Positions 1-64,000 are shown, numbered from the stretch's first letter. The stretch: DNA of 64,000 bases from Candidatus Aalborgicola defluviihabitans (GCA_016705575.1 JADIXX010000003.1:788500-852499); one strand, 5' to 3'. Numbers and translations: made by a program. The notes: generated by a model from the letters alone, not told the origin.

Positions 1-1
1 G

Positions 2-922
2 GCCGAACAAATCAAGGTCAACGCTGAGACCTATTACCGCCAGGCTAGCTTGGTGCTGGACCCGACCAAGACCGAGATCCGCTACAACAGCGAATGGAGT
101 GACCCACTGGGCGCGCGCGGCATGATCCAGCTGGCCAGCCGCTACACCGTGGCCCGCATGATGGAGCGCAACGACTTCCATGACCGCTTCAAGGCCGGCA
201 CGCCGATTGCGGTGCACGAATTTCTCTACCCGTTGATGCAAGGCTACGATAGCGTGGCCCTGCACAGCGACTTGGAACTGGGCGGTACTGACCAGAAGTT
301 CAATCTGCTGATGGGGCGCACCCTGCAGTCCGAGTACGGCCAGGAACCCCAATGCATTCTGACCATGCCCCTGCTCGAAGGCCTGGATGGCGTCGAGAAG
401 ATGTCCAAGAGCAAGAACAACTACATTGGTATCAGCGAAGACCCGAACACCATGTTCGCCAAGGTGTTGTCCATCTCGGATGTGCTGATGTGGAAGTGGT
501 ACACGCTGTTGAGCTTCCAGAGCGAAGCATTCATTGCTGCGCTCAAGGCCGAGGTTGAAGGGGGACGCAACCCGAAAGACGCCAAGGTGGCGCTGGCCAA
601 GGAAATCACCGCACGCTTTCACAGTGCGCAAGCGGCTGATGCGGCGGAGCAGGACTTCATCAACCGCAGCAAAGGCGGCATTCCTGACACCATTGACGAG
701 ATCAGTTTGCCCCTGGGCGAGAGTGGTGCGGCGATGGGCATTGGCGCACTGCTCAAGTCGGCCGGTTTGGCCGCATCCAGTGGTGAAGGCAACCGCCTGA
801 TTGACGGCGGTGGCGTGCGCATTGACAGCAATGTGGTCAGCGACAAGGGCCTCAAACTCGGCGCTGGCACCTATGTGCTGCAGGTCGGCAAGCGCAAGTT
901 TGCCCGCGTGACGCTGGGCTGA
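2..922 (+). CDS. tyrS: Tyrosine--tRNA ligase, C-terminal ~300 aa (5' end is upstream of the window)
   Basis: Frame is open from the window edge. It has the class I aaRS KMSKS loop ([12 protein letters not shown]) and a C-terminal S4-like RNA-binding region ([15 protein letters not shown]). Confidence 0.93.
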
Positions 923-938
923 GTCGCGCCAGGCCGCG

Positions 939-1685
939 CTACTTCGCGCCGGCCTTCTGCAGCATCTGCACCATCTCCCGGTGGCCATGGGTTTGTGCCA
1001 ATGCCAGTGGGGAGTTGCCCTGACGGTCGGTGAGTTGCAAATTCGCACCGGCCGATATCAGCGCCTGCAGGGTCGCCTGGTGACGTGCCCCGCCATTGCC
1101 CAGCACGATGGATTCAATCACTGCAGTCCAATGCAGGTTGTTGACATGGTCCAGCGGCACACCTGCGTGGATGAGTTGGCGCACGACGCCGTCATGCCCC
1201 AGATGCGCCGCAGCGATGAGTGCCGTTCCATCGTAGCGGCTGGTGACCTGTTTAGCGCTGGCACCCAGGTTCAGCAAGGTGCGCAGTGTGACTTCGTCGT
1301 CCGCCACAGCGGCGATGGTGACTGCGTCGTAGCGATCGTGCTCCAGTCGTTGCAGGTCCGCTCCCGCCTGCGCCAAGGCCTGCAGTGCGCCACGCTGTCG
1401 GGCGAAGGCTGCAATATGCACAGCAGTGCGGCCATCGGTGTCGCGTGCATCCAGGTCAGTTTTAGCGGCCACCAATCGTCCAATTTCCGCCAGGTCTCCT
1501 AGGTGTGCCGCCGCATGCAGTCCACGGTAGGCCGCGACTTGCGCGGCGCCTGGCGGCACTTGTGCCGTGGCAGGCACCACCCCAGCCAAGAGCGATGCAG
1601 CCAACAGGCACGCGACGGGGCCGCCGCGCCCTGTAAATAGCGGATACAGCGCGTCCCTGTATTTACTATATTTTGTATAGCGCAT
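939..1685 (-). CDS. Secreted/periplasmic ankyrin-repeat protein
   Basis: Signal-peptide-like N-terminus (LLAASLLAGVVPATAQ) followed by tandem ankyrin-type repeats (DGRTAVHIAAFARQRGALQALAQAGADL; DGTALIAAAHLGHDGVVRQLIHAGVPL; QGNSPLALAQTHGHREMVQMLQKAGA). Start placed at the internal Met (MRYTKY) of ORF 939..1763. Confidence 0.8.
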   Translation of the reverse strand: MRYTKYSKYRDALYPLFTGRGGPVACLLAASLLAGVVPATAQVPPGAAQVAAYRGLHAAAHLGDLAEIGRLVAAKTDLDARDTDGRTAVHIAAFARQRGALQALAQAGADLQRLEHDRYDAVTIAAVADDEVTLRTLLNLGASAKQVTSRYDGTALIAAAHLGHDGVVRQLIHAGVPLDHVNNLHWTAVIESIVLGNGGARHQATLQALISAGANLQLTDRQGNSPLALAQTHGHREMVQMLQKAGAK

Positions 1686-1717
1686 TGTGCTTATTTCACG
1701 AGGGCTACTGGGTGCTT

Positions 1718-2215
1718 CTACTTCAAGGCATCCTTGACTTTGTCCAGTGCGGCCATCCCGCATTGCTCGTCCAGGTTGCCGCCAGGAGCGCCGGCCACGC
1801 CGACCGCGCCAATCACTTCGTTACCCACTTTGACTGGCACGCCTCCACCGAGCAGCAGGAAGCCGGGGATATAGACCAGGTTTGCGCTCGCCGGGTTCTT
1901 TTGGGCACCTTCCATCATGGCCAGCGTAGTGTTCTTGGCGGACGCGGAGGTGAATGCCTTTTGCTGGCTGGCAGCCAGCGTGTGCGGGCCAGCATTGTCT
2001 GCACGCTGCACGGCGCGTACGCTGCCGGCGCGGTCCACCACGGTGGCGGTCACGTTGTAGCCGCTGGCGGTGCAACTGGCCACGGTCGCTGCGGCGATCT
2101 GGTTGGCCAGTTCCAGGGACATATTTTTTTCAAGGCGAACGGCTTCTGCACCGGCCAGCAGTGGCGCGCCAGTGAGGGCTGTCAGGATCAGGGTGCTAGC
2201 AAGGGTTTTACGCAT
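1718..2215 (-). CDS. Secreted GlcG/HbpS-like (DUF336) putative haem-binding protein
   Basis: Signal peptide MRKTLASTLILTALTGAPLLAGAEA, then a DUF336-type core (LLLGGGVPVKVGNEVIGAVGVAGAPGGNLDEQC). Start at the internal Met, ATG confirmed at 2213-2215. Confidence 0.8.
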   Translation of the reverse strand: MRKTLASTLILTALTGAPLLAGAEAVRLEKNMSLELANQIAAATVASCTASGYNVTATVVDRAGSVRAVQRADNAGPHTLAASQQKAFTSASAKNTTLAMMEGAQKNPASANLVYIPGFLLLGGGVPVKVGNEVIGAVGVAGAPGGNLDEQCGMAALDKVKDALK

Positions 2216-2341
2216 GGGTTTCTCCGGTAGTCTGGGGTGGTCACGGCTCAATCAACCGTGGGTCTACTGTAGAAATTCGCCCGGCGTTTGACCATTCGTA
2301 CGGTTACGCCGCACCCTCCGTAAAACTACGTGGAGCGTCCG

Positions 2342-2980
2342 TCAGCGTGGGACGTCTTCGTCCACGATGGCGGCATACTGACGCACCAGCTGGGCCAGGG
2401 AATCGATGTCCAGCTTTGCGAACAGGTTGGCGCGGTGGGTTTCCACCGTGCGTGGCGACACACTCAAGGCGCGGCCCATTTCCTTGTTGGTCAGGCCAGC
2501 CACGATCAGCCCCAACACATCGCGTTCGCGCACAGAGAGTTGGGCATACTGCGCGCGGGTCCGACGGTCCGCCTGGTGGCGTTCGCGGGTTTTCACATGT
2601 TGGCGCACCGCGTTTTGCAGTGTCTCCAGCAGGCGCTCGTCATCTACCGGCTTTTCCAGAAACTCGAATGCCCCCGACTTGAACGCCCGCCGACACAAAT
2701 CGACTGTGCCATGCCCGGTGAGCATGATCACGGGCTGTTCCACACCCTGTTCCACCAGACCGTCCAGCACCGCCAAGCCGCTGGTACCGGGCATGCGCAC
2801 GTCCATCACGATGGCGCCGATGCTTTGGCGGTCAAAGTCGCGCACAAACGCCTGTGGGTCGGCCCACGGCTGCACCCGCAGGCCGATGGTGCCGATCAAC
2901 AAGGCCAGGCTGTTGCGCACCGCCTCGTCGTCATCGATGAGGTGGATCAGCGGAGAGAGTGGGGTTGCATTGTGGTTCAT
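2342..2980 (-). CDS. Two-component response regulator, REC + LuxR/FixJ-type HTH
   Basis: REC domain (LIHLIDDDEAVRNSL ... VMDVRMPGTSG ... MLTGHG) and LuxR HTH (LSVRERDVLGLIVAGLTNKEMGRALSVSPRTVETHRANLFAKL). Its ATG overlaps the kinase stop (ATGA at 2977-2980). Confidence 0.9.
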   Translation of the reverse strand: MNHNATPLSPLIHLIDDDEAVRNSLALLIGTIGLRVQPWADPQAFVRDFDRQSIGAIVMDVRMPGTSGLAVLDGLVEQGVEQPVIMLTGHGTVDLCRRAFKSGAFEFLEKPVDDERLLETLQNAVRQHVKTRERHQADRRTRAQYAQLSVRERDVLGLIVAGLTNKEMGRALSVSPRTVETHRANLFAKLDIDSLAQLVRQYAAIVDEDVPR

Positions 2981-4461
2981 GGCGAAGGGGTTGGGTGGGG
3001 TGCCAGGGGCAGGCTCAGGCAGAAGGTGGCGCCGCCGGATGCGGGGGAACTGGCCGTGAGTGAACCACCCATGCCCATGGCCAGGGTCTCGCACAGGCTC
3101 AAGCCCAGTCCGAGGCCGTCTTCACGGGTGGTGAAAAACGGCGCGAAAACATGTGGCAAAACGTTTGCGGGAATGCCGGGGCCGCTGTCCCGCACAGTCA
3201 ACTGGCCCTGGCCGCTGGCACGCTGCAACTGCACCTCCAGTGCGCGCCGCCCCACCGGAACCTGCTCCAACGCATGGACCGCGTTGCTCAGAAGGTTGTG
3301 CAGAATTTGCTCCAGCGCCACCGCATCGCCGTGTATGTCAAAGGGCTCTCCCACCCATTTCAACTGCGGTGTGATCTGGCTGCGCTGCAGCTCCGGCTCC
3401 AGCAGGTAAACCGCTTTGCGGGTCAGCTCCATCGGGTTGAGGACCTGTGCTTCGCTGGCCATATTCGAGCGTTCCACTGTGCGGCGCAAGCGGCCCACCA
3501 CATCGGCGGCGCGTCGGGCCTGTTGCACGGTTTGCTGCAAGGCTTGTCGTACCGCTGCCATGTCCTCTACCGGTTCGTCGGCCAGCATGCGGTGGGCAGC
3601 CTGCGTACTGGCCAGTACAGCGGCTAGCGGCTGGTTCAGTTCATGGGCCATGCCAGCGGCCAGTTCGCCCATGGTGTTGAGCCGTGTCAGCTGGCCCATG
3701 CGCAGGCGTTCTTCCGCCCGGCGCCGATTCTGGCTTTGCGCCAAGAGTGCGCGCGCCGCCAGCAGCAGCAGGGTCCACCCGGTGGACGCGGCGGCCAACC
3801 CGGCCCAAGGCACGGCTGCCCAGCCCAGATGCTGGAGGGAGATCACCACGAACGGCTGACTGGGAGCGGCCAGGGTCTTTTGCGCGAAAAAGTTCCAACC
3901 GCCCGTGGCTTCGGGCTTGGTGTGCCCTGCCTGCAGCACAATGGCGTCCTCGCCAAGGGCCAGTGTCACTTGCACCGGACTGGTCGCCGGGTCCATCGGC
4001 CAATCATTCCAGGGCACCATGGTGCGGACATCGATGGTCAGCGCGTAGCTGGTGCCAGAACCGGCTAACTCCAGGCGGTAACGCTGCCGGGACGTATCCA
4101 CATCCGCCAGCGCGGGATGTCCCAGGCGCAGAGAGTCGTCTTGTGCCCTTTGCAGGGCCGGGTCATCCCAATGGTTGTGTGCGTCGCTGCGCCATACCGA
4201 CAGAATTTGCGGGTACACCGAGGGCAGGCGCTGCTCCGGGTTGTCATCAGCATCCGGGTTGTGCAGCAGGGCCAGTGTTTGCAGAATCGCGTCGTGCTGC
4301 ACGGCCTGCTGGCTCAGCAGGCGGTGCACGATGCGGGCATCGGTGTCAAACGCGTCTTGCAGTTTACCCAGCTCGGCCCGCGTCACCAAGGCGCCACCCA
4401 GCAGCGTACCCAATGCCCATGCCAGCAACCAGAGTCTGTGGTGTTTGAGTGGGTTTGGCAT
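2977..4461 (-). CDS. Sensor histidine kinase with a large periplasmic-looking N-terminal domain
   Basis: H-box MAHELNQPLAAV and ATPase boxes (LLSNAVHAL, VRDSGPGIP, GLGLGLSL). An N-terminal TM helix (LWLLAWALGTLLGGALV) is followed by ~250 aa and a second TM. Alternative upstream start at 4527. Confidence 0.88.
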   Translation of the reverse strand: MPNPLKHHRLWLLAWALGTLLGGALVTRAELGKLQDAFDTDARIVHRLLSQQAVQHDAILQTLALLHNPDADDNPEQRLPSVYPQILSVWRSDAHNHWDDPALQRAQDDSLRLGHPALADVDTSRQRYRLELAGSGTSYALTIDVRTMVPWNDWPMDPATSPVQVTLALGEDAIVLQAGHTKPEATGGWNFFAQKTLAAPSQPFVVISLQHLGWAAVPWAGLAAASTGWTLLLLAARALLAQSQNRRRAEERLRMGQLTRLNTMGELAAGMAHELNQPLAAVLASTQAAHRMLADEPVEDMAAVRQALQQTVQQARRAADVVGRLRRTVERSNMASEAQVLNPMELTRKAVYLLEPELQRSQITPQLKWVGEPFDIHGDAVALEQILHNLLSNAVHALEQVPVGRRALEVQLQRASGQGQLTVRDSGPGIPANVLPHVFAPFFTTREDGLGLGLSLCETLAMGMGGSLTASSPASGGATFCLSLPLAPHPTPSP

Positions 4462-4559
4462 GCAGGGCGGGTTGGGGTCGATCACAGGGTTCGACAGTGA
4501 TGATATTGGCAAGCGCGTCTTGGGCACAATAGGTGCATGAACTCAACCCTGCTCACGCC

Positions 4560-5036
4560 ATGATTGCTGTATTGCAACGCGTTGCCAGCGCCGGTGTGGT
4601 GGTTGCAGGGCAAACCGTGGGCGAGATCGGGCCGGGCCTCTTGGTGCTGGTCTGCGCCGAGCAGGGTGATACCGCTGCCGAGGGTGACAAACTGCTGGCC
4701 AAAATCCTCAAGCTGCGCATTTTCAGTGATGCGCAGGGCAAGATGAACCTCAGCGTTCAGGATATGGACGGCGCTGGCACGGTCGGCGGACTGCTGATCG
4801 TGAGTCAATTCACGCTAGCGGCTGATGTGCGGGGCGGTAACCGGCCCAGCTTTACCGCTGCTGCCGCACCCGATGAGGGACGCCGCTTGTACGATCTGTT
4901 CGTGGAGCAGGCGCGCCGTGCCCACCCCATCGTGCGGACCGGCCAGTTTGCCGCGGACATGCAGGTCACGCTGGTGAATGATGGCCCGGTGACCATCCCG
5001 CTGCGCATACCGCCGGCAGCGGCGTGTGCCACGTAG
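4560..5036 (+). CDS. dtd: D-aminoacyl-tRNA deacylase
   Basis: MIAVLQRV start, [23 protein letters not shown] and NDGPVT motifs, and typical size. The 3' end overlaps the convergent pabB-pabC ORF by ~70 nt. Confidence 0.9.
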
Positions 5037-6804
5037 CCTCCACCCAGCCGCGCAGGCTATTGATGAAGGCCATGGCCTGTACCCGGGGCAGGTCTTCCAG
5101 CCGGACCACCGCTTCTTCCAGCCGCCCCTGCGCCAACCAGTGGGCGCGGCCAACACCCGCCAGCAGGCCATAACGCGCATGGGGCGTGACCCAACGCCCG
5201 TCCAGTAGCAAAGCCAAGTTGCCGCGGGTGCATTCGGTCACCTCGCCGTGCGCGTTCCACAGCACCGTGTCGAACACCTCTGCCGTGGTGGGCGCCAGGC
5301 GTTCGTAGTGGGCGCGGCGGGTGGTCTTGTGGCGCACGAATTCGCTGTCGGTCTCTAGCAGCGGGCTGGGTGCCAGTTGCAAGTGCACGGTGGCCGGTGT
5401 GGGTGCCAAGGCATAGGCCTGTGCGTGCAAGGTGCCGTTGGCATCCAGCAGCAGGCGCGCCCGCCAGTTGCCTTGTGGGTGCTGGTGGCACAGGGCTTGC
5501 AGGGTGTTATGGGCGGCTGCAGGGTTCCATGCATAACCAAAATGGGCCGCTGATGCCTTCATGCGTGCCAGGTGGGCGTCGCAACGCTGGAGCACGCCGC
5601 CTTGCATGGCCAAGGTTTCCAGAATCGAGAACGACTGGCTGGCCCGCTGTAAAAAGGTTTGTTTGTGGCGCCACTCTTGCCATTCAGACGCAGCCTGTGC
5701 ATCTGCCGTGATGCCACTGCCGGTGCCCGCTTGCAGGGTGCCGGCATGTGCCTCCACGGTGCGAATCGGTACGTTGAACGTCGCGCTACCGCCGGGGCGC
5801 ACCACGCCAACGGCGCCGCAGTACACGCCGCGCGGGGTGTCTTCGAGTTCGCGGATCAAGCGCATGGCCTGCACTTTGGGCGCGCCGGTGACCGAGCCGC
5901 AGGGGAACAGGGCGCCAAACACATCGACCAGACGGGTGTTGGCGCGCGTATCGGCGTGCACATCGCTCACCATTTGCCACACGGTGGACAGGGCCTGCAC
6001 GCGGCACAGGCCGTCCACGGTGACAGAAAACGGCTTGGCGATGCGGGACAGATCGTTGCGGATCAGGTCCACGATCATCACGTTCTCAGCCCGCTCTTTG
6101 GGTGAGGTGCGCAGGGCCTGGGCCAGGGCGGCGTCTGCTTCTTGATCGTCGTCGCGCGGGGCCGTGCCTTTCATGGGGCGTGTGATCAGGTGGCCGTCGT
6201 GCCAGTCAAAAAACAATTCGGGCGAAACAGACAGCACCTGTTCCTCGCCCGTGTCGATATACGCGGCAAAGCCACCGGGCTGTGCCTGGCGCATGGCCGC
6301 AAACAGTTCCAGCGGCGGCACCTGCAATTGGCCTGCAGTGCGGGTGGTGAAGTTGGCCTGATAAATCTCGCCATCGGCAATGGACTGGTGCAAGCGGGCC
6401 ATTGCGGCATCAAACGTGGCGCGGGTCATGCCGTTGTGCCAAGTGGCGCGACAAACATCGGTGGGTGCCGCTTCGGGACTGGATGCCACCACATCCCCGG
6501 ATGGTTCTTGCGGCAGCGGCGCATCGTGCACCCCAAACCATACCAATGGGCCGGTCGTCGCGTGCACCGCCAGCGCATGGTCAAAGGCGGGCGCCGCCTC
6601 GTAGCGCACATAGCCCACACACCACTGGCCGCGCAAGGCCCGTTCTTCCACGGCCTGAAGCACAGCCTTGACCTGGTCCAGCGTGTGCGTCGCCAATACT
6701 TCAACCGGCTCGCCAAACGCAACGCGCAATGCGCCAGAGCCAGATGGCATGGCCTTGGGCTGCGTTGGGGCCGCTATGGCGGCGAAATCGATCAGTGCGC
6801 GCAT
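4966..6804 (-). CDS. pabB: Aminodeoxychorismate synthase component I fused to an aminodeoxychorismate-lyase-like (class IV aminotransferase) domain
   Basis: Chorismate-binding core ([41 protein letters not shown]) followed by a ~200-aa C-terminal domain resembling PabC/IlvE-fold proteins ([16 protein letters not shown] ... INSLRG). Confidence 0.85.
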
Positions 6805-6871
6805 GGTGCTGTGGTGGTACTGGGCTGCCGATTATGCTCAGGTGTTTGTAAGTTTGGTACGGGATGCGGCA

Positions 6872-7840
6872 ATGAAAAAACTCTTGATCCTGGGCGGTAC
6901 GGTGTTCCTGGGCCGGCACGTGTTGGATGCCGCACTGGCTGCGGGCTGCGAGGCTACGCTGCTCAACCGTGGCACGCACGATGTGCAGTTTGCCCAAGCG
7001 GTAGAGCAATTGCGCGGTGACCGTGATGGTGACCTTAGTGCGCTCAAGGGCCGGGCGTTTGACGCAGTTGTCGATTGCAGCGGCTACACGCCGGCACAAC
7101 TCCAACGCTCCTGCGACGCCTTGCGCGACCAGGTTGCGCACTATGTGTTCGTGTCCACCATCTCGGTCTACGCACGCTTTGCGCCAGGCTGCGCTTATGA
7201 CGAAACGGCCGATGTGACCACCGCAGTGGATGGCTATGGCGGCGCCAAGGCCCGTGCCGAGGACGTGATTGCCAAGGCCATGCCCGGGCGGTTTGCGACT
7301 GTGCGGCCCGGATTGATTGTTGGACCGTTTGACCCTAGCGGGCGCTTCACCTACTGGCCAAGCCGCCTGAACCGTGGCGGCACCGTACTGGCGCCGGGGC
7401 GCCCGGATCGCCCCGTGCAATTTATCGATGTACGCGACCTGGCTCAATGGTGCGTGCACCTGGCGCTACAGCGCACACCCGGCGTCTTTCACGCTGTGGG
7501 AACTTCGGGCAGTATGGCGCAAGCGTTGCAAGCCTGCCAGTCAGCCAGTGCAAGCATTGCGGAACTGGTGTGGTGTGATGACGCCGCCTTGGTACGCGCC
7601 CAGGTGGCACCCTGGACCGGTTTGCCGCTGTGGATACCCGAGGCTGACCCTGACTTTGGCGGCATGTTGCTGGGTAGCGGACACCCTGCGGCGGAAGCCG
7701 GTCTGCAAACCCGCCCATGGGGCCATACGGCACGTGACACGCTAGCTTGGGCGCAGGAGGCCGGTGCCGCTGCCCACTGTGCTGCGGCGCTGGCGCCCAA
7801 GGCAGAAGCCCATATTTTGCGCAATTGCTGCCATACTTGA
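6872..7840 (+). CDS. NAD-dependent epimerase/dehydratase-family protein
   Basis: Rossmann motif at the N-terminus (MKKLLILGGTVFLGRHV). Start moved to ATG 6872, because the upstream part of ORF 6668.. overlaps pabB. Confidence 0.7.
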   Translation: MKKLLILGGTVFLGRHVLDAALAAGCEATLLNRGTHDVQFAQAVEQLRGDRDGDLSALKGRAFDAVVDCSGYTPAQLQRSCDALRDQVAHYVFVSTISVYARFAPGCAYDETADVTTAVDGYGGAKARAEDVIAKAMPGRFATVRPGLIVGPFDPSGRFTYWPSRLNRGGTVLAPGRPDRPVQFIDVRDLAQWCVHLALQRTPGVFHAVGTSGSMAQALQACQSASASIAELVWCDDAALVRAQVAPWTGLPLWIPEADPDFGGMLLGSGHPAAEAGLQTRPWGHTARDTLAWAQEAGAAAHCAAALAPKAEAHILRNCCHT

Positions 7841-7844
7841 GCGC

Positions 7845-8783
7845 ATGCGGTTACAACGCCTATTCGCCCCTCGACACTCCGGTTTGTGCAGCGCGGTTAA
7901 CCGCACTGCGCTGGTGGTTCGCCTGTTCGGGTGGTTGCTGACGGTCGTGTTGACCTTGTCCGGCGTTGCGACATTTGCCCAGGATGTACTACCTGTTCCT
8001 GCCCTCAGTGCCCATGTCATGGACCAGACCGGTACGCTCGATGCCAACCAAACAACGGCACTTGAGGCTGCGTTGGCAGACCTGGAAACTCGCAAGGGCG
8101 CGCAGGTCGTGGTCTTGATGTTGGCATCGACGCAGCCAGAGGATATCGCCAGTTATGCGAATCGGGTCGCCAACACCTGGAAAATCGGTCGGCGCGACAT
8201 TGGCGATGGCGTACTGGTCATCGTTGCCAAAAACGACCGTAACCTGCGCATTGAGGTCGCCAAGACATTGGAAGGCGCCATTCCCGACCTTGCCGCCAGT
8301 CGCATCATTGACGAGACCATCACGCCAGGCTTCAAGCGGGGCGACTTTGCCGGCGGCTTGCGGGCGGGTGTCGACCAGATCGCCGCTTTGGTAGCCGGCG
8401 AGCCACTGCCTGCACCTGCGCCGGTAGCGGCGGGTAATTGGAGTTCCATGGATTGGACCCCCTTGGTGGTCTTCCTCATGATTATGGTGCCGACTTTTGG
8501 CAGCGTCATGCGTAGCGTGCTTGGACGTAAGCCCGCAGTGATCGCCATTGGGTGTGGCGCAGGTCTGCTGACCTACGTGGTGGGCGCTGCGTTTTGGATG
8601 GCGGTGCTGGCCGCCATGGCCACGATGCTCTATGCATTGGTAACCTGCGTGCAGCTAACTCGCCGTGGCGGTGGCGGTGGCGGTGGAAGTTCAGGGGGGA
8701 GTGGCGGCAGCTCTAGTGGTGGCGGCTACAGTTCGGGTGGCGGCGGAGATTTTGGTGGCGGCGGTGCATCGGGCAGCTGGTAG
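7845..8783 (+). CDS. TPM-domain (YgcG-like) membrane protein with a Gly/Ser-rich tail
   Basis: TPM-type domain (HVMDQTGTLDANQTTALEAALADLETRKGAQVVVLML ... LRIEVAKTLEGAIPD), C-terminal TM helices and a GGGGGGGSSGGSGGSSSGGGYSSGGGGDFGGGG tail. Confidence 0.8.
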   Translation: MRLQRLFAPRHSGLCSAVNRTALVVRLFGWLLTVVLTLSGVATFAQDVLPVPALSAHVMDQTGTLDANQTTALEAALADLETRKGAQVVVLMLASTQPEDIASYANRVANTWKIGRRDIGDGVLVIVAKNDRNLRIEVAKTLEGAIPDLAASRIIDETITPGFKRGDFAGGLRAGVDQIAALVAGEPLPAPAPVAAGNWSSMDWTPLVVFLMIMVPTFGSVMRSVLGRKPAVIAIGCGAGLLTYVVGAAFWMAVLAAMATMLYALVTCVQLTRRGGGGGGGSSGGSGGSSSGGGYSSGGGGDFGGGGASGSW

Positions 8784-8850
8784 TTGATGCGCACCCACTA
8801 GCGGGTCAAAGCCCGCGTCCACCAACTGTCCGATCACTCGTTTTCCGACG

Positions 8851-9919
8851 TCAATTGTTGGGCACCAGCTCCACGCGGCGGTTTTTGGCTTTGCCGTCTT
8901 CGCTGGTATTGGGTGCAATGGGGCTGGCAAATGACACGCCTACGGGCGTCAGACGCTTGCGGTCGGCTTTGTACTGGCTGGCTAGCACACTGATGACTGC
9001 ATCGGCCCGGCGTTTGGACAGGTCCATGTTGGAGTTGAATTCGCCGACATTGTCGGTATGGCCCACCACCAGTAGCTTCAGTGCGGGTGACGAGCTCAGC
9101 AGCTTGGCGATCTGGGCCAGCGTGTCCTTGGATTCGGGTTTGACATCGGCTTTGCCCGAATCAAAGTACAGGCCATAGAGCGCGACGCGGCCATTGGTGG
9201 TGATGGACTGCGCCATTTCCTCGGCTTTGACCGTCACCATCTTTTGCTCCATGGCTTTGAGCTCCAGCACATCTACAACAACGATGGTGCGGTGTTCAAA
9301 CGCGGTGCAGTAGGTGCCGCCCTCCAGGCTATAGGCCAGCACCGAGACAAAGGCATTCGCGTTGGGCAGCTCCAGCGCAGCATAACGCTGCTCGCCGGTG
9401 CGCCCGGTCTGTGCACAGCTGCCGTTGGTAAACGCCTTGTCCTTGATCTGGTCCTGAGACGTCAGCAGCATGGCCAGGCTCTGGTCGCCACCACCGCCGT
9501 CGCTGCTGCGTGTGCCGTCACCACCGCATTCGGGGCTTTTGCATTCAAACAGCGTTTTGCCACCCTTGGCCGCAGCGTCATTTTGGTAGTTGCGCACGGC
9601 CTGGAGCGGCGACACCTTGTCGGGCAACAAGTAGACGATGTGGCTGCGTTTGCCTTCCAGCGCCTTGCTTTGCGTGGGTTCAAAAACCATGTTGTTGTGC
9701 GTGTCGCGCTTTGACTTGTCGGCGACGGCTTTCAGTGGTCCCAGTGGCAACTAGGTTCGTCGAAATCGCGGTTGTCTTGCGACACGATGAAGGAACCCGC
9801 AAAGCGGCCGATCAGGGCGAGTCCTTGGCGCCGGCAATATCGGCCTTGGGAAGGGTGGCATCGGCCAGCGCGACACCGGCCAGCAGCAGGCCCGCGAGTG
9901 CAAGTTCAAAACGTTTCAT
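8851..9919 (-). pseudogene. OmpA-family protein with a DUF4892-like N-terminal domain, interrupted by two frameshifts near the 5' end (or by sequencing errors)
   Basis: ATG at 9919 encodes a signal peptide (MKRFELALAGLLLAGVALADA..AKDSP) and hits TGA. The next frame reads LIGRFAGSFIVSQDNRDFDE. A third frame (ORF 8851..9750) continues LPLGPLKAV...VRNYQND... and ends in an OmpA_C domain (VVGHTDNVGEFNSNMDLSKRRADAV). Confidence 0.8.
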
Positions 9920-9943
9920 ACAAATACTCCCTGGTTGTGACAG

Positions 9944-9971
9944 AAAAAACAGTTGCTATGCATTGCATAGC
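9944..9971 (-). terminator. Candidate rho-independent terminator downstream of ybeY
   Basis: On the minus strand GCTATGCA-A-TGCATAGC (8-bp stem) is followed by AACTGTTTTTTC. It lies 40-65 nt after the ybeY stop. Confidence 0.5.
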
Positions 9972-10010
9972 TGCTTATGTAATGCTGACGAGGGCTAGAG
10001 CCCTATTTTA

Positions 10011-10457
10011 TTAGTAAGGATTCTTGAAACCCAAGCGCGCCATGATCTCGGTCTCGCGCAGCTCCATCACTTGCGCATCTTCTTCCAGCTCATGGTCCCA
10101 GCCTTGCGCGTGCAGGGTGCCGTGCACGATCAAGTGGGCGTAATGCGCTTGTAGAGTCTTCTTCTGTTCCTTGGCCTCTTGGGCCACCACCGGCGCGCAC
10201 AACACCAGATCGGCAGTCACCACAGGCTCTTGCGTGTAATCAAACGTCAGCACATTGGTGGCGTAGTCCTTTTTGCGGTATTCACGGTTCAACGTTTGGC
10301 CTTCTTCGGCGTCAACGATGCGCACGGTGATTTCGCCGTTGGTTTGCAGCGCATGGCGAATCCATTTGGTAACCCGGTGGCGGGGCAGGGCGGCGCGGTG
10401 CTTGTCGGCGCTTTTGAGCTTGCCAAATTGCAGGGAAAGGGTGAGGTCGGGCAACAT
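10011..10457 (-). CDS. ybeY: Endoribonuclease YbeY (rRNA maturation factor)
   Basis: [11 protein letters not shown] zinc-binding motif, ~148 aa, immediately downstream of phoH as in many proteobacteria. Confidence 0.93.
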
Positions 10458-10484
10458 GGTGAAACGTGTAGAAGGTAGAGGCGA

Positions 10485-11581
10485 TCAGGGTTTGGTGAGC
10501 GAGCGGCGGCTTGGCGTGCGGGTCTTCGGCAGACCGACGCGGGACAGTTCCACCTCTGCCTCGGGGATCTCAATGGCGGGCAGTTCGTTCAGGCGTGCGG
10601 CGTCGTAAGCGTCCACCACGCGCGCCACCAGCGGGTGGCGCACGATATCCAAGCTGGTCAGGTGGGTGATGGCAATGCCACTCACCCGGCGTAGCACGCG
10701 TTCGGCATCCACTAGGCCGCTGAGCTGGGTCTTGGGCAGATCAATCTGTGTCAGGTCACCGGTGATGACCGCCTTGGCACCAAAGCCAATGCGGGTCAAA
10801 AACATCTTCATCTGTTCGGGTGTGGTGTTTTGTGCTTCGTCAAGAATCACAAAGGCATTGTTCAGCGTGCGTCCACGCATAAAGCCCAGCGGGGCGATTT
10901 CCAGTTGTTGGCGCTCAAAGGCCTTGTGCACTTGGTCGTAGCCCATCAGGTCATACAGTGCGTCGTAGAGCGGGCGCAGGTAGGGGTCTACCTTTTGGTT
11001 GAGGTCACCGGGCAAAAAGCCCAGGCGCTCGCCAGCCTCTACCGCCGGGCGGGTCAGGATAATGCGCTGTACCGCGCTGCGTTGCAGTGCGTCCACCGCA
11101 GCGGCCACTGCCAGGTAGGTCTTGCCGGTGCCAGCAGGTCCAATGCCAAAGGTGATGTCGTGCTCGGCAATGTTGTCCAGGTAGCGTGCCTGGTTTTTGC
11201 TGCGCGGCTTAAGGTCGGCGCGGCGGGTGGCCAGGTGGGGCCATCGTTCTCATGGCCCGAACCGTCGCCGGTAAGCATGAGTTGCACCGTGGCCGGGCTA
11301 ATGGGCTTGGCGGCCATTTCGTACAAGGCCTGCAGCATGTCCATGGCGCGCTGGGCTTTGGCCTTTGCGCCTTCGACCTTGAATTGCTCGTGCCGGTGGG
11401 CAATGCGCACCTCCAGCGCTGCTTCAATGGTGCGCAGGTGCTCGTCGGTGGGGCCGCACAGGTGGGACAGGCGGTTGTTGTTGAGCGGGGTAAAGCTGTG
11501 TCTGAGAATCAAGTTGATAATTCCGGGCAAGGGTGGCGGGATAGGCCTCCCATCATAGGCAACAAACGGCAGATAACCCAA
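10485..11581 (-). pseudogene. phoH: PhoH-family ATPase (YbeZ-like) split by a single frameshift at a short G/C run (or a sequencing error)
   Basis: The N-terminal ORF 11054..11581 (NNNRLSHLCGPTDEHLRTIE) loses similarity after ...HENDG. A frame change at the G4 run 11237-11240 restores [44 protein letters not shown], which continues into ORF 10485..11108 ([32 protein letters not shown]). The true start is probably downstream of 11581 (for example TTG 11512). Confidence 0.85.
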
Positions 11582-11589
11582 GGCATACG

Positions 11590-12162
11590 ATGATTGGCAA
11601 ACTTACAGGCATTCTCAGCGACAAAAATCCGCCCCAGGTGATTGTGGATTGTGGTGGTGTCGGCTACGAGGTGCAGGTGCCCATGGGCACGTTCTACAAC
11701 CTGCCCGCCAGTGGTGAAAAGGTGTCGCTGCTGACCCATTTTGTGGTGCGCGAGGATGCGCAGATTTTGTACGGCTTTGCTTCGGAGGCCGAGCGCGCCG
11801 CGTTTCGTGAATTGATCAAAATTTCGGGTGTGGGGCCGCGCACGGCGCTGTCGGTCTTGTCCGGCATGAGTGTGGGCGAACTCTCGCAGGCCGTAACCTT
11901 GCAAGAGGCGGGTCGCCTGATCAAGGTGCCGGGCATTGGCAAGAAAACAGCCGAGCGCTTGCTGCTCGAACTCAAAGGCAAGCTTGGGGCCGACATTGGG
12001 GCTAGTGCCACCTTGGTCAACGACGCACAGGCCGATATTCTGCAGGCCCTGCTGGCGCTGGGCTACAGCGACAAGGAAGCGGCCGCCGCGCTGAAGGCTT
12101 TGCCGGTTGATGTGGGTGTAAGTGAGGGCATCAAGCTGGCGCTAAAGGCTTTGGCGCGATAG
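11590..12162 (+). CDS. ruvA: Holliday junction branch-migration complex subunit RuvA
   Basis: MIGKLTGIL...GVGYEV OB-fold N-terminus and two HhH motifs ([13 protein letters not shown]; [15 protein letters not shown]). Confidence 0.95.
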
Positions 12163-12226
12163 GCCCCAAACGGTGTAGAACGCGTGCACAATTTCACCCA
12201 TTGACTCACGGATATCGGAGGTCGCT

Positions 12227-12637
12227 ATGACAATCGAATGGAATATCAGCTATGACATCGGTGATGTCCAGATCAACCACCAGCACCGGCGCTTGTTTGT
12301 GTTGGCGAATCAAGTCTTGCGCGCCAAAGAGAAGGTCGAGTTGCTGGACTGCGTGGTGCGCTTGTTTCAGTACATCGAAGAGCACTTCGCATACGAAGAG
12401 GCCCTGATGCAAAAAGCCAACTTCCCGTTGTTGGGTGAACACGTGCAGTCACACCAGAAACTGACTACGAGCCTGGAGTCGCTGAGTGGACAAGATCTCG
12501 ACGACGCGACTTACAAAGCGGCGTTTGAGACACTGTTTCGCAGTTGGGCCTTGGAGCACATACCGCACGAGGATGCCAAGTTGGCTGAATACCTGAACTA
12601 TGGCGATACACGCAGGGCCGACATCACTACCTTGTGA
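12227..12637 (+). CDS. Bacteriohemerythrin-like metal-binding protein
   Basis: Hemerythrin ligand pattern: INHQHRRLF, HFAYEEALM, HVQSHQKL, EHIPHEDAKL. 136 aa. Confidence 0.85.
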   Translation: MTIEWNISYDIGDVQINHQHRRLFVLANQVLRAKEKVELLDCVVRLFQYIEEHFAYEEALMQKANFPLLGEHVQSHQKLTTSLESLSGQDLDDATYKAAFETLFRSWALEHIPHEDAKLAEYLNYGDTRRADITTL

Positions 12638-12712
12638 GAGTGCGCCATGGCTTGCGCGCGCTATAGTGGACGTTGAACAGCCCGATTCTCTAGCACCAAA
12701 GCGCGACACCCC

Positions 12713-13774
12713 GTGAGCATCCAGACCGACGACTTTTCCGCCCCGCCTGCCAAGCGCATGGTCTCCAGCGCGCCCACCTCGCCGCAAGAGGAGGCCATTG
12801 AACGCGCCCTGCGACCCAAGTTGCTCGACGAGTACGTGGGCCAAGCCAAGATCCGCGAGCAACTGGAGATTTTCATCAGCGCCGCCAAGATGCGCGGCGA
12901 AGCGCTGGACCATGTGCTGCTGTTTGGCCCGCCTGGCTTGGGTAAGACCACGCTGAGCCATATCGTGGCGGCCGAACTGGGCGTTAACCTGCGCCAGACC
13001 AGCGGCCCGGTGCTGGAAAAGCCGAAAGACCTGGCCGCGCTCTTGACCAATCTGGAAAAGAATGATGTGCTGTTCATCGACGAAATTCACCGCCTGAGCC
13101 CCGTGGTTGAAGAAATTTTGTACCCCGCACTGGAAGACTACAAGATCGACATCATGATCGGTGAAGGCCCGGCGGCGCGCAGCATCAAGCTTGACCTGCA
13201 GCCCTTCACCCTGGTGGGTGCCACCACCCGCGCCGGCATGCTCACCAACCCGTTGCGCGACCGTTTTGGCATCGTGGCGCGGCTGGAGTTCTACACGCCC
13301 GAGGAACTGGGCCGCATCGTGACGCGCAGCGCCGGCTTGCTGAAAGCGCCCATGGATGCCGAAGGAGGTTTCGAAATTGCACGCCGCTCACGCGGCACCC
13401 CGCGCATTGCCAACCGCCTGCTGCGCCGCGTGCGCGACTACGCGGACGTCAAAGGCACAGGCCACATCACCCTGGACATGGCCAACCGCGCGCTGGCCAT
13501 GCTGGACGTGGACCCGATGGGCTTTGACGTGATGGACCGCAAGCTGCTGGAGGCCGTGATTCACCGTTTTGACGGCGGCCCGGTGGGGCTGGACAACATA
13601 GCCGCCAGCATTGGCGAAGAACGGGAAACCATTGAAGACGTGATCGAGCCCTATCTCATCCAACAAGGTTACCTGCAACGCACCCCACGCGGACGCATTG
13701 CCACGCTGGCGGCGTACCGGCACCTGGGTGTTGCACCCAAGAGTGCGGGTGAAGGTTTGTTTGCTGCGGAGTAA
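12713..13774 (+). CDS. ruvB: Holliday junction DNA helicase RuvB
   Basis: AAA+ Walker [10 protein letters not shown], Walker [10 protein letters not shown], and [19 protein letters not shown] start at 12713. Confidence 0.96.
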
Positions 13775-13776
13775 GC

Positions 13777-14678
13777 ATGGCGTATTGGCGTAGCCAGCAG
13801 GGCCGCGGCATTGTCTTGATTCTGTTGGCCACCCTGGCCTTTGCGTCACTGGACTCCGCCACTAAATACGCGGGCAAGCTGGCGCCTGTGCTGATGCTGC
13901 TGTGGTTTCGCTACCTGTTTCAGGCGGTGGCCACTTTTGTCCTGCGGTTCCCGGTGCAGGGGCGGACCTTGCTGCAGACTGCTAACCCCCGGTTTCAGGC
14001 GTTGCGTGGCGTGCTGCTGCTTATAACCAGTGCCTGCTCGTTTTTTGGCTTGCAGTATTTGCCGGTGGGTGAGTTCACGGCCATCGTGATGCTCTCTCCA
14101 CTGGCGGCCACCGCATTGGCCGCCTGGACACTCAAAGACCAAGTGTCCGCGCGGCGCTGGTTGTTGATGACCACCGGTCTGCTGGGGGTGTTGCTGGTGG
14201 TTCGCCCCGGCGGGCAGGTCTTCAGTTGGGCCTTGCTGTTTCCGGTGGTGCTGGTCAGCACCTACGCGGCGTTTCAGGTACTGACCAGCCGCCTCAGCGG
14301 TGAAGAAAACCCCTATACCACCCATTTTTATACCGGCCTGACCGGTACCCTGTTTATGACACCGGTGGCGGCCTTGTACTGGGACACCACCGCGTTTCTG
14401 GCGCATTGGCCATGGTTCATGCTGCTGGGGTTCTTTGGCACCTTTGGCCATTTGATGCTGATATGGGCTTTCATGCGGGCATCGGCCGTGGTGCTCACGC
14501 CGTATTTGTACTCGCAATTGCCTTTGCCACCCTGTTTGGCTGGCTGTTTTTTCAGCATGTACCCGACGGCTGGGCATGGTTGGGCATCGCTGTCATTGCC
14601 GCCAGTGGTGTGGGCAATGCTGTGCTATCGGTCTATGAATTACGCAAGGCGCGCGGTACCGATCCGCACGCAGCATGA
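13777..14678 (+). pseudogene. DMT/EamA-family transporter with a frameshift near the last TM helices (or a sequencing error)
   Basis: ORF 13777.. reads a normal EamA protein up to ...ASAVVLTPYLYSQ, then turns into non-membrane sequence. The overlapping frame (ORF 14406..14678) supplies the expected end IAFATLFGWLFFQHVPDGWAWLGIAVIAASGV. The switch point is TCGCAATTGCC at about 14517, consistent with one missing A. Confidence 0.8.
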
Positions 14679-14693
14679 AAGGCGGTACCCAAG

Positions 14694-15008
14694 TTGGAAT
14701 TGCTATTTGAAGTATTCGGCGAATTCCTGTTACAAGTCGTGGTGGAGGCCTTGCTGCAAGGCGGCATGCACACGCTGGCAGCGCCGTTTCAAAAACAGTC
14801 CAGCCCTTGGCGCGCGGGCACTGCCTATCTGGTGTTTGGTGCCGTAGTTGGTGGTATCAGTGTGGGCGCTGCCCACTACGTGCGGGGCCCGGCCTTGGGC
14901 GCTTGGCGAGCGCGACGGGGCCAAGCCGTGCTGCGCATCGACAAGTTTGCCTACGGCTACCTGTTTGCGCTGGCGTTTGGACTGATGCGCTTCTGGCTTG
15001 CACAGTAA
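14694..15008 (+). CDS. Hypothetical small membrane protein
   Basis: 104-aa ORF with hydrophobic segments (AYLVFGAVVGGISVGAA; YGYLFALAFGLMRFWL). No family recognised. Confidence 0.4.
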   Translation: MELLFEVFGEFLLQVVVEALLQGGMHTLAAPFQKQSSPWRAGTAYLVFGAVVGGISVGAAHYVRGPALGAWRARRGQAVLRIDKFAYGYLFALAFGLMRFWLAQ

Positions 15009-15013
15009 GGCGC

Positions 15014-15427
15014 TTACTCTCCACCCGTCACCCGCCCACGCAGTTTTTTCACATCCCCGCGCACGGCCTTGCCTTCCAGCCGCTTGCGCTGGGAGCTTTT
15101 GGTGGGTTTGGTCGCCCGGCGTGGCTTGGGCGGAACCGCCACACTGTCCACCAGCGCTTGCAGGCGTTCGATCGCATCTGCCTTGTTCTGATCCTGGCTG
15201 CGCGTGGTTTGCGCCTTGATCACCACCACGCCCTCACTTGTGATGCGCTGGTCGTTCAGCGCCAGAAGCCGCTCCTTGATGGGATCGGGCAGGCTGGATG
15301 CGGGAATGGCGTAGCGCAGGTGGATGGCGCTGGAGACCTTGTTGACGTTTTGACCACCCGCACCCTGGGCGCGGATGGCGCTGAATTCCACTTCGTCGGT
15401 ATTGATGGGTACCAAGGGTTCGGTCAT
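15014..15427 (-). CDS. arfB: Alternative ribosome-rescue factor ArfB (peptidyl-tRNA hydrolase, YaeJ family)
   Basis: GGQ motif (IRAQGAGGQNVNKVSSAIHLRY) and a basic C-terminal tail (KPRRATKPTKSSQRKRLEGK). Start taken at MTEPLV (ATG 15427); an alternative lies at 15457. Confidence 0.9.
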   Translation of the reverse strand: MTEPLVPINTDEVEFSAIRAQGAGGQNVNKVSSAIHLRYAIPASSLPDPIKERLLALNDQRITSEGVVVIKAQTTRSQDQNKADAIERLQALVDSVAVPPKPRRATKPTKSSQRKRLEGKAVRGDVKKLRGRVTGGE

Positions 15428-15466
15428 GCGCTGTATTTTCGGTGAAATGGCGGGCATACTGTGCGA

Positions 15467-16435
15467 ATGGAATTCAAGGACTACTACAAAACATTGGGGC
15501 TACAGCGCGGTGCGTCCGATGACGAGGTGCGCAAGGCCTACCGAAAACTGGCACGCAAGTACCACCCGGACGTCAGCAAAGAGGCCGATGCGCAGGTCAA
15601 GATGCGTGATGTCAACGAGGCCAAAGACGTGCTGGGCGACAAGGAAAAACGTGCCGCCTACGATGCCCTTGCCGACCGAGTGGCCAAGGGTGGCAATGCT
15701 GACGGCAGCTTCCAGCCACCGCCCGGTTGGGACGAGGGTTTCGAGTTTCACCGTGGGCCAGGCCAGGGGCCGGCGGACCATGCGGAGTTCAGCGAATTCT
15801 TTTCATCGGTGTTTGGCCGTGGCGAACACCGTGGTGCCCAGAGCCGCAAGTACCGGGCCCGTGGCGAAGACCAGCATGCCGCTATCGAGATTTCGATCGA
15901 AGATTCGCTTAAGGGCGCGGAACGCGACATCACCCTGCGCGCACTCGAAAGCGATGCCACGGGCAAGCCCACCATCGTCAACCACACGCTGCGCGTAAAG
16001 ATTCCGGCAGGCGTCCACCCGGGCCAGTTCATACGGCTAAGCGGCCACGGCCTCCCCGGTGAAGGGGGCGAGGGCGCCGGGGACCTGTACCTGGAAGTGC
16101 GCATTGCGCCGCACGCGCTGTACCGGGTTGAAGGTAGCGACCTCTACATGACCTTGCCGGTTACCCCCACCGAGGCGGCCCTGGGTGCCCAGGTGCAAGT
16201 ACCCACGCCGACCGGGGGGGTGGTGGAAGTTACCGTGCCACCCAGTGCCCGCAGCGGCCTGAAACTGCGCCTGAAAGACCGTGGCCTGCCAGGCAAACCG
16301 CCGGGCCACCTGTACCTTCTGCTCGACATTGCCCTGCCACCCGCCGACACCGATGCGGCGCGCAAGGCCTACGAACAACTGGCGCAGGCAGCGCCTTTCA
16401 ATCCAAGGCGCCATCTGGGCGTGGGGGGAGCGTGA
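15467..16435 (+). CDS. cbpA: Curved-DNA-binding protein CbpA (DnaJ-like co-chaperone without a Zn finger)
   Basis: J domain (KDYYKTLGL...KLARKYHPDVSK), DnaJ C-terminal beta domains, no CxxCxGxG repeats, and followed by cbpM. Confidence 0.9.
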   Translation: MEFKDYYKTLGLQRGASDDEVRKAYRKLARKYHPDVSKEADAQVKMRDVNEAKDVLGDKEKRAAYDALADRVAKGGNADGSFQPPPGWDEGFEFHRGPGQGPADHAEFSEFFSSVFGRGEHRGAQSRKYRARGEDQHAAIEISIEDSLKGAERDITLRALESDATGKPTIVNHTLRVKIPAGVHPGQFIRLSGHGLPGEGGEGAGDLYLEVRIAPHALYRVEGSDLYMTLPVTPTEAALGAQVQVPTPTGGVVEVTVPPSARSGLKLRLKDRGLPGKPPGHLYLLLDIALPPADTDAARKAYEQLAQAAPFNPRRHLGVGGA

Positions 16436-16437
16436 GC

Positions 16438-16752
16438 ATGGCTTTTGTTACGGTGATTTCTGCTGCGGCCATTGGCCTGGACAACCCCATTGCAGCCCGC
16501 GAACTGGCCCATGCCTGCGGTGCCGATATCGACTGGGTGGTGCAACTGGTAGAGGTTGGCATTGTGGAGGTGAAGCTTCCCACTGCACAACCCGACCAAT
16601 GGCAGTTCTATAGCCCGGATTTGCACCGCGCACTGGAAGCTCGGCGTCTGGAGCGCGACTTTGGTGTGGGGCTGGATGCCGCCGCGCTGATTTTGGATCT
16701 GGAGAACGAAGTGCGCCGGCTCAAGGCAGTGCTGCAGGCGCAGGGGCGCTAA
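16438..16752 (+). CDS. cbpM: Chaperone-modulator protein CbpM
   Basis: ~105-aa MerR-like ORF directly after cbpA. ATG 16438 is preceded by GGGGGAG; an alternative GTG 16432 overlaps the cbpA stop. Confidence 0.8.
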   Translation: MAFVTVISAAAIGLDNPIAARELAHACGADIDWVVQLVEVGIVEVKLPTAQPDQWQFYSPDLHRALEARRLERDFGVGLDAAALILDLENEVRRLKAVLQAQGR

Positions 16753-18478
16753 CACCCAATGGCTGCGCCGGCCTTGCGTTGTGCACAATCAAAACCTGCG
16801 CCGCGTAGTAGGTCGCCAAAATCCACAGCGATGAAAGCTCTACTGGCATAACGAACTTGTTGATGGCAATCAGCGAGTCGCTGACCATGAACACGCAGGC
16901 ACCCAGCGCCACCCAGCGCGCAGCGGCGTTGCCCAGCACCGTGGCGCGGCCAATGGCCTGGGCCGCCATGAGTGAGATCACTGTCACATAGGCAGCTACG
17001 GCCATCTTCAGCACTGGGTCGCGCAGTCCGCTCCACACAATGGCGTACATCACCGCCCCCACACCCAATACAACCAGCAATGCACGCTTGCTTGGAAACC
17101 AGGCTTGCCCTTGGCGAAACAGCGCGATGTAAAACACGTGCGCCACCAGGAATGACGCCAAGCCAGGGATGAAGTAGTTGCCAGGCAGCATCAGGAACAC
17201 ATCGCCCGCCAGTGAGAACAGCAGTGCGCCAATAAGTAATGCATCAAATCGATCTATAGCCCTCATGGAATATGCACGAACAGCTACAAAAAAAATAGCA
17301 ATCACCATGGTCAACGGTTTGAAGACCATGTAGCCGTCGATCATGCCCAGCGCCGCCAGCGTGGCCAGGGCGCCGCACTCCACCACCAGCACCTCCAACA
17401 TGCCAAAGCTTCCTTGCATGAAGCGACCGGTGGCCCACAAGCCCGATGCAATGGCCGCACACCAAATGGCTGCATCCACCGCTCCCATGCTGTCAACATG
17501 CCACAAAAATGCGAGCACGGCGGCCAGCGCCAGCCCAAACTGCGCGGCCGCAAACCATTGCTGCGCGCGTGTGAGGGGTGGGTTAAAAGTGGTTACCGCG
17601 TCCAGCGCGAAGGCGGGCTTGGGGTGGGCCTGCGCCATGGCGGAACTTTGCCAGCCCGGGGGCTTGAACCACACACGCAGCTTGTCGCCCCAGTTGGGTG
17701 CGTTCCATGATTCGCGAGCCAGCGCCGCGTACACCTCCAGATTGGCCCACAGCGGGTCCCAACTGTTGAGCGCGCCGCGTGTTCCATAAACGCAAGGTTC
17801 GGTCTCTTCCCGGAACGTGCCAAACAACCGGTCCCACAGAATCAGGATGCCACCGTAGTTCTTGTCGATATAGTCGTCATTGACCGCGTGGTGCACCCGG
17901 TGGTTGCTGGGTGAGCAAAACACCCGGTCAAACCAGCCCAGTTTGCCAATCTGCTCGGTGTGCACCCAAAACTGGTAGAGCAGATCAATCAGCAGCACGA
18001 TGCCAAATACGGCGGGCGGTACCCCCAGCACGGCCATGGGCAGGTAAAAAATCCAGCCCAGCAGCAAGCCGCTGGAGGTTTGGCGCAGCGCGGTGGACAG
18101 GTTGTAGTGCTGGCTTTGGTGGTGCACCACATGCGCTGCCCAAAACACCGCCACCACGTGGCCTGCGCGGTGCAGCCAGTAATAGCACAGGTCATACAAC
18201 ACCAAGGCCAGCAGCACGCCGTACCAGGTGGTCCAGAAGCTGTGATTTGGGAACACTGCCACGGCATGGAACACCAAAGCATAAATGCCCAGGCTCAACA
18301 ACTTGCCCAATGTGCCCGCCAATTGGCTGAGCATCCCCAGGCTGATGCTGTTAATGGCGTCGTTCAGACGGTAGGGTGTCTGACCTGCCGTGCGGCTGGC
18401 GCGGGAGCGGCTCCACAACAACTCCAGTGTGATCAATAGCAGGAAGATGGGGGTCGCGAAAACGATCACTTTGTTCAT
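16721..18478 (-). CDS. Fusion protein: fatty-acid hydroxylase/sterol-desaturase-family domain (N-terminal) + YhhN/lysoplasmalogenase-family domain (C-terminal)
   Basis: The N-terminal half has di-iron His boxes (HRAGH, HVVHHQSQHYN, HTEQ, HRVHHAVN). The C-terminal half is polytopic with YhhN-like motifs (LLFSLAGDVFLMLP; IPGLASFLVAHVFYIALF). It is one uninterrupted ORF. Confidence 0.8.
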   Translation of the reverse strand: MNKVIVFATPIFLLLITLELLWSRSRASRTAGQTPYRLNDAINSISLGMLSQLAGTLGKLLSLGIYALVFHAVAVFPNHSFWTTWYGVLLALVLYDLCYYWLHRAGHVVAVFWAAHVVHHQSQHYNLSTALRQTSSGLLLGWIFYLPMAVLGVPPAVFGIVLLIDLLYQFWVHTEQIGKLGWFDRVFCSPSNHRVHHAVNDDYIDKNYGGILILWDRLFGTFREETEPCVYGTRGALNSWDPLWANLEVYAALARESWNAPNWGDKLRVWFKPPGWQSSAMAQAHPKPAFALDAVTTFNPPLTRAQQWFAAAQFGLALAAVLAFLWHVDSMGAVDAAIWCAAIASGLWATGRFMQGSFGMLEVLVVECGALATLAALGMIDGYMVFKPLTMVIAIFFVAVRAYSMRAIDRFDALLIGALLFSLAGDVFLMLPGNYFIPGLASFLVAHVFYIALFRQGQAWFPSKRALLVVLGVGAVMYAIVWSGLRDPVLKMAVAAYVTVISLMAAQAIGRATVLGNAAARWVALGACVFMVSDSLIAINKFVMPVELSSLWILATYYAAQVLIVHNARPAQPLGVSAPAPAALP

Positions 18479-18616
18479 AAACGAATTTTCGCTGAGCGAA
18501 TGCATTGTGAAATGCGGGGCAACCCTATGCAAACCCTATGGAAATTTGGAGCTACCGGCACCATACTGCGGTCGTATTGGGGGCCACGGAGTCGGACGCT
18601 AACGCAGGGGGTTACC

Positions 18617-19789
18617 ATGGGTTTCAAGTACCTTTTTCAGGTGTTTATGGTTGTGTTTGGTTTGGCCGGGTGCGCGTCGACGCAGGTCGTTGGTGTGCTG
18701 CCCGAAGGCTTGTGGCACGACAGCCTGTTTGATTACCAAACGGCCCGCGTTACTGACAACGCTGACACAGTGTTCAAGCTGGATGAGTCCGTGCGCAAGC
18801 ATCTGGCGTCTTACGATCGCATGGGTTACACCACCGAAGGGCGGCTGGACCTTTTGATTTCCCGCCTGTACGGTCCATCGGGCATACGCCTTTCCTACAA
18901 CAGCGGCCACACCACCGGCGCATCGCAGACCTGGCACAACCAACGAGGCGATTGCCTGTCACTCACGATTTTGGCCTACGCTGCGGCCAAGTCCTTGGGC
19001 CTGTCGGCACACATGCAGGAAGTGCGTGTGCCGGTGTTGTTGGACCGGCGCGATGGCTTGGATTACGTCAACGAACACGTCAACCTGTTTGTACGCAACG
19101 ACACCGAGATTTTGATCAACGGGCAGGCCATTCAGGCCGGTGGATTCATCATCGATTTCGAGCCACAGGCCGGTTCGCGCGCAACCGGACAGTGGCTGAG
19201 CGAAAACGCCATCCTTGCCCGTTACTACAACAATCGCGCTACTGAATTTATGGCACATGACGACCGTGCCAATGCCTACGCCTACTACCGCGCCGCCATC
19301 AGGTTGGCGCCAGACTATGCGCCAGCCTTTTCCAATCTGGCGCAGCTGTATGCCAGTCAGAGTCTGCTGCATGAATCCGAGCAGTTGCTCGAGCACGCCA
19401 TTGCCCTGGATGGACCTTCTTACGCACCACTGCGGGGCATGGCGCAACTGCTGCAAATTCAAGGGCGCGATGAAGAAGCCAGGCATTTCCTGACACTGCT
19501 GGCCAAGCGGCAAACCGAGGACCCCTACTACTGGCTTGGGCTGGGCCTGAATGCATTGCATAACGGCCATCCCCATGACGCAGTGCAGGCCTTGGAGCGG
19601 GCCGCCGCCATCACCTCCGGATTTGAGGAAATTCACTACAACCTGGGTCTGGCCTACTGGCGCGACGGTCAGCGGGATGCCGCTCAAAAGCAACTGGTGG
19701 CGCTGCGCGCCATCAACAACCACAACCAGGGTATTGCCGTGCTGAGCAAGAAGCTGCAAGCGAACACGCCACAATCAGCGGTTTTCTGA
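18617..19789 (+). CDS. Lipoprotein with a transglutaminase-like cysteine-peptidase core and C-terminal TPR repeats
   Basis: Lipobox (VVFGLAGCAST). Candidate Cys-His-Asp arrangement (RGDCLSLTILAYAAAKSLGL ... NEHVNLFV ... FIIDFEP). TPR-like repeats (YYRAAIRLAPDYAPAFSNLAQLY; YNLGLAYWRDGQ). Confidence 0.7.
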   Translation: MGFKYLFQVFMVVFGLAGCASTQVVGVLPEGLWHDSLFDYQTARVTDNADTVFKLDESVRKHLASYDRMGYTTEGRLDLLISRLYGPSGIRLSYNSGHTTGASQTWHNQRGDCLSLTILAYAAAKSLGLSAHMQEVRVPVLLDRRDGLDYVNEHVNLFVRNDTEILINGQAIQAGGFIIDFEPQAGSRATGQWLSENAILARYYNNRATEFMAHDDRANAYAYYRAAIRLAPDYAPAFSNLAQLYASQSLLHESEQLLEHAIALDGPSYAPLRGMAQLLQIQGRDEEARHFLTLLAKRQTEDPYYWLGLGLNALHNGHPHDAVQALERAAAITSGFEEIHYNLGLAYWRDGQRDAAQKQLVALRAINNHNQGIAVLSKKLQANTPQSAVF

Positions 19790-21471
19790 TGACCCACCCC
19801 ACACCATTCGAGCGCAGCAACCAAAACCAGACTACCGACTGGGCAAGTTGCATCGCTTTTTACGAGACTTTGGCGCGAACCTTTCCGCAAGTCTTGCGCT
19901 TCTTTCCAATAGGCACTAGCGACAACGGTCTGCCCCTGCATGCCGGTGTGGTCAGCGCTGATGGTGTGTTCGACCGTGAAGCCATCCACGCCGCCGGTCG
20001 GCCCGTGTTCTTCAACAACAACGGTATCCACCCCGGTGAGCCCGAAGGCATTGACGCCTGCATGGCCCTGGTGCGGGACTTTTGCACGCAGCCCCAGCGC
20101 CTGGCCGCTTTGGGGCAGACGGTGTTTCTGTTTATTCCGGTCTACAACGTCGATGGGTGTCTGAACCGCCAGGCCACATCCCGCGTCAACCAACTGGGGC
20201 CTGAGGAATTTGGCTTTAGGGCGAACGGCCGCAATCTGGACTTGAACCGCGACTTCATCAAGTGCGACAGTCTGGCCGCCCAGGCCTTCAACCGCTTCTT
20301 CACCGCGTGGGACCCGGACGTGATGGTGGACACCCACACCTCCAACGGTGCGGACTACCAATACACCATGACGCTGATCAACACCCAGACCGACAAACTC
20401 GGCGGTGGTTTGGGTGACTTTCTGCGTGACACCATGCTGCCAACCATCTATGCAGACATGACGCAACGCGGCTGGCCGACGTGCCCCTATGTGAACCCAG
20501 TCAAAACTACGCCCGACGACGGCATTGAAGATTTTTTAGAGGTGCCCCGATTTTCGACGGGCTACGCGGCGCTGCACCACACCATCGGTTTCATGCCCGA
20601 GACCCACATGCTCAAGCCCTTTGCCGACCGCTACGCCTCCATGCGTGCATTGGTGGAGTCGGTGCTGGCATTTACGGTGGAACATGGCTCCGCTATCCAA
20701 GCCTTGCGCCGCGCCGCGCGGGCACCGCTGGCAGTTTGCAGCCTCCGCCCCGTGCTGTGGCGGCCTGATTACAGCCGCCCCGCTAGCTTTCGATTCAAAG
20801 GCTTTGCGCCCATCTATGGCGAGAGCCAATTGGGCAACTACTACCGCCTGGCCTACGACCGCAACCAACCGTGGGAGCGCGACATTGCCTGGTTTAACCG
20901 CTGCGTGACCGATGTCGAGGTCGCAGCCCCACGCAGCTACTACATTCCCCAAGCCTGGCGTGAAGTGATTGAGCGCCTGCAGTGGAATGGCGTGGAACTG
21001 GAGCACCTGACCGTCGATCGGCTGCTACAGGGCGAGGCCTACACCATCGATCGGGTGGCCTCCCGCCCCGGCCCTTACGAAGGCCATCTGTTCCACGACG
21101 AAGTGCAGCTTGGTACCCATGCCACAACCGTGCAGGCCAGAGCCGGCGATGTGCTGGTGCACCTGGACCAGCCGCGTGCCCGCTATGCGGTGGAGACGTT
21201 GGAGCCACGAGCGCACGACAGCTTCTTCCGCTGGGGTTTCTTCAACGCCATTCTGGAGAAGAAAGAACACTTCTCGGACTACGTGTTCGAGGATACGGCA
21301 CTGGAGATGCTGCACGACGAGCCGGAACTGGCTGCAGCATTTTCCCGGTGGAAGACCGAGAACCCCGCACTACTGTCAGACCAGCAGGCGGTGCTGTCTT
21401 TTCTCTACGCCAATGGCCAACGCCACGCTGAGCCCGAGTGGCGGCGTTACCCGGTGGTGCGGGTGATGTGA
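19789..21471 (+). CDS. M14-family zinc carboxypeptidase
   Basis: HxxE zinc motif (NNNGIHPGEPEGIDA), NRDF substrate-binding motif (NLDLNRDFIKCD) and a downstream His (VDTHTSNG). The ATG overlaps the upstream stop (TGATG at 19787-19791). Confidence 0.85.
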   Translation: MTHPTPFERSNQNQTTDWASCIAFYETLARTFPQVLRFFPIGTSDNGLPLHAGVVSADGVFDREAIHAAGRPVFFNNNGIHPGEPEGIDACMALVRDFCTQPQRLAALGQTVFLFIPVYNVDGCLNRQATSRVNQLGPEEFGFRANGRNLDLNRDFIKCDSLAAQAFNRFFTAWDPDVMVDTHTSNGADYQYTMTLINTQTDKLGGGLGDFLRDTMLPTIYADMTQRGWPTCPYVNPVKTTPDDGIEDFLEVPRFSTGYAALHHTIGFMPETHMLKPFADRYASMRALVESVLAFTVEHGSAIQALRRAARAPLAVCSLRPVLWRPDYSRPASFRFKGFAPIYGESQLGNYYRLAYDRNQPWERDIAWFNRCVTDVEVAAPRSYYIPQAWREVIERLQWNGVELEHLTVDRLLQGEAYTIDRVASRPGPYEGHLFHDEVQLGTHATTVQARAGDVLVHLDQPRARYAVETLEPRAHDSFFRWGFFNAILEKKEHFSDYVFEDTALEMLHDEPELAAAFSRWKTENPALLSDQQAVLSFLYANGQRHAEPEWRRYPVVRVM

Positions 21472-21560
21472 CCGGCAACACGATACAGGTCCGTTGCTGC
21501 CCCGATTTATGGCAAACTGGACACGAAGAAATCACCGTCAAATTTTGAGGAAAACTTCAG

Positions 21561-22538
21561 ATGCCCGAATTGACAGTTGCCGACCGCGTGGAGGTCTTGG
21601 TGCTCGTCGATAACTCAACGGACAACCTTTCTTCTGTGCCGGGATACGTAGAGACCGAGTTCCCAAGTTTTTGGAGACGGGGCGCAAGACTCTTGGCGGG
21701 CGATTCACTATGCTGTGCGGCCCATGGTTTTTCTTGCGCAATCACGGTCTGGCGTGACGGTGTGTCGAAGACCCTTCTCTTTGACTCCGGACCAGACAGC
21801 GCGGTCTTTGAAAGAAATGTTGACCGACTAGGCTTCAAAATTGGCACCGTTGATGGGATGGTCCTATCCCACGGGCACTGGGACCATTCTGGTGCCATGC
21901 TCAAAGCATTGGACATGATTCAGATTCGAAACGGGGGGGAAGCAGTACCAACCTACATGCATCCGGGAATGTATGCGCCGCGCGCTATGCGGGGGCCTGA
22001 TGGAGCGATCAGGAGATTTGATGACGTACCAACTCAGGATGAACTCGAACGACATGGCGCAACGGTTATTCACTCGAAAAAGTCGCAAGTCGTCTTGGAT
22101 AACCTGTTTTTCATTAGTGGGGAGATACCGCGCGTCACTTCATTCGAGAAGGGACTGCCCGGTCAGGTTCGACGCAGCAAAGACGGAACGAACTGGGAAC
22201 CAGACCCTCTCCTTCTCGATGAACGATTTATCGCCGTCAATATCAAGAATAAAGGCCTGTTAGTGTTTACCGCGTGCTCTCACGCAGGCGTTGTCAACGT
22301 TTTGAAACATGCACACCATAGTTTTTCAGCACACCCGATCCACGGAGTCGTTGGTGGTTTCCATCTTGCGGGGCCTACGGAGGCCAACATCCCGGACACG
22401 GTCCGTGAGCTTGGAAAATTCAATCTAACGACTATTGCAGCCGGACACTGCACTGGGTGGCGAGCAATTGGCGCACTTGCAACAGCATTTGGTGATGCGG
22501 TAGTACCCTCATCGGTCGGGAAAATATACAAGTTTTAA
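21561..22538 (+). CDS. MBL-fold metallo-hydrolase
   Basis: HxHxDH motif (VLSHGHWDHSG), later His/Cys ligands (TACSHAG, AAGHCTG), 325 aa. Confidence 0.8.
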   Translation: MPELTVADRVEVLVLVDNSTDNLSSVPGYVETEFPSFWRRGARLLAGDSLCCAAHGFSCAITVWRDGVSKTLLFDSGPDSAVFERNVDRLGFKIGTVDGMVLSHGHWDHSGAMLKALDMIQIRNGGEAVPTYMHPGMYAPRAMRGPDGAIRRFDDVPTQDELERHGATVIHSKKSQVVLDNLFFISGEIPRVTSFEKGLPGQVRRSKDGTNWEPDPLLLDERFIAVNIKNKGLLVFTACSHAGVVNVLKHAHHSFSAHPIHGVVGGFHLAGPTEANIPDTVRELGKFNLTTIAAGHCTGWRAIGALATAFGDAVVPSSVGKIYKF

Positions 22539-22671
22539 ATGCCAGTTGGCTCCACATGACCGATTGAGTGTCGGGTTGGCTCTCAACGCATTGGCTGTTT
22601 GGCCCATGTTCGCTTGACACCTGACGGGACTCGACCACAAACTGCCGTTCGGAAAACCTCTTGAGTAGACG

Positions 22672-22896
22672 ATGTTTGCAATCATCTTTTTGGCGTTTGG
22701 CGTATGGTTTTCTTGGCTTGTCTATCAAGCAATTTCTACGCGAGAAATCGTTGCTCGCGGGTGGGGCTTCAACACGCGCATCTACAGTCGTGACAATGAA
22801 CCCGTTTGGTATTGGGTGACCTTCACGAGCTACTCAATCTGCGCTGTTTGGGCTACAACATTTGCCATTCTATTGGTGCAAAAATCTCTATTTTGA
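22672..22896 (+). CDS. Hypothetical small membrane protein
   Basis: 74-aa ORF with two clear TM helices (FAIIFLAFGVWFSWLVY; SICAVWATTFAILLV). Low-GC region, no family recognised. Confidence 0.45.
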   Translation: MFAIIFLAFGVWFSWLVYQAISTREIVARGWGFNTRIYSRDNEPVWYWVTFTSYSICAVWATTFAILLVQKSLF

Positions 22897-23304
22897 TTGA
22901 CCGCTTTGCCCTCGACGCTACTCATGGTATGGGCTCGTTGCTGACTTCCATGATCAAATTCTGAGCATTTGCAATCTGCCAATTCATGATCCACAATTTT
23001 TCACAGGACCTGTTTACGCGGCACCCACCAGCGACCGCTATCCAGCAGGCACTTTTACTTGTATTCCCGTTGCGTGACTCCAACTGGCAGCTTTGATCGT
23101 CCACAAGTGCTTCTTGACAGTGGTCCGCACCGCTGAAGACTCAATATGACTGTAAAGGGTTGGATGAATATTTAGTGCCGATTTGGATCGTCGTCGCAGT
23201 TTCTAGCTGCGAAATAGTAGCCTCGGCTACCGTCCACACTTCAAGAAGCGCATTTCCGATCGTATTACTCAAGCAGCAGAATCACACAAAACGAGCTTAC
23301 AACC

Positions 23305-23787
23305 ATGAAGCACTCTCCAGATTCGGGCCAGCAACTGTCTTTCCAAGCAATCTTGGAAAACTGGGCAGAAGGAATGGACTATTGCGCCGTTCCCGTGCCT
23401 GCGGAGATCACCCACGCTTTGGGATCGAAAGGCCCCGTGTTGGTCATGGCGCGTGTGAATGACTCCGCGCCGTTTCAGGTCAGTCTCTTTCCGGTCGGGG
23501 GTGGGCAGCATTACATTCGCATCAAGGCCAAAGTTCGCCAAGCGACGAAGACCAAGACCGGTGATCGCGTCCAAATGCGAGTCACCGTCCTTGATCGCGC
23601 AGACATCTCGATCCCCGAAGACTTGGCCCTTGCGCTCCGCGCCGAGGGCGCAACGCAAGCGTTTACGTTGTTGCCGCCCGGCAAACAGAATTTTATGATC
23701 CGGCGAATCGCCGAGGCGGCCAAACCAGAGACACGCACCAAGCGGATCCAGGAGGTCGTGGACGCCGCACTCCAACGAAAACCGTGA
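23305..23787 (+). CDS. DUF1905 / YdeI-OmpD-associated family protein
   Basis: N-terminal DUF1905-like segment (GPVLVMARVNDSAPFQVSLFPVGGGQHYIRIKA) and a YdeI-like C-terminus (NFMIRRIAEAAKPETRTKRIQEVV). Confidence 0.6.
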   Translation: MKHSPDSGQQLSFQAILENWAEGMDYCAVPVPAEITHALGSKGPVLVMARVNDSAPFQVSLFPVGGGQHYIRIKAKVRQATKTKTGDRVQMRVTVLDRADISIPEDLALALRAEGATQAFTLLPPGKQNFMIRRIAEAAKPETRTKRIQEVVDAALQRKP

Positions 23788-23812
23788 GCGGGCTGCGAAG
23801 GTAACTGTAAGA

Positions 23813-24583
23813 TTAACGCTTGGGCGCCACCATCGAAAACCAAGCGCCCTGTGGATCCTGACAGTTGACCGTAAACATGGGACCCGGCACCTCATGCGGT
23901 CCATTGACTACCTTGCCGCCCGCCTTGTTCGTGCGTTCAATGGCGTCATCGATGGATTCCACATTGAAGTAATACGCCCAGAACGGTTTTGGCATTTCGG
24001 GCATCTTGGTCATCATGCCGCCTACCGGTTCGCCGCCTGTGGCAAAGAGGCGATAGATACCCATTGGGCCCATGTCCATGTCTCGACTTTGGGTCCAGCC
24101 AAATATTTCAAAATACCAATCAAACGCCTTCAGGCCGTCCACCGCATGTAGTTCATTCCAGCCTACCAAGCCGGGTGTCATGGGTGCGGCGCTGGGCATG
24201 GGCTCGCTGGGGTGGGGTTTGAAAATAATGAAAACCGCGCCCTGTGGATCGGCAGCGAGGGCGAATCTTCCTACGTTGGGGATGTCGGCGGCAGGGTGAA
24301 TGATGGCGCCACCGTGCGACAGGATGCGGTCTGCGCAACCGTCAACATCGTCGACCGCAATATGGCCCTGCCAGCAAGCTGGCGCGCCGCGATCACAGGC
24401 GTCCGGTGGAATAGCCATGATGCCGCCGACGCCAACGGTGCCAGCCGACACGACGGTGTAGTCCTCGTTGCCAGGGAAGGATTGCATGTTCCATCCGATC
24501 ACCTGTGCGTAGAAGGTTTTGGCTGCCTCCACGTCCGTGGTGATCAAGTCGTGCCAAATAAAGGGGGAGGATTTCGTTGTCAT
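23813..24583 (-). CDS. VOC-family (glyoxalase/bleomycin-resistance fold) protein, two repeats
   Basis: Two VOC modules starting FIWHDLITTDVEAAKTFYAQVIGW and VGWNELHAVDGLKAFDWYFEIFGW. Confidence 0.8.
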   Translation of the reverse strand: MTTKSSPFIWHDLITTDVEAAKTFYAQVIGWNMQSFPGNEDYTVVSAGTVGVGGIMAIPPDACDRGAPACWQGHIAVDDVDGCADRILSHGGAIIHPAADIPNVGRFALAADPQGAVFIIFKPHPSEPMPSAAPMTPGLVGWNELHAVDGLKAFDWYFEIFGWTQSRDMDMGPMGIYRLFATGGEPVGGMMTKMPEMPKPFWAYYFNVESIDDAIERTNKAGGKVVNGPHEVPGPMFTVNCQDPQGAWFSMVAPKR

Positions 24584-24607
24584 GGTTTAGCTTCCTTTAG
24601 GTTGTTG

Positions 24608-25492
24608 TCAGTTCGACGGGCCACGCACCGCTGCCTCAATCTTGGCGACGTCGATCTTGCGCATCTCCATCATCGCCGTGAACGCGCGTTTTGCGATTTC
24701 ACCGCCCTTGGTCATTGCATCCGTCAGTGCGCGCGGTGTGATTTGCCACGAAAGCCCCCATTTGTCTTTGCACCAGCCGCACGCGCTCTCAGTGCCGCCA
24801 TTGCCCACGATCGCGTCCCAATACTTGTCTGTCTCCGCTTGGTCATCGGTGGCAATCTGAAACGAGAATGCCTCGTTCTGTTTGAACATACTCCCGCCGT
24901 TAAGTCCCATACACGGTATGCCACACACCGTGAATTGAACGGTCAAGACCTGGCCCGCCTTGCCGCCCGGAAAGTCAGCGGGCGCGCGGTGCACCGCGCC
25001 GACGCTGCTGTCAGGAAATGTGCGAGCGTAAAAGTGTGCTGCTTCTTCTGCATCACATTCGTACCAAAGGCAAATGGTGTTCTTCTTTATGGTGTTGATA
25101 GCAGACTCATCCATCCACATGGCTCCCCAAACGTGCCCGTCGGGATCAGTGAAATCGCGACCGTACATAAAGCCATGATCTTGGACTGGATTTATATCGG
25201 AGGTTCCACCGTTTTCCGAGGCCGCAACGTTCATCGCATCTACACTTTCGCGTGAATCACAAGACACATTCAGCGCCACCTCGCTAGATGTATGCGGCGG
25301 AATGGGGCGCGTCGTAAACGTACGCCACTTAGCGTGGGTCAAAAGCATTACATTGATGGACTCGCTTAACACCATGAGTGCTGCTGTGTCGTCCGTGAAC
25401 TGCGCGTTGTTGATAAATCCGAGGGCGGAGTAAAAGGCTTTTGACCGTTGAATATCGGCAACAGGCAAGCTAATGGTGATTGTTCGGGACAT
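24608..25492 (-). CDS. VOC-fold protein fused to a PhnB/3-demethylubiquinone-methyltransferase-like domain
   Basis: N-terminal glyoxalase-like module (ISLPVADIQRSKAFYSALGF). The C-terminal module has ICLWYECDAEEAAHFY...FTVCGIPCMGLNGG...DKYWDAIVGNGGTESACGWCKDKWGLSWQI. Confidence 0.7.
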   Translation of the reverse strand: MSRTITISLPVADIQRSKAFYSALGFINNAQFTDDTAALMVLSESINVMLLTHAKWRTFTTRPIPPHTSSEVALNVSCDSRESVDAMNVAASENGGTSDINPVQDHGFMYGRDFTDPDGHVWGAMWMDESAINTIKKNTICLWYECDAEEAAHFYARTFPDSSVGAVHRAPADFPGGKAGQVLTVQFTVCGIPCMGLNGGSMFKQNEAFSFQIATDDQAETDKYWDAIVGNGGTESACGWCKDKWGLSWQITPRALTDAMTKGGEIAKRAFTAMMEMRKIDVAKIEAAVRGPSN

Positions 25493-25527
25493 GTATATCT
25501 CCTTTTGAATGTGAAGCTGTCGAGTTG

Positions 25528-25872
25528 TTACACCAAAGCAAGTTCACGCACGGGTCTGACTTCAATGCTGCCGTACTGGGCAGGCGGAATCTTGGACGCC
25601 ACGGCCACCGCCTCGTTGAGGTCTTTGGCGTCAATTAAGTAGAAACCCGCGAGCTGTTCCTTGGTCTCGGCAAAGGGGCCATCTGTCAGAGACATTTGGC
25701 CGTTACGCACGCGAACTGTGGTGGCTGTTCCTACAGGATGCAGTGGCTCGGCCGCAAGCATTCGGCCACTGGCTGCTAACTGTTCGGCAAATGCAAAACA
25801 CGTTGCGTCCGGGCAGGCACTCCAGTTTTCTTGTGAGAGATAAACGAGACACAAATATTTCATGGCGTGCAC
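25528..25872 (-). CDS. YciI-family (DGPF) protein
   Basis: DGPFAETKEQLAGFYLID motif, 114 aa. Confidence 0.8.
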   Translation of the reverse strand: MHAMKYLCLVYLSQENWSACPDATCFAFAEQLAASGRMLAAEPLHPVGTATTVRVRNGQMSLTDGPFAETKEQLAGFYLIDAKDLNEAVAVASKIPPAQYGSIEVRPVRELALV

Positions 25873-25896
25873 CTTAAGTTGTTTGAGCGCGGGTCT

Positions 25897-26250
25897 TCAA
25901 GCTTCGACAGTCATGTCAAAACCACCGTAAATCAGTCGCTTACCGTCAAAGGGCATGGGGTTGGTTTCTGGTGACAGGCGTGGGTCCTGCATGACCTTTT
26001 CCCAAGCCAGATCGCGCACGGCTTTTGACGGCCAGGTGATCCACGAGAAAACGACGGTTTCGTCATCTTTGCGTTGCACGGCCATAGGGAAGGAAGTCAC
26101 TTTGCCTTCAGGCACATCGCTCCCCCAGCATTCAACCACTTGCAATGCACCGTGGTCCTTAAATACAACCGCTCCCAGCTTGGCGTGGGCAATGTATTTT
26201 TCTTTATTGGCCGAGGGTACGGCGCAAACAAATCCGTCTATGTAGAGCAT
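25897..26250 (-). CDS. DUF1428-family protein
   Basis: MLYIDGFVCAVP start, KDHGALQVVECWGSDVPEGKVTSF, ~117 aa. ATG confirmed at 26248-26250. Confidence 0.7.
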   Translation of the reverse strand: MLYIDGFVCAVPSANKEKYIAHAKLGAVVFKDHGALQVVECWGSDVPEGKVTSFPMAVQRKDDETVVFSWITWPSKAVRDLAWEKVMQDPRLSPETNPMPFDGKRLIYGGFDMTVEA

Positions 26251-26321
26251 GTCTATATTCCTCAAGTAATGCAGTCAGTTTAAAAGCACGGCTTCCCATG
26301 CTTAGGCCTCGTCCCCTATTA

Positions 26322-26348
26322 GTCGAATGGGAAACGAGCAATTCGACA
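26322..26348 (-). promoter_or_regulatory. Candidate ECF-type promoter (TGTCGA-N16-TCGAC) upstream of the DUF1428/YciI/VOC genes
   Basis: The minus strand reads GGGTGTCGAATTGCTCGTTTCCCATTCGACTAAT, about 70 nt upstream of the DUF1428 ATG. It resembles the TGTCGA(-35)/CGAC(-10) motif I recall being proposed for ECF42-group sigma factors. The two boxes also form a 7-bp inverted repeat. Confidence 0.4.
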
Positions 26349-26380
26349 CCCGTTCAAAAAAAATTTCAAGCTATCTTTTT

Positions 26381-27676
26381 TTACTGTGCAGGCGTTGACA
26401 AAAGGGCTTCGATGGCATCGATTCTCAGCTGTAAAAACCGCTGCTCAGAACCCTGCTGCGTCAATGAAAATGCTCGCCGGTAGGCAGGTAGCGCTTCAGG
26501 GTAGCGGGCTAGTCGGCGGTAGAGGTCGGCCTGTGCAGCATGCGCCAAGTGGTAGTTGCGCAGGGTCTCGTCTTGCAAAAGCGCATTCACCAGGGGCAAG
26601 GCTGCTGCGGGTCCGTCACGCATGGCGATGGCCACTGCCCTGTTAAGCGCCACGACGGGGTTGGGGTCTAGTTGCAGCAGAGCGTCATACAAGCCGACAA
26701 TTTGGGGCCAGTCGGTGGACACAGACGTGGGCGCTTCTGCATGTACCGCAGAAATGGCGGCCTGTAGGCTGTAGGCACCAAAGCGCTGCGTGCGCAACGC
26801 CTGCTCTGCCAACACGCAGCCTTCGGCAATCTGCTCGGCATTCCACAGTGCACGGTCTTGCTCGTTCAGTGGAATCAAGTCGTATGTAGCGTTCATGCGC
26901 GCCGCGCGGCGGGATTCGTGCAGCAGCATCAGCGCCAGCAAGCCCATAATTTCGGCTTGGTCTGGTAGCAGGTCGCGTAACAAGCGGGCCAGTCGAATTG
27001 CCTCCTGGGACAGCTCGCTGCGCATGAGCATTGGTCCGCTGGATGCGGAATATCCTTCGTTAAAGACCAAATAAATAACCCGTAATACGCTGGCCAATCG
27101 TTCAGGAAGCTCTGACACCTCGGGCACATGGTAAGGAATGCGCGCGTCGCGAATTTTGGCTTTGGCGCGCACGATGCGCTGAGCCAGCGTGGGTGCAGGC
27201 AGCAAGAAAGCGCGGGCAATTTCCTCGGTGGTTAGCCCGCACACTTCGCGCAGGGTCAGGGCCACTTGCGCATCAATGGCCAGACTGGGGTGGCAGCAGG
27301 TAAAAACCAAGCGCAGGCGGTCGTCTTCCAGTGGTTCATGTTCATCCCAGGCGGGCGCTTCGTCGGGTATGGCTTCGGCTTGCTCGCTTGATTCGTCCCA
27401 CGCCGTAAAGCGCCGGTTGCGCCGAATGCTGTCTATCGCCTTAAAGCGCCCCGCTGATACGAGCCAGGCTAGCGGATTTGCTGGCATGCCTTGCGAAGGC
27501 CATTGCTCAATAGCCGATTTGAAGGCGTCGTGCAGGGCCTCTTCAGCCAGATCCAAGTCGCCCAATAGACGTGCCAAAGCGGCAAAAACCTGCCGTGATG
27601 ACTGGCGGTAGAGCTGGTCTATGGCGGTGTTTTGGTGAGTAGAACGCATGCTCAGTTGCATCATTTCGCGGCGCAA
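26381..27676 (-). CDS. ECF sigma factor with a long TPR-like C-terminal extension (ECF42-type)
   Basis: Sigma region 2 (LAEEALHDAFKSAIEQWP...NPLAWLVSAGRFKAIDSIRR) and region 4 (LREVCGLTTEEIARAFLLPAPTLAQRIVRAKAKI), followed by ~200 aa of helical repeats. It is adjacent to YciI/DGPF genes. Several in-frame Met starts lie within the first 10 codons. Confidence 0.85.
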   Translation of the reverse strand: MRREMMQLSMRSTHQNTAIDQLYRQSSRQVFAALARLLGDLDLAEEALHDAFKSAIEQWPSQGMPANPLAWLVSAGRFKAIDSIRRNRRFTAWDESSEQAEAIPDEAPAWDEHEPLEDDRLRLVFTCCHPSLAIDAQVALTLREVCGLTTEEIARAFLLPAPTLAQRIVRAKAKIRDARIPYHVPEVSELPERLASVLRVIYLVFNEGYSASSGPMLMRSELSQEAIRLARLLRDLLPDQAEIMGLLALMLLHESRRAARMNATYDLIPLNEQDRALWNAEQIAEGCVLAEQALRTQRFGAYSLQAAISAVHAEAPTSVSTDWPQIVGLYDALLQLDPNPVVALNRAVAIAMRDGPAAALPLVNALLQDETLRNYHLAHAAQADLYRRLARYPEALPAYRRAFSLTQQGSEQRFLQLRIDAIEALLSTPAQ

Positions 27677-28051
27677 TCATGAAATTCTGCCGCTTGCAAG
27701 TTAGTATCCCATTAAATATCAGCGTGAGAAAAGCCCACGCCCCATCGAATGGATGGACTGCGTTATCCGTCTGACTAAGACCGCGGCATACCCACCCCAT
27801 AAATGTGTGGAACCAATGACTGCTTGCTGGGTGTGAGAATCGACAGGCTCAAGTCGACCTTGGGTCGGATGCTGGTGTACGTGACACCGATCTGTAGGTC
27901 AGCTCCTTGCCAGGCACTGGCGATTGATGCCGCCGAAATCCGAACAATTCCCATGTCCCGCCGCTGTCGGTCACCAATGCTGCGTTTGCAATGGTTCGAC
28001 GTGGCAGCGAATTGAGTCGGTTGAAGGCATTGCTGAAAGAAGTGCCCATTG

Positions 28052-28390
28052 TCATTCGCCAGTTGTCTTGTATGCCGGGCGCAGTCTGGTTTTTTTAACG
28101 ATGCCTGACGGTGCAAACAGAACGACAAATTCAGCGCGATCGGCCCCCGGTTCAGCCGCTCTGTCCCTGTAAACCCAGACGGCATAGCCACTGTCAAAAC
28201 GGATCTCGGTTGCGGGGCCCAGTGTAGCCATCGTTTCGGCTTGTGTGGTCTGCCCCACCACGATTGCGTCTCGCGCATCTTGCATCGATATACCAGTGTT
28301 ACGGAACGTGGGCACTGTGTCGCTCGCGCGCAGACTGCCACAGGCGACGAGCAGGCGACGCAGTGTCAGATAGGTTTGCATTGTGCTCAT
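28052..28390 (-). CDS. Small outer-membrane lipoprotein (SmpA/OmlA/BamE-like)
   Basis: Lipobox LLVACGS, then ~90 aa (MATLGPATEIRFDSGYAVWVYRD). Its start overlaps the upstream gene's stop by 4 nt. Confidence 0.5.
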   Translation of the reverse strand: MSTMQTYLTLRRLLVACGSLRASDTVPTFRNTGISMQDARDAIVVGQTTQAETMATLGPATEIRFDSGYAVWVYRDRAAEPGADRAEFVVLFAPSGIVKKTRLRPAYKTTGE

Positions 28391-29232
28391 TCGACGTCCA
28401 TGTATTCAAACAGCACCAAAGTGTCGTCCGGCCATGTGCGGTCGCCCAGCGGCAAAACGTAGGTACGGTCCACCAGAACTTCGCAATCGCAATACGGTAG
28501 CGTGTCGTGCAAGCTCGCATCGTCGCTGGCATTGGCGTAGAGTTTGTCGATGGAGAGGACTTGCCGCCGCTCACCAGCGAGCAGGGTTACGCTGAACAAG
28601 GGCCGGTCGGCAAAGAAGAGGTATTGCGGTGCGGGCTTGTCACAATACGCCGGGGTGTCGAACAACGCGCCGACCAATCCACCGATCAAGCTGCGGCTGT
28701 TGGAAATCAGGCCTGCTTCCATCCCCACTTTGCATTCCAGGCGCAGATCCCCCAGGCGCCGGGTATCGGGCGGTAGACCCGGTGTCCGTATGTCGGTGCG
28801 CCAAGTCATGCTCAGCGCCCTGCGATTAGGAACGACCTGAGCACCTTCTAACAGTGCCAGCGCATTGCGCGGCAACGCAAAGGTATGGTTCACATCGATG
28901 GGCACCACGAAGTCCACAGTGTCACCGATCACCGCCAATGTGATGGTGTTCATATCAGTCCCTTTTTTGCGAGGTAGCAGCTTGAAACGCAGTTCCGTAT
29001 TGGGCGACATAGCGTATTGCTGCTGGAAGATATCCATGCCCCTGAGCATTTTGCGATAAGACTTTTCAACCGGATTGGGATTTGCCTTGGCTGAAACCGT
29101 CACAGAGGGCATCCGCTCCGTGCGTGCGCCTTGTTGCGCAAACGTACCCATGCAGGTGGCTGCAAACGCAAGCGCGCAGCATACACGCGCAACTGTGTGC
29201 CGCAGGGCTACGGGGTATTGTGCGGCTTGCAT
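28387..29232 (-). CDS. Hypothetical secreted protein
   Basis: Signal peptide (VARVCCALAFAATCMGTFAQQ) with the start taken at MQAAQY (ATG 29232). No family recognised. Confidence 0.45.
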   Translation of the reverse strand: MQAAQYPVALRHTVARVCCALAFAATCMGTFAQQGARTERMPSVTVSAKANPNPVEKSYRKMLRGMDIFQQQYAMSPNTELRFKLLPRKKGTDMNTITLAVIGDTVDFVVPIDVNHTFALPRNALALLEGAQVVPNRRALSMTWRTDIRTPGLPPDTRRLGDLRLECKVGMEAGLISNSRSLIGGLVGALFDTPAYCDKPAPQYLFFADRPLFSVTLLAGERRQVLSIDKLYANASDDASLHDTLPYCDCEVLVDRTYVLPLGDRTWPDDTLVLFEYMDVE

Positions 29233-29525
29233 GGTGAAGTAAGGGTAAACGTCCTCAACTATGCGTCTAGTGCTCACCCAACGCAGTGCGGTACCGCACC
29301 AATCGAACCATCATTGCGGTTAGGCATTGACGCACCTAGACATTAAGCTATCCGCGCCGCTGTCTTGATTTGCATCCGTCTCGCCAAATCGCATGTCCGG
29401 CCAATTCCGACCACAAAGTTTTTCACTCGGCCCATTCAAGCGATTGCGAGTCTCCTCTTCTCGCTTCTTCTCTTCCTCAGTTTCGGGCTTAGATCCAGGT
29501 GGCCGCGGTTTGGCTTGTGGTGGCG

Positions 29526-31418
29526 CTACGGCCCCCCCCTGGCCCCTGCGGCTTTGGGCGCGTCAGCTCTTGCCGCCTCCGCATGAGCAGTCTCAGCCTT
29601 GGCTGCTTCATTTCTTACCGCTTCGCTTTTTGCTGCTTCAGCCTTCGCAGTTGCGGCACGGCGGGTCTCGGCTCTCGCCAAATCTGCCTTTACGGATTCT
29701 GCCCGCGCGCTCGCTGAACGTGCAGCCTCGACTTTGGCTGCATCAGCGCTAGAAGCACCTGCCTTGGCGGCTTCTGCCTTGCGGGCTTCGCGCGCCTTGT
29801 CAACTGGCGGTGCTGCCGGTGGGAGAGCGGTCAGCAGGGGCGCAAGTATGGCGGTCACCACGCTGACCTTGGGCACGGCGACGGCTGGTACGGCGGGCAA
29901 GAGCCGCTTGCGCTGGTCTTCGTCGATGGGTGTGCCGGGTTTTGCGGCCAATTGCTTTTGCTGGGCCACGAAGGCGATCGGTGGGGTAGGTGGCGTGGTG
30001 CGCGCAATAAATGCCCTCTCACCGTGCGGCGGCCTGGCACCTGCCTGCGGGGCGCCGCCATGCACGCTTTTCTGCACTGGTACTATGGCTGCGACCGGGA
30101 TGACCGGCGCGCTGATTGCGGCCGCGATGGAGACCGGCAAGGCCGCACGTGCTACCGGCTGCGACTGCACGAACGTCTGCGTTGGCACCGCGACGATAGC
30201 CCCGTTCACCTTCTGGTTGACGTACACCACGTTCGTGATATTCGTGGTGTTTTTCACGATAGTCGTACTGCGGTTGATCACGGTGGTGTTGTAAACATTG
30301 GTGATGACCGCAGGTGTGATCACCGGATTGCTGCGATTGACGTTGTCGAAATAGCTGCGACTCAACGGAGAGGACGGTCGATAGACCTCGCGTGGAGCGA
30401 GAGGGAACCAGCCGACTTCGGCGGCGGCACCGCCGACCGATAGCGCCACCCGGAAATTGTTGCCACCCACAAAGGCGACCAGCGCCGGCGCATAGACCGC
30501 CTGTTCGCGAGCCGGACGAGGGACCCAACCCCATGTGCCGGAGATGTTGGCCCAGCGCCCGTAGTGCGACACCGCGAACCCCCAAGGTGCGTCGTCCACC
30601 CAGGTCCATCCCCAAGGATCGACCCAAGCCCAATGGCCGTCTCGATACGGCGTCTAGCCAGCGGCCACCCTGTTCGGTGTCCACACATAGCCGTATTTCG
30701 GATCGCTACGCCAGGTGCCGTTGCCGTCGAGATCCTGATACCCGACGACGTCTGGCGAAACATAGCGCGCGGACGGCGAGTCATCGTCGCTGCGGTCGCG
30801 GGTGCGCGCTCAACTGTCGAAATCGTCATCCGGCTGCGCCACCAGCGTTTCGTAGTCTGAGTGGTCGGTCCCGTGGAAGCGGTAGCCACGCTTCGGATCG
30901 ACCGTATATGACGCACCTTCTCCGTATACCTCACCGCGCCCGTTGTGTACGCGGACAGCGGTCGCGCTGCCATCGGGATCGACATCGATCCGGTAATCGC
31001 CGATCTGGCGCAGAGTGAACGCCAGATTTGGGGTATCAATCTCTAAGCTCTGGCTCACCCCGATGCGGCGCACGTGTACGTTGAGCGACCCTTGCAGAAG
31101 TTGCACCTGCGTGATGCGGTCGTCGAAATTGAGCAGGGTCACATCGGTCAGCTCGCCCAATCGAATCGACGCGCCACCAATCTGCAATTCGGCGCGTGAA
31201 TTCGAATCCGCCCACAAGCGGTCCCCGGTCGTGAGAGGCCGGTTAACTACGGCCTGCACCCAATCAGGCTGACTGCTCGGCGAGAAACTTACAACGCCAC
31301 TGATGTAGCCCAAACGTGCCGCGCCTAAAGGTGGTTCCGCAGCAGCCAAACCACTCAGCGTAAGCACCAATATGCCGGCAAAGGCACGCAGTGAACGGGA
31401 GGTACTCGATTGGGTCAT
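29526..31418 (-). pseudogene. FecR-domain / DUF6600-like secreted protein with two in-frame stop codons
   Basis: One continuous reading frame joins ORF 30810..31490 (signal peptide plus FecR-like domain: GDRLWADSNSRAELQIGGASIRL) to ORF 29526..30599 (DDAPWGFAVSHYGRW..., Ala/Glu/Lys-rich tail). It is interrupted only by TGA at 30810-30812 and TAG at 30654-30656. Both fall where Trp is expected (DFDS*ARTRDR; AAG*TPYRDGHWAWVDPWGWTW). Confidence 0.8.
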
Positions 31419-31707
31419 ACCGATTCCAATCGTTTCGATGGCCGCTGGCAGAACGCAGCAACCTGTTGGGAGCCTACGTGCGTGACACATGCCGTGACTG
31501 TGCGTTAGTGAACGCTCGGCTGTACTGGCTCAGCGTCTGCTGCAGCATTCCTGGAAAATGGCTTCTGGGGTCTAAAACCGGAGGTCGGGTAACAGCTCCA
31601 TGGCCTTGTATGTATTCGCAGCGCCATGTTAGTTGGCACCGGAATACTGCGTTCGTTCACCGACGAGATGATGTTCTTACCTAAGTTGGTTTACACCGGA
31701 TGACGTG

Positions 31708-32467
31708 CTAAAACAGTTTGCCAACCAGCATGGTCAGGCCAGTAGAGATGGACCAATCGGGCACATCGTTGCGGGTACTTGGAAAACCGGCCCCAAAACG
31801 GGGGGGGGGGGGGGGTGGGGGGGGGGGGGAAAGGGGGGGGGGGGGGTGCCCGGGCGCCCCCGCGCGGGGGGCGGGAACGCCCCCCCCCCCCCCCCGTGGG
31901 GGGGGGGGGGGGGGCCGGGGTGAGGTGGCCCAGAATTGGGTCCTCTTGACCAAAGCGGGTCATACCAAGGTTGATGTCGGTGTGGTAGTTACCTACGTCG
32001 GCACTATAAATTCCGGTAATTGAATAGTCGGACTGGCCACTGCTGATGGCACCGGTGCCGGTCGGCAATGTGGTACCGAGTTCCAGACCGAAGGCCGATT
32101 TGTCATCGACTGCGAAGCGACGTTTCAGAACAATTGCACTGTCCCCACCACCGTTAATGCGCTGTCCACCGTCATCAGTCTGTGCAACCCATGCTTCGCC
32201 GCTCCAGCGGATGCCCCAGTCCGGCGTCAAGGCTAGCTTCAAAGTGTAGGGCAGGCTGTCACGGCGCACGTTGCCCCCAGCGCCGGTGCGCAAGCCACCA
32301 GCCTCCAACTCCAGCCAACCGGGTTGAGACAGCGCAGCAGGCGTTGATACACTGGGCCGGTAAGGCACAGCACTGGGCTCATCAGCCTGCGCCCACGCTG
32401 TATTTAGCACGAATGCCAAAAGGCAGCTAAACAGTGCGCCATGGTATTTACGACATTTGAAATGCAT
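31708..32467 (-). pseudogene. Outer-membrane beta-barrel protein (MetA-pathway/transporter-like OMP family) interrupted by a G/C homopolymer tract
   Basis: Signal peptide (LFSCLLAFVLNTAWAQA), then alternating beta-strand sequence (GWLELEAGG, LPYTLKLALTPDWGIRWSGEAW, FGLELGTTLP). After the tract a different frame supplies a typical OMP end ...WSISTGLTMLVGKLF-stop at 31708. Confidence 0.7.
31800..31920. repeat. Extreme G/C homopolymer tract (G16-T-G13-AAA-G14 ... C16-GT-G17-CC-G4)
   Basis: Read directly from the sequence at 31800-31920. It lies inside the OMP gene and translates to poly-Pro/poly-Gly in every frame. Confidence 0.95.
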
Positions 32468-32836
32468 AGAAATCCTTGCTGGGTTGACGCGTTTGCCCCG
32501 GCTGATTCTAAGGTGACGGGCGGTGTTGCACGGATGAGGGTTTTGTCGTGAACAACGCAAATCAATTTTGCGCCAAACCTCCCCAAAAATTGGTCCACTG
32601 ACTGGTGAAGTCATTGAGCCGGATAACGGGGTGGCCTGGCTGTCGGTCGTTGGATTTGCCTTGTTCTTGTTAGCCTGCGTGTGGCAGCGAACGCATCTCG
32701 GAGGACTTTCCCGCTATTCTCTGGCTTTGCCGAATTGGTGCAGTCCGTTTGGCGCCAGTCTAGGCCGGAGCTGCGAGAAGTCTCTTTCGCATCGCCGCTG
32801 CTCAACGCTTGTGCTGCCTCAACTGAAAACGACACC

Positions 32837-34666
32837 ATGCCATTTCCCGCAACGTCAGCCACGCCGGACGAACCCACGACGTCGCATCGTCGTCGCCCGT
32901 CTCCACTGTCACTGGCAGCTTGGAAGCGATTCCTCCATGTGGCTAAGCCTTACTGGCTGGGTGACCAGAAGAAGGTGGCGTGGACGCTACTGGCGCTGTT
33001 GATCGCCTTGATGCTTGCCGAAACGCAGTTCGCAGTGATGTTGAACAACCAGACCGGGGAGATGGCCTCTGCACTGGCGGGCAAAGAGGCTGACCGGTTC
33101 TGGCATTCGGTGTACGCCAGCCTGGGCATACTGGCGTTTGCGGTGCCGATCTACGCCTTTTACTACTACATGCGCGATAACTTTGCCAACCAGTGGCGGC
33201 GATGGCTCACCGGCCGCTTTCTGGATGGCTATCTGCGCGACCGCAAATACTACGAACTGGGCTCCAACAGTGAGATCGACAACCCCGATCAACGCATCAG
33301 TGAAGACATCGACACGTTTACCGGGCGGTCCATCCACTTTTTGTTGATCTTCCTGGGCTCGATGATGCAGTTGGTGGCCTTCAGCGCGGTGTTGTGGTCG
33401 ATTTCGCGCCTACTGGTTGGCGTGCTGGCGATCTATGCGCTGGGGGGGACCGTCATTGCGTTGTACGTGTTCGGCAAGCCGCTGATTCAGCTAAATTTCT
33501 GGCAACTACGACGTCAGGCCGACTTTCGCTTCGGCCTGATGCGTCTGCGTGAGAACGCTGAATCAATCGCGTTTTACCGTGGCGAAGCCCAGGAGCGTGC
33601 CCAGATTGACAGCAAGTTTGGCAAGGTGTTCACCAACTATGCGCGACTCATCAAACAGCAGCGCGTTCTCAATATCTTTCAGCGCGGGTTCAATCAACTC
33701 TCGCTGGTGTTGCCCAGCGTGATCCTCGCCCAAGCGGTTTTGTCAGGGGAGATGGAAGTGGGCCGGGCTGTGCAGGCGACTGGTGCGTTTGCTGCGGTGC
33801 TGGGCTCTGTGGCGTTGATTGTCGACAACTTTGAGAGCCTGAGTCGTTTTGTGGCCGGTATAGACCGCCTCCAAGCGCTGTCGAAATTGGTATTGCCCAA
33901 CCCAACATCGCAGCCCACCGCCTCAACAGCTGTCGACGACAAGCACCCACAAATCCAAACCCAGTTGGGTGAACACCTCGCGCTGGACGCGCTCACACTC
34001 TACACGCCAAATTTTGAACGGGTACTCATCAAGGAACTGACTCTGACTCTGGACTCAGGGGATGGCCTGCTGATCACCGGCGACAGCGGCTGCGGCAAGA
34101 GCTCCCTGTTGCGCGCAATTGCTGGTTTGTGGCGATCCGGCACCGGGGTTGTGCACCATCCACCGTTGGACGAGGTCTTCTTTCTGCCACAGCAGTCCTA
34201 TATGCAGGTCGGCACACTGCGCAGCCAGCTCATTTACCCTGGCACGGATACCGGCCTCAGTGACGATCGGTTGCTGGAAATACTGGGCGAAGTACACTTG
34301 GCAGAATTGGCTGAGCGCGTGGGGGGACTGGACGCCGTAAATGACTGGGAGAAGTTTCTGTCGGTGGGCGAACAACAGCGTCTCGCCTTCGGGCGTGTAC
34401 TGGTGCGCCAGCCCAGCATTGTGATCCTGGACGAAGCCACCAGTGCACTGGACAGTGACAATGAAGCCTATCTGTATGAGCGCTTGCGTGGCAGTGGTAC
34501 TACGGTGGTCAGCGTCGCACACCGTCCCGCAATTCTGCGCCACCATACGCACCTGCTGCGCATGTTGAACGGGGGCGCTTGGGAAATACACGCGGCCAGT
34601 GGTTACCAGTTCGACGCGCCGCCGTCGTCTGAACCCGGCCAGGCCCCGAGCGCAGGGCACTTGTGA
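32837..34666 (+). CDS. ABC transporter, fused SbmA/BacA-type permease + ATPase
   Basis: The N-terminal 6-TM domain has the family's NPDQRISEDI motif. Walker A GDSGCGKSSLLRA, signature LSVGEQQRLAF, Walker B IVILDEATSALD. Start at ATG 32837. Confidence 0.88.
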   Translation: MPFPATSATPDEPTTSHRRRPSPLSLAAWKRFLHVAKPYWLGDQKKVAWTLLALLIALMLAETQFAVMLNNQTGEMASALAGKEADRFWHSVYASLGILAFAVPIYAFYYYMRDNFANQWRRWLTGRFLDGYLRDRKYYELGSNSEIDNPDQRISEDIDTFTGRSIHFLLIFLGSMMQLVAFSAVLWSISRLLVGVLAIYALGGTVIALYVFGKPLIQLNFWQLRRQADFRFGLMRLRENAESIAFYRGEAQERAQIDSKFGKVFTNYARLIKQQRVLNIFQRGFNQLSLVLPSVILAQAVLSGEMEVGRAVQATGAFAAVLGSVALIVDNFESLSRFVAGIDRLQALSKLVLPNPTSQPTASTAVDDKHPQIQTQLGEHLALDALTLYTPNFERVLIKELTLTLDSGDGLLITGDSGCGKSSLLRAIAGLWRSGTGVVHHPPLDEVFFLPQQSYMQVGTLRSQLIYPGTDTGLSDDRLLEILGEVHLAELAERVGGLDAVNDWEKFLSVGEQQRLAFGRVLVRQPSIVILDEATSALDSDNEAYLYERLRGSGTTVVSVAHRPAILRHHTHLLRMLNGGAWEIHAASGYQFDAPPSSEPGQAPSAGHL

Positions 34667-34798
34667 ATGTAGTGGTTGGTCTATCTGGCAGTGAAGACAC
34701 TGCGTCTGCTAATGTTTCTCCCTGCCACTTTCGGCGCAGATGCCGTTGTCGTTGAAGCAAGCCGCCTCTTGATTGAGCGTTCTGCTACCTGATCAAGG

Positions 34799-36478
34799 CT
34801 ATGCCGACACAGCCTTTTTTTCGCCACGCAACTCGCGGCGCAAGATTTTTCCAATATTGGATTTTGGTAGCGGCTCCGTGCGGAACTCGACTATGCGCGG
34901 AATCTTGTAGCCTGTCAGATGCAGTTTGCAGTGTGCGAGCAAATCAGCCTCCGTCAACGCAGCGCTGCTGCACACGACCACGGCCTTCACCGCCTCTCCT
35001 GAGCGCTCGTCGGGGACACCAATCACACCAGCCTCCAGCACGTCGGGGTGCATCGTCAATACGTCTTCAATTTCGTTGGGGAATACCTTGAACCCAGAGA
35101 TCACGATCATGTCTTTCTTGCGATCGGTGATGCGAATGCTGCCGTTTTCGTCCATCACGCCCATGTCACCCGTGCGCATCCAGCCATTGACGGTGAACAT
35201 CTTGGCGGTTTCATCGGGACGATTCCAGTAGCCTTTCATGATCTGCGGGCCGCGTACGCCAATCTCGCCGACCTGACCCAGCGCGAGCGCCAAGCCATCA
35301 TCGTCGATGATGGCGGCATCGGTACTCGGAACCGGAACACCTATCTGACCGCTCCATTCCTGGACTGTGACTGGGTTTGCAATCGCTACCGGCGAGGTTT
35401 CCGTCAGGCCGTAGCCTTCAACCAAAGGTACACCCGCCCTCTGATTCCATCGCTGGGCCACCACTTTCTGCACCGCCATGCCACCGGCAACGGTAAGCTT
35501 CAATCGACTCAGATCCACATTGGCGAAGCCCGGCGCATCGAGCAGCGCGCGAAATAGCGTGTTCACGCCGATGATCGCGGTAAAGCGCGACTGCTGCAGC
35601 ACCTTCAAAAACGCTGGCATGTCACGTGGGTTCGCAATCAGCACAGCCTCTGCACCCTTGCTGAAGAATGACAGTGTCCCAGTCAGGGCAAACACGTGGT
35701 ACAGCGGCAGCGGGATGACCAAAGTCTCTTCGCCGTCGTTGAGATTGGGCGACATCCACGCGGCCACTTGCAGCACATTGGCCACCATGTTGCCGTGGGT
35801 GAGCATCGTGCCCTTGGCTACCCCGGTAGTGCCACCGGTGTACTGCAAAAATGCCAGATCGTCATGGGTCAGCGCCACATCATCGAGCGACTGCGCACGG
35901 CCGACGGCCAACACCTGCTTGAAGTCCACCGCACTATCCATCTGCCATGGAGGAACCATCTTCTTCACATACTTGACTACGGTGTTCGTCAGTAGGCGTT
36001 TGAGCGGCGGGAGCAAATCGCCAACCTGCGTCGTAATCACAGTGCGAATCGGTGTGTTTTCAACGACCTGCGCCAGGGTGTGCGCAAAGTTCTCCAGAAC
36101 CACAATGGCCGTTGCACCACTGTCTTTGAGTTGATATGCGAGCTCTCGGGGGGTGTAGAGCGGGTTGACATTGACAACCACCATGCCTGCGCGCAGTACC
36201 CCAAACAACACAGCGGGGTATTGCAATAAGTTTGGCATCATCAGCGCGACACGGTCACCGCGCTGAAGCTTTGCCACCTTTTGTAGCCAAGCTGCAAAGG
36301 CGCGGCTCGCCTCGTCGATTTCACGGAACGTCATCGCTGTCCCCATCGAACGATAGGCCGGCAAATCACCATAGCGCGCACAAGTGACCGAGAGCATTTC
36401 CTTAAGTGAAGAAAATTTTTGGCAATCGATCTCGGAGGGGACTCCGGCCGGGTACTGGCCAAGCCAGGGCTTGTTCAT
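34799..36478 (-). CDS. fadD: Long-chain fatty acid--CoA ligase
   Basis: AMP-binding motifs (LQYTGGTTGVAKGTMLTH; GYGLTETSP; RTGDMG; GKILRREL), 559 aa. Confidence 0.9.
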   Translation of the reverse strand: MNKPWLGQYPAGVPSEIDCQKFSSLKEMLSVTCARYGDLPAYRSMGTAMTFREIDEASRAFAAWLQKVAKLQRGDRVALMMPNLLQYPAVLFGVLRAGMVVVNVNPLYTPRELAYQLKDSGATAIVVLENFAHTLAQVVENTPIRTVITTQVGDLLPPLKRLLTNTVVKYVKKMVPPWQMDSAVDFKQVLAVGRAQSLDDVALTHDDLAFLQYTGGTTGVAKGTMLTHGNMVANVLQVAAWMSPNLNDGEETLVIPLPLYHVFALTGTLSFFSKGAEAVLIANPRDMPAFLKVLQQSRFTAIIGVNTLFRALLDAPGFANVDLSRLKLTVAGGMAVQKVVAQRWNQRAGVPLVEGYGLTETSPVAIANPVTVQEWSGQIGVPVPSTDAAIIDDDGLALALGQVGEIGVRGPQIMKGYWNRPDETAKMFTVNGWMRTGDMGVMDENGSIRITDRKKDMIVISGFKVFPNEIEDVLTMHPDVLEAGVIGVPDERSGEAVKAVVVCSSAALTEADLLAHCKLHLTGYKIPRIVEFRTEPLPKSNIGKILRRELRGEKKAVSA

Positions 36479-36564
36479 GAACTTTTCCTTATCTGTGGTG
36501 CTAATGAATCATACGACTGGGTAAGCACTGGATGTGTACGGTAACCGACAATGGTATCGGGTAC

Positions 36565-37683
36565 TCAGCGCAAACGCGCCATAAAGCGGCGATCAATCCA
36601 GTCCTTGAGCCACCACACCCATCGACCCTGCGCACTGAAGCGGCCCCAGGTGCCTATGGCGAATGGGTCACCACAGGCAATCAAATTCAGAGTGGCCTGC
36701 GGGGGCTTGTGCGGCTGCAGTGCTGACCCGCGCGTGGCGGCAGCAAGGTTGTAAGCCAATGCCGGGCCGGCGCGCACGGCATAGACGCCGCTGCGTGCCA
36801 GGGTTTGGTCCATGCGCGTGCTTACATCGCCCGCTGCAAATACCCGTTGGTGGCTGGTGGAGCGCTGGTACTCATCGACTGCGATGAAGCCGGATTCGTC
36901 CAGTGCCAGGCCACTGCTTACCAGCCACGCAGGGGCATTGGTGCCGGTAGCCAGCAGCGCCACATTACAGGGCAGTGCGGCGCCACTGCGCAAATAGACG
37001 GCTTCGGCATCGATGGAGGTAGCGGCTTCCTGCACTATCGTGATCCCGCGCTGCGTCAGAGCCAACTGCAAGCGCCGCTGAACTGCCATGGGGTAGTTGG
37101 CGCCGGGTGGCGCACTCCCCGACAACAAGTTGACTGCTGCTTGAGGCATGCGGTGGCGCAGCGCGAATGCCAACTCGATACCGCCAGCGCCAGCACCAAT
37201 CACGGCGATGCGAAGTGCCTGCTTGCGCCCCATCTGAGCCACCTTGGGCCACAGCGAAGTGAAGTGTTCAATGGGCCGCACAAACAGGCCGTGTTCCCGG
37301 GAGCCTGGCAGCGCTTGTTCGGCACGGTCACGATCTTGCACCGGACCGGTATTGACCGACAACCAGTCATAGTGCAGTGTGCTGCCATCGGCGAGCGCAA
37401 TGCTTTGTTGCTCTGCATCCAATGCAACTGCACTGGTCTGCAGCCATCGAACGCCACTGCGCCGCACCAACGGTTCGAGCGGAATCACGCAGTCTTCCAG
37501 CGTGTAATGACCGGCGATAAACCCGGGCACCATGCCGGAGTACATCTGGCGCGGATAGGGTGACACTAACGTGATCTGAACACCCGGCAAAGGCTGCTCG
37601 GTCAATTGCACCAATACCTGCACGTGCGCGTGCCCTGCGCCCAGCAGTACAAGTTGTTGACTACCCGACGGACGGGCTGTCAT
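36565..37683 (-). CDS. FAD-dependent pyridine-nucleotide-disulfide-family oxidoreductase of the type found fused N-terminally to SelD in other bacteria
   Basis: LVLLGAGHAHVQVL dinucleotide fold, YSGMVPG, a second fold IAVIGAGAGGIE, and VFAAGDV. Its ATG overlaps the DUF3047 stop (ATGA, 37680-37683). Confidence 0.7.
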   Translation of the reverse strand: MTARPSGSQQLVLLGAGHAHVQVLVQLTEQPLPGVQITLVSPYPRQMYSGMVPGFIAGHYTLEDCVIPLEPLVRRSGVRWLQTSAVALDAEQQSIALADGSTLHYDWLSVNTGPVQDRDRAEQALPGSREHGLFVRPIEHFTSLWPKVAQMGRKQALRIAVIGAGAGGIELAFALRHRMPQAAVNLLSGSAPPGANYPMAVQRRLQLALTQRGITIVQEAATSIDAEAVYLRSGAALPCNVALLATGTNAPAWLVSSGLALDESGFIAVDEYQRSTSHQRVFAAGDVSTRMDQTLARSGVYAVRAGPALAYNLAAATRGSALQPHKPPQATLNLIACGDPFAIGTWGRFSAQGRWVWWLKDWIDRRFMARLR

Positions 37684-38444
37684 CGGGTTGGCGTCAATGA
37701 AATATCTCCGACATAGCCCAGGCTGCTTTGGCCGGTGTTGTCAGAATCAGCGCCCACCACAATCGCAAGCAACGGCGGCACGGATTCGCTCTCTGCGCCA
37801 AATGTCTTCAGAAAATCTGCGTGCAAGTCACGCGTATGGCTGACCCATTGTTGTAGCGGACTGGCGGGCCCGGATGGGTTGCTGGCAGAGTCCACCACCA
37901 CAAATCTGACACGACTGGTGTAGGCATTGGGCAATTCGGAGCCCACCGGTAACTTTTGGTCCCACACGTAGCACAGGGTTGCGGCTGGCAAATACTCACC
38001 GCTGGCACTGCGGGCCAAGCGTAGCAGGTTGCGCTCTATAAAGCCGAGCCGTTCCAGCGGCATGTCAAACATGGCGCAGACCTTGAGCGCAGTGTCGTCA
38101 CCCACTTTCTTGCGCAGGTCAGCCAATTCAATCGGTTGGTCCAGGCGCCAGCGCCAAGTCAGGGTGCCCGCCGAGGTCTTGGGCGGCAAGGCGTGGCTGG
38201 CAGTTCCGTAGGAATGGTCGGTTCGCAGGCGCATCACACGATCTGGCCCGAGCGTGACGATGTCAATCTGAGCCAACGGTACTTTATTGCCCGGCAGGCC
38301 AACAACCCGCCACGGCGTCGGCAGAGTGGCCGCAGAAGCGCCTGAGAAGGGTGCAATGCCATGGGTTGCAGGCACAGCGTCTTGCGCCGAATGCGCGGCG
38401 CTGATCGATGCGATAAGCAGGCCTACAGCCCCGATGCGGTTCAA
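37680..38444 (-). CDS. DUF3047-domain secreted protein
   Basis: LTWRWRLDQPIELADLRKKVGDDTALKVCAMFD, LCYVWDQKLP and VGADSDNTGQSSLGYVGDISL match my recollection of DUF3047. Using TTG 38444 gives a clean signal peptide (NRIGAVGLLIASISAAHSA) and overlaps the upstream TGA by 2 nt. The ORF as listed extends to 38513. Confidence 0.68.
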   Translation of the reverse strand: MNRIGAVGLLIASISAAHSAQDAVPATHGIAPFSGASAATLPTPWRVVGLPGNKVPLAQIDIVTLGPDRVMRLRTDHSYGTASHALPPKTSAGTLTWRWRLDQPIELADLRKKVGDDTALKVCAMFDMPLERLGFIERNLLRLARSASGEYLPAATLCYVWDQKLPVGSELPNAYTSRVRFVVVDSASNPSGPASPLQQWVSHTRDLHADFLKTFGAESESVPPLLAIVVGADSDNTGQSSLGYVGDISLTPTR

Positions 38445-40660
38445 TGGCGCCGCCAGTTGTGAAACTTGCGCACCCACTCCAGCAGAACCAGCGGCTGGTG
38501 CGCGCGCTTCCATTCTCCAGCGGCGTATTTGTTAGCCTCGGAAAGAGTGGGGTAAGTATGGATCGTGCCCAGTATTTTGTTCAGTCCCAGGCCGTGTTTC
38601 ATGGCCAGCACGTATTCCGCCAGCAGGTCACCAGCGTGCGTGCCGACTATGGTGACACCCAGAATCTTGTCTTTGCCCGGGACGGTCAGCACCTTCACAA
38701 ACCCTTGCGTCTCGCTGTCAGCAATGGCGCGGTCCAGATCGTTCATGCCGTAGTGGGTCAGCTCGTAGGCAATGCCATGCTCCTTGGCTTCTTGCTCGTT
38801 CAATCCGACGCGCGCAACCTCGGGGTCGGTAAAGGTAGCCCAAGGAATGACGCTGTAGTCGACCGTGAATTTTTTGAAGTCACCAAACAACGCGTTGACC
38901 GCCGCATACCAGGCTTGGTGCGCGGCGGTGTGGGTGAACTGATAGGGCCCGGCCACGTCGCCCGCGGCAAAAATATTGGGGTAGATGGTTTGCAGGTATT
39001 CGTTGGTCTCGACCGTTTTGTGGGTCGGTATGCCGAGTTCTTCAAGTCCGTAGCCACTGAGTCGGGCGGAGCGGCCCACGGCACACAGCAACTGGTCAAA
39101 CTCAATGCGCAGTTCCGTGCCGGCATGCTCAACCACCAATACTTTGGTTTTGCCGTCGCCGTTGCCCTTGTCGGGGTCAGTGCCATCACAGCGCAGCGCC
39201 TTGTGCGCGGTCAGCACCTGCACACCGTCGGCCCGCAGCGAGGCGGTGACCAGCTCCGACACGTCTTCGTCTTCCCGTGTCATGAGACGTGGTGCCATCT
39301 CTACCTGCGTGACGGCCGAGCCTAGACGCGCAAAGCTTTGCGCCAACTCGCACCCAATAGGTCCACCGCCCAACACCACCAAGCGCTTGGGAATTTCGTC
39401 AAGCTGTGCAAAACGCTCCCATAGGGTGTCGCTCGTGACATAGCCCACCGCGTCCAGACCCGGCAACGGCGGCACAAACGGCCGGGCGCCAGCGGCAATG
39501 ACGATGCTGCGGGTGGTCAGGCGCACGACCCGCGGCGGGGCATGGTCCGCATTCAGGGTGATTTCCACCGTCCACGGGTTGATGATTTTGGCGTAGCCTT
39601 GCAGCACCTCCACGCCCAGTGCGGTGTAGCGCTCAATACTGTCGTGGGGTTCAATAGCAGCGATTACCGCTTGGATGCGCTGCATGATTTCTTTGAATGA
39701 AAATAGCCGGTAGCCCTCGTCCGCTTTACATAGCCCGCTATCCAAACCATAGCGTTTTGCATGTTGCATCTGGTGCGCCAGTTTGGCGCTTCTGATCAGG
39801 GCCTTGCTGGGCACGCAACCGTAGTTCAGGCAGTCGCCCCCCATTTTGTGGGCTTCGACCAGCGTGACCTTGGCTTTGACAGCCGCCGCGATGTAGGCTG
39901 AGACCAGTCCTCCGGCACCGCCACCGATCACGATCAAGTTGCGGTCAAAAGACTTTGGTTTGCTTGCGGCCCAGCGTGCATAGACTTTTCGACGCTGCAC
40001 GGCGTCCATCATCTTGCGTGCAATCAGCGGAAACAACCCCAACAGCACAAACGAGCCCAACAAGCCGGGGCTAACAACGTCTTTCAGCGATTGAATCTGC
40101 GCCAGTTGCGTGCCCGCATTCACATACACCGCTGTGCCTGCCAGCATGCCCAACTGGCTGACCCAATAGAAAGTCCGAGCCCGCATGGTGGTCAAACCCA
40201 TGGCCAGATTGATGACGAAGAAAGGTACCACCGGAATCAGCCGCAAGCCAAAGAGATAAAACGCGCCATCGCGCTGCACGCCTTTGTCGATGGCCGCCAG
40301 GCGGGTGGCAAATCGCGCCTGCACCCAATCACGCAGCAAAAACCGCGCTGCCAGAAATGCCAGTGTGGCACCGATGGTTGATGCAAAGGACACCAGCAAC
40401 AGCCCCCAGCCGAGTCCAAAAATGGCACCTCCGGCCAGCGTCAGGATGGTGGCACCCGGAAAGGACAGCGCGGTGGCTGCGACATAGACGACAAAGAAAC
40501 CCAGCGCTACCGTCCAGGGAGATTGGGCGTGCAGCGCGGATAGTTGCGCCTGACACTGGCGCAAAGCATCCAGGCTCAGGTACTGGTGCAGGTCGAATGC
40601 GTAGAAGAGGACTATGGCGCTTGCTAGCGCGGCCACAGCCAGAAATTTCTTGGTATTCAT
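38441..40660 (-). CDS. Fusion: TVP38/TMEM64 (DedA-superfamily) membrane domain + flavoprotein disulfide reductase (mercuric-reductase/dihydrolipoamide-dehydrogenase-like)
   Basis: ~230-aa polytopic N-terminus, then VIGGGAGGLVSA, the redox-active pair GGDCLNYGCVPSK, VVLGGGPIGCE, AAGDV, and a dimerisation-domain end (HTYPTLSE). No NmerA/HMA metal-binding domain is seen. Confidence 0.88.
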   Translation of the reverse strand: MNTKKFLAVAALASAIVLFYAFDLHQYLSLDALRQCQAQLSALHAQSPWTVALGFFVVYVAATALSFPGATILTLAGGAIFGLGWGLLLVSFASTIGATLAFLAARFLLRDWVQARFATRLAAIDKGVQRDGAFYLFGLRLIPVVPFFVINLAMGLTTMRARTFYWVSQLGMLAGTAVYVNAGTQLAQIQSLKDVVSPGLLGSFVLLGLFPLIARKMMDAVQRRKVYARWAASKPKSFDRNLIVIGGGAGGLVSAYIAAAVKAKVTLVEAHKMGGDCLNYGCVPSKALIRSAKLAHQMQHAKRYGLDSGLCKADEGYRLFSFKEIMQRIQAVIAAIEPHDSIERYTALGVEVLQGYAKIINPWTVEITLNADHAPPRVVRLTTRSIVIAAGARPFVPPLPGLDAVGYVTSDTLWERFAQLDEIPKRLVVLGGGPIGCELAQSFARLGSAVTQVEMAPRLMTREDEDVSELVTASLRADGVQVLTAHKALRCDGTDPDKGNGDGKTKVLVVEHAGTELRIEFDQLLCAVGRSARLSGYGLEELGIPTHKTVETNEYLQTIYPNIFAAGDVAGPYQFTHTAAHQAWYAAVNALFGDFKKFTVDYSVIPWATFTDPEVARVGLNEQEAKEHGIAYELTHYGMNDLDRAIADSETQGFVKVLTVPGKDKILGVTIVGTHAGDLLAEYVLAMKHGLGLNKILGTIHTYPTLSEANKYAAGEWKRAHQPLVLLEWVRKFHNWRRH

Positions 40661-40857
40661 TGCGGCGCTAAGCAGGATTGGGTCTGGATGCGATGTGGGC
40701 AACTGGTCGGTGCATTACTGCAAGTCTTACACATTCGCACAAGAGTGCATGAAAGACCTTCGGTAACACGCTTGGCAACGCGATTTACGCCCTTGTAAGA
40801 AAATACGCTCAGCAGTGACCAAGTTCTGTTCGACTCCCTAAATTCAAGAAGACAACC

Positions 40858-41745
40858 ATGATGACACAGGCACTGATTGGCGTGATTGGAGGCAGCGGCC
40901 TCTACCAGATGGATGCTCTGCAAGACGTGCAGGAACACACCATGAGCACCCCGTTCGGCGCGCCTTCTGACGTGATCGTGACCGGCCAGTTGCACGGTGT
41001 GGCGGTTGCATTTGTGGCCCGGCACGCGCGGGGCCACCGTCTGCTACCCACGGAAGTGCCTTACCGCGCCAACATCTATGCGCTCAAGATGCTGGGTGTG
41101 CGCTACGTATTGTCGGTTTCGGCCGTCGGGTCGCTGCGTGAAGACTTCAAGCCGCTGGACATGGTGCTGCCCGACCAGTTTATAGACCTGACCCGCCGTC
41201 GCGAGGGTACATTTTTTGGCCAGGGGGCGGTCGCCCATGTCTCGATGGCGCAACCGGTTTGCCCGCATACCGCTGATGCGCTTGCCCGCGCGGTGCGGAG
41301 CGTGTTGTCGGAAGAAGACCCGTCCAGCCGTGACACCATCGCGCTGCACACCTGTGGCACCTATGTTTGCATTGAAGGGCCACAGTTCTCTACCCAGGCT
41401 GAGTCGCATTGGTACCGCAGCATGGGCGCCGGGGTGATTGGTATGACCAACATGCCCGAGGCAAAATTAGCCCGCGAGGCGCAAATGGCCTATGCCACCC
41501 TGGCCATGGTGACCGACTTTGACTGCTGGCACCCGCGTGAGGCCCATGTCACCGCCAATATGGCGCTGGCCAACCTGTTGCAAAACGCGGGTCGGGCGCA
41601 GCGTGTGATGGCGCAGGCGATTCGCATGCTGGGTGCCGAGCAGCCGGACAGCCTGGCCTTTACTGCACTGCAGAGCGCACTCGTCACCCAGCCCGATGCC
41701 ATGGCACCCGAGGTGCGCGCGCGCCTTGCCGCGCTGTTGGCCTGA
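40858..41745 (+). CDS. mtnP: S-methyl-5'-thioadenosine phosphorylase
   Basis: IGVIGGSGLY, ARHARGHR, SVSAVGSL, GPQFSTQAES, GMTNMPEAKLAREA, MVTDFDCW. 295 aa. Confidence 0.9.
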   Translation: MMTQALIGVIGGSGLYQMDALQDVQEHTMSTPFGAPSDVIVTGQLHGVAVAFVARHARGHRLLPTEVPYRANIYALKMLGVRYVLSVSAVGSLREDFKPLDMVLPDQFIDLTRRREGTFFGQGAVAHVSMAQPVCPHTADALARAVRSVLSEEDPSSRDTIALHTCGTYVCIEGPQFSTQAESHWYRSMGAGVIGMTNMPEAKLAREAQMAYATLAMVTDFDCWHPREAHVTANMALANLLQNAGRAQRVMAQAIRMLGAEQPDSLAFTALQSALVTQPDAMAPEVRARLAALLA

Positions 41746-41771
41746 TCCCGCCCACTAAAACCAGAATTGCC

Positions 41772-42734
41772 ATGCACGACACCCTGCCCCTGCTGGAACG
41801 AACCCCCTTTCCCGCCATCCGCCGCACCCGGCTCGACACCCTGCAAGTTAACCTGGGTTACCAGTGCAACCAAAGCTGTCTGCACTGCCACGTCAACGCT
41901 GGACCCAACCGCACTGAAATGATGGAAGCCGACATGCTGGCACTGATTCCCCAGGTTTTGGCCGCACGCGGTATCACCACGCTGGACCTCACCGGTGGCG
42001 CGCCCGAACTCAATACCGGCTTTCGCGCACTGGTGCAGTCTGCGCGCGCACTGGGCGTGCGGGTAATAGACCGCTGCAACCTCACCATCTTGTTCGAACC
42101 CGGACAGGAAGGCTTGGCCGATTTTCTGGCCAGTCAACAGGTCGAAGTCGTGGCATCCATGCCTTGCTATTCGGCTGAAAACGTGGACCGGCAACGCGGT
42201 GACGGCGTGTTCGACAAAAGCATCGCGGCGTTGCAGCAACTCAATTCGCTGGGCTACGGCGTGGAAGGTACGGGTTTGGTGCTCAACCTGGTCTACAACC
42301 CGCAAGGCGCGTCCTTGCCGCCCAACCAGCAAACACTGCAGGCAGACTACAAACGTGAGTTGTTCGAGCACTTTGGCGTGGTCTTCAATGAACTGCTGGT
42401 ACTGACCAATATGCCGATTCAGCGATTTGGCTCGACGCTGGTATCCAAGGGCACATTCGATACCTACATGAATCTGCTCAAGAGCAGCTTTCAGCAAGGC
42501 AATCTGGCCGGAGTCATGTGCCGCAGCATGGTCAGCGTGGACTGGCAAGGCTGGTTGTCGGACTGCGACTTCAACCAGCAGTTGGGCTTGCCGCTGGGGT
42601 CTTCGGGGGTCAAGCGCCATTTGCGTGATCTGCTCAAAGCCGGTCTGGACAATCAAGCGATCCGCGTGGCCGGTCACTGCTATGGCTGCACTGCTGGCCA
42701 GGGCAGCAGTTGCGGCGGTGCGCTGGCGGCGTAA
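41772..42734 (+). CDS. Radical SAM/Cys-rich-domain protein (ArsS / rSAM-selenodomain family)
   Basis: CxxxCxxC cluster motif (GYQCNQSCLHCH) and a C-terminal Cys-rich region (VMCRSMVSVDWQGWLSDCDFN ... GHCYGCTAGQGSSCGG). There is no in-frame TGA, so this is a Cys rather than Sec version. Confidence 0.85.
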   Translation: MHDTLPLLERTPFPAIRRTRLDTLQVNLGYQCNQSCLHCHVNAGPNRTEMMEADMLALIPQVLAARGITTLDLTGGAPELNTGFRALVQSARALGVRVIDRCNLTILFEPGQEGLADFLASQQVEVVASMPCYSAENVDRQRGDGVFDKSIAALQQLNSLGYGVEGTGLVLNLVYNPQGASLPPNQQTLQADYKRELFEHFGVVFNELLVLTNMPIQRFGSTLVSKGTFDTYMNLLKSSFQQGNLAGVMCRSMVSVDWQGWLSDCDFNQQLGLPLGSSGVKRHLRDLLKAGLDNQAIRVAGHCYGCTAGQGSSCGGALAA

Positions 42735-42765
42735 ATCCGGTTCACGATCTCCCATCCGTCGCGCC

Positions 42766-43503
42766 ATGCAAGCACCTACCCCTGGCCTCACCATCATCAT
42801 GCCGGTACGCAACGAGGCACAGCGCATCGGCCCCGCCCTGCACGCATTGGCGCCCTTGCAGTTGCGTGGCGTGCAGGTGGTGGTGGTAGATGGTGGCAGT
42901 ACGGATGGCACGATGGCGTTGGCGCAGCAAGCGCTGGGGCACGACCCTGACCTCAACCCAACCAGCGCAGGCCAGCCTGGCACATCGCTAGTGCTGAGTA
43001 GTGCCGCTGGTCGCGCCTTGCAAATGAACCAGGGGGCACAGCAAGCCAACGCACCCGTATTGCTATTTCTGCATGCCGACACACAGCTCCCGCCCAACGC
43101 CGATGCGCTCGTTGCGCAGGCGCTGGCCAGCGGCGTCCGTGTGTGGGGCCGTTTTGACGTGCACATTGCTGGGCGGCCCTGGATGCTGCGGGTCATCGCT
43201 GCATGCATGAATATTCGTTCGCGCTGCACCGGCATTGCCACGGGCGATCAGGCGTTTTTCATGACACGCGCTGCTTTTGATGCGGTGGGTGGTTTCTCAA
43301 ACCAGCCCCTGATGGAGGATATTGAAATGTCCCTGCGCCTGGGGCATCTGTCTCGCCCCATCAGCCTGCGCGCAAGGGTAATCACATCGGGCCGCCGATG
43401 GGAGACGCGTGGTGTCTGGCGCACGGTGCTGCTCATGTGGCAGCTGCGGTTTGCCTACTGGCGTGGCGCAGCGCCGGATCAACTCGCCAGGCTGTACCAG
43501 TGA
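42766..43503 (+). CDS. GT2-like glycosyltransferase of the rSAM/selenodomain-associated type
   Basis: LTIIMPVRNEAQRI, VVVVDGGSTDGT, GRALQMNQGA, LLFLHADTQLP, WGRFDV, GDQAFFMTRAAFDAVGGF, LMEDIEMS, GRRWETRG. Confidence 0.8.
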   Translation: MQAPTPGLTIIMPVRNEAQRIGPALHALAPLQLRGVQVVVVDGGSTDGTMALAQQALGHDPDLNPTSAGQPGTSLVLSSAAGRALQMNQGAQQANAPVLLFLHADTQLPPNADALVAQALASGVRVWGRFDVHIAGRPWMLRVIAACMNIRSRCTGIATGDQAFFMTRAAFDAVGGFSNQPLMEDIEMSLRLGHLSRPISLRARVITSGRRWETRGVWRTVLLMWQLRFAYWRGAAPDQLARLYQ

Positions 43504-44126
43504 ACACGCTGGCTACGCCTTGCAGGTTGGTCATCTTTGCCAAGGCGCCGGTGGCTGGCGCCGTCAAGACACGCTTGATCCCGGCGCTGGGTGCGCAGGG
43601 TTCGGCCGAATTGGCGCAGCGCATGCTGTTGCAAACCCTCGCGCAGGCACTGGAGTCGGGGGCCGGATCGGTTGAGCTGTGCATGAGTCCCGCGCCCGAC
43701 GCGCCCGCGTGGCACGGCGTGGCGTTGCCCGACGGCATTGCACTCAGCGATCAGGGCGAAGGCGATTTGGGCGAACGCATGGCGCGGGCCGTGCACAGGG
43801 TCACCACCACGTTCGCGCAACCCATTGTGCTGATGGGTACCGATTGCCCCGAGCTGACCGCTACCGGTATCGCGCAGGCAGCACGCCAGCTGTTGCAACA
43901 CGACGCCGTGCTGACCCCGGTTGCCGATGGCGGTTATGTACTCATCGGCTTGCATGCACCGTGCCCTGCGCTGTTTGCTGACATGCCATGGAGCACACCG
44001 GAAGTGGCTAGAGAGACGCTGCGGCGCATGGCCGCGCTGGACCTGCGCGTGTGGCAGGCACCCATTCTGCACGATGTGGATGAACCCGCCGATCTGGTGC
44101 ACTTGACGCAGAGTGCGCCGCGCTGA
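43500..44126 (+). CDS. DUF2064 / nucleotidyltransferase-like protein of the rSAM/selenodomain-associated type
   Basis: LVIFAKAPVAGAVKTRLIPALG, QGEGDLGERM, LMGTDCPEL, PVADGGYVLIGL, MPWSTPEV, LHDVDEPADL. The GTG start overlaps the upstream stop (GTGA). Confidence 0.8.
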   Translation: MNTLATPCRLVIFAKAPVAGAVKTRLIPALGAQGSAELAQRMLLQTLAQALESGAGSVELCMSPAPDAPAWHGVALPDGIALSDQGEGDLGERMARAVHRVTTTFAQPIVLMGTDCPELTATGIAQAARQLLQHDAVLTPVADGGYVLIGLHAPCPALFADMPWSTPEVARETLRRMAALDLRVWQAPILHDVDEPADLVHLTQSAPR

Positions 44127-44129
44127 CCC

Positions 44130-44792
44130 TTAGGCGCTCGCCTCATCCAGCGCCGCTTCATCCAGGTGGCGCGTGTCGGACCAGCCCACCAGGGTCAGAC
44201 CATCCCGTGTCCATAGCAGGCGGTTGATCGCGGCATTGCCCAGGTCCCAGGTGCGGGGGGATTCAATGTCCTGGCCCGTGGCCAGACGGTACAGGGCGTC
44301 CATCACGCCACCGTGTGCCACCAGAACAATTTGTTCGCCTATGTGCTGTTCGGCCAGGATGTTGACCGTGTGGTGGATGCGCTCGCGCAGTTGCGTCAGC
44401 GTTTCGCCGCCCTGGGGCGCAAAGTGCGGATCGCGCTGGCGCCAGCGGCGGGATTCTTCCGGCCAGTCCTGGCTGATCTGCGCGTAGGTCTGGCCTTCAA
44501 AAATACCAAAACCGCGTTCGCGCAGGCCGGTGTGGGGCCGCACCTGACGCGATGAATCTGACTTGTTATGGTCGGCAATGGCCTGTGCCGTAGAGTGGGC
44601 GCGTGACAGGTCGCTGCTGTAAATGGCGGCAATGTCTTCGTCGGCCAGGGCCTGGCCCGCACGTTGGGCTTGCCACTGGCCATGCGCGTTGAGCGCCACA
44701 TCCAGGTGGCCTTGCAGGCGGGTGTCCACGTTCCAGGCGGTTTCGCCGTGGCGGATGGCAATGATGCGGGTGGCGGTCATGGGGTGCTTCAC
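44130..44792 (-). CDS. Histidine phosphatase (phosphoglycerate-mutase-like) family protein
   Basis: RHG motif ([12 protein letters not shown]), a second catalytic His (VLVAHGGV), and an ATGA overlap with ttcA. Confidence 0.85.
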
Positions 44793-45715
44793 AGGGTAAC
44801 CACTTGCATGGCGGGCAGGCCACTGAAGGTGGGTGGGGAAAAGGGTTCTTCGTCAAACGCCTTGTCGCCGTCTTCGTCCGGCACACCAGTGGTTTTGAGG
44901 TTTTTAAAGTCGTGCAGCTTGCTGTCCATCAGGTGGCTGGGCACCACGTTTTTCAGGGCGGTGAACATGGTCTCGGCGCGGCCGGGGTATTGTTTCTCCC
45001 ACTCTTTGAGCATCTTGCTGGCCTGTTTGCGCTGCAGGTTTTCCTGGCTGCCGCACAGGCTGCAGGGGATGATGGGGAACTGGCGGTGCTCCGCCCAGCG
45101 AACCAGGTCTTTTTCGGCCACATAGGCCAGCGGACGGATAACGATGAACTCGCCGTTGTCGCTGGTCAACTTGGGCGGCATACCCTTCAACTTTCCACCG
45201 AAGAACATATTCAAAAAGAAGGTTTGCAACATGTCGTCGCGGTGGTGGCCCAGGGCCAGCTTGTTGCACTTCAATTCGCGCGCCACCTTGTACAAAATTC
45301 CCCGGCGCAAGCGGCTGCAAAGGCTGCACATGGTTTTGCCTTCGGGGATATTGCGCTTGACGATCGAGTAGGTGTCCTGCGTCTCGATGTGAAATTCCAC
45401 GCCCATGCTTTTAAGGTACTCGGGCAGGATGTGGTCGGGAAAGCCCGGCTGCTTTTGGTCGAGGTTGACGGCCACCAGTTCAAATTGGACCGGTGCGCGT
45501 TGCTGCATCTTGAGCAAAATGTCGAGCATGCCGTAGCTGTCTTTGCCGCCAGACATGCAGACCATCACGCGGTCGCCTTCTTCGATCATGTTGTAGTCGA
45601 TGATGGCCTGGCCCACCTGGCGGCACAGGCGCTTTTCCAGTTTGTGGGTTTCGCGTTCGATCTTGGCGGTATTACCAAACGTGGAAACTTCGTTTTCGAT
45701 CCAGACTGCGCTCAT
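44789..45715 (-). CDS. ttcA: tRNA 2-thiocytidine(32) synthetase TtcA
   Basis: PP-loop CMSGGKDS and Cys motifs [10 protein letters not shown] and CSLCGSQ. 308 aa. Confidence 0.93.
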
Positions 45716-45817
45716 TCAATGCTCCATGTACCGGGACGCTCCCGGCGGGCTAGGGGGTATTTTCGGTGTTTATGGCGTTGCGGTTTGGAGCAAAGCCTCC
45801 AATTTTCCGTTGCGGTC

Positions 45818-46189
45818 TTACCACTGACCGGCTTCGACCCGAATTGCCACTTCGCAGTCGTCAAAGATTTCCAGCTTGGCAATCTTCACGCGCACGCCCA
45901 GCACGCCGGGCAACTGCAGCAGGCGGTTGGCCAGCTTGCCGATCAGGCTTTCCAGCAGGTTCACGTGTTCTGCCGTGCATTCGGCAATGATGATCTGGCG
46001 CACCTTGCGGTAGTCCAGCACATGGTGAATATCGTCGTCGTGTGGTAGCAGCGGCTGCGGGCCCAGGCTGAGTTCAGCATCCACCTGAATGGGCTGAGGT
46101 GCGGCTTTTTCCGATTCCAGAATCCCCAGGTTGGCGTCAAAACGCAAGCCGGTCAGGGTGAGGGTCTGGGTGCCCGTGGTGTGTTGCAT
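45818..46189 (-). CDS. folB: Dihydroneopterin aldolase
   Basis: 123 aa with a FolB-like pattern (LGILESEKAAPQPIQVDAEL ... VLDYRKV ... FDDCEVAIRVE). Adjacent to an SDR resembling pteridine reductases. Confidence 0.75.
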   Translation of the reverse strand: MQHTTGTQTLTLTGLRFDANLGILESEKAAPQPIQVDAELSLGPQPLLPHDDDIHHVLDYRKVRQIIIAECTAEHVNLLESLIGKLANRLLQLPGVLGVRVKIAKLEIFDDCEVAIRVEAGQW

Positions 46190-46216
46190 AGTCGTGGCTG
46201 ACGGTTGAGTGGGCTG

Positions 46217-47020
46217 TCACATCAGAGAAAAATCGCGCTCAAAACGCATCAGGTGCTGGCCACCGTCTACCAACAAAGTGGTGCCGGTGATGGATTGGTT
46301 TTGCAGTGCAAACAGCACGGTGCTGGCTACGTCTTGCGCCGTGGAGGAGCGCCCCAGGGGCGAGAGCTTGTGCAGCGCTTCAAATTGGGCGTCGCTCAGC
46401 AAGTGGCTGGTAAGGGTCAAGCCCGGTGCCACGCCCACCACGCGCACCAGCGGGCTCAATGCCAGTGCCAACATGGTGTTGGCGGCTTCCAGGGCGGCTT
46501 TGGACAGGGTGTAGCTGAAAAAATCGGGGTTCTGGTTCCACAGCTTCTGGTCCAGCAGGTTGACGACCGCCCCATGGCGCACGGGAGCATCGGGCGTATT
46601 CTGCTGGCGCGACTGCAAGTGGGTGTGCAGTGCCTGCGCCAGCACAATGGCGGCACCGGTATTGCTGCGCATGTGTTTGTCCATGGCGGCAAAACTGAAG
46701 GTGGCGTGGGTGTCGTGCTCGAAGGTGGATGCGCTGTTGACCACGGCATCCACATGGCCAAACGATGCGATCACCGCAGGGAGCAGGCCGTGGACCGCGT
46801 CTTCGTCATCCAGATCAGCATGAAAAGCGGCTGCACCCTTTGTCAACTGGTCACACTCAGCTACTGTTTTGGTAGCATCTTCCATTGAGCTGCGGTAGTG
46901 CACCGCTACCCGCCAGCCCGCTGCCGCCAGGGCCAGGGCAATTTCGCGGCCCAGCCGGCGCGCGGCACCGGTCACCAGGACGGTGGGCACACGGGTTGCG
47001 GCAGGGGAGATATTGGGCAT
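46217..47020 (-). CDS. SDR-family oxidoreductase (pteridine/dihydromonapterin-reductase-like)
   Basis: VLVTGAARRLGREIA (TGxxxxxG), NSAS and YTLSKAALE (YxxxK). Sits upstream of folB. Confidence 0.75.
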   Translation of the reverse strand: MPNISPAATRVPTVLVTGAARRLGREIALALAAAGWRVAVHYRSSMEDATKTVAECDQLTKGAAAFHADLDDEDAVHGLLPAVIASFGHVDAVVNSASTFEHDTHATFSFAAMDKHMRSNTGAAIVLAQALHTHLQSRQQNTPDAPVRHGAVVNLLDQKLWNQNPDFFSYTLSKAALEAANTMLALALSPLVRVVGVAPGLTLTSHLLSDAQFEALHKLSPLGRSSTAQDVASTVLFALQNQSITGTTLLVDGGQHLMRFERDFSLM

Positions 47021-47095
47021 GGACAGAGCTATTGAGCCGGGGTGACAGAATCGGGGATTTTAATGGTCCTCCAATTTCTCAGGAAATCTCCCCAT

Positions 47096-49324
47096 ATGAA
47101 ATGGATATTGCGCCTAGCCGCCGTGGCGGCGCTGGTCGTTACTGTTGTGGTGGCTTATGCCGTCCTTGTGGTGGCGCCGGTCTTGCCGGCTCTGGATGCG
47201 CTGACGGACTACAAACCCAAAATTCCGCTGCGCGTGTACACGGCTGACAACGTGCTGATTGGCGAGTTTGGCCAGGAGCGCCGTGATTTTGTTGCCATCA
47301 AGGACACGCCCGAGCTGATGAAAAACGCGCTGCTGTCGATTGAGGACGCGCGCTTCTATACCCACAGTGGCGTCGACTTTATAGGCCTGGTCCGCGCCCT
47401 GGTGTCGGATTTGACGGGCGGGGTCAAGCAAGGTGCCTCCACCATCACCATGCAGGTGGCGCGCAATTTCTTTCTGACGCAGGAACGCACGCTGAGTCGC
47501 AAGCTCAAGGAGGCGGTGCTCACCTACCGCATTGAAAAGGCGCTGACAAAAGACCAGATTCTGGAGCTGTACATGAACCAGATCTACCTGGGTCAGCGCA
47601 GCTATGGGTTTTCCAGCGCGGCACGCACTTACTTTGGCAAGTCGTTGCCGGAGTTGAGCATTGCCGAGGCCGCCATGCTGGCCGGTGTGCCGCAAAATCC
47701 GGTGCGACGCAACCCGGCCGTTAACCCCGAGCGCGCCAAGCAGCGCCAGCTGCTGGTGCTCAAGAGCATGCTGCGCCTGGGCAACATCACGCAGGCGCAG
47801 TTTGACCAAGCCAGCACCGAGCCGCTGCACATCAACACCGGCCCCATGGTACCGGTGCATGCGGCCTATGTAGCCGAAATGGTGCGCCAGAACATCGTGT
47901 CCGAGTACCAGGACGCCGCTTACACCATGGGTCTCAAGGTCTACACCACCATCCAGGATGCCGAGCAGCAGGCGGCATTTGATTCGGTGCGGCGCAATGT
48001 GCTGGCCTACGACCAGCGCCATGGTTACCGGGGGCCCGAGACCGTGATTGACCTGCCGGCCGACCCCGATGCCCGAGATGACGCCATTGACACGCTGCTG
48101 CTCAAGCACCCCGCCAATGACGATTTGTTGCCGGCCGTGGTGACGGAAGTGTCGGCCAAGTCGCTCAAAGCGGAGCTTGCCAGCGGCGACAGCATCCAGA
48201 TCAGCGGCCAAGGCCTGGGCTTTGCCGCTGGCGCCCTGCAGCCCAATGCCGCCAAGGCGGTGCGTCTGCGGCCCGGTGCCTTGATTCGCGTGGTACAGAA
48301 CAGCAAAAAGGCCTGGACCATGTCTCAGTTGCCAGAAGTGGACGCGGCCTACGTGTCGCTCAATGCCGAGAGTGGTGCCTACCGCGCGCTGGTGGGCGGC
48401 TTTGACTTTCGCCGCAAAAACTTCAACCACGCCACCAGTGCCTGGCGCCAGCCGGGATCTTCCATCAAGCCTTTTATCTACTCAGCGGCCTTGGAGCGCG
48501 GCTTTGCTCCGGCCACGCTCATCAACGACGTACAGCTCTCGGCCACAACCACGGAGAGCCTAAAGTGGGACCCGCGCAACGACGATGACCAATACGCAGG
48601 CCCCATCCGCATGCAGGATGCACTGGCCCAGTCCAAGAACGTGGTATCGGTGCGCATCCTGCGGGCCATTGGCGTGCCCTATGTGCTGGAGTACCTGCCG
48701 CGCTTTGGCTTGAGTGCGGACAAGCAACCCGCCAACCTAACCCTGGCCTTGGGTACCGGTTCCGTCACGCCAGTGCAACTGGCCAGTGCCTATGGTGTGT
48801 TTGCCAATGGCGGCTATTTGGTTAGCCCCTGGCTGGTGCAGCGCGTGACGGACGCCAAGGGCAAGGTGCTGTTTGAATCGGACCGCCCAGCCACCCCACC
48901 GGAAGCGGCCCGTGCCATTGATGCGCGCAACGCCTTTGTCACCGACAGCATGCTGCGCGAAGTCACCCTTTCGGGTACGGGTGCCATGGCCAGCACGCGC
49001 CTGCAACGCCAGGATTTGGCTGGCAAGACCGGTACCACCAGCGATGCGGTGGATGGCTGGTTTTCTGGCTACGCCAATGCCATTGTGTCGGTCGCTTGGA
49101 TGGGCTATGACGAGCCGCGCTCGTTGGGCACGCGCGAGTTCGGCTCTACCCTGGCCTTGCCGATCTGGATCGACGCCATGCGGCCGGCCTTGGCCGCCAG
49201 CACGCCTGTGGAGCGGGTTGTTCCAGACAACGTGGTGTATGTGGATGGCCGCTGGAACTACAGCGAGTTCGATAGCGATGCTGGCGTCAAAACGCTGGGG
49301 CTGGATGACACCACGGCAGATTGA
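47096..49324 (+). CDS. mrcA: Penicillin-binding protein 1A (bifunctional transglycosylase/transpeptidase)
   Basis: GT51 motifs (EDARFYTHSGVD, GASTITMQVARN, RKLKE). Transpeptidase motifs SxxK (GSSIKPF) and KTGT (GKTGTTSD). N-terminal TM anchor. Confidence 0.95.
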   Translation: MKWILRLAAVAALVVTVVVAYAVLVVAPVLPALDALTDYKPKIPLRVYTADNVLIGEFGQERRDFVAIKDTPELMKNALLSIEDARFYTHSGVDFIGLVRALVSDLTGGVKQGASTITMQVARNFFLTQERTLSRKLKEAVLTYRIEKALTKDQILELYMNQIYLGQRSYGFSSAARTYFGKSLPELSIAEAAMLAGVPQNPVRRNPAVNPERAKQRQLLVLKSMLRLGNITQAQFDQASTEPLHINTGPMVPVHAAYVAEMVRQNIVSEYQDAAYTMGLKVYTTIQDAEQQAAFDSVRRNVLAYDQRHGYRGPETVIDLPADPDARDDAIDTLLLKHPANDDLLPAVVTEVSAKSLKAELASGDSIQISGQGLGFAAGALQPNAAKAVRLRPGALIRVVQNSKKAWTMSQLPEVDAAYVSLNAESGAYRALVGGFDFRRKNFNHATSAWRQPGSSIKPFIYSAALERGFAPATLINDVQLSATTTESLKWDPRNDDDQYAGPIRMQDALAQSKNVVSVRILRAIGVPYVLEYLPRFGLSADKQPANLTLALGTGSVTPVQLASAYGVFANGGYLVSPWLVQRVTDAKGKVLFESDRPATPPEAARAIDARNAFVTDSMLREVTLSGTGAMASTRLQRQDLAGKTGTTSDAVDGWFSGYANAIVSVAWMGYDEPRSLGTREFGSTLALPIWIDAMRPALAASTPVERVVPDNVVYVDGRWNYSEFDSDAGVKTLGLDDTTAD

Positions 49325-49327
49325 GTT

Positions 49328-50428
49328 TCACTCCCGCTCCATCGCCCGGCGCTGACGGCCCGCCTTGGTGCGGGACTTCCACTGCGCTAACTGGCTTTGC
49401 CGCTCCAATGCCCCCATGCTGTCACGGCGGGTTTCGCGTAACAGCTTGTGGTAGTTCTTCAGGCGCAGTGGGTTGACGTGTACGCGCACAGCGCAGTCAG
49501 GCTCATCCTGGTGGCTACAGTTGCGAAACCGGCATTGGTCGGCCAGGGTACTGATGTCCTCAAACAGATGCCCCAGCGCCTCGGCATCCACGTCGGGGCG
49601 CAGCGTGCGCACACCGGGGGTGTCGATGACGCAGGCGCCTGTGGGTAGCAGGTGCAGCGAGCGTGCGGTGGTGGTGTGTTTGCCGCGACTGTCGTGTACG
49701 CGCACCGCGCCGGTGTCCTGTGTGGCGCAGCCCAGCAGGCTGTTGGTCAGCGTGCTCTTTCCAGCACCGGATGACCCCAGCATCACCAGGGTTTGGCCCA
49801 TGCCGAGGTACGGCTGCAATGCCTTGGTAGCTGCCTCGCTGCGTGCGTCCACGGCTACCACGTCCACATGGTGTCCCACTCGCGCTCGCACCTGCTGCAT
49901 TCGCTGCGACACCGCATCGGGCGTGCCCGACTGCGCAATGTCGGCCTTGGTCAGCACGACGACCGGCAGCACCCCACTGCTGCCCACCAGGGCCAGGTAG
50001 CGTTCCAGCCGCTGCAGGTTGAAATCCAGGTCCAGTCCCATGACCAGCAATGCGGTGTCCACATTGCTGACCACCGTGTGGCGGCCGCCGTCTGCATCGC
50101 GGCGCACGATCTGGCTCAGTGGCGCAACGCGCTGGGCAAGCCACCATTGCTGGTGTTCGTCCTCGGTGCACAGCACCCAGTCGCCGACCGCCAGCGCAAA
50201 GTCGTGGTCTTTCAGCTCCCGGGTCAGCCGGGTGGTGCACCGTGCGCTGTGTTGCCGTGCGCCATCGTGCACGTCGATCGTTTCGCGGTGCACGGCGGTC
50301 GCACGCATCCACTGCGGGGGACTGTTGTCGTGTAGTGGGCTGGCAGCGGCATCCACGGTGGTCAATGTTTGCGCCATGGCGGGGGTAAGTCCCAGGCGGC
50401 GCAGTGTCTCAAAAGAAAAATCAATCAT
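49328..50428 (-). CDS. rsgA: Ribosome small-subunit-dependent GTPase A
   Basis: Circularly permuted GTPase (VLTKADI ... GSSGAGKSTLTNSL) and a C-terminal zinc cluster (CRFRNCSHQDEPDCAV). Start at MIDFSF (ATG 50428). Confidence 0.9.
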   Translation of the reverse strand: MIDFSFETLRRLGLTPAMAQTLTTVDAAASPLHDNSPPQWMRATAVHRETIDVHDGARQHSARCTTRLTRELKDHDFALAVGDWVLCTEDEHQQWWLAQRVAPLSQIVRRDADGGRHTVVSNVDTALLVMGLDLDFNLQRLERYLALVGSSGVLPVVVLTKADIAQSGTPDAVSQRMQQVRARVGHHVDVVAVDARSEAATKALQPYLGMGQTLVMLGSSGAGKSTLTNSLLGCATQDTGAVRVHDSRGKHTTTARSLHLLPTGACVIDTPGVRTLRPDVDAEALGHLFEDISTLADQCRFRNCSHQDEPDCAVRVHVNPLRLKNYHKLLRETRRDSMGALERQSQLAQWKSRTKAGRQRRAMERE

Positions 50429-50849
50429 GGTGTCTAGCAATGTCTTTGTAGGACCTTTGGTCAGAGCATGCGCAGACGGCACGCCACTGGGCGCAAAAGC
50501 CAAAATGGAATGAGCAGGGCCAGCGGGCGGCCCGACAAAGACAGAGAAGACACAAGCCCTGTGCAACAGGGCAACCACACAACGCTACTTCAATAGGCGT
50601 GGGTCGGCAAACTCAGCTCTCAGGCGGCCAGCGACAAGGGAGTGGGTGTGTGAACAATCATCGAAGCACTCCTTCACGGTTGGTTGAAAACGTTTGCAAA
50701 GCGGCGCGAGGCCGCAGAAGGCGCAATTGTCAGGACGCGTTGTGCGCTTGTCAACACACTGGGCCCGAACCGCTGCGTAGCTGGTGTCGTTTGGCAACAG
50801 TGTGCGGGCACCCGGGTGCCGCTCACCTTGGGAGACAATTGAGGCCGAC

Positions 50850-52034
50850 ATGACCACTCCCTTTACACCCTTGGCAGCAGTGCTTCCAATCATGGAAACC
50901 GACACCATGCCAGACGCCATGCTGGCGCATTTGCAACAAACCATCGACGCCGACGGCGGCTGGATCGGTTTTGACAGATTCATGGCAGAGGCCCTCTATG
51001 CGCCTGGCTTGGGCTACTACAGCCGGGGCTCCACTGTTTTTGGCGTCATGCCACAAGGCTTGCGTGAGGCCGGTGGCGAAGTGGTGGGTGCTGGCAGTGA
51101 CTTTGTGACTGCACCCGAAATGACGCCCCTGTTTGGTCAAGCCCTGGCACGCCAGATTGCACAGGCACTGCAAGTGACCGGCACCGATGAAATCTGGGAA
51201 TTTGGTGCCGGCACGGGCGCACTGGCGCTGCAAATTTTGGACGCACTGGATGCGCTGGGTGTGCCAGTGCGCCGTTACACCATTGTGGATTTGTCGCAGC
51301 CGCTCAAGGCACGCCAGCAGGCCATGCTGCACCAGCATCTGGACCGGGTGCAGTGGGCAGAGGCCCTACCCGATACGATGCGCGGCGTGGTGGTGGGCAA
51401 CGAAGTGCTGGACGCCATGCCCGTCAAGTTGCTGGCCCGCCTGCAGGGTGTGTGGTACGAGCGCGGTGTGGCCTGGAACCCGGACGATGCGGCCCACCCC
51501 CTGGCCTGGGCCGACAGCCCTACCGACCTGCGCCCACCTACTGAGGTGCCGGGCGAGCACGACTACGTGACCGAAATCCACCCGCAGGGCGAGGCCTTTG
51601 TGCGCACCGTGGCGGGCCGCCTGCAGGCCGGCGCTGCCTTCTTGCTCGACTATGGTTTCCCCGAGGCCGAGTATTACCATGAGCAGCGCCACATGGGCAC
51701 CGTGATGTGCCACCGCGCCCACCTGGCCGATGGCAACCCGCTAGTCGATGTGGGCGCCAAAGACATCACGGCCCATGTCAACTTCACTGGCATTGCCGTG
51801 GCCGCGCAAGACAGCGGGATGGAAGTGCTGGGCTACACCAGCCAGGCGCATTTTTTGATCAACTGCGGCTTGGCCGATGCCATGCAGGCGGCATCGCTGG
51901 CGGACCGGTCAGCCGCGCAGAAACTCATTTTTGAGCATGAAATGGGTGAATTCTTCAAGGTCATTGGCCTGACCCAAGGCAACTACTGGGATGCCATGGG
52001 TTTTGCCCGGGGTGACCGTACCCACCGCTTGTAG
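50850..52034 (+). CDS. SAM-dependent methyltransferase, DUF185/NDUFAF7 (MidA) family
   Basis: DFVTAPEMTPLFG, EFGAGTGALA, VVGNEVLDAMPV, DYGF..AEYYH. Start at ATG 50850; an alternative lies at 50784. Confidence 0.75.
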   Translation: MTTPFTPLAAVLPIMETDTMPDAMLAHLQQTIDADGGWIGFDRFMAEALYAPGLGYYSRGSTVFGVMPQGLREAGGEVVGAGSDFVTAPEMTPLFGQALARQIAQALQVTGTDEIWEFGAGTGALALQILDALDALGVPVRRYTIVDLSQPLKARQQAMLHQHLDRVQWAEALPDTMRGVVVGNEVLDAMPVKLLARLQGVWYERGVAWNPDDAAHPLAWADSPTDLRPPTEVPGEHDYVTEIHPQGEAFVRTVAGRLQAGAAFLLDYGFPEAEYYHEQRHMGTVMCHRAHLADGNPLVDVGAKDITAHVNFTGIAVAAQDSGMEVLGYTSQAHFLINCGLADAMQAASLADRSAAQKLIFEHEMGEFFKVIGLTQGNYWDAMGFARGDRTHRL

Positions 52035-52099
52035 CGGTTGGGGGGGGCTTGAATCCGGCGGGCTGCAACCCCACGTGCAGTGGCAAGGAGCCCATTACC

Positions 52100-52540
52100 A
52101 TGACCGAACCGTTGCACATCGTCTGCCCGCACTGCCACACCACCAACCGAGTCCAAACCGCAGATCAGGCCAAAGCGCCCGATTGCGGCAGTTGCCACCA
52201 ACCCCTGTTTGTGGCCCATACCGTTGCACTGGACGAGGCCGCGTTTGACAAGCACATCACCCGCAACCAGATTCCGGTGCTGGTGGACTTTTGGGCACCC
52301 TGGTGCGGTCCGTGCCGCCAGATGGCGCCAGCGCTGGAACAAGCGACGGCACAGTTGGAGCCCAACGTGCGTGTGGTGAAGGTCGATACGGAGGCCGTTC
52401 AATCGTTGGGCGCACGCTTCAACATTCGCAGTATTCCTACCCTGGCCCTGTTTGTCGGTGGACGTGAAGTGGCGCGCCAGGCGGGCGCCATGGGCGCCGC
52501 CGACATCGTGCGCTGGACGCGCTCGCACCTAGGGGCGTAG
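52100..52540 (+). CDS. trxC: Thioredoxin 2 (zinc-finger thioredoxin)
   Basis: N-terminal CPHCH...CGSCH zinc finger, then the WAPWCGPC active site. Confidence 0.92.
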   Translation: MTEPLHIVCPHCHTTNRVQTADQAKAPDCGSCHQPLFVAHTVALDEAAFDKHITRNQIPVLVDFWAPWCGPCRQMAPALEQATAQLEPNVRVVKVDTEAVQSLGARFNIRSIPTLALFVGGREVARQAGAMGAADIVRWTRSHLGA

Positions 52541-52615
52541 GTTGGGGGCGCGGCGCGAGGGCATAGGCAGCGCGAAAATACCGTACAGTGGCAGTCCCAA
52601 CAACCGGGATTTTCC

Positions 52616-54127
52616 ATGCGCCCACTGAGCCAATTGACACTGCTGACCGCTGCCTGCCTTGCAAGCCTACTGGGGGGCTGCGCCGCCACCGGTGGCCCAA
52701 CGGATGCCAAAGCCGCCCGCTTGGAGCGCATCCAGAACGTGGTGGTGATTTACGCCGAGAACCACAGCTTTGACAACATGTACGGATTGTTCCCCGGCGC
52801 TAATGGCATTAGCCGGGCTACGCCGGAGCAAATGACCCAGCTGGACCACGATGGCAAACCGCTCAAGGAACTGGTGGTGTTCGGTCACGACGGCAAACCT
52901 GACGCGCGCTACCCGCGTATGCCCAATGGGCCGTTTCGCATTGACGCGCCGCCAGTTAACCGGCCGCCCACCACCATCGTACCCAGTCCGATCCACAATT
53001 TTTTCCATAACCAGGAACAGATCAACAATGGCAAAAACAATCGGTTTGCCGCCATGTCTACTGTGGGTGGTTGGACTATGGGCTACTACGACGGCAGCCA
53101 GTTCAAAATGTGGCAATGGGCCAAGGAATACACCCTGGCCGACAACTTCTTCATGGGTGCCTTCGGTGGCTCTTACCTGAACCACCAGTATCTGATTTGT
53201 GCCTGCGCACCCGTGTACCCGTCGGCGCCGGCGTCCATTCGCGCCCGGCTGGATGCTCAGGAAAAACTGGAGAAGATGCCGGATTCCCCATCTGCCAACG
53301 ACGGTGCCGTCAAGATTGTCAGTACCGGGGGTGGCACCCAGGTCACGCCCGATGGCTATTCGGTCAATACGGCACAGCCGCCGTACCAGCCCAGCGGCAT
53401 TCCGCCCGCACCGGATGGCTCGCGCACCCTGGCCAACCCCAAGAGTGGGCTATTGCCGGCGCAAAAAGCGACCACCATTGGTGACACCTTGTCCGCCAAG
53501 GGCGTGAGCTGGGTCTGGTACGGCGGTGGCTACAACCGCGCACTGGCCGATGGCATGCAGGCGCCCGACGCCAAGCGCACGGTCATTTACCGCCGTGGTG
53601 ACGGTTCACCCAACTTCCAGCCGCACCACCAGCCGTTTAACTACTACGAACGCTATGCACCTGGCACGGCTGCCCGTGCTGAGCACCTGCGGGGTGGCGC
53701 AGACTTCTTGCAGGCCATCGCCAAAGGCACCCTGCCGGCGGTCAGCTTTTACAAGCCGGCGGGGGTCAACACCCAGCACCCGTCGTATACCGACATCATG
53801 ACGGGCGACGCCCATATCGACGATGTGCTGAACCGCCTCAAGGCCAGTCCGCAGTGGAAAGACATGTTGGTGGTAGTAACCTATGACGAGAACGGTGGCT
53901 ACTGGGACCACGTGCCACCACCCAGCGGCCCGGGCTGGGGCGACCGCTTTGGCCCGGGTACACGCATACCCACGCTGTTGATTGGGCCGTATGTGAAGAA
54001 GGGCGCCATCGATTCAACGCCCATGGACACCACGTCCATCCTGAAATTTATTACCCGCCGCTTTGGACTGCAAAGCCTGCCCGGTGTGCGCGAGAAAATG
54101 GGGGATCTGACTTCTGCGCTGAACTAA
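52616..54127 (+). CDS. acpA: Phosphoesterase-family acid phosphatase (AcpA/PLC-like), lipoprotein-type signal
   Basis: LLGGCAA lipobox-like signal, VVIYAENHSFDNMYG, TYDENGGYWDHVPPP and GPGTRIPTLLIGP. 503 aa. Confidence 0.8.
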   Translation: MRPLSQLTLLTAACLASLLGGCAATGGPTDAKAARLERIQNVVVIYAENHSFDNMYGLFPGANGISRATPEQMTQLDHDGKPLKELVVFGHDGKPDARYPRMPNGPFRIDAPPVNRPPTTIVPSPIHNFFHNQEQINNGKNNRFAAMSTVGGWTMGYYDGSQFKMWQWAKEYTLADNFFMGAFGGSYLNHQYLICACAPVYPSAPASIRARLDAQEKLEKMPDSPSANDGAVKIVSTGGGTQVTPDGYSVNTAQPPYQPSGIPPAPDGSRTLANPKSGLLPAQKATTIGDTLSAKGVSWVWYGGGYNRALADGMQAPDAKRTVIYRRGDGSPNFQPHHQPFNYYERYAPGTAARAEHLRGGADFLQAIAKGTLPAVSFYKPAGVNTQHPSYTDIMTGDAHIDDVLNRLKASPQWKDMLVVVTYDENGGYWDHVPPPSGPGWGDRFGPGTRIPTLLIGPYVKKGAIDSTPMDTTSILKFITRRFGLQSLPGVREKMGDLTSALN

Positions 54128-54236
54128 TGGGGTAGCACTGTAGGAATCAGAGCCCGGTCGCAACCGCCACAACCCGGGCCTTGTGAATCCATTCACCGAT
54201 CTTTGGGCCGCTAGCCCCCGCTATCTGTGCTTCAGC
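53884..54236. repeat. Left copy of a diverged duplication (acpA 3' end + intergenic + cca 3' end)
   Basis: Aligns by eye with 56154-56446. I counted 9 mismatches in the first 114 aligned nt (about 92% identity). The right copy lacks ~66 bp. Confidence 0.85.
54147..54236 (-). pseudogene. cca 3'-terminal remnant
   Basis: The minus strand encodes ...QIAGASGPKIGEWIHKARVVAVATGL-stop. The intact cca ends ...AGASGPKIGEWIHKARVAAVTAGL-stop. Similarity ends at about 54236. Confidence 0.8.
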
Positions 54237-54249
54237 CCCAAGCGGCCTC

Positions 54250-54732
54250 GGGCGCATCGCCCAGCTGGTGCCGCTGCCGCACCTGTATCGCCATTCCGGC
54301 GTTCTGGCTCCGAACTTGCTTTGCGAGCGGCGTGCTCGGTGTTTCTGGTGTTGGCGCAGCGGCCCAGCCAGAGGCACAAGTCAAACCCAAGCCACGTCAA
54401 CCAGCGCACTATCGTGGTCTGCACTGATCGCCCGTGTCTGCGGGGTGTTCCCCCTGATCTGTCCGCACAGTGGTGGCCAGATGCGCATCATTGCGTTCGT
54501 CACATTTAACGCCGATATCCAAAAGATTCTGGATCACATCGGCGTGGACACAGAAGCACCGCGCATCACCCCGGCATGCGGGCCACCGCTGTGGGAAGGT
54601 GAGGGTGCGCAGGAGGCGGGGGCGGGCGTGGAGGCTGAGCCGAATTGGGATACGGCAAACCAATCACCGCCCGAGAAGCCCATGCCCTCACCGCGCAGCA
54701 CGGCGCAACGCACCGAGTCATCGGCGCCGTGA
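54250..54732 (+). mobile_element. IS91-family (rolling-circle, Y2) transposase, C-terminal remnant only
   Basis: HLYRHSGVLAPN ... WSALIARVCGVFPLICPHSGGQMRIIAFVTFNADIQKILDHIGVDTEAPRITPA matches the conserved C-terminus I recall for IS91-type transposases (YHGVLAPN..., W..L..RV...D.L.CP.CGG.MRIIA.I.....I.KIL.HLG). The catalytic N-terminal two thirds are absent. Confidence 0.7.
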
Positions 54733-54802
54733 CGGCTCAGATTGAACGTCTTGTAGCGTGAATAATCTGTGCCTGAATGTGCCAGACCAAACCTCACAGC
54801 AC

Positions 54803-55690
54803 TCAGCGCAGCTTGTCGAATTCAGCTTTCAGCGCGGGCGACATCGGCAGGCCAAGGCCATGCGGGGCCCCGGCATGCGGCTTGATGAACCACTGGCTGT
54901 ACAGCGCATCCGCCTGGCCGTCGCGCACCATCAGGGCCATGGTCTGGTCTACCACGCGCTGCAGCCCGGCGTCGCGCGGTAGGGCGATGACAATGACCTC
55001 GGTGGAAATGCTCTCATTCAGCAACTCCAGGGCTTCGGGTTTGGGCTGTGCTGCACGCTGGCTGAGCAACAGCACCTCGTCGCGCGCGAACGCGTCGGCC
55101 TGGCCCAGCTCGAGTTGGCTTAGCGCGGCCTCGGGACTGACCACACGCGCCACCTTGAAGGTCAGGCCGGCCTGCTTGGCATAGGCCTTGACGGCTGGCT
55201 CGGCGGTGGTGCGGCCCAGCACGGTCACGGTCTTGCCGTTGAGCTGAGAGGCCTTGCTGAGTTTGTCTTTGGCAGGCACCATGAACTTGACGCTGGATAT
55301 AAAAACCGGGTGCGAGACGCCCATTTTTGCGCGCCGCCCGGGCGTGTCAGAGGTGCCCGCGCACATCAGGTCCACGCCGCCACTGGCTACTACGCGCTCG
55401 AGCTGGTCGGCCGGCACAGGGGTGAGATTGACGCGCAACCCGGGTTTACCGGTCTCGATCTTGATGCGTTCGGCCATGGCCCGGCAGATGTCCAGGCTGT
55501 ACCCCACGGGCTGGCGCGTGCCGTCCAGGAACGAGAACGGTGGCGCGTCTTCGCGGTAGCCGAGGTTGATCTGGTCACGCTGCGCAATACGCCTCAGCGC
55601 ATCCTGGGCCCAGCCCGTGGCCGGAAAGGTGGCCGCAGCCAGTGCCAGCAACAGGCCAAAACGAAGCGATGGGAAAACGTGACGGACCAT
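54803..55690 (-). CDS. Amino-acid ABC transporter substrate-binding protein (family 3), orphan
   Basis: Signal peptide (LLLALAAATFPATGWAQ) and a type 2 periplasmic-binding fold (INLGYREDAPPFSF, GYSLDICRAMA, GGVDLMCAGTS). No permease or ATPase gene is adjacent. Confidence 0.8.
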   Translation of the reverse strand: MVRHVFPSLRFGLLLALAAATFPATGWAQDALRRIAQRDQINLGYREDAPPFSFLDGTRQPVGYSLDICRAMAERIKIETGKPGLRVNLTPVPADQLERVVASGGVDLMCAGTSDTPGRRAKMGVSHPVFISSVKFMVPAKDKLSKASQLNGKTVTVLGRTTAEPAVKAYAKQAGLTFKVARVVSPEAALSQLELGQADAFARDEVLLLSQRAAQPKPEALELLNESISTEVIVIALPRDAGLQRVVDQTMALMVRDGQADALYSQWFIKPHAGAPHGLGLPMSPALKAEFDKLR

Positions 55691-55744
55691 GCCGGTACCT
55701 ACTGACTTGTTGTAAAGCCTTTCATTCTTACGGATACCGCCGGC

Positions 55745-56150
55745 TTATGCAAGCGGGTCCACACCCGCAAAACGGGCGGCAAAGCGCGCCAGGCGCAGGA
55801 TGGGCACCGGGGCATCCCGAAAGGCCAGGGTCACGTGGCGCAACACCTTGTCGGCAATGTCTTGGCAGCCGACGTAGGGGCCCACCAGCGCACCGCTGCT
55901 GTGCCAGTGTGCTGCCAGCGCCAATGGTTCTGCGTCAAATTCGGCTGTAGCCCTCGTAAAATCTACGTGAACAGCTATTGAACTAATAGTAAGGTCGCGC
56001 CGGACCAAGTCTTCTTTCAGCGTTACGCCGGGGCTGGCGTGTACGGCAAAACCTTGGTAACCAGGTGCGATGTTGCGCTCAGTGCGGGCCAGGGCGTATT
56101 TCGCGTGGGTTTGGGTGTGCAAAAACACCGTAAAGTCCCGCCCCACCGAT
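55745..56150 (-). pseudogene. Internal fragment of a diverged second cca copy
   Basis: Encodes [42 protein letters not shown]...[40 protein letters not shown]...[10 protein letters not shown]. This parallels roughly residues 47-180 of the intact cca (57107-57515). It has no start and no 3' part. Confidence 0.85.
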
Positions 56151-56153
56151 CAC

Positions 56154-56446
56154 TGACGAGAACGGTGTTTACTGGGACCATGTGCCGCCACCCAGTGGCC
56201 CGGGCTGGGGCGACCGCTTTAGCCCCGGTACACGCATACCCACGGTGTTGATTGGGCCCTATGTGAATTGGCCTGCAAAGCCTGCCCGGTGTGCGCGAGA
56301 AGATGGGGGATTTGACCTCTGCGCTGAACTGAACCGTCCCGAGGTGACCGGACTTGCTCAGAGGCCCGCCGTAACCGCAGCAACCCGGGCCTTGTGAATC
56401 CATTCACCGATCTTTGGGCCGCTAGCCCCCGCCGCCTGTGCTGCAG
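56154..56446. repeat. Right copy of the diverged duplication (truncated acpA 3' fragment + intergenic + 3' end of the intact cca)
   Basis: 56154-56332 reads DENGVYWDHVPPPSGPGWGDRFSPGTRIPTVLIGPYV, then carries a ~66-bp deletion relative to acpA and ends ...DLTSALN-stop. The rest matches 54128-54236. Confidence 0.85.
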
Positions 56447-57644
56447 TCGCTATTGTGTTGGTAGCAACGGATAGCGCCAGTTGCAGCGCCAAGGCCAGTC
56501 GCGGCGCCTGCGGGTAGGGTGCATCGTGCAGCCCCAGGCGGCCACGGGCATCGCATTCGCACGCCAGCAGGATGTCGGCAAAGCGGGCCGGCTTGCGAAA
56601 CGCATCGCAGCGCTCCAGCAGGCGCACGATGGCCCCGGCGTTGAGGTCCGCACTGCGGTGAATATTGCCGTGCTCACGGGCCACCACCTCGGCCAGTTCC
56701 TTGCACTCCACCGGCACCCGCAGGCGCTCACACAGGGTCTTGAGCAGGCGCACGCTGCGCTGCTCGTGGCCAATGTGGCGCGGCAGCACATCGGCAGGGG
56801 TGGTGCCCTTGCCCAGGTCGTGCGTCAGGCAGGCAAAACGCACCGGCAGGCTGGCGTTGAGCCGGGCTGCCATGTCCAACACCAGCATCAGGTGGGCGCC
56901 GGTGTCTACCTCGGGGTGGTGCTCCACGCTTTGCGGCACGCCCCACAGGCAGTCCACTTCGGGTAGCAGCCGCACCAAAGCGCCACAGTCGCGCAACACG
57001 GTGAACATGCGCGAAGGCAGGGCCTCCATCAGGCCGCGTGCCAGCTCCTGCCAGACGCGTTCAGCGACCAGGTGGTCCACCTCGTCGGTCTGCACCATCT
57101 CGCGCATCAGGGTCTGGGTTTCGGGGGCCACATGGAACTCGGTAAAGCGGGCAGCAAAGCGCGCCAGGCGCAGGATGCGCACGGGGTCATCCCGAAAGGC
57201 CGGGGTCACATGGCGCAGCGCTTTGTCGGCAATGTCCTGGATTCCACCATAGGGGTCCACCAGCGCACCGCTTGCGTGCCAGTGTGCTGCCAGCGCCAAT
57301 GGTTCTGCATCAAATTCGGCTCTAGCCCTCGTCGAATCTACGTGAACAGCTATTGAATTAATAGTAAGGTCGCGCCGGGCCAGGTCCTCTTCCAGCGTCA
57401 CGCCGGGGCTGGCGTGCACGGCAAAGCCATGGTAGCCCGGTGCCGTGTTCCGCTCGGTGCGGGCCAGGGCGTATTCCTCGTGGGTTTTGGGGTGCAAAAA
57501 AACCGGGAAATCCCGTCCCACCGACACAAAGCCTTGGTCCAGCAGGTCTTGCGGTGTGGCGCCCACGACGACCCAGTCGTGGTCTTTCACCCGCAATCCC
57601 ATCAGGGTATCGCGGACGGCGCCGCCGACTAGGTAGATTTCCAT
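56358..57644 (-). CDS. cca: Multifunctional CCA-adding tRNA nucleotidyltransferase with HD domain
   Basis: [32 protein letters not shown], and a C-terminal HD phosphohydrolase domain (CLTHDLGKG). Start at ATG 57644. Confidence 0.92.
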   Translation of the reverse strand: MEIYLVGGAVRDTLMGLRVKDHDWVVVGATPQDLLDQGFVSVGRDFPVFLHPKTHEEYALARTERNTAPGYHGFAVHASPGVTLEEDLARRDLTINSIAVHVDSTRARAEFDAEPLALAAHWHASGALVDPYGGIQDIADKALRHVTPAFRDDPVRILRLARFAARFTEFHVAPETQTLMREMVQTDEVDHLVAERVWQELARGLMEALPSRMFTVLRDCGALVRLLPEVDCLWGVPQSVEHHPEVDTGAHLMLVLDMAARLNASLPVRFACLTHDLGKGTTPADVLPRHIGHEQRSVRLLKTLCERLRVPVECKELAEVVAREHGNIHRSADLNAGAIVRLLERCDAFRKPARFADILLACECDARGRLGLHDAPYPQAPRLALALQLALSVATNTIATAAQAAGASGPKIGEWIHKARVAAVTAGL

Positions 57645-57660
57645 GTTCTTTGGGGTCGTA

Positions 57661-58344
57661 CTAGGGTTTGAGGCGGTAGGGCTCTTCAAAATTACGGAAG
57701 TCTTTTTCCGCCAGAGCCTGGGTGATCCAGTTTTGCACGCCGGGCAGGGCGCAGACGCGCTCCACGTAGGCCGCAACATTTGGCGGGACGGGTAGCGCGT
57801 AGGTCTTCAGGCGCATGCAAACCGGTGCAAAGAAGGCATCGGCCACCGTGAACTCGCCAAACAACAGCGGACCACCATGCGCTTGCAGCAGCCCAGTCCA
57901 CATGTCCACCAGACGCTGCACGTCGGCACGCACGGCGGGTTTGTCGCGCCAGATCAGGGCGCCGGTGTCGGCCAGATGGGCTTCGATGTTCATGGGGCAG
58001 GCACCTCGTAGCGCGGTGAAGCCGCTGTGCATTTCGGCGCACACGCTGCGCGCACGGGCGCGTGCGGCGCGGTCAGCAGGCCACAGGTGTTTTTCGGGAA
58101 ACCGCTCAGCCAGGTATTCAGCAATGGCCAGGGTGTCCCAAATGGCCAGATCGCCATCCACCAGCAGGGGCACCTTGCCGGTGGGGGTTATGCCCTGCAG
58201 GGTGCTTTTGAACTGCGAGCCGGCGTCGAACGAATCAAAGCGCACCATCGTTTCTGTAAATGCTATGCCGCTCTGTTGCAGCAGCACCCAGGGGCGCATG
58301 GACCATGACGAATAGTTTTTGTTGCCGATGTAGAGCGTGAGCAT
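57661..58344 (-). CDS. Glutathione S-transferase-family protein
   Basis: N-terminal thioredoxin-like GST domain (LYIGNKNYSSWSMRPW ... GKVPLLVDG..IWDTLAIAEYL) and a helical C-terminal domain. Confidence 0.8.
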   Translation of the reverse strand: MLTLYIGNKNYSSWSMRPWVLLQQSGIAFTETMVRFDSFDAGSQFKSTLQGITPTGKVPLLVDGDLAIWDTLAIAEYLAERFPEKHLWPADRAARARARSVCAEMHSGFTALRGACPMNIEAHLADTGALIWRDKPAVRADVQRLVDMWTGLLQAHGGPLLFGEFTVADAFFAPVCMRLKTYALPVPPNVAAYVERVCALPGVQNWITQALAEKDFRNFEEPYRLKP

Positions 58345-58378
58345 GGTGCGGTCCTTGTGGAATGGGTGATGTTAGGGG

Positions 58379-60379
58379 TCAGGGCAAGTCTTCGGTGGGG
58401 GTGGGCAGTGTCGCGTCGCGCGGGCCCACGTTGCCCAGGCGGGCTTTGAGCGACTGGGGCTGGCCGGTTATTAGCGCGGCATAGTTGGTGGTGTTGGAGA
58501 GCACCTTTTTCACATAGTCGCGTGTTTCGCTAAAGGGCACGTTCTCGGCCCAGATCGCGGCCTCCAGAACCGGTGCGCCGCTCTGGCCGCGCCAGGTGCG
58601 GGGGCGTCCGGGGCCGGCGTTGTAGGCAGCAGCGGCCAGGGGCATGGAGCCATCAAAGCTGTCGAGCACCAGCTTCAGGTAGCCGGTGCCGATGGCGATG
58701 TTGGTGTCCCGGTCGACGATGTGGTGGGGCAGGAAGCTGGTCAGGCCCAGCTTCTTGGCTGTCCACTTGGCTGTGGCGGGCATTACCTGCATCAGGCCCG
58801 AAGCGCCCACGCCAGACTTGGCGTCCATGATGAAGCGGCTTTCCTGGCGAATTAGGCCGTAAACATAAGCCGGGTCCAAGCCGATTTGGGCGGTGCGCGC
58901 CACCACCGCCGCCTTGAATGGCATGGGAAAGCGCTGCTCAAAGCTGATGAAGGACTTGGTGCGCTCGCTGGTGTTGATGCAGCGGTCCCAGACCTCGTTT
59001 TGGCAGGCCAGGTCGGCGGCGGCCAGCAGGCTGCGGTCATCCATGCCGCCGCGCACGTGCAGGTTGGTGCTGTAGTTCCACTCACGCACCCCTTCGGATC
59101 GCAGCCCCATGCGGATGGCATACAGCGCCCGGATCAATCCTGGATTGGTACGTGCGGCGTCTTGTTCGACCTTGGTCAGCGGCTCGGGCTTGGGCGCTAC
59201 CGTGATGCGTTGCCCCAGTTCCTCCAGCGCCAGTTGCTCGTAAAAACCGCGCACGCTGGCAATGCTTTCCAGCAATTGCAGGGCCTGGGCGCGGGAGCCC
59301 TCGGTATTGGTCTGTAACAAGAGGCCGCGCGCACGCCAATAGACCCAGGCAGGGTCGTTGCGTTGGGCCTCACCCATGGCACCAGTGGCAGACAACACCT
59401 GCGACCATTTACCGGCACGCAGGGCAGCGCGCACTTGCCAAGCCAGGTGGTCTTCGTGCATGAACGGGGCCTGACCACGAGCAAAGTAGTCTGGCGCATC
59501 GCTGGATAGCTTTTGCGCCGCGCGTTTGCCAATCACGCCCCAGATCCAGCTGCGTTCTTCCTGGGTGAGCTGGGCTTTCCAGCGCAGCTTGTCGATCTCG
59601 ACTGCGGCCTCGGCCGGGTCCAGAGTAGCCTGGCGGATCAGCGCCAGCGACACCAGCTCACGCGTCTTGGGTTGAAAGGCGGTGAGCTTGTCATTGAGGT
59701 ATTTGCCGGGGTTCAGGTAAATGGCATTCACGTTCTTGACCGAACCGGGGCTGACAATGCCCACGGCCTGGGTTACGACCCGCAGGCGGTCGTTTTCCAT
59801 GCCCAGCCGTGCGCGCAGCCACACCATCTGGTTGGAGGTTGTGTGGTCCTTCACCAACTGTTCGGCAGCGGCGGCACAGCCTTCGTCGGCGTCCTTCAGG
59901 CCCAGCCAAACGTCTTTAACCTGCGCCGTGTTGTCCACGCCACTGCTCAGGTGCTCGGCGAGCAATGCATAACAGCGCACCGACTTGTCGTCGTTCATGC
60001 GGTAAAGCGGGTATTCACGGTTAAACGCCACCCAGTCGCGGTTGCGGCCCAGTTGCAGCAGCAACTCGGCGCGCAGTCGGTCTTCTTGGTAGGTTCCGCT
60101 GTAACGGGTAAAGAAGTCTTGCACCTCGGTGGGGCTGGCTGTGTCTAGCCGGGCCGACAGATCCCAGTACGCGGCCCAGGGTTCGAGCAGGTGGCCGCGC
60201 GCTTGGGGCAACAGGGCGGTCAGGCGCTTGCGGTCGCGCTGCTTGTACGCCTGGTTCATCTCCAAAATGGTGGCGTCGGTGCGGGAAATGTCCGGGCTTT
60301 GGGCCCGGACGGGGATAGAAGTGGACACCAGAAATGCGCCGGTGAGCGCTATCGATGTCAGAATGGCTGAAAACTGCAT
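58379..60379 (-). CDS. slt: Soluble lytic murein transglycosylase (Slt70-like)
   Basis: Signal peptide, a long superhelical N-terminal region, and a C-terminal SLT domain (IRQESRF, ASGLMQVMPATA, AAYNAGPGR). Confidence 0.9.
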   Translation of the reverse strand: MQFSAILTSIALTGAFLVSTSIPVRAQSPDISRTDATILEMNQAYKQRDRKRLTALLPQARGHLLEPWAAYWDLSARLDTASPTEVQDFFTRYSGTYQEDRLRAELLLQLGRNRDWVAFNREYPLYRMNDDKSVRCYALLAEHLSSGVDNTAQVKDVWLGLKDADEGCAAAAEQLVKDHTTSNQMVWLRARLGMENDRLRVVTQAVGIVSPGSVKNVNAIYLNPGKYLNDKLTAFQPKTRELVSLALIRQATLDPAEAAVEIDKLRWKAQLTQEERSWIWGVIGKRAAQKLSSDAPDYFARGQAPFMHEDHLAWQVRAALRAGKWSQVLSATGAMGEAQRNDPAWVYWRARGLLLQTNTEGSRAQALQLLESIASVRGFYEQLALEELGQRITVAPKPEPLTKVEQDAARTNPGLIRALYAIRMGLRSEGVREWNYSTNLHVRGGMDDRSLLAAADLACQNEVWDRCINTSERTKSFISFEQRFPMPFKAAVVARTAQIGLDPAYVYGLIRQESRFIMDAKSGVGASGLMQVMPATAKWTAKKLGLTSFLPHHIVDRDTNIAIGTGYLKLVLDSFDGSMPLAAAAYNAGPGRPRTWRGQSGAPVLEAAIWAENVPFSETRDYVKKVLSNTTNYAALITGQPQSLKARLGNVGPRDATLPTPTEDLP

Positions 60380-60388
60380 GTGGAGATT

Positions 60389-60988
60389 ATGGACAAGTCA
60401 GAAGAATCAACGGCAGCGGCCAAGAAAGCCCTGCGCAAGGCGTTACTAGAGAAACGCCTGAACTTGCCAGATCGCCTACAGCAGTCGGATCTGTTGCAGC
60501 AGGTCATGCGCATCTGGCTGGTGGGCCGGCCCGACACCGTCATCGGCGCCTATTGGCCCATCAAGGGTGAGTTTGACCCCCTGCCGGCCCTGCACCGTTG
60601 GAAAGAAGACGGTGAGTTGCTGGATCAAACCCAGTTGCGCCGGATTGGCCTGCCGGTAGTGAACAAAGAGCACAAGACCATGACCTTCCATGCCTGGTAT
60701 CCGGGCTGCCCCATGGAAGAAGACGCCTACGGCATCCCCAAACCGAAAGACACCGAGGTCATCGTGCCCACCCTGCTGTTTGCGCCCTGTGTGGGCTATG
60801 GCCCTGGCGGCTACCGCCTGGGCTACGGCGGCGGTTTTTACGACCGCATGATGGCCGCTTTGCAACCCAAGCCATTTACCGTGGGCCTGGGCTTTGGCGT
60901 GGGTTATGTGGACGACTTCGAGCCCGAACCGCACGATGTGCCACTGGACGCCATTTTGAACAACCACGGCGTGGTGTGGCCGATTTAA
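60389..60988 (+). CDS. 5-formyltetrahydrofolate cyclo-ligase
   Basis: LRKALLEKR..., WPIKGEFDP, YGIPKP, LLFAPCVGYGPGGYRLGYGGGFYDR. ATG 60389 is preferred over GTG 60380. Confidence 0.8.
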   Translation: MDKSEESTAAAKKALRKALLEKRLNLPDRLQQSDLLQQVMRIWLVGRPDTVIGAYWPIKGEFDPLPALHRWKEDGELLDQTQLRRIGLPVVNKEHKTMTFHAWYPGCPMEEDAYGIPKPKDTEVIVPTLLFAPCVGYGPGGYRLGYGGGFYDRMMAALQPKPFTVGLGFGVGYVDDFEPEPHDVPLDAILNNHGVVWPI

Positions 60989-61017
60989 CAGCAAGCAAAG
61001 AGATAGAGATACCGACA

Positions 61018-62187
61018 ATGACTGACACCTCCGTTCCGCCTACCAAACCCGCCGCCGCTGCGCGCAAGAAAGCCAAGTCAGTCACCACCCCGCGCACCGC
61101 CGCCCGGGGCGACATTGCACCAACAACCCGGGCACGCGCCATTGGCAAGTTTGTGGCCAAAGAGGCGGTGGACGCGGCCCAGGGCAAGGCAGTGGCTGCT
61201 GCGCTGGAGCTGGTGCGCCCCGATGCCCAGGGCACTGCCGCCGAGCGCGCCAAGGGCCTGCGTGCCATGTTGGAGGGCGCATCCGCCGACGATGCCAGCG
61301 TGCTGCGCGAGGCGCTCAATGGTCGCCTGAAAGGCGTTAACAGCAGAAGGGGTGTGCTGCACCCCGATGACGAGTTGGCGCAGGATTGGCGCGATGGCGG
61401 CTACCCGTATCGCAACCTCATGCGCCGCGCTAGTTATGAGGAGCAAAAATTCCATCTGCAGGTGGAGTTGCTCAAGCTGCAAGCGTGGGTCAAGGAAAGC
61501 GGACAGCGCGTAGTGATTTTGTTTGAGGGCCGAGACGCCGCCGGCAAGGGCGGCGCCATCAAGCGCTTCATGGAACACCTCAACCCGCGTGGCGCCCGCG
61601 TAGTGGCGCTGGAAAAGCCCAGCGAAATGGAGCGGGGCCAATGGTATTTCCAGCGCTATGTTCAGCACCTGCCCACGCGGGGTGAGATCGTGCTGCTGGA
61701 TCGCAGCTGGTACAACCGCGCCGGCGTGGAGCGGGTCATGGGTTTTTGCAACCAGGATGAATATTTTGAATTCATGCGTCAGACGCCCGAGTTTGAGCGC
61801 CACCTGGTGCGCAGCGGTGTGCACCTGATCAAGTTCTGGTTCAGCGTCAGCCGCAAGGAACAGCGCCGCCGCTTCAAAGAGCGCGAAAGCCACCCGCTGA
61901 AGCAGTGGAAGCTAAGCCCGATCGACATGGCATCCCTAGACAAATGGGAAGACTATACGCAGGCGAAGGAAAACATGTTTTTTGAGACCGATACGGCCGA
62001 CTCACCCTGGACCGTGATCAAGAGCGACTGCAAGAAGCGCGCCCGCCTGAACGCCATGCGCTATGTGTTGCACAAACTGCCCTACGCCAACAAGGACCTG
62101 CAGCAGATCGGCAAGCTCGATCCGCTGATCGTCGGTCGTGCGCATGTGGTGTATGAAAGGGGTGAGAACCCGAATGCGATTTTGTAG
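61018..62187 (+). CDS. ppk2: Polyphosphate kinase 2 with a ~130-aa Ala/Lys/Arg-rich N-terminal extension
   Basis: PPK2 core (ILFEGRDAAGKGGAIKR, DRSWYNRAGVERVMGF, KFWFSVSRKEQRRRF, SPWTVIKSDCKKRARLN). Confidence 0.9.
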   Translation: MTDTSVPPTKPAAAARKKAKSVTTPRTAARGDIAPTTRARAIGKFVAKEAVDAAQGKAVAAALELVRPDAQGTAAERAKGLRAMLEGASADDASVLREALNGRLKGVNSRRGVLHPDDELAQDWRDGGYPYRNLMRRASYEEQKFHLQVELLKLQAWVKESGQRVVILFEGRDAAGKGGAIKRFMEHLNPRGARVVALEKPSEMERGQWYFQRYVQHLPTRGEIVLLDRSWYNRAGVERVMGFCNQDEYFEFMRQTPEFERHLVRSGVHLIKFWFSVSRKEQRRRFKERESHPLKQWKLSPIDMASLDKWEDYTQAKENMFFETDTADSPWTVIKSDCKKRARLNAMRYVLHKLPYANKDLQQIGKLDPLIVGRAHVVYERGENPNAIL

Positions 62188-62199
62188 ACGGGCTCAGGG

Positions 62200-62634
62200 T
62201 CAGCCGCGCTGTCGGCTGGGCCAGCGGTAGCCCAGGACGGTGGACGTTGGGTAGAAATGCTCACGCACCTGCTCCAACTGGTTGCCGCCCAGCAGGTGTA
62301 CATGGTATTCATCTACACGCAGAAAAAAGCCAACATGGCCTTTCCAGCCGCTGGGGTCTTCGCGTGACAACACCACGATGCAGCCGGGCACAGGGATGTC
62401 CAACGGTTCGCCCCAGTCCAACCAGGATCTGGCCAACGCGGAGCCGGTTCCCATGATATTTACCTGGGCCAGCGACCAGTTGATGAATGAAGAACACCAC
62501 GATGCCTTGTCGTCGTAACCCGCAATATTAGTGTTCGTGTGGTATTCGGTTACACGCGGATTGCTTTGACCCGGAGGGTAGGTGTGGACACCCACCTCAG
62601 CAACTGCAACGGACATCCACGGTGCGGACTGCAT
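62200..62634 (-). CDS. NlpC/P60- or CHAP-like small protein (TIGR02594-like conserved hypothetical)
   Basis: SWCSSFINWSL (candidate nucleophile Cys) ... GCIVVL ... KGHVGFFL ... LLGGNQ. Confidence 0.55.
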   Translation of the reverse strand: MQSAPWMSVAVAEVGVHTYPPGQSNPRVTEYHTNTNIAGYDDKASWCSSFINWSLAQVNIMGTGSALARSWLDWGEPLDIPVPGCIVVLSREDPSGWKGHVGFFLRVDEYHVHLLGGNQLEQVREHFYPTSTVLGYRWPSRQRG

Positions 62635-62637
62635 AGT

Positions 62638-63189
62638 TTACCGATTCTTTGGTTTGTTCTGCAACAGTGCGTGGATCTTTTCAACCGTGGCCCAGTTTCG
62701 GGTGGTGCCGGTGTCGGCCAAGCCCTTCAAGATCGCCACGGCAGCTTTGCTTTGCAGGATGCCGTCGGCACACCAGATGTAGGCCGCATGGGGGCGGATA
62801 TGCAGGGACTCGTTGCCCCATTCATCATCCGCCAATGGCGCCAACTTCTGTAGAGCCGAATTGTCACTGGTAAGTGCCACCAACACGCGCGAAGGGTCCA
62901 GCAACTGTTCGGCAAACGGGTTGCAGGACACCACGTCCGCGATGTCCTTGGCGGCCTTGACGATCACCAGCGCATCGACCCCTAGTACCTGGGCAACAGC
63001 AACCCGAATTCGCGTTGCGTGCTTTGCGGCGGATGAAGATGGACTGTGAAATGTGGCATTGCCGCTGTTGAGCAATGTTTGCACATCCGTGTAACCCATT
63101 CCAGTCAGCAGCGCGCGCAGATCGGCCATGGCGATGCGCTTGGCCTTGCCGACGTTGATGCCTCGAAACAGGGCGACGAAGCGGGTCAC
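62638..63189 (-). CDS. DUF1697-domain protein
   Basis: MTRFVALFRGINVGKAKRIAMADLRALL...LLNSGN, a typical DUF1697 N-terminus. 183 aa. Confidence 0.72.
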   Translation of the reverse strand: MTRFVALFRGINVGKAKRIAMADLRALLTGMGYTDVQTLLNSGNATFHSPSSSAAKHATRIRVAVAQVLGVDALVIVKAAKDIADVVSCNPFAEQLLDPSRVLVALTSDNSALQKLAPLADDEWGNESLHIRPHAAYIWCADGILQSKAAVAILKGLADTGTTRNWATVEKIHALLQNKPKNR

Positions 63190-63201
63190 GTTGTGTTCAC
63201 T

Positions 63202-63666
63202 TCAGGGTTGGGGAATCTGCACAAATGTCTTCATCACGATGGCCCGGTCCTCCTCGCTGGCAATGGCTTGGATGGCGACTTTGGCGCTCTCATAGGCGCG
63301 CCGGTGAATAGCGCTGGCACCAGCGATGCAGGCGGCATGGGCGTAGATGGCGTGGGCGAAGGCGACTTCCCAGTCTGGCGTGTCGTTTGCCAGAAAATAG
63401 GCATGCATCTCCTGCGCAAACTGGAAGCTGGATGCGCCCTGTCCGAGCAGGGCATGTACTTCGGCCAACAGCATGGTGGCACGCATGCGATTCAACTCGG
63501 TGCCGATCACGGCCCAATGCCAGGCGGATGCGTGGGCAGCGTCCAGCATTTCGCGATCTTGGTCAGGGGTTCGGACGACGGTGGTCAGGTCCCAGGCGCG
63601 GTTATTGGTCTGTACTGCAAAGCGCTTGTGCCATGCAAGCGCGTCGGGGTTGTCTTGGTTTTGCAT
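63202..63666 (-). CDS. Hypothetical protein
   Basis: ORF with the start taken at MQNQDNP (ATG 63666). Helical, no family recognised. Confidence 0.4.
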   Translation of the reverse strand: MQNQDNPDALAWHKRFAVQTNNRAWDLTTVVRTPDQDREMLDAAHASAWHWAVIGTELNRMRATMLLAEVHALLGQGASSFQFAQEMHAYFLANDTPDWEVAFAHAIYAHAACIAGASAIHRRAYESAKVAIQAIASEEDRAIVMKTFVQIPQP

Positions 63667-63723
63667 AGGGGTCTTTCTGAGACGGTGTTGTTCTACCATT
63701 ATTTGTTGTGGATGCCCCAAATT

Positions 63724-64000
63724 TTAGGGACGTGGCTTGCGGGCCTTGGCGTACAGAGCAGCCTGAAATGCCAGGCTGGCCCAGGTTGCCATGGCGTGGG
63801 CTGAGTCCATCGCCTCTTCAGGAGCACTGTAGTAGTTCATGCCGCGCGACACCGACTTGCCATCTTTGGTGGAATGGTAGGTGAAGCGCTCGCAGCCAGC
63901 GGCTTCCCATTGATGGCGGTTGTTGTCGTTGGCTTTGAGCCACAATTTTTCGCCCGACCCCAGGTTGGCAATGATGGCAATCGTGAGTCCATCGGTGCTG
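63724..64000 (-). CDS. Hypothetical protein, 3' part (5' end is beyond the window)
   Basis: The frame stays open from 63724 to the window edge (...TDGLTIAIIANLGSGEKLWLKANDNNRHQWEAAGCERF...). No family recognised. Confidence 0.35.
   Translation of the reverse strand, partial: STDGLTIAIIANLGSGEKLWLKANDNNRHQWEAAGCERFTYHSTKDGKSVSRGMNYYSAPEEAMDSAHAMATWASLAFQAALYAKARKPRP

Follow-up and report, generated by a model that had tools for sequence, protein, structure and literature searches.

What product is made by a locus in which a radical SAM enzyme with a cysteine-rich tail sits in one of two divergent operons, with neither arsM nor selD in the window (the whole 64-kb stretch of DNA that was analysed)? 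An earlier note had proposed an uncharacterised small-molecule pathway, reading the lack of arsM as a sign of chemistry other than arsenosugar synthesis. We consider it fairly probable that the locus encodes an arsenosugar-type riboside pathway after all, served by a membrane flavoprotein module that arsenic and selenium loci share. The features of the locus are listed below, each family score being judged against the curated cut-off of its profile.

36565-37683, minus strand: TIGR03169 flavoprotein ("N-terminal-to-SelD" family), 337 bits (cut-off 310)
37680-38444 (alternative start 38513), minus strand: DUF3047 protein, Pfam 159 bits (cut-off 27)
38441-40660, minus strand: VTT-FDR, consisting of VTT_dom, Pyr_redox_2 and Pyr_redox_dim by domain matches
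40661-40857, no strand: divergent intergenic (putative promoter) region of 197 bp
40858-41745, plus strand: MTAP-type 5'-substituted adenosine phosphorylase, TIGR01694, 312 bits (cut-off 275)
41772-42734, plus strand: ArsS, radical SAM with a DUF3641 Cys-rich domain, TIGR04167, 454 bits (cut-off 300)
42766-43503, plus strand: GT2-family glycosyltransferase, TIGR04283, 252 bits (cut-off 182)
43500-44126, plus strand: DUF2064 protein, TIGR04282, 205 bits (cut-off 134)

Organisation of the locus

In profile searches all seven proteins scored above curated cut-offs and, with the junctions checked, the genes, coordinates, overlaps and family calls of the earlier note hold. On the minus strand, the VTT-FDR stop codon and the TTG start of DUF3047 share a TTGA overlap, and an ATGA overlap joins the DUF3047 and TIGR03169 genes. 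DUF3047 likely starts at this TTG (38444), the alternative being an ATG at 38513. On the plus strand, a gap of 26 nt separates MTAP from ArsS, both transferase genes directly follow ArsS, confirming the order ArsS-GT2-DUF2064, and a GTGA overlap joins the last two. A 583-aa minus-strand ORF (41490-43241) was rejected as a gene, being a high-GC shadow ORF. The seven ORFs are all intact, with translational coupling; moreover, an identical ArsS protein is encoded on 8 contigs of several samples and in two assemblies, and the three contigs that span the whole locus agree throughout it.

The intergenic region (40661-40857) gave no match to the sigma-70 consensus or to any Rfam family, and no motif in common with the Polaromonas or Skiveiella loci. 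Across the 64-kb window, tblastn detected neither arsM nor selD and no ars resistance gene or arsenic-responsive regulator was present, in agreement with the absences listed earlier; SenA, SenB and the SelD domain had zero matches. The flanking FadD and SbmA/BacA-type ABC transporter were likewise as described (profile searches). However, fadD, the transporter gene and a histidine phosphatase gene are not found near ArsS at other loci and were rejected as members of the cluster; they thus lend no support to the lipid acceptor that had been proposed on the strength of fadD.

ArsS and its conserved neighbourhood

The CNQSCLHC sequence of ArsS is the CX3CX2C radical SAM motif, and its tail contains a DUF3641 domain (181 bits, Pfam); C250, C265, C303, C306 and C314 are invariant or nearly so among 21 diverse members, so the motif and cysteine-rich tail noticed earlier correspond to family-invariant cysteines. 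As had been claimed, the gene has no in-frame UGA. The protein is 83-85% identical to ArsS proteins operonic with arsM, and by homology it would be a 5'-deoxyadenosylating enzyme for a methylated trivalent arsenical. The sole characterised member of the family acts on dimethylarsenite, and ArsS is known from the literature to form DDMAA, adenine removal being the next step. NCBI already labels the TIGR04167/TIGR04283/TIGR04282 trio "arsenosugar biosynthesis"; the description of the pathway as uncharacterised thus applies to the rest of the cluster but not to ArsS. All three members of this trio, also catalogued in NCBIfam as "rSAM/selenodomain-associated", are present here in canonical order, although the two transferases were named computationally, and the MTAP, the reductase module and the selD link lie outside its description in the literature searched. 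The ArsM/ArsS pathway of Synechocystis sp. PCC 6803 (Xue et al. 2019; Cheng et al. 2021) has the same TIGR04167 equivalog, with CX3CX2C and DUF3641, and orthologous proteobacterial clusters also pair ArsS with ArsM, whereas our window lacks arsM and embeds ArsS in a seven-gene cluster with MTAP, GT2, DUF2064, VTT-FDR, DUF3047 and TIGR03169.

To place the locus among its relatives, we sampled 83 loci with ArsS homologues, including a full-flank subset of 49. GT2 was found near ArsS at 62 of the 83, DUF2064 at 57, VTT-FDR at 36 (often between ArsS and GT2), TIGR03169 at 21, DUF3047 at 19 and MTAP, in or beside the cluster, at 14. The corresponding full-flank counts were 40, 38, 26, 17, 15 and 10, with arsM at 10, and at least one gene of the minus-operon module occurred at 31 of these 49 loci. 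The pair of divergent operons is conserved as one unit, which in many genomes is a single co-directional operon of the ArsS-VTTFDR-GT2-DUF2064-DUF3047-TIGR03169 type (L021, L028, L036, L049 and L052). Dozens of genomes have the gene set around ArsS, more than by chance; indeed, the co-occurrence of the two operons suspected earlier proved to go far beyond chance, with their genes interleaved in many taxa. The cluster, which has seven genes here, reaches about 10 elsewhere. Its closest relatives, in Polaromonas (L003 and L006), have an identical divergent layout with arsM as a fifth gene, and Rhodoferax AJA081-3 carries the plus operon alone. The picocyanobacterial ArsS genes examined stand alone, so those loci are uninformative on accessory genes. 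Mobile plasmid islands of Burkholderia glumae, B. thailandensis and Acinetobacter also bear the cluster; for example, the Acinetobacter version (arsS-VTTFDR-DUF547-GT2-DUF2064-arsM-PiT plus mtnP) is a self-contained mobile island. Centred on ArsS, which makes the arsenosugar carbon-arsenic bond, the cluster is genuine and widely conserved in bacteria.

Does the missing arsM point to non-arsenic chemistry? The comparisons indicate that it does not, because the arsM of the orthologous Polaromonas clusters is a true ArsM (PDB 5evj, E 4e-106), the ArsM proteins beside ArsS come from three different lineages, and ArsS-ArsM fusion proteins exist in both domain orders. Moreover, ArsS proteins with and without an adjoining arsM are intermixed in the tree, which suggests no functional split between them. 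Some homologues are fused to flavin-reductase or AhpD-like domains, indicating a need for redox partners.

The plus-operon partners fit such a pathway. MTAP matches PDB 4glf (E 1e-116) and shares family and fold with MtnP of methionine salvage; what sets it apart from MtnP is its translational linkage to ArsS, GT2 and DUF2064 and its carriage on plasmid islands. MTAP accompanies the cluster on Burkholderia, Acinetobacter and Cupriavidus replicons, and its place in an MTAP-GT2-DUF2064-TIGR03169 operon on Burkholderia plasmids indicates a dedicated rather than a housekeeping copy. Given this linkage and plasmid carriage, the cluster MTAP would have a dedicated substrate, probably DDMAA. DUF2064 matches PDB 3cgx (E 8e-22) and CofC (6bwg, E 4e-4), and its fold is that of CofC/MobA-like nucleotidyltransferases, of the nucleotide-sugar-transferase type.

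The minus-strand module and its link to selenium

VTT-FDR is a TVP38/DedA (VTT) membrane domain (VTT_dom, 80.8 bits against a Pfam gathering score of 33.9) fused to a class-I flavoprotein disulfide reductase; its residues 1-220 contain about five hydrophobic segments. In the PDB it is closest to MerA and LpdA, and it shares with MerA and dihydrolipoamide dehydrogenase the reductase core and the CxxxxC redox pair, here CLNYGC; it also has a His-Glu dyad. It was rejected as a MerA (347 bits, below the cut-off of 454), from which it differs by its N-terminal DedA/TVP38 domain and by lacking both the NmerA domain and the C-terminal Cys pair. We confirmed that Synechocystis slr0303 is arsM and slr0305 a TVP38 gene; the two presumably lie close together, which provides a lead.

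DUF3047 is a predicted periplasmic beta-sandwich protein. Its N-terminus resembles a signal peptide (residues 1-27 have low pLDDT in an AlphaFold2 model of pLDDT 87.6), its sequence had no match in the PDB, and its homologues have two invariant cysteines and a GADSDN motif. The fold search gave weak matches to concanavalin-like, carbohydrate-binding-module and lectin folds (TM-score at most 0.46), so generic that no specific function follows. Distant plasmid homologues have mixed contexts, such as a Phaeobacter copper/thiol-redox island and Ilyobacter exopolysaccharide genes. TIGR03169 is closest in the PDB to NDH-2, SQR, FSP1 and ferredoxin reductases, and 25 homologues showed no invariant cysteine. 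For DUF3047, TIGR03169 and the extended cluster, nothing was found in the literature searched.

We also sampled the module independently of ArsS, in five contexts as well as in plasmid records. The VTT-FDR/DUF3047/TIGR03169 module does occur without ArsS, mostly next to selD or senBC, which is a new observation: in four of the five contexts (L091, L092, L093 and L094) it adjoins selD or a senB-senC pair, as it adjoins selD in L004. The selenium link that had been suspected for the minus operon is thereby borne out. More precisely, TIGR03169 adjoins SelD in L004, L091, L092 and L093 and is fused to it, as SenC-type proteins, in L001 and L094; in L094, the neighbours of senB and senC include VTT-FDR, DUF547 and DUF3047. 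In our 64-kb window TIGR03169 stands alone, neither fused to nor adjoining SelD. The ArsS-context and selD-context versions of VTT-FDR are intermixed in the tree, and in Rhodoferax ferrireducens (L001) an ArsS-ArsM pair lies inside the selenoneine (sen) cluster. The module is thus common to arsenic and selenium metabolism. Published work ties a DedA protein to the uptake of selenite. The SenA/SenB/SenC selenoneine cluster (Kayrouz et al. 2022) shares with our locus TIGR03169, which there forms the N-terminal part of a SenC-type SelD fusion; the window differs in lacking SenA, SenB and SelD, and its GT2 has a GT-A fold whereas SenB has a GT-B fold.

Proposed pathway and competing readings

We propose that the two operons form a proteobacterial arsenosugar-type pathway that leads to 5-deoxy-5-arsinoyl-ribosides and lacks its own arsM. 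For methylation it would depend on an arsM at another site in the genome or, putatively, on methylated arsenic produced by neighbours. From a trivalent methylated arsenical and the 5'-deoxyadenosyl radical, ArsS would form 5'-deoxy-5'-dimethylarsinoyl-adenosine, from which the MTAP-type phosphorylase would strip adenine to give 5-arsinoyl-alpha-ribose-1-phosphate. DUF2064, with its CofC-like nucleotidyltransferase fold, could then produce a nucleotide-activated intermediate, and GT2, acting with inversion, may pass the ribosyl unit on to an acceptor to yield a beta-riboside, as is typical of arsenosugars. The minus operon would act as a membrane-associated redox and transport module (VTT-FDR, periplasmic DUF3047 and the NDH-2/ferredoxin-reductase-like TIGR03169), most likely importing the metalloid or holding it in a reduced, thiol-bound form for the biosynthetic enzymes; it may also supply electrons to the radical SAM cluster. 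For MTAP, DUF2064, GT2 and every gene of the minus operon, the role given here is an inference. The order of adenosylation, phosphorolysis, activation and transfer outlined in the earlier note agrees with the gene content and with the repeated recruitment of MTAP, also on plasmids.

Several observations speak against an arsenosugar product: the window lacks arsM, ars resistance genes and arsenic-responsive regulators, arsM lies no more than 10 kb from ArsS at only ~20% of loci, no arsM was found on 49 Burkholderia plasmids, the strongest independent association of the module is with selD rather than with arsenic genes, and the R. ferrireducens ArsS-ArsM pair lies in a selenoneine cluster. We know of no demonstration of an arsenosugar in any of these heterotrophs. 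A rival reading is a selenium pathway, in which the ArsS-like enzyme adenosylates reduced selenium from the module and MTAP, DUF2064 and GT2 yield a 5-seleno-riboside, a new class of selenometabolite. The selD or senBC neighbourhoods, the SenC-type fusions, the ArsS-ArsM pair inside the sen cluster of L001, the DedA protein tied to selenite uptake and the arsM-less window all favour it; we nevertheless hold it unlikely, since the three true ArsM lineages and the ArsS-ArsM fusions bind the family to arsenic, only 3 of 83 ArsS loci carry selD within 10 kb and the window has none, and the one characterised member works on dimethylarsenite. A cluster of dual use, whose ArsS-MTAP-DUF2064-GT2 set in arsM-less genomes would take selenide or methylselenol from the module to form 5'-seleno-adenosine-derived ribosides, seems improbable to about the same degree. 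If true, its products would be selenium (or mixed arsenic/selenium) small molecules of a class not known before, and the machinery missing for the delivery of selenide to SelD would be found in DUF3047, TIGR03169 and the DedA-reductase fusion.

The operons might instead be functionally separate neighbours, one for arsenosugars and the other a selenium-assimilation module serving a selD encoded elsewhere. The VTT-FDR and TIGR03169 of the locus indeed share 70-76% identity with the selD-adjacent copies of L092 and L093, against 50-71% with the ArsS-adjacent ones of Polaromonas, and the lone plus operon of Rhodoferax AJA081-3 is in keeping with this. However, many unrelated taxa and plasmids have single operons in which the module genes are intermingled with ArsS, GT2 and DUF2064, and at least one module gene accompanies ArsS at the majority of full-flank loci, which leaves this reading a little more doubtful than the selenium ones. 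It is far less credible that the locus is a decaying remnant which has lost arsM (and selD) and no longer makes a product: arsM is present in sister loci L003 and L006, and selD in L004, yet the seven intact, coupled ORFs, their identity across contigs and the frequency of arsM-less versions, kept on mobile elements, oppose decay.

On the arsenosugar reading, the locus bears on the late part of the pathway. To our knowledge, the steps from DDMAA to arsenosugars (adenine removal and attachment of ribose to glycerol-type acceptors) have no assigned enzymes in the literature searched; MTAP, DUF2064 and GT2 are specific candidates for them, making the pathway testable. Common heterotrophic Burkholderiales, including activated-sludge organisms, would then be implicated in the production of complex organoarsenicals. 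Moreover, the DedA-reductase fusion, DUF3047 and TIGR03169 form one module tied to both ArsS and SelD/SenBC, which gives three orphan families a testable context, and this double linkage suggests a shared handling of reduced arsenic and selenium.

Genes of the divergent locus

Profile searches placed all seven proteins of the divergent locus in the families proposed from sequence alone, each above its curated cut-off. The TTGA, ATGA and GTGA overlaps and the 26-nt gap match the description in the earlier note exactly. Its claim that arsM and selD are absent also held, since tblastn found no ArsM or SelD match within the 64-kb window.

Genes of the divergent locus (window positions)
36565-37683, minus strand: TIGR03169 protein, 337 bits (cut-off 310)
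37680-38444, minus strand: DUF3047 protein, profile score above the curated cut-off
38441-40660, minus strand: VTT-FDR, a TVP38/VTT and class-I flavoprotein disulfide reductase fusion, by profile search
40858-41745, plus strand: MTA phosphorylase (MTAP), TIGR01694, 312 bits (cut-off 275)
41772-42734, plus strand: radical SAM enzyme ArsS, TIGR04167, 454 bits (cut-off 300)
42766-43503, plus strand: GT2, TIGR04283, 252 bits (cut-off 182)
43500-44126, plus strand: DUF2064, TIGR04282, 205 bits (cut-off 134)

The right flank is housekeeping (histidine phosphatase, ttcA, folB, SDR, PBP1A and rsgA). A 583-aa ORF antisense to ArsS and GT2 (41490-43241, minus strand) was rejected as a high-GC shadow ORF. 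Elsewhere in the window, positions 22000-32600 form a lower-GC stretch (GC 0.52-0.56 at 22-28 kb) with an ECF-like sigma factor carrying DUF6596, several glyoxalase-family genes, a FecR-like protein, a DUF6600 protein and ORFs without family match.

VTT-FDR shares with disulfide reductases a redox pair (CLNYGC) and the His-Glu dyad; unlike MerA, it lacks the C-terminal cysteines and is therefore not MerA. About five hydrophobic segments were counted in its N-terminal DedA/TVP38 domain, and selenite uptake has been associated with one DedA protein. The DUF3047 protein has a signal-peptide-like N-terminus and a confidently predicted beta-sandwich structure (pLDDT 87.6), whose matches to lectin and carbohydrate-binding-module folds are all weak. 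TIGR03169 resembles NDH-2, sulfide:quinone reductase and ferredoxin reductases, and no invariant cysteine was found across the homologues compared. At other loci, ArsS is fused to a flavin-reductase domain (protein P0133) or an AhpD/CMD domain (P0197), and long N-terminal extensions with no recognisable domain occur among P0133, P0197, P0124, P0131, P0184 and P0186. A Rieske ferredoxin-like gene adjoins the minus-strand module in comparison locus L091. Together, these ArsS fusions and the Rieske-like gene suggest a part for TIGR03169 in electron supply.

Conserved synteny around ArsS

Our sample comprised 80 genome loci carrying an ArsS homologue (61-83% identity) and three more obtained by exact look-up; the gene content of each was scored with tblastn and all-against-all clustering. 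The table counts only the 49 loci in which ArsS is flanked by 8 kb or more on both sides.

Families found at the 49 full-flank ArsS loci
GT2: 40/49
DUF2064: 38/49
VTT-FDR: 26/49
TIGR03169: 17/49
DUF3047: 15/49
MTAP: 10/49
ArsM: 10/49

The two divergent operons are one conserved unit: the synteny recurs across the sampled ArsS loci, which bears out their proposed co-occurrence. In many taxa a single co-directional operon holds all these genes, for example in the order ArsS-[F15]-VTTFDR-[DUF547/F38]-GT2-DUF2064-DUF3047-TIGR03169 (L021, L028, L036, L049 and L052). The window shares its divergent layout with Polaromonas (L003, L005 and L006) and Candidatus Skiveiella (L004). The earlier note had also listed fadD and an ABC transporter as following the cluster; neither these nor the histidine phosphatase recurs near other ArsS genes, and they therefore lie outside it.

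Further families accompany ArsS elsewhere. F15, a ~324-aa protein without Pfam or NCBIfam match, is encoded immediately after ArsS in 15 of 83 loci (e.g., L019:15738-16712 and L102:10996-12015) and also on Burkholderia plasmids, but is missing from the window. DUF547 lies inside the cluster in 11 loci, with VTT-FDR on one side and GT2 or DUF3047 on the other, whether the context is ArsS or senBC (e.g., L011:17806-18636, L094:9313-10014 and L104:9854-10648). Moreover, an ECF sigma/anti-sigma pair often adjoins ArsS clusters (L001:4427-8003, L007, L015, L018, L036, L049 and L052), partnered by a bufferin-type operon (BufA1, MbnB/DUF692, HvfC, DoxX) or a CcdA-thioredoxin pair, suggesting metal or envelope-thiol stress control.

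Arsenic and selenium associations

At the level of the ArsS family, the association with arsenic is strong. Polaromonas loci L003 and L006 have the window's architecture and, in addition, a fifth gene on the plus strand whose product matches the solved structure of Chlamydomonas ArsM (E 4e-106). Two more ArsM lineages adjoin ArsS in other loci, one of the 'AsSugarArsM' type (545-549 bits, cut-off 400) and the other arsinothricin-ArsM-like, and ArsS-ArsM fusion proteins occur in both domain orders. In a neighbour-joining tree, ArsS members with and without adjoining arsM are intermixed, and in the clade of the window's ArsS a neighbouring arsM accompanies three of seven sequences; there is thus no sign of altered function in the window ArsS.

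The minus-strand module is also found apart from ArsS. DUF3047 homologues sampled independently of ArsS (57-66% identity to the window protein) turned up in five independent contexts, all of them lacking ArsS within 10 kb. In L092 and L093, VTTFDR-DUF3047-TIGR03169 faces a bona fide selD in convergent orientation; selD lies near DUF3047-TIGR03169 in L091; in L094, VTTFDR-DUF547-DUF3047 has both a TIGR03169-SelD fusion and a SenB homologue next to it; and in L101 the same operon lacks selD. In L004 (Candidatus Skiveiella danica, ArsS 83% identical to that of the window), the minus operon VTTFDR-DUF3047-TIGR03169 runs on into a bona fide selD (4637-9805 for operon and selD together) and is still divergent from ArsS-GT2-DUF2064. 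The TIGR03169 gene of L004 is frameshifted into two pieces, possibly by assembly error. In a tree of VTT-FDR, versions from ArsS and selD contexts are intermixed inside the Comamonadaceae clade, where the window's copy groups with L092 and L093, indicating that one orthologous module serves both.

As a side observation, an ArsS-ArsM pair is embedded in the selenoneine cluster of Rhodoferax ferrireducens (L001, CP138198.1, 8684-20332), in the order egtD, arsS, arsM, senC (a TIGR03169-SelD fusion), senB, a phosphonate-type ABC transporter and senA. Upstream of VTT-FDR, and translationally coupled to it, two loci of the selD-context group have a small CDP-alcohol phosphatidyltransferase-like gene (L093:7062-7628 and L101:7045-7650), which hints at a lipid head-group connection.

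We consider it probable that the locus encodes an arsenosugar-type organoarsenical pathway without local arsM, which draws on a flavoprotein/transporter module common to arsenic and selenium metabolism. A pathway acting on a selenium substrate, to which the selD-linked modules could point, seems unlikely; just 3 of the 83 ArsS loci have a selD gene within 10 kb. Two neighbouring but independent operons are a rather poor prospect in view of the recurring synteny. A decaying remnant, one that had lost arsM, is very improbable: the identical ArsS protein occurs on eight contigs from several samples, and the whole locus is unchanged on the three of sufficient length, including a second assembly (GCA_049644425.1); its host is a Comamonadaceae MAG (GCA_016707335.1).

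Candidate later steps and mobile versions

ArsS works with ArsM to yield 5'-deoxy-5'-dimethylarsinoyl-adenosine, from which adenine is then removed, and the literature searched assigns no enzyme to the steps after this adenosyl arsenical. We infer that MTAP, DUF2064 and GT2 are candidates for them. Phosphorolysis of the adenosyl arsenical would give alpha-ribose-1-phosphate, which could be activated with a nucleotide; DUF2064 folds like nucleotide-sugar transferases and CofC. An inverting GT2 would then transfer the activated ribosyl group to form a beta-riboside, and natural arsenosugars have the beta configuration. The candidate set would thus make a coherent route from phosphorolysis through nucleotide activation to inverting transfer.

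MTAP was recruited repeatedly, on either strand and in unrelated lineages; in Cupriavidus KK10 it directly follows DUF2064. An MTAP-GT2-DUF2064-TIGR03169 operon occurs on 49 Burkholderia plasmids, and MTAP in that setting cannot be the housekeeping copy. That operon belongs to a Tn3-flanked island (e.g., L102 and L103, from Burkholderia glumae and B. thailandensis plasmids) with ArsS-F15, a second radical SAM gene and DUF547; ArsM was not found on these 49 plasmids. A Tn7-like island on the Acinetobacter portensis NDM-1 plasmid pJNE5-X3_NDM-1 (L104, 6737-15028) carries arsS-VTTFDR-DUF547-GT2-DUF2064-arsM and a PiT-family transporter, with mtnP alongside.

ArsS and its trio were already known, and the extended cluster is a variant on that base. 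We found no description in the literature of this cluster, its dedicated MTAP, its mobile versions or the module's association with both ArsS and SelD. The locus opens the biosynthetic question of arsenosugar formation to direct testing.
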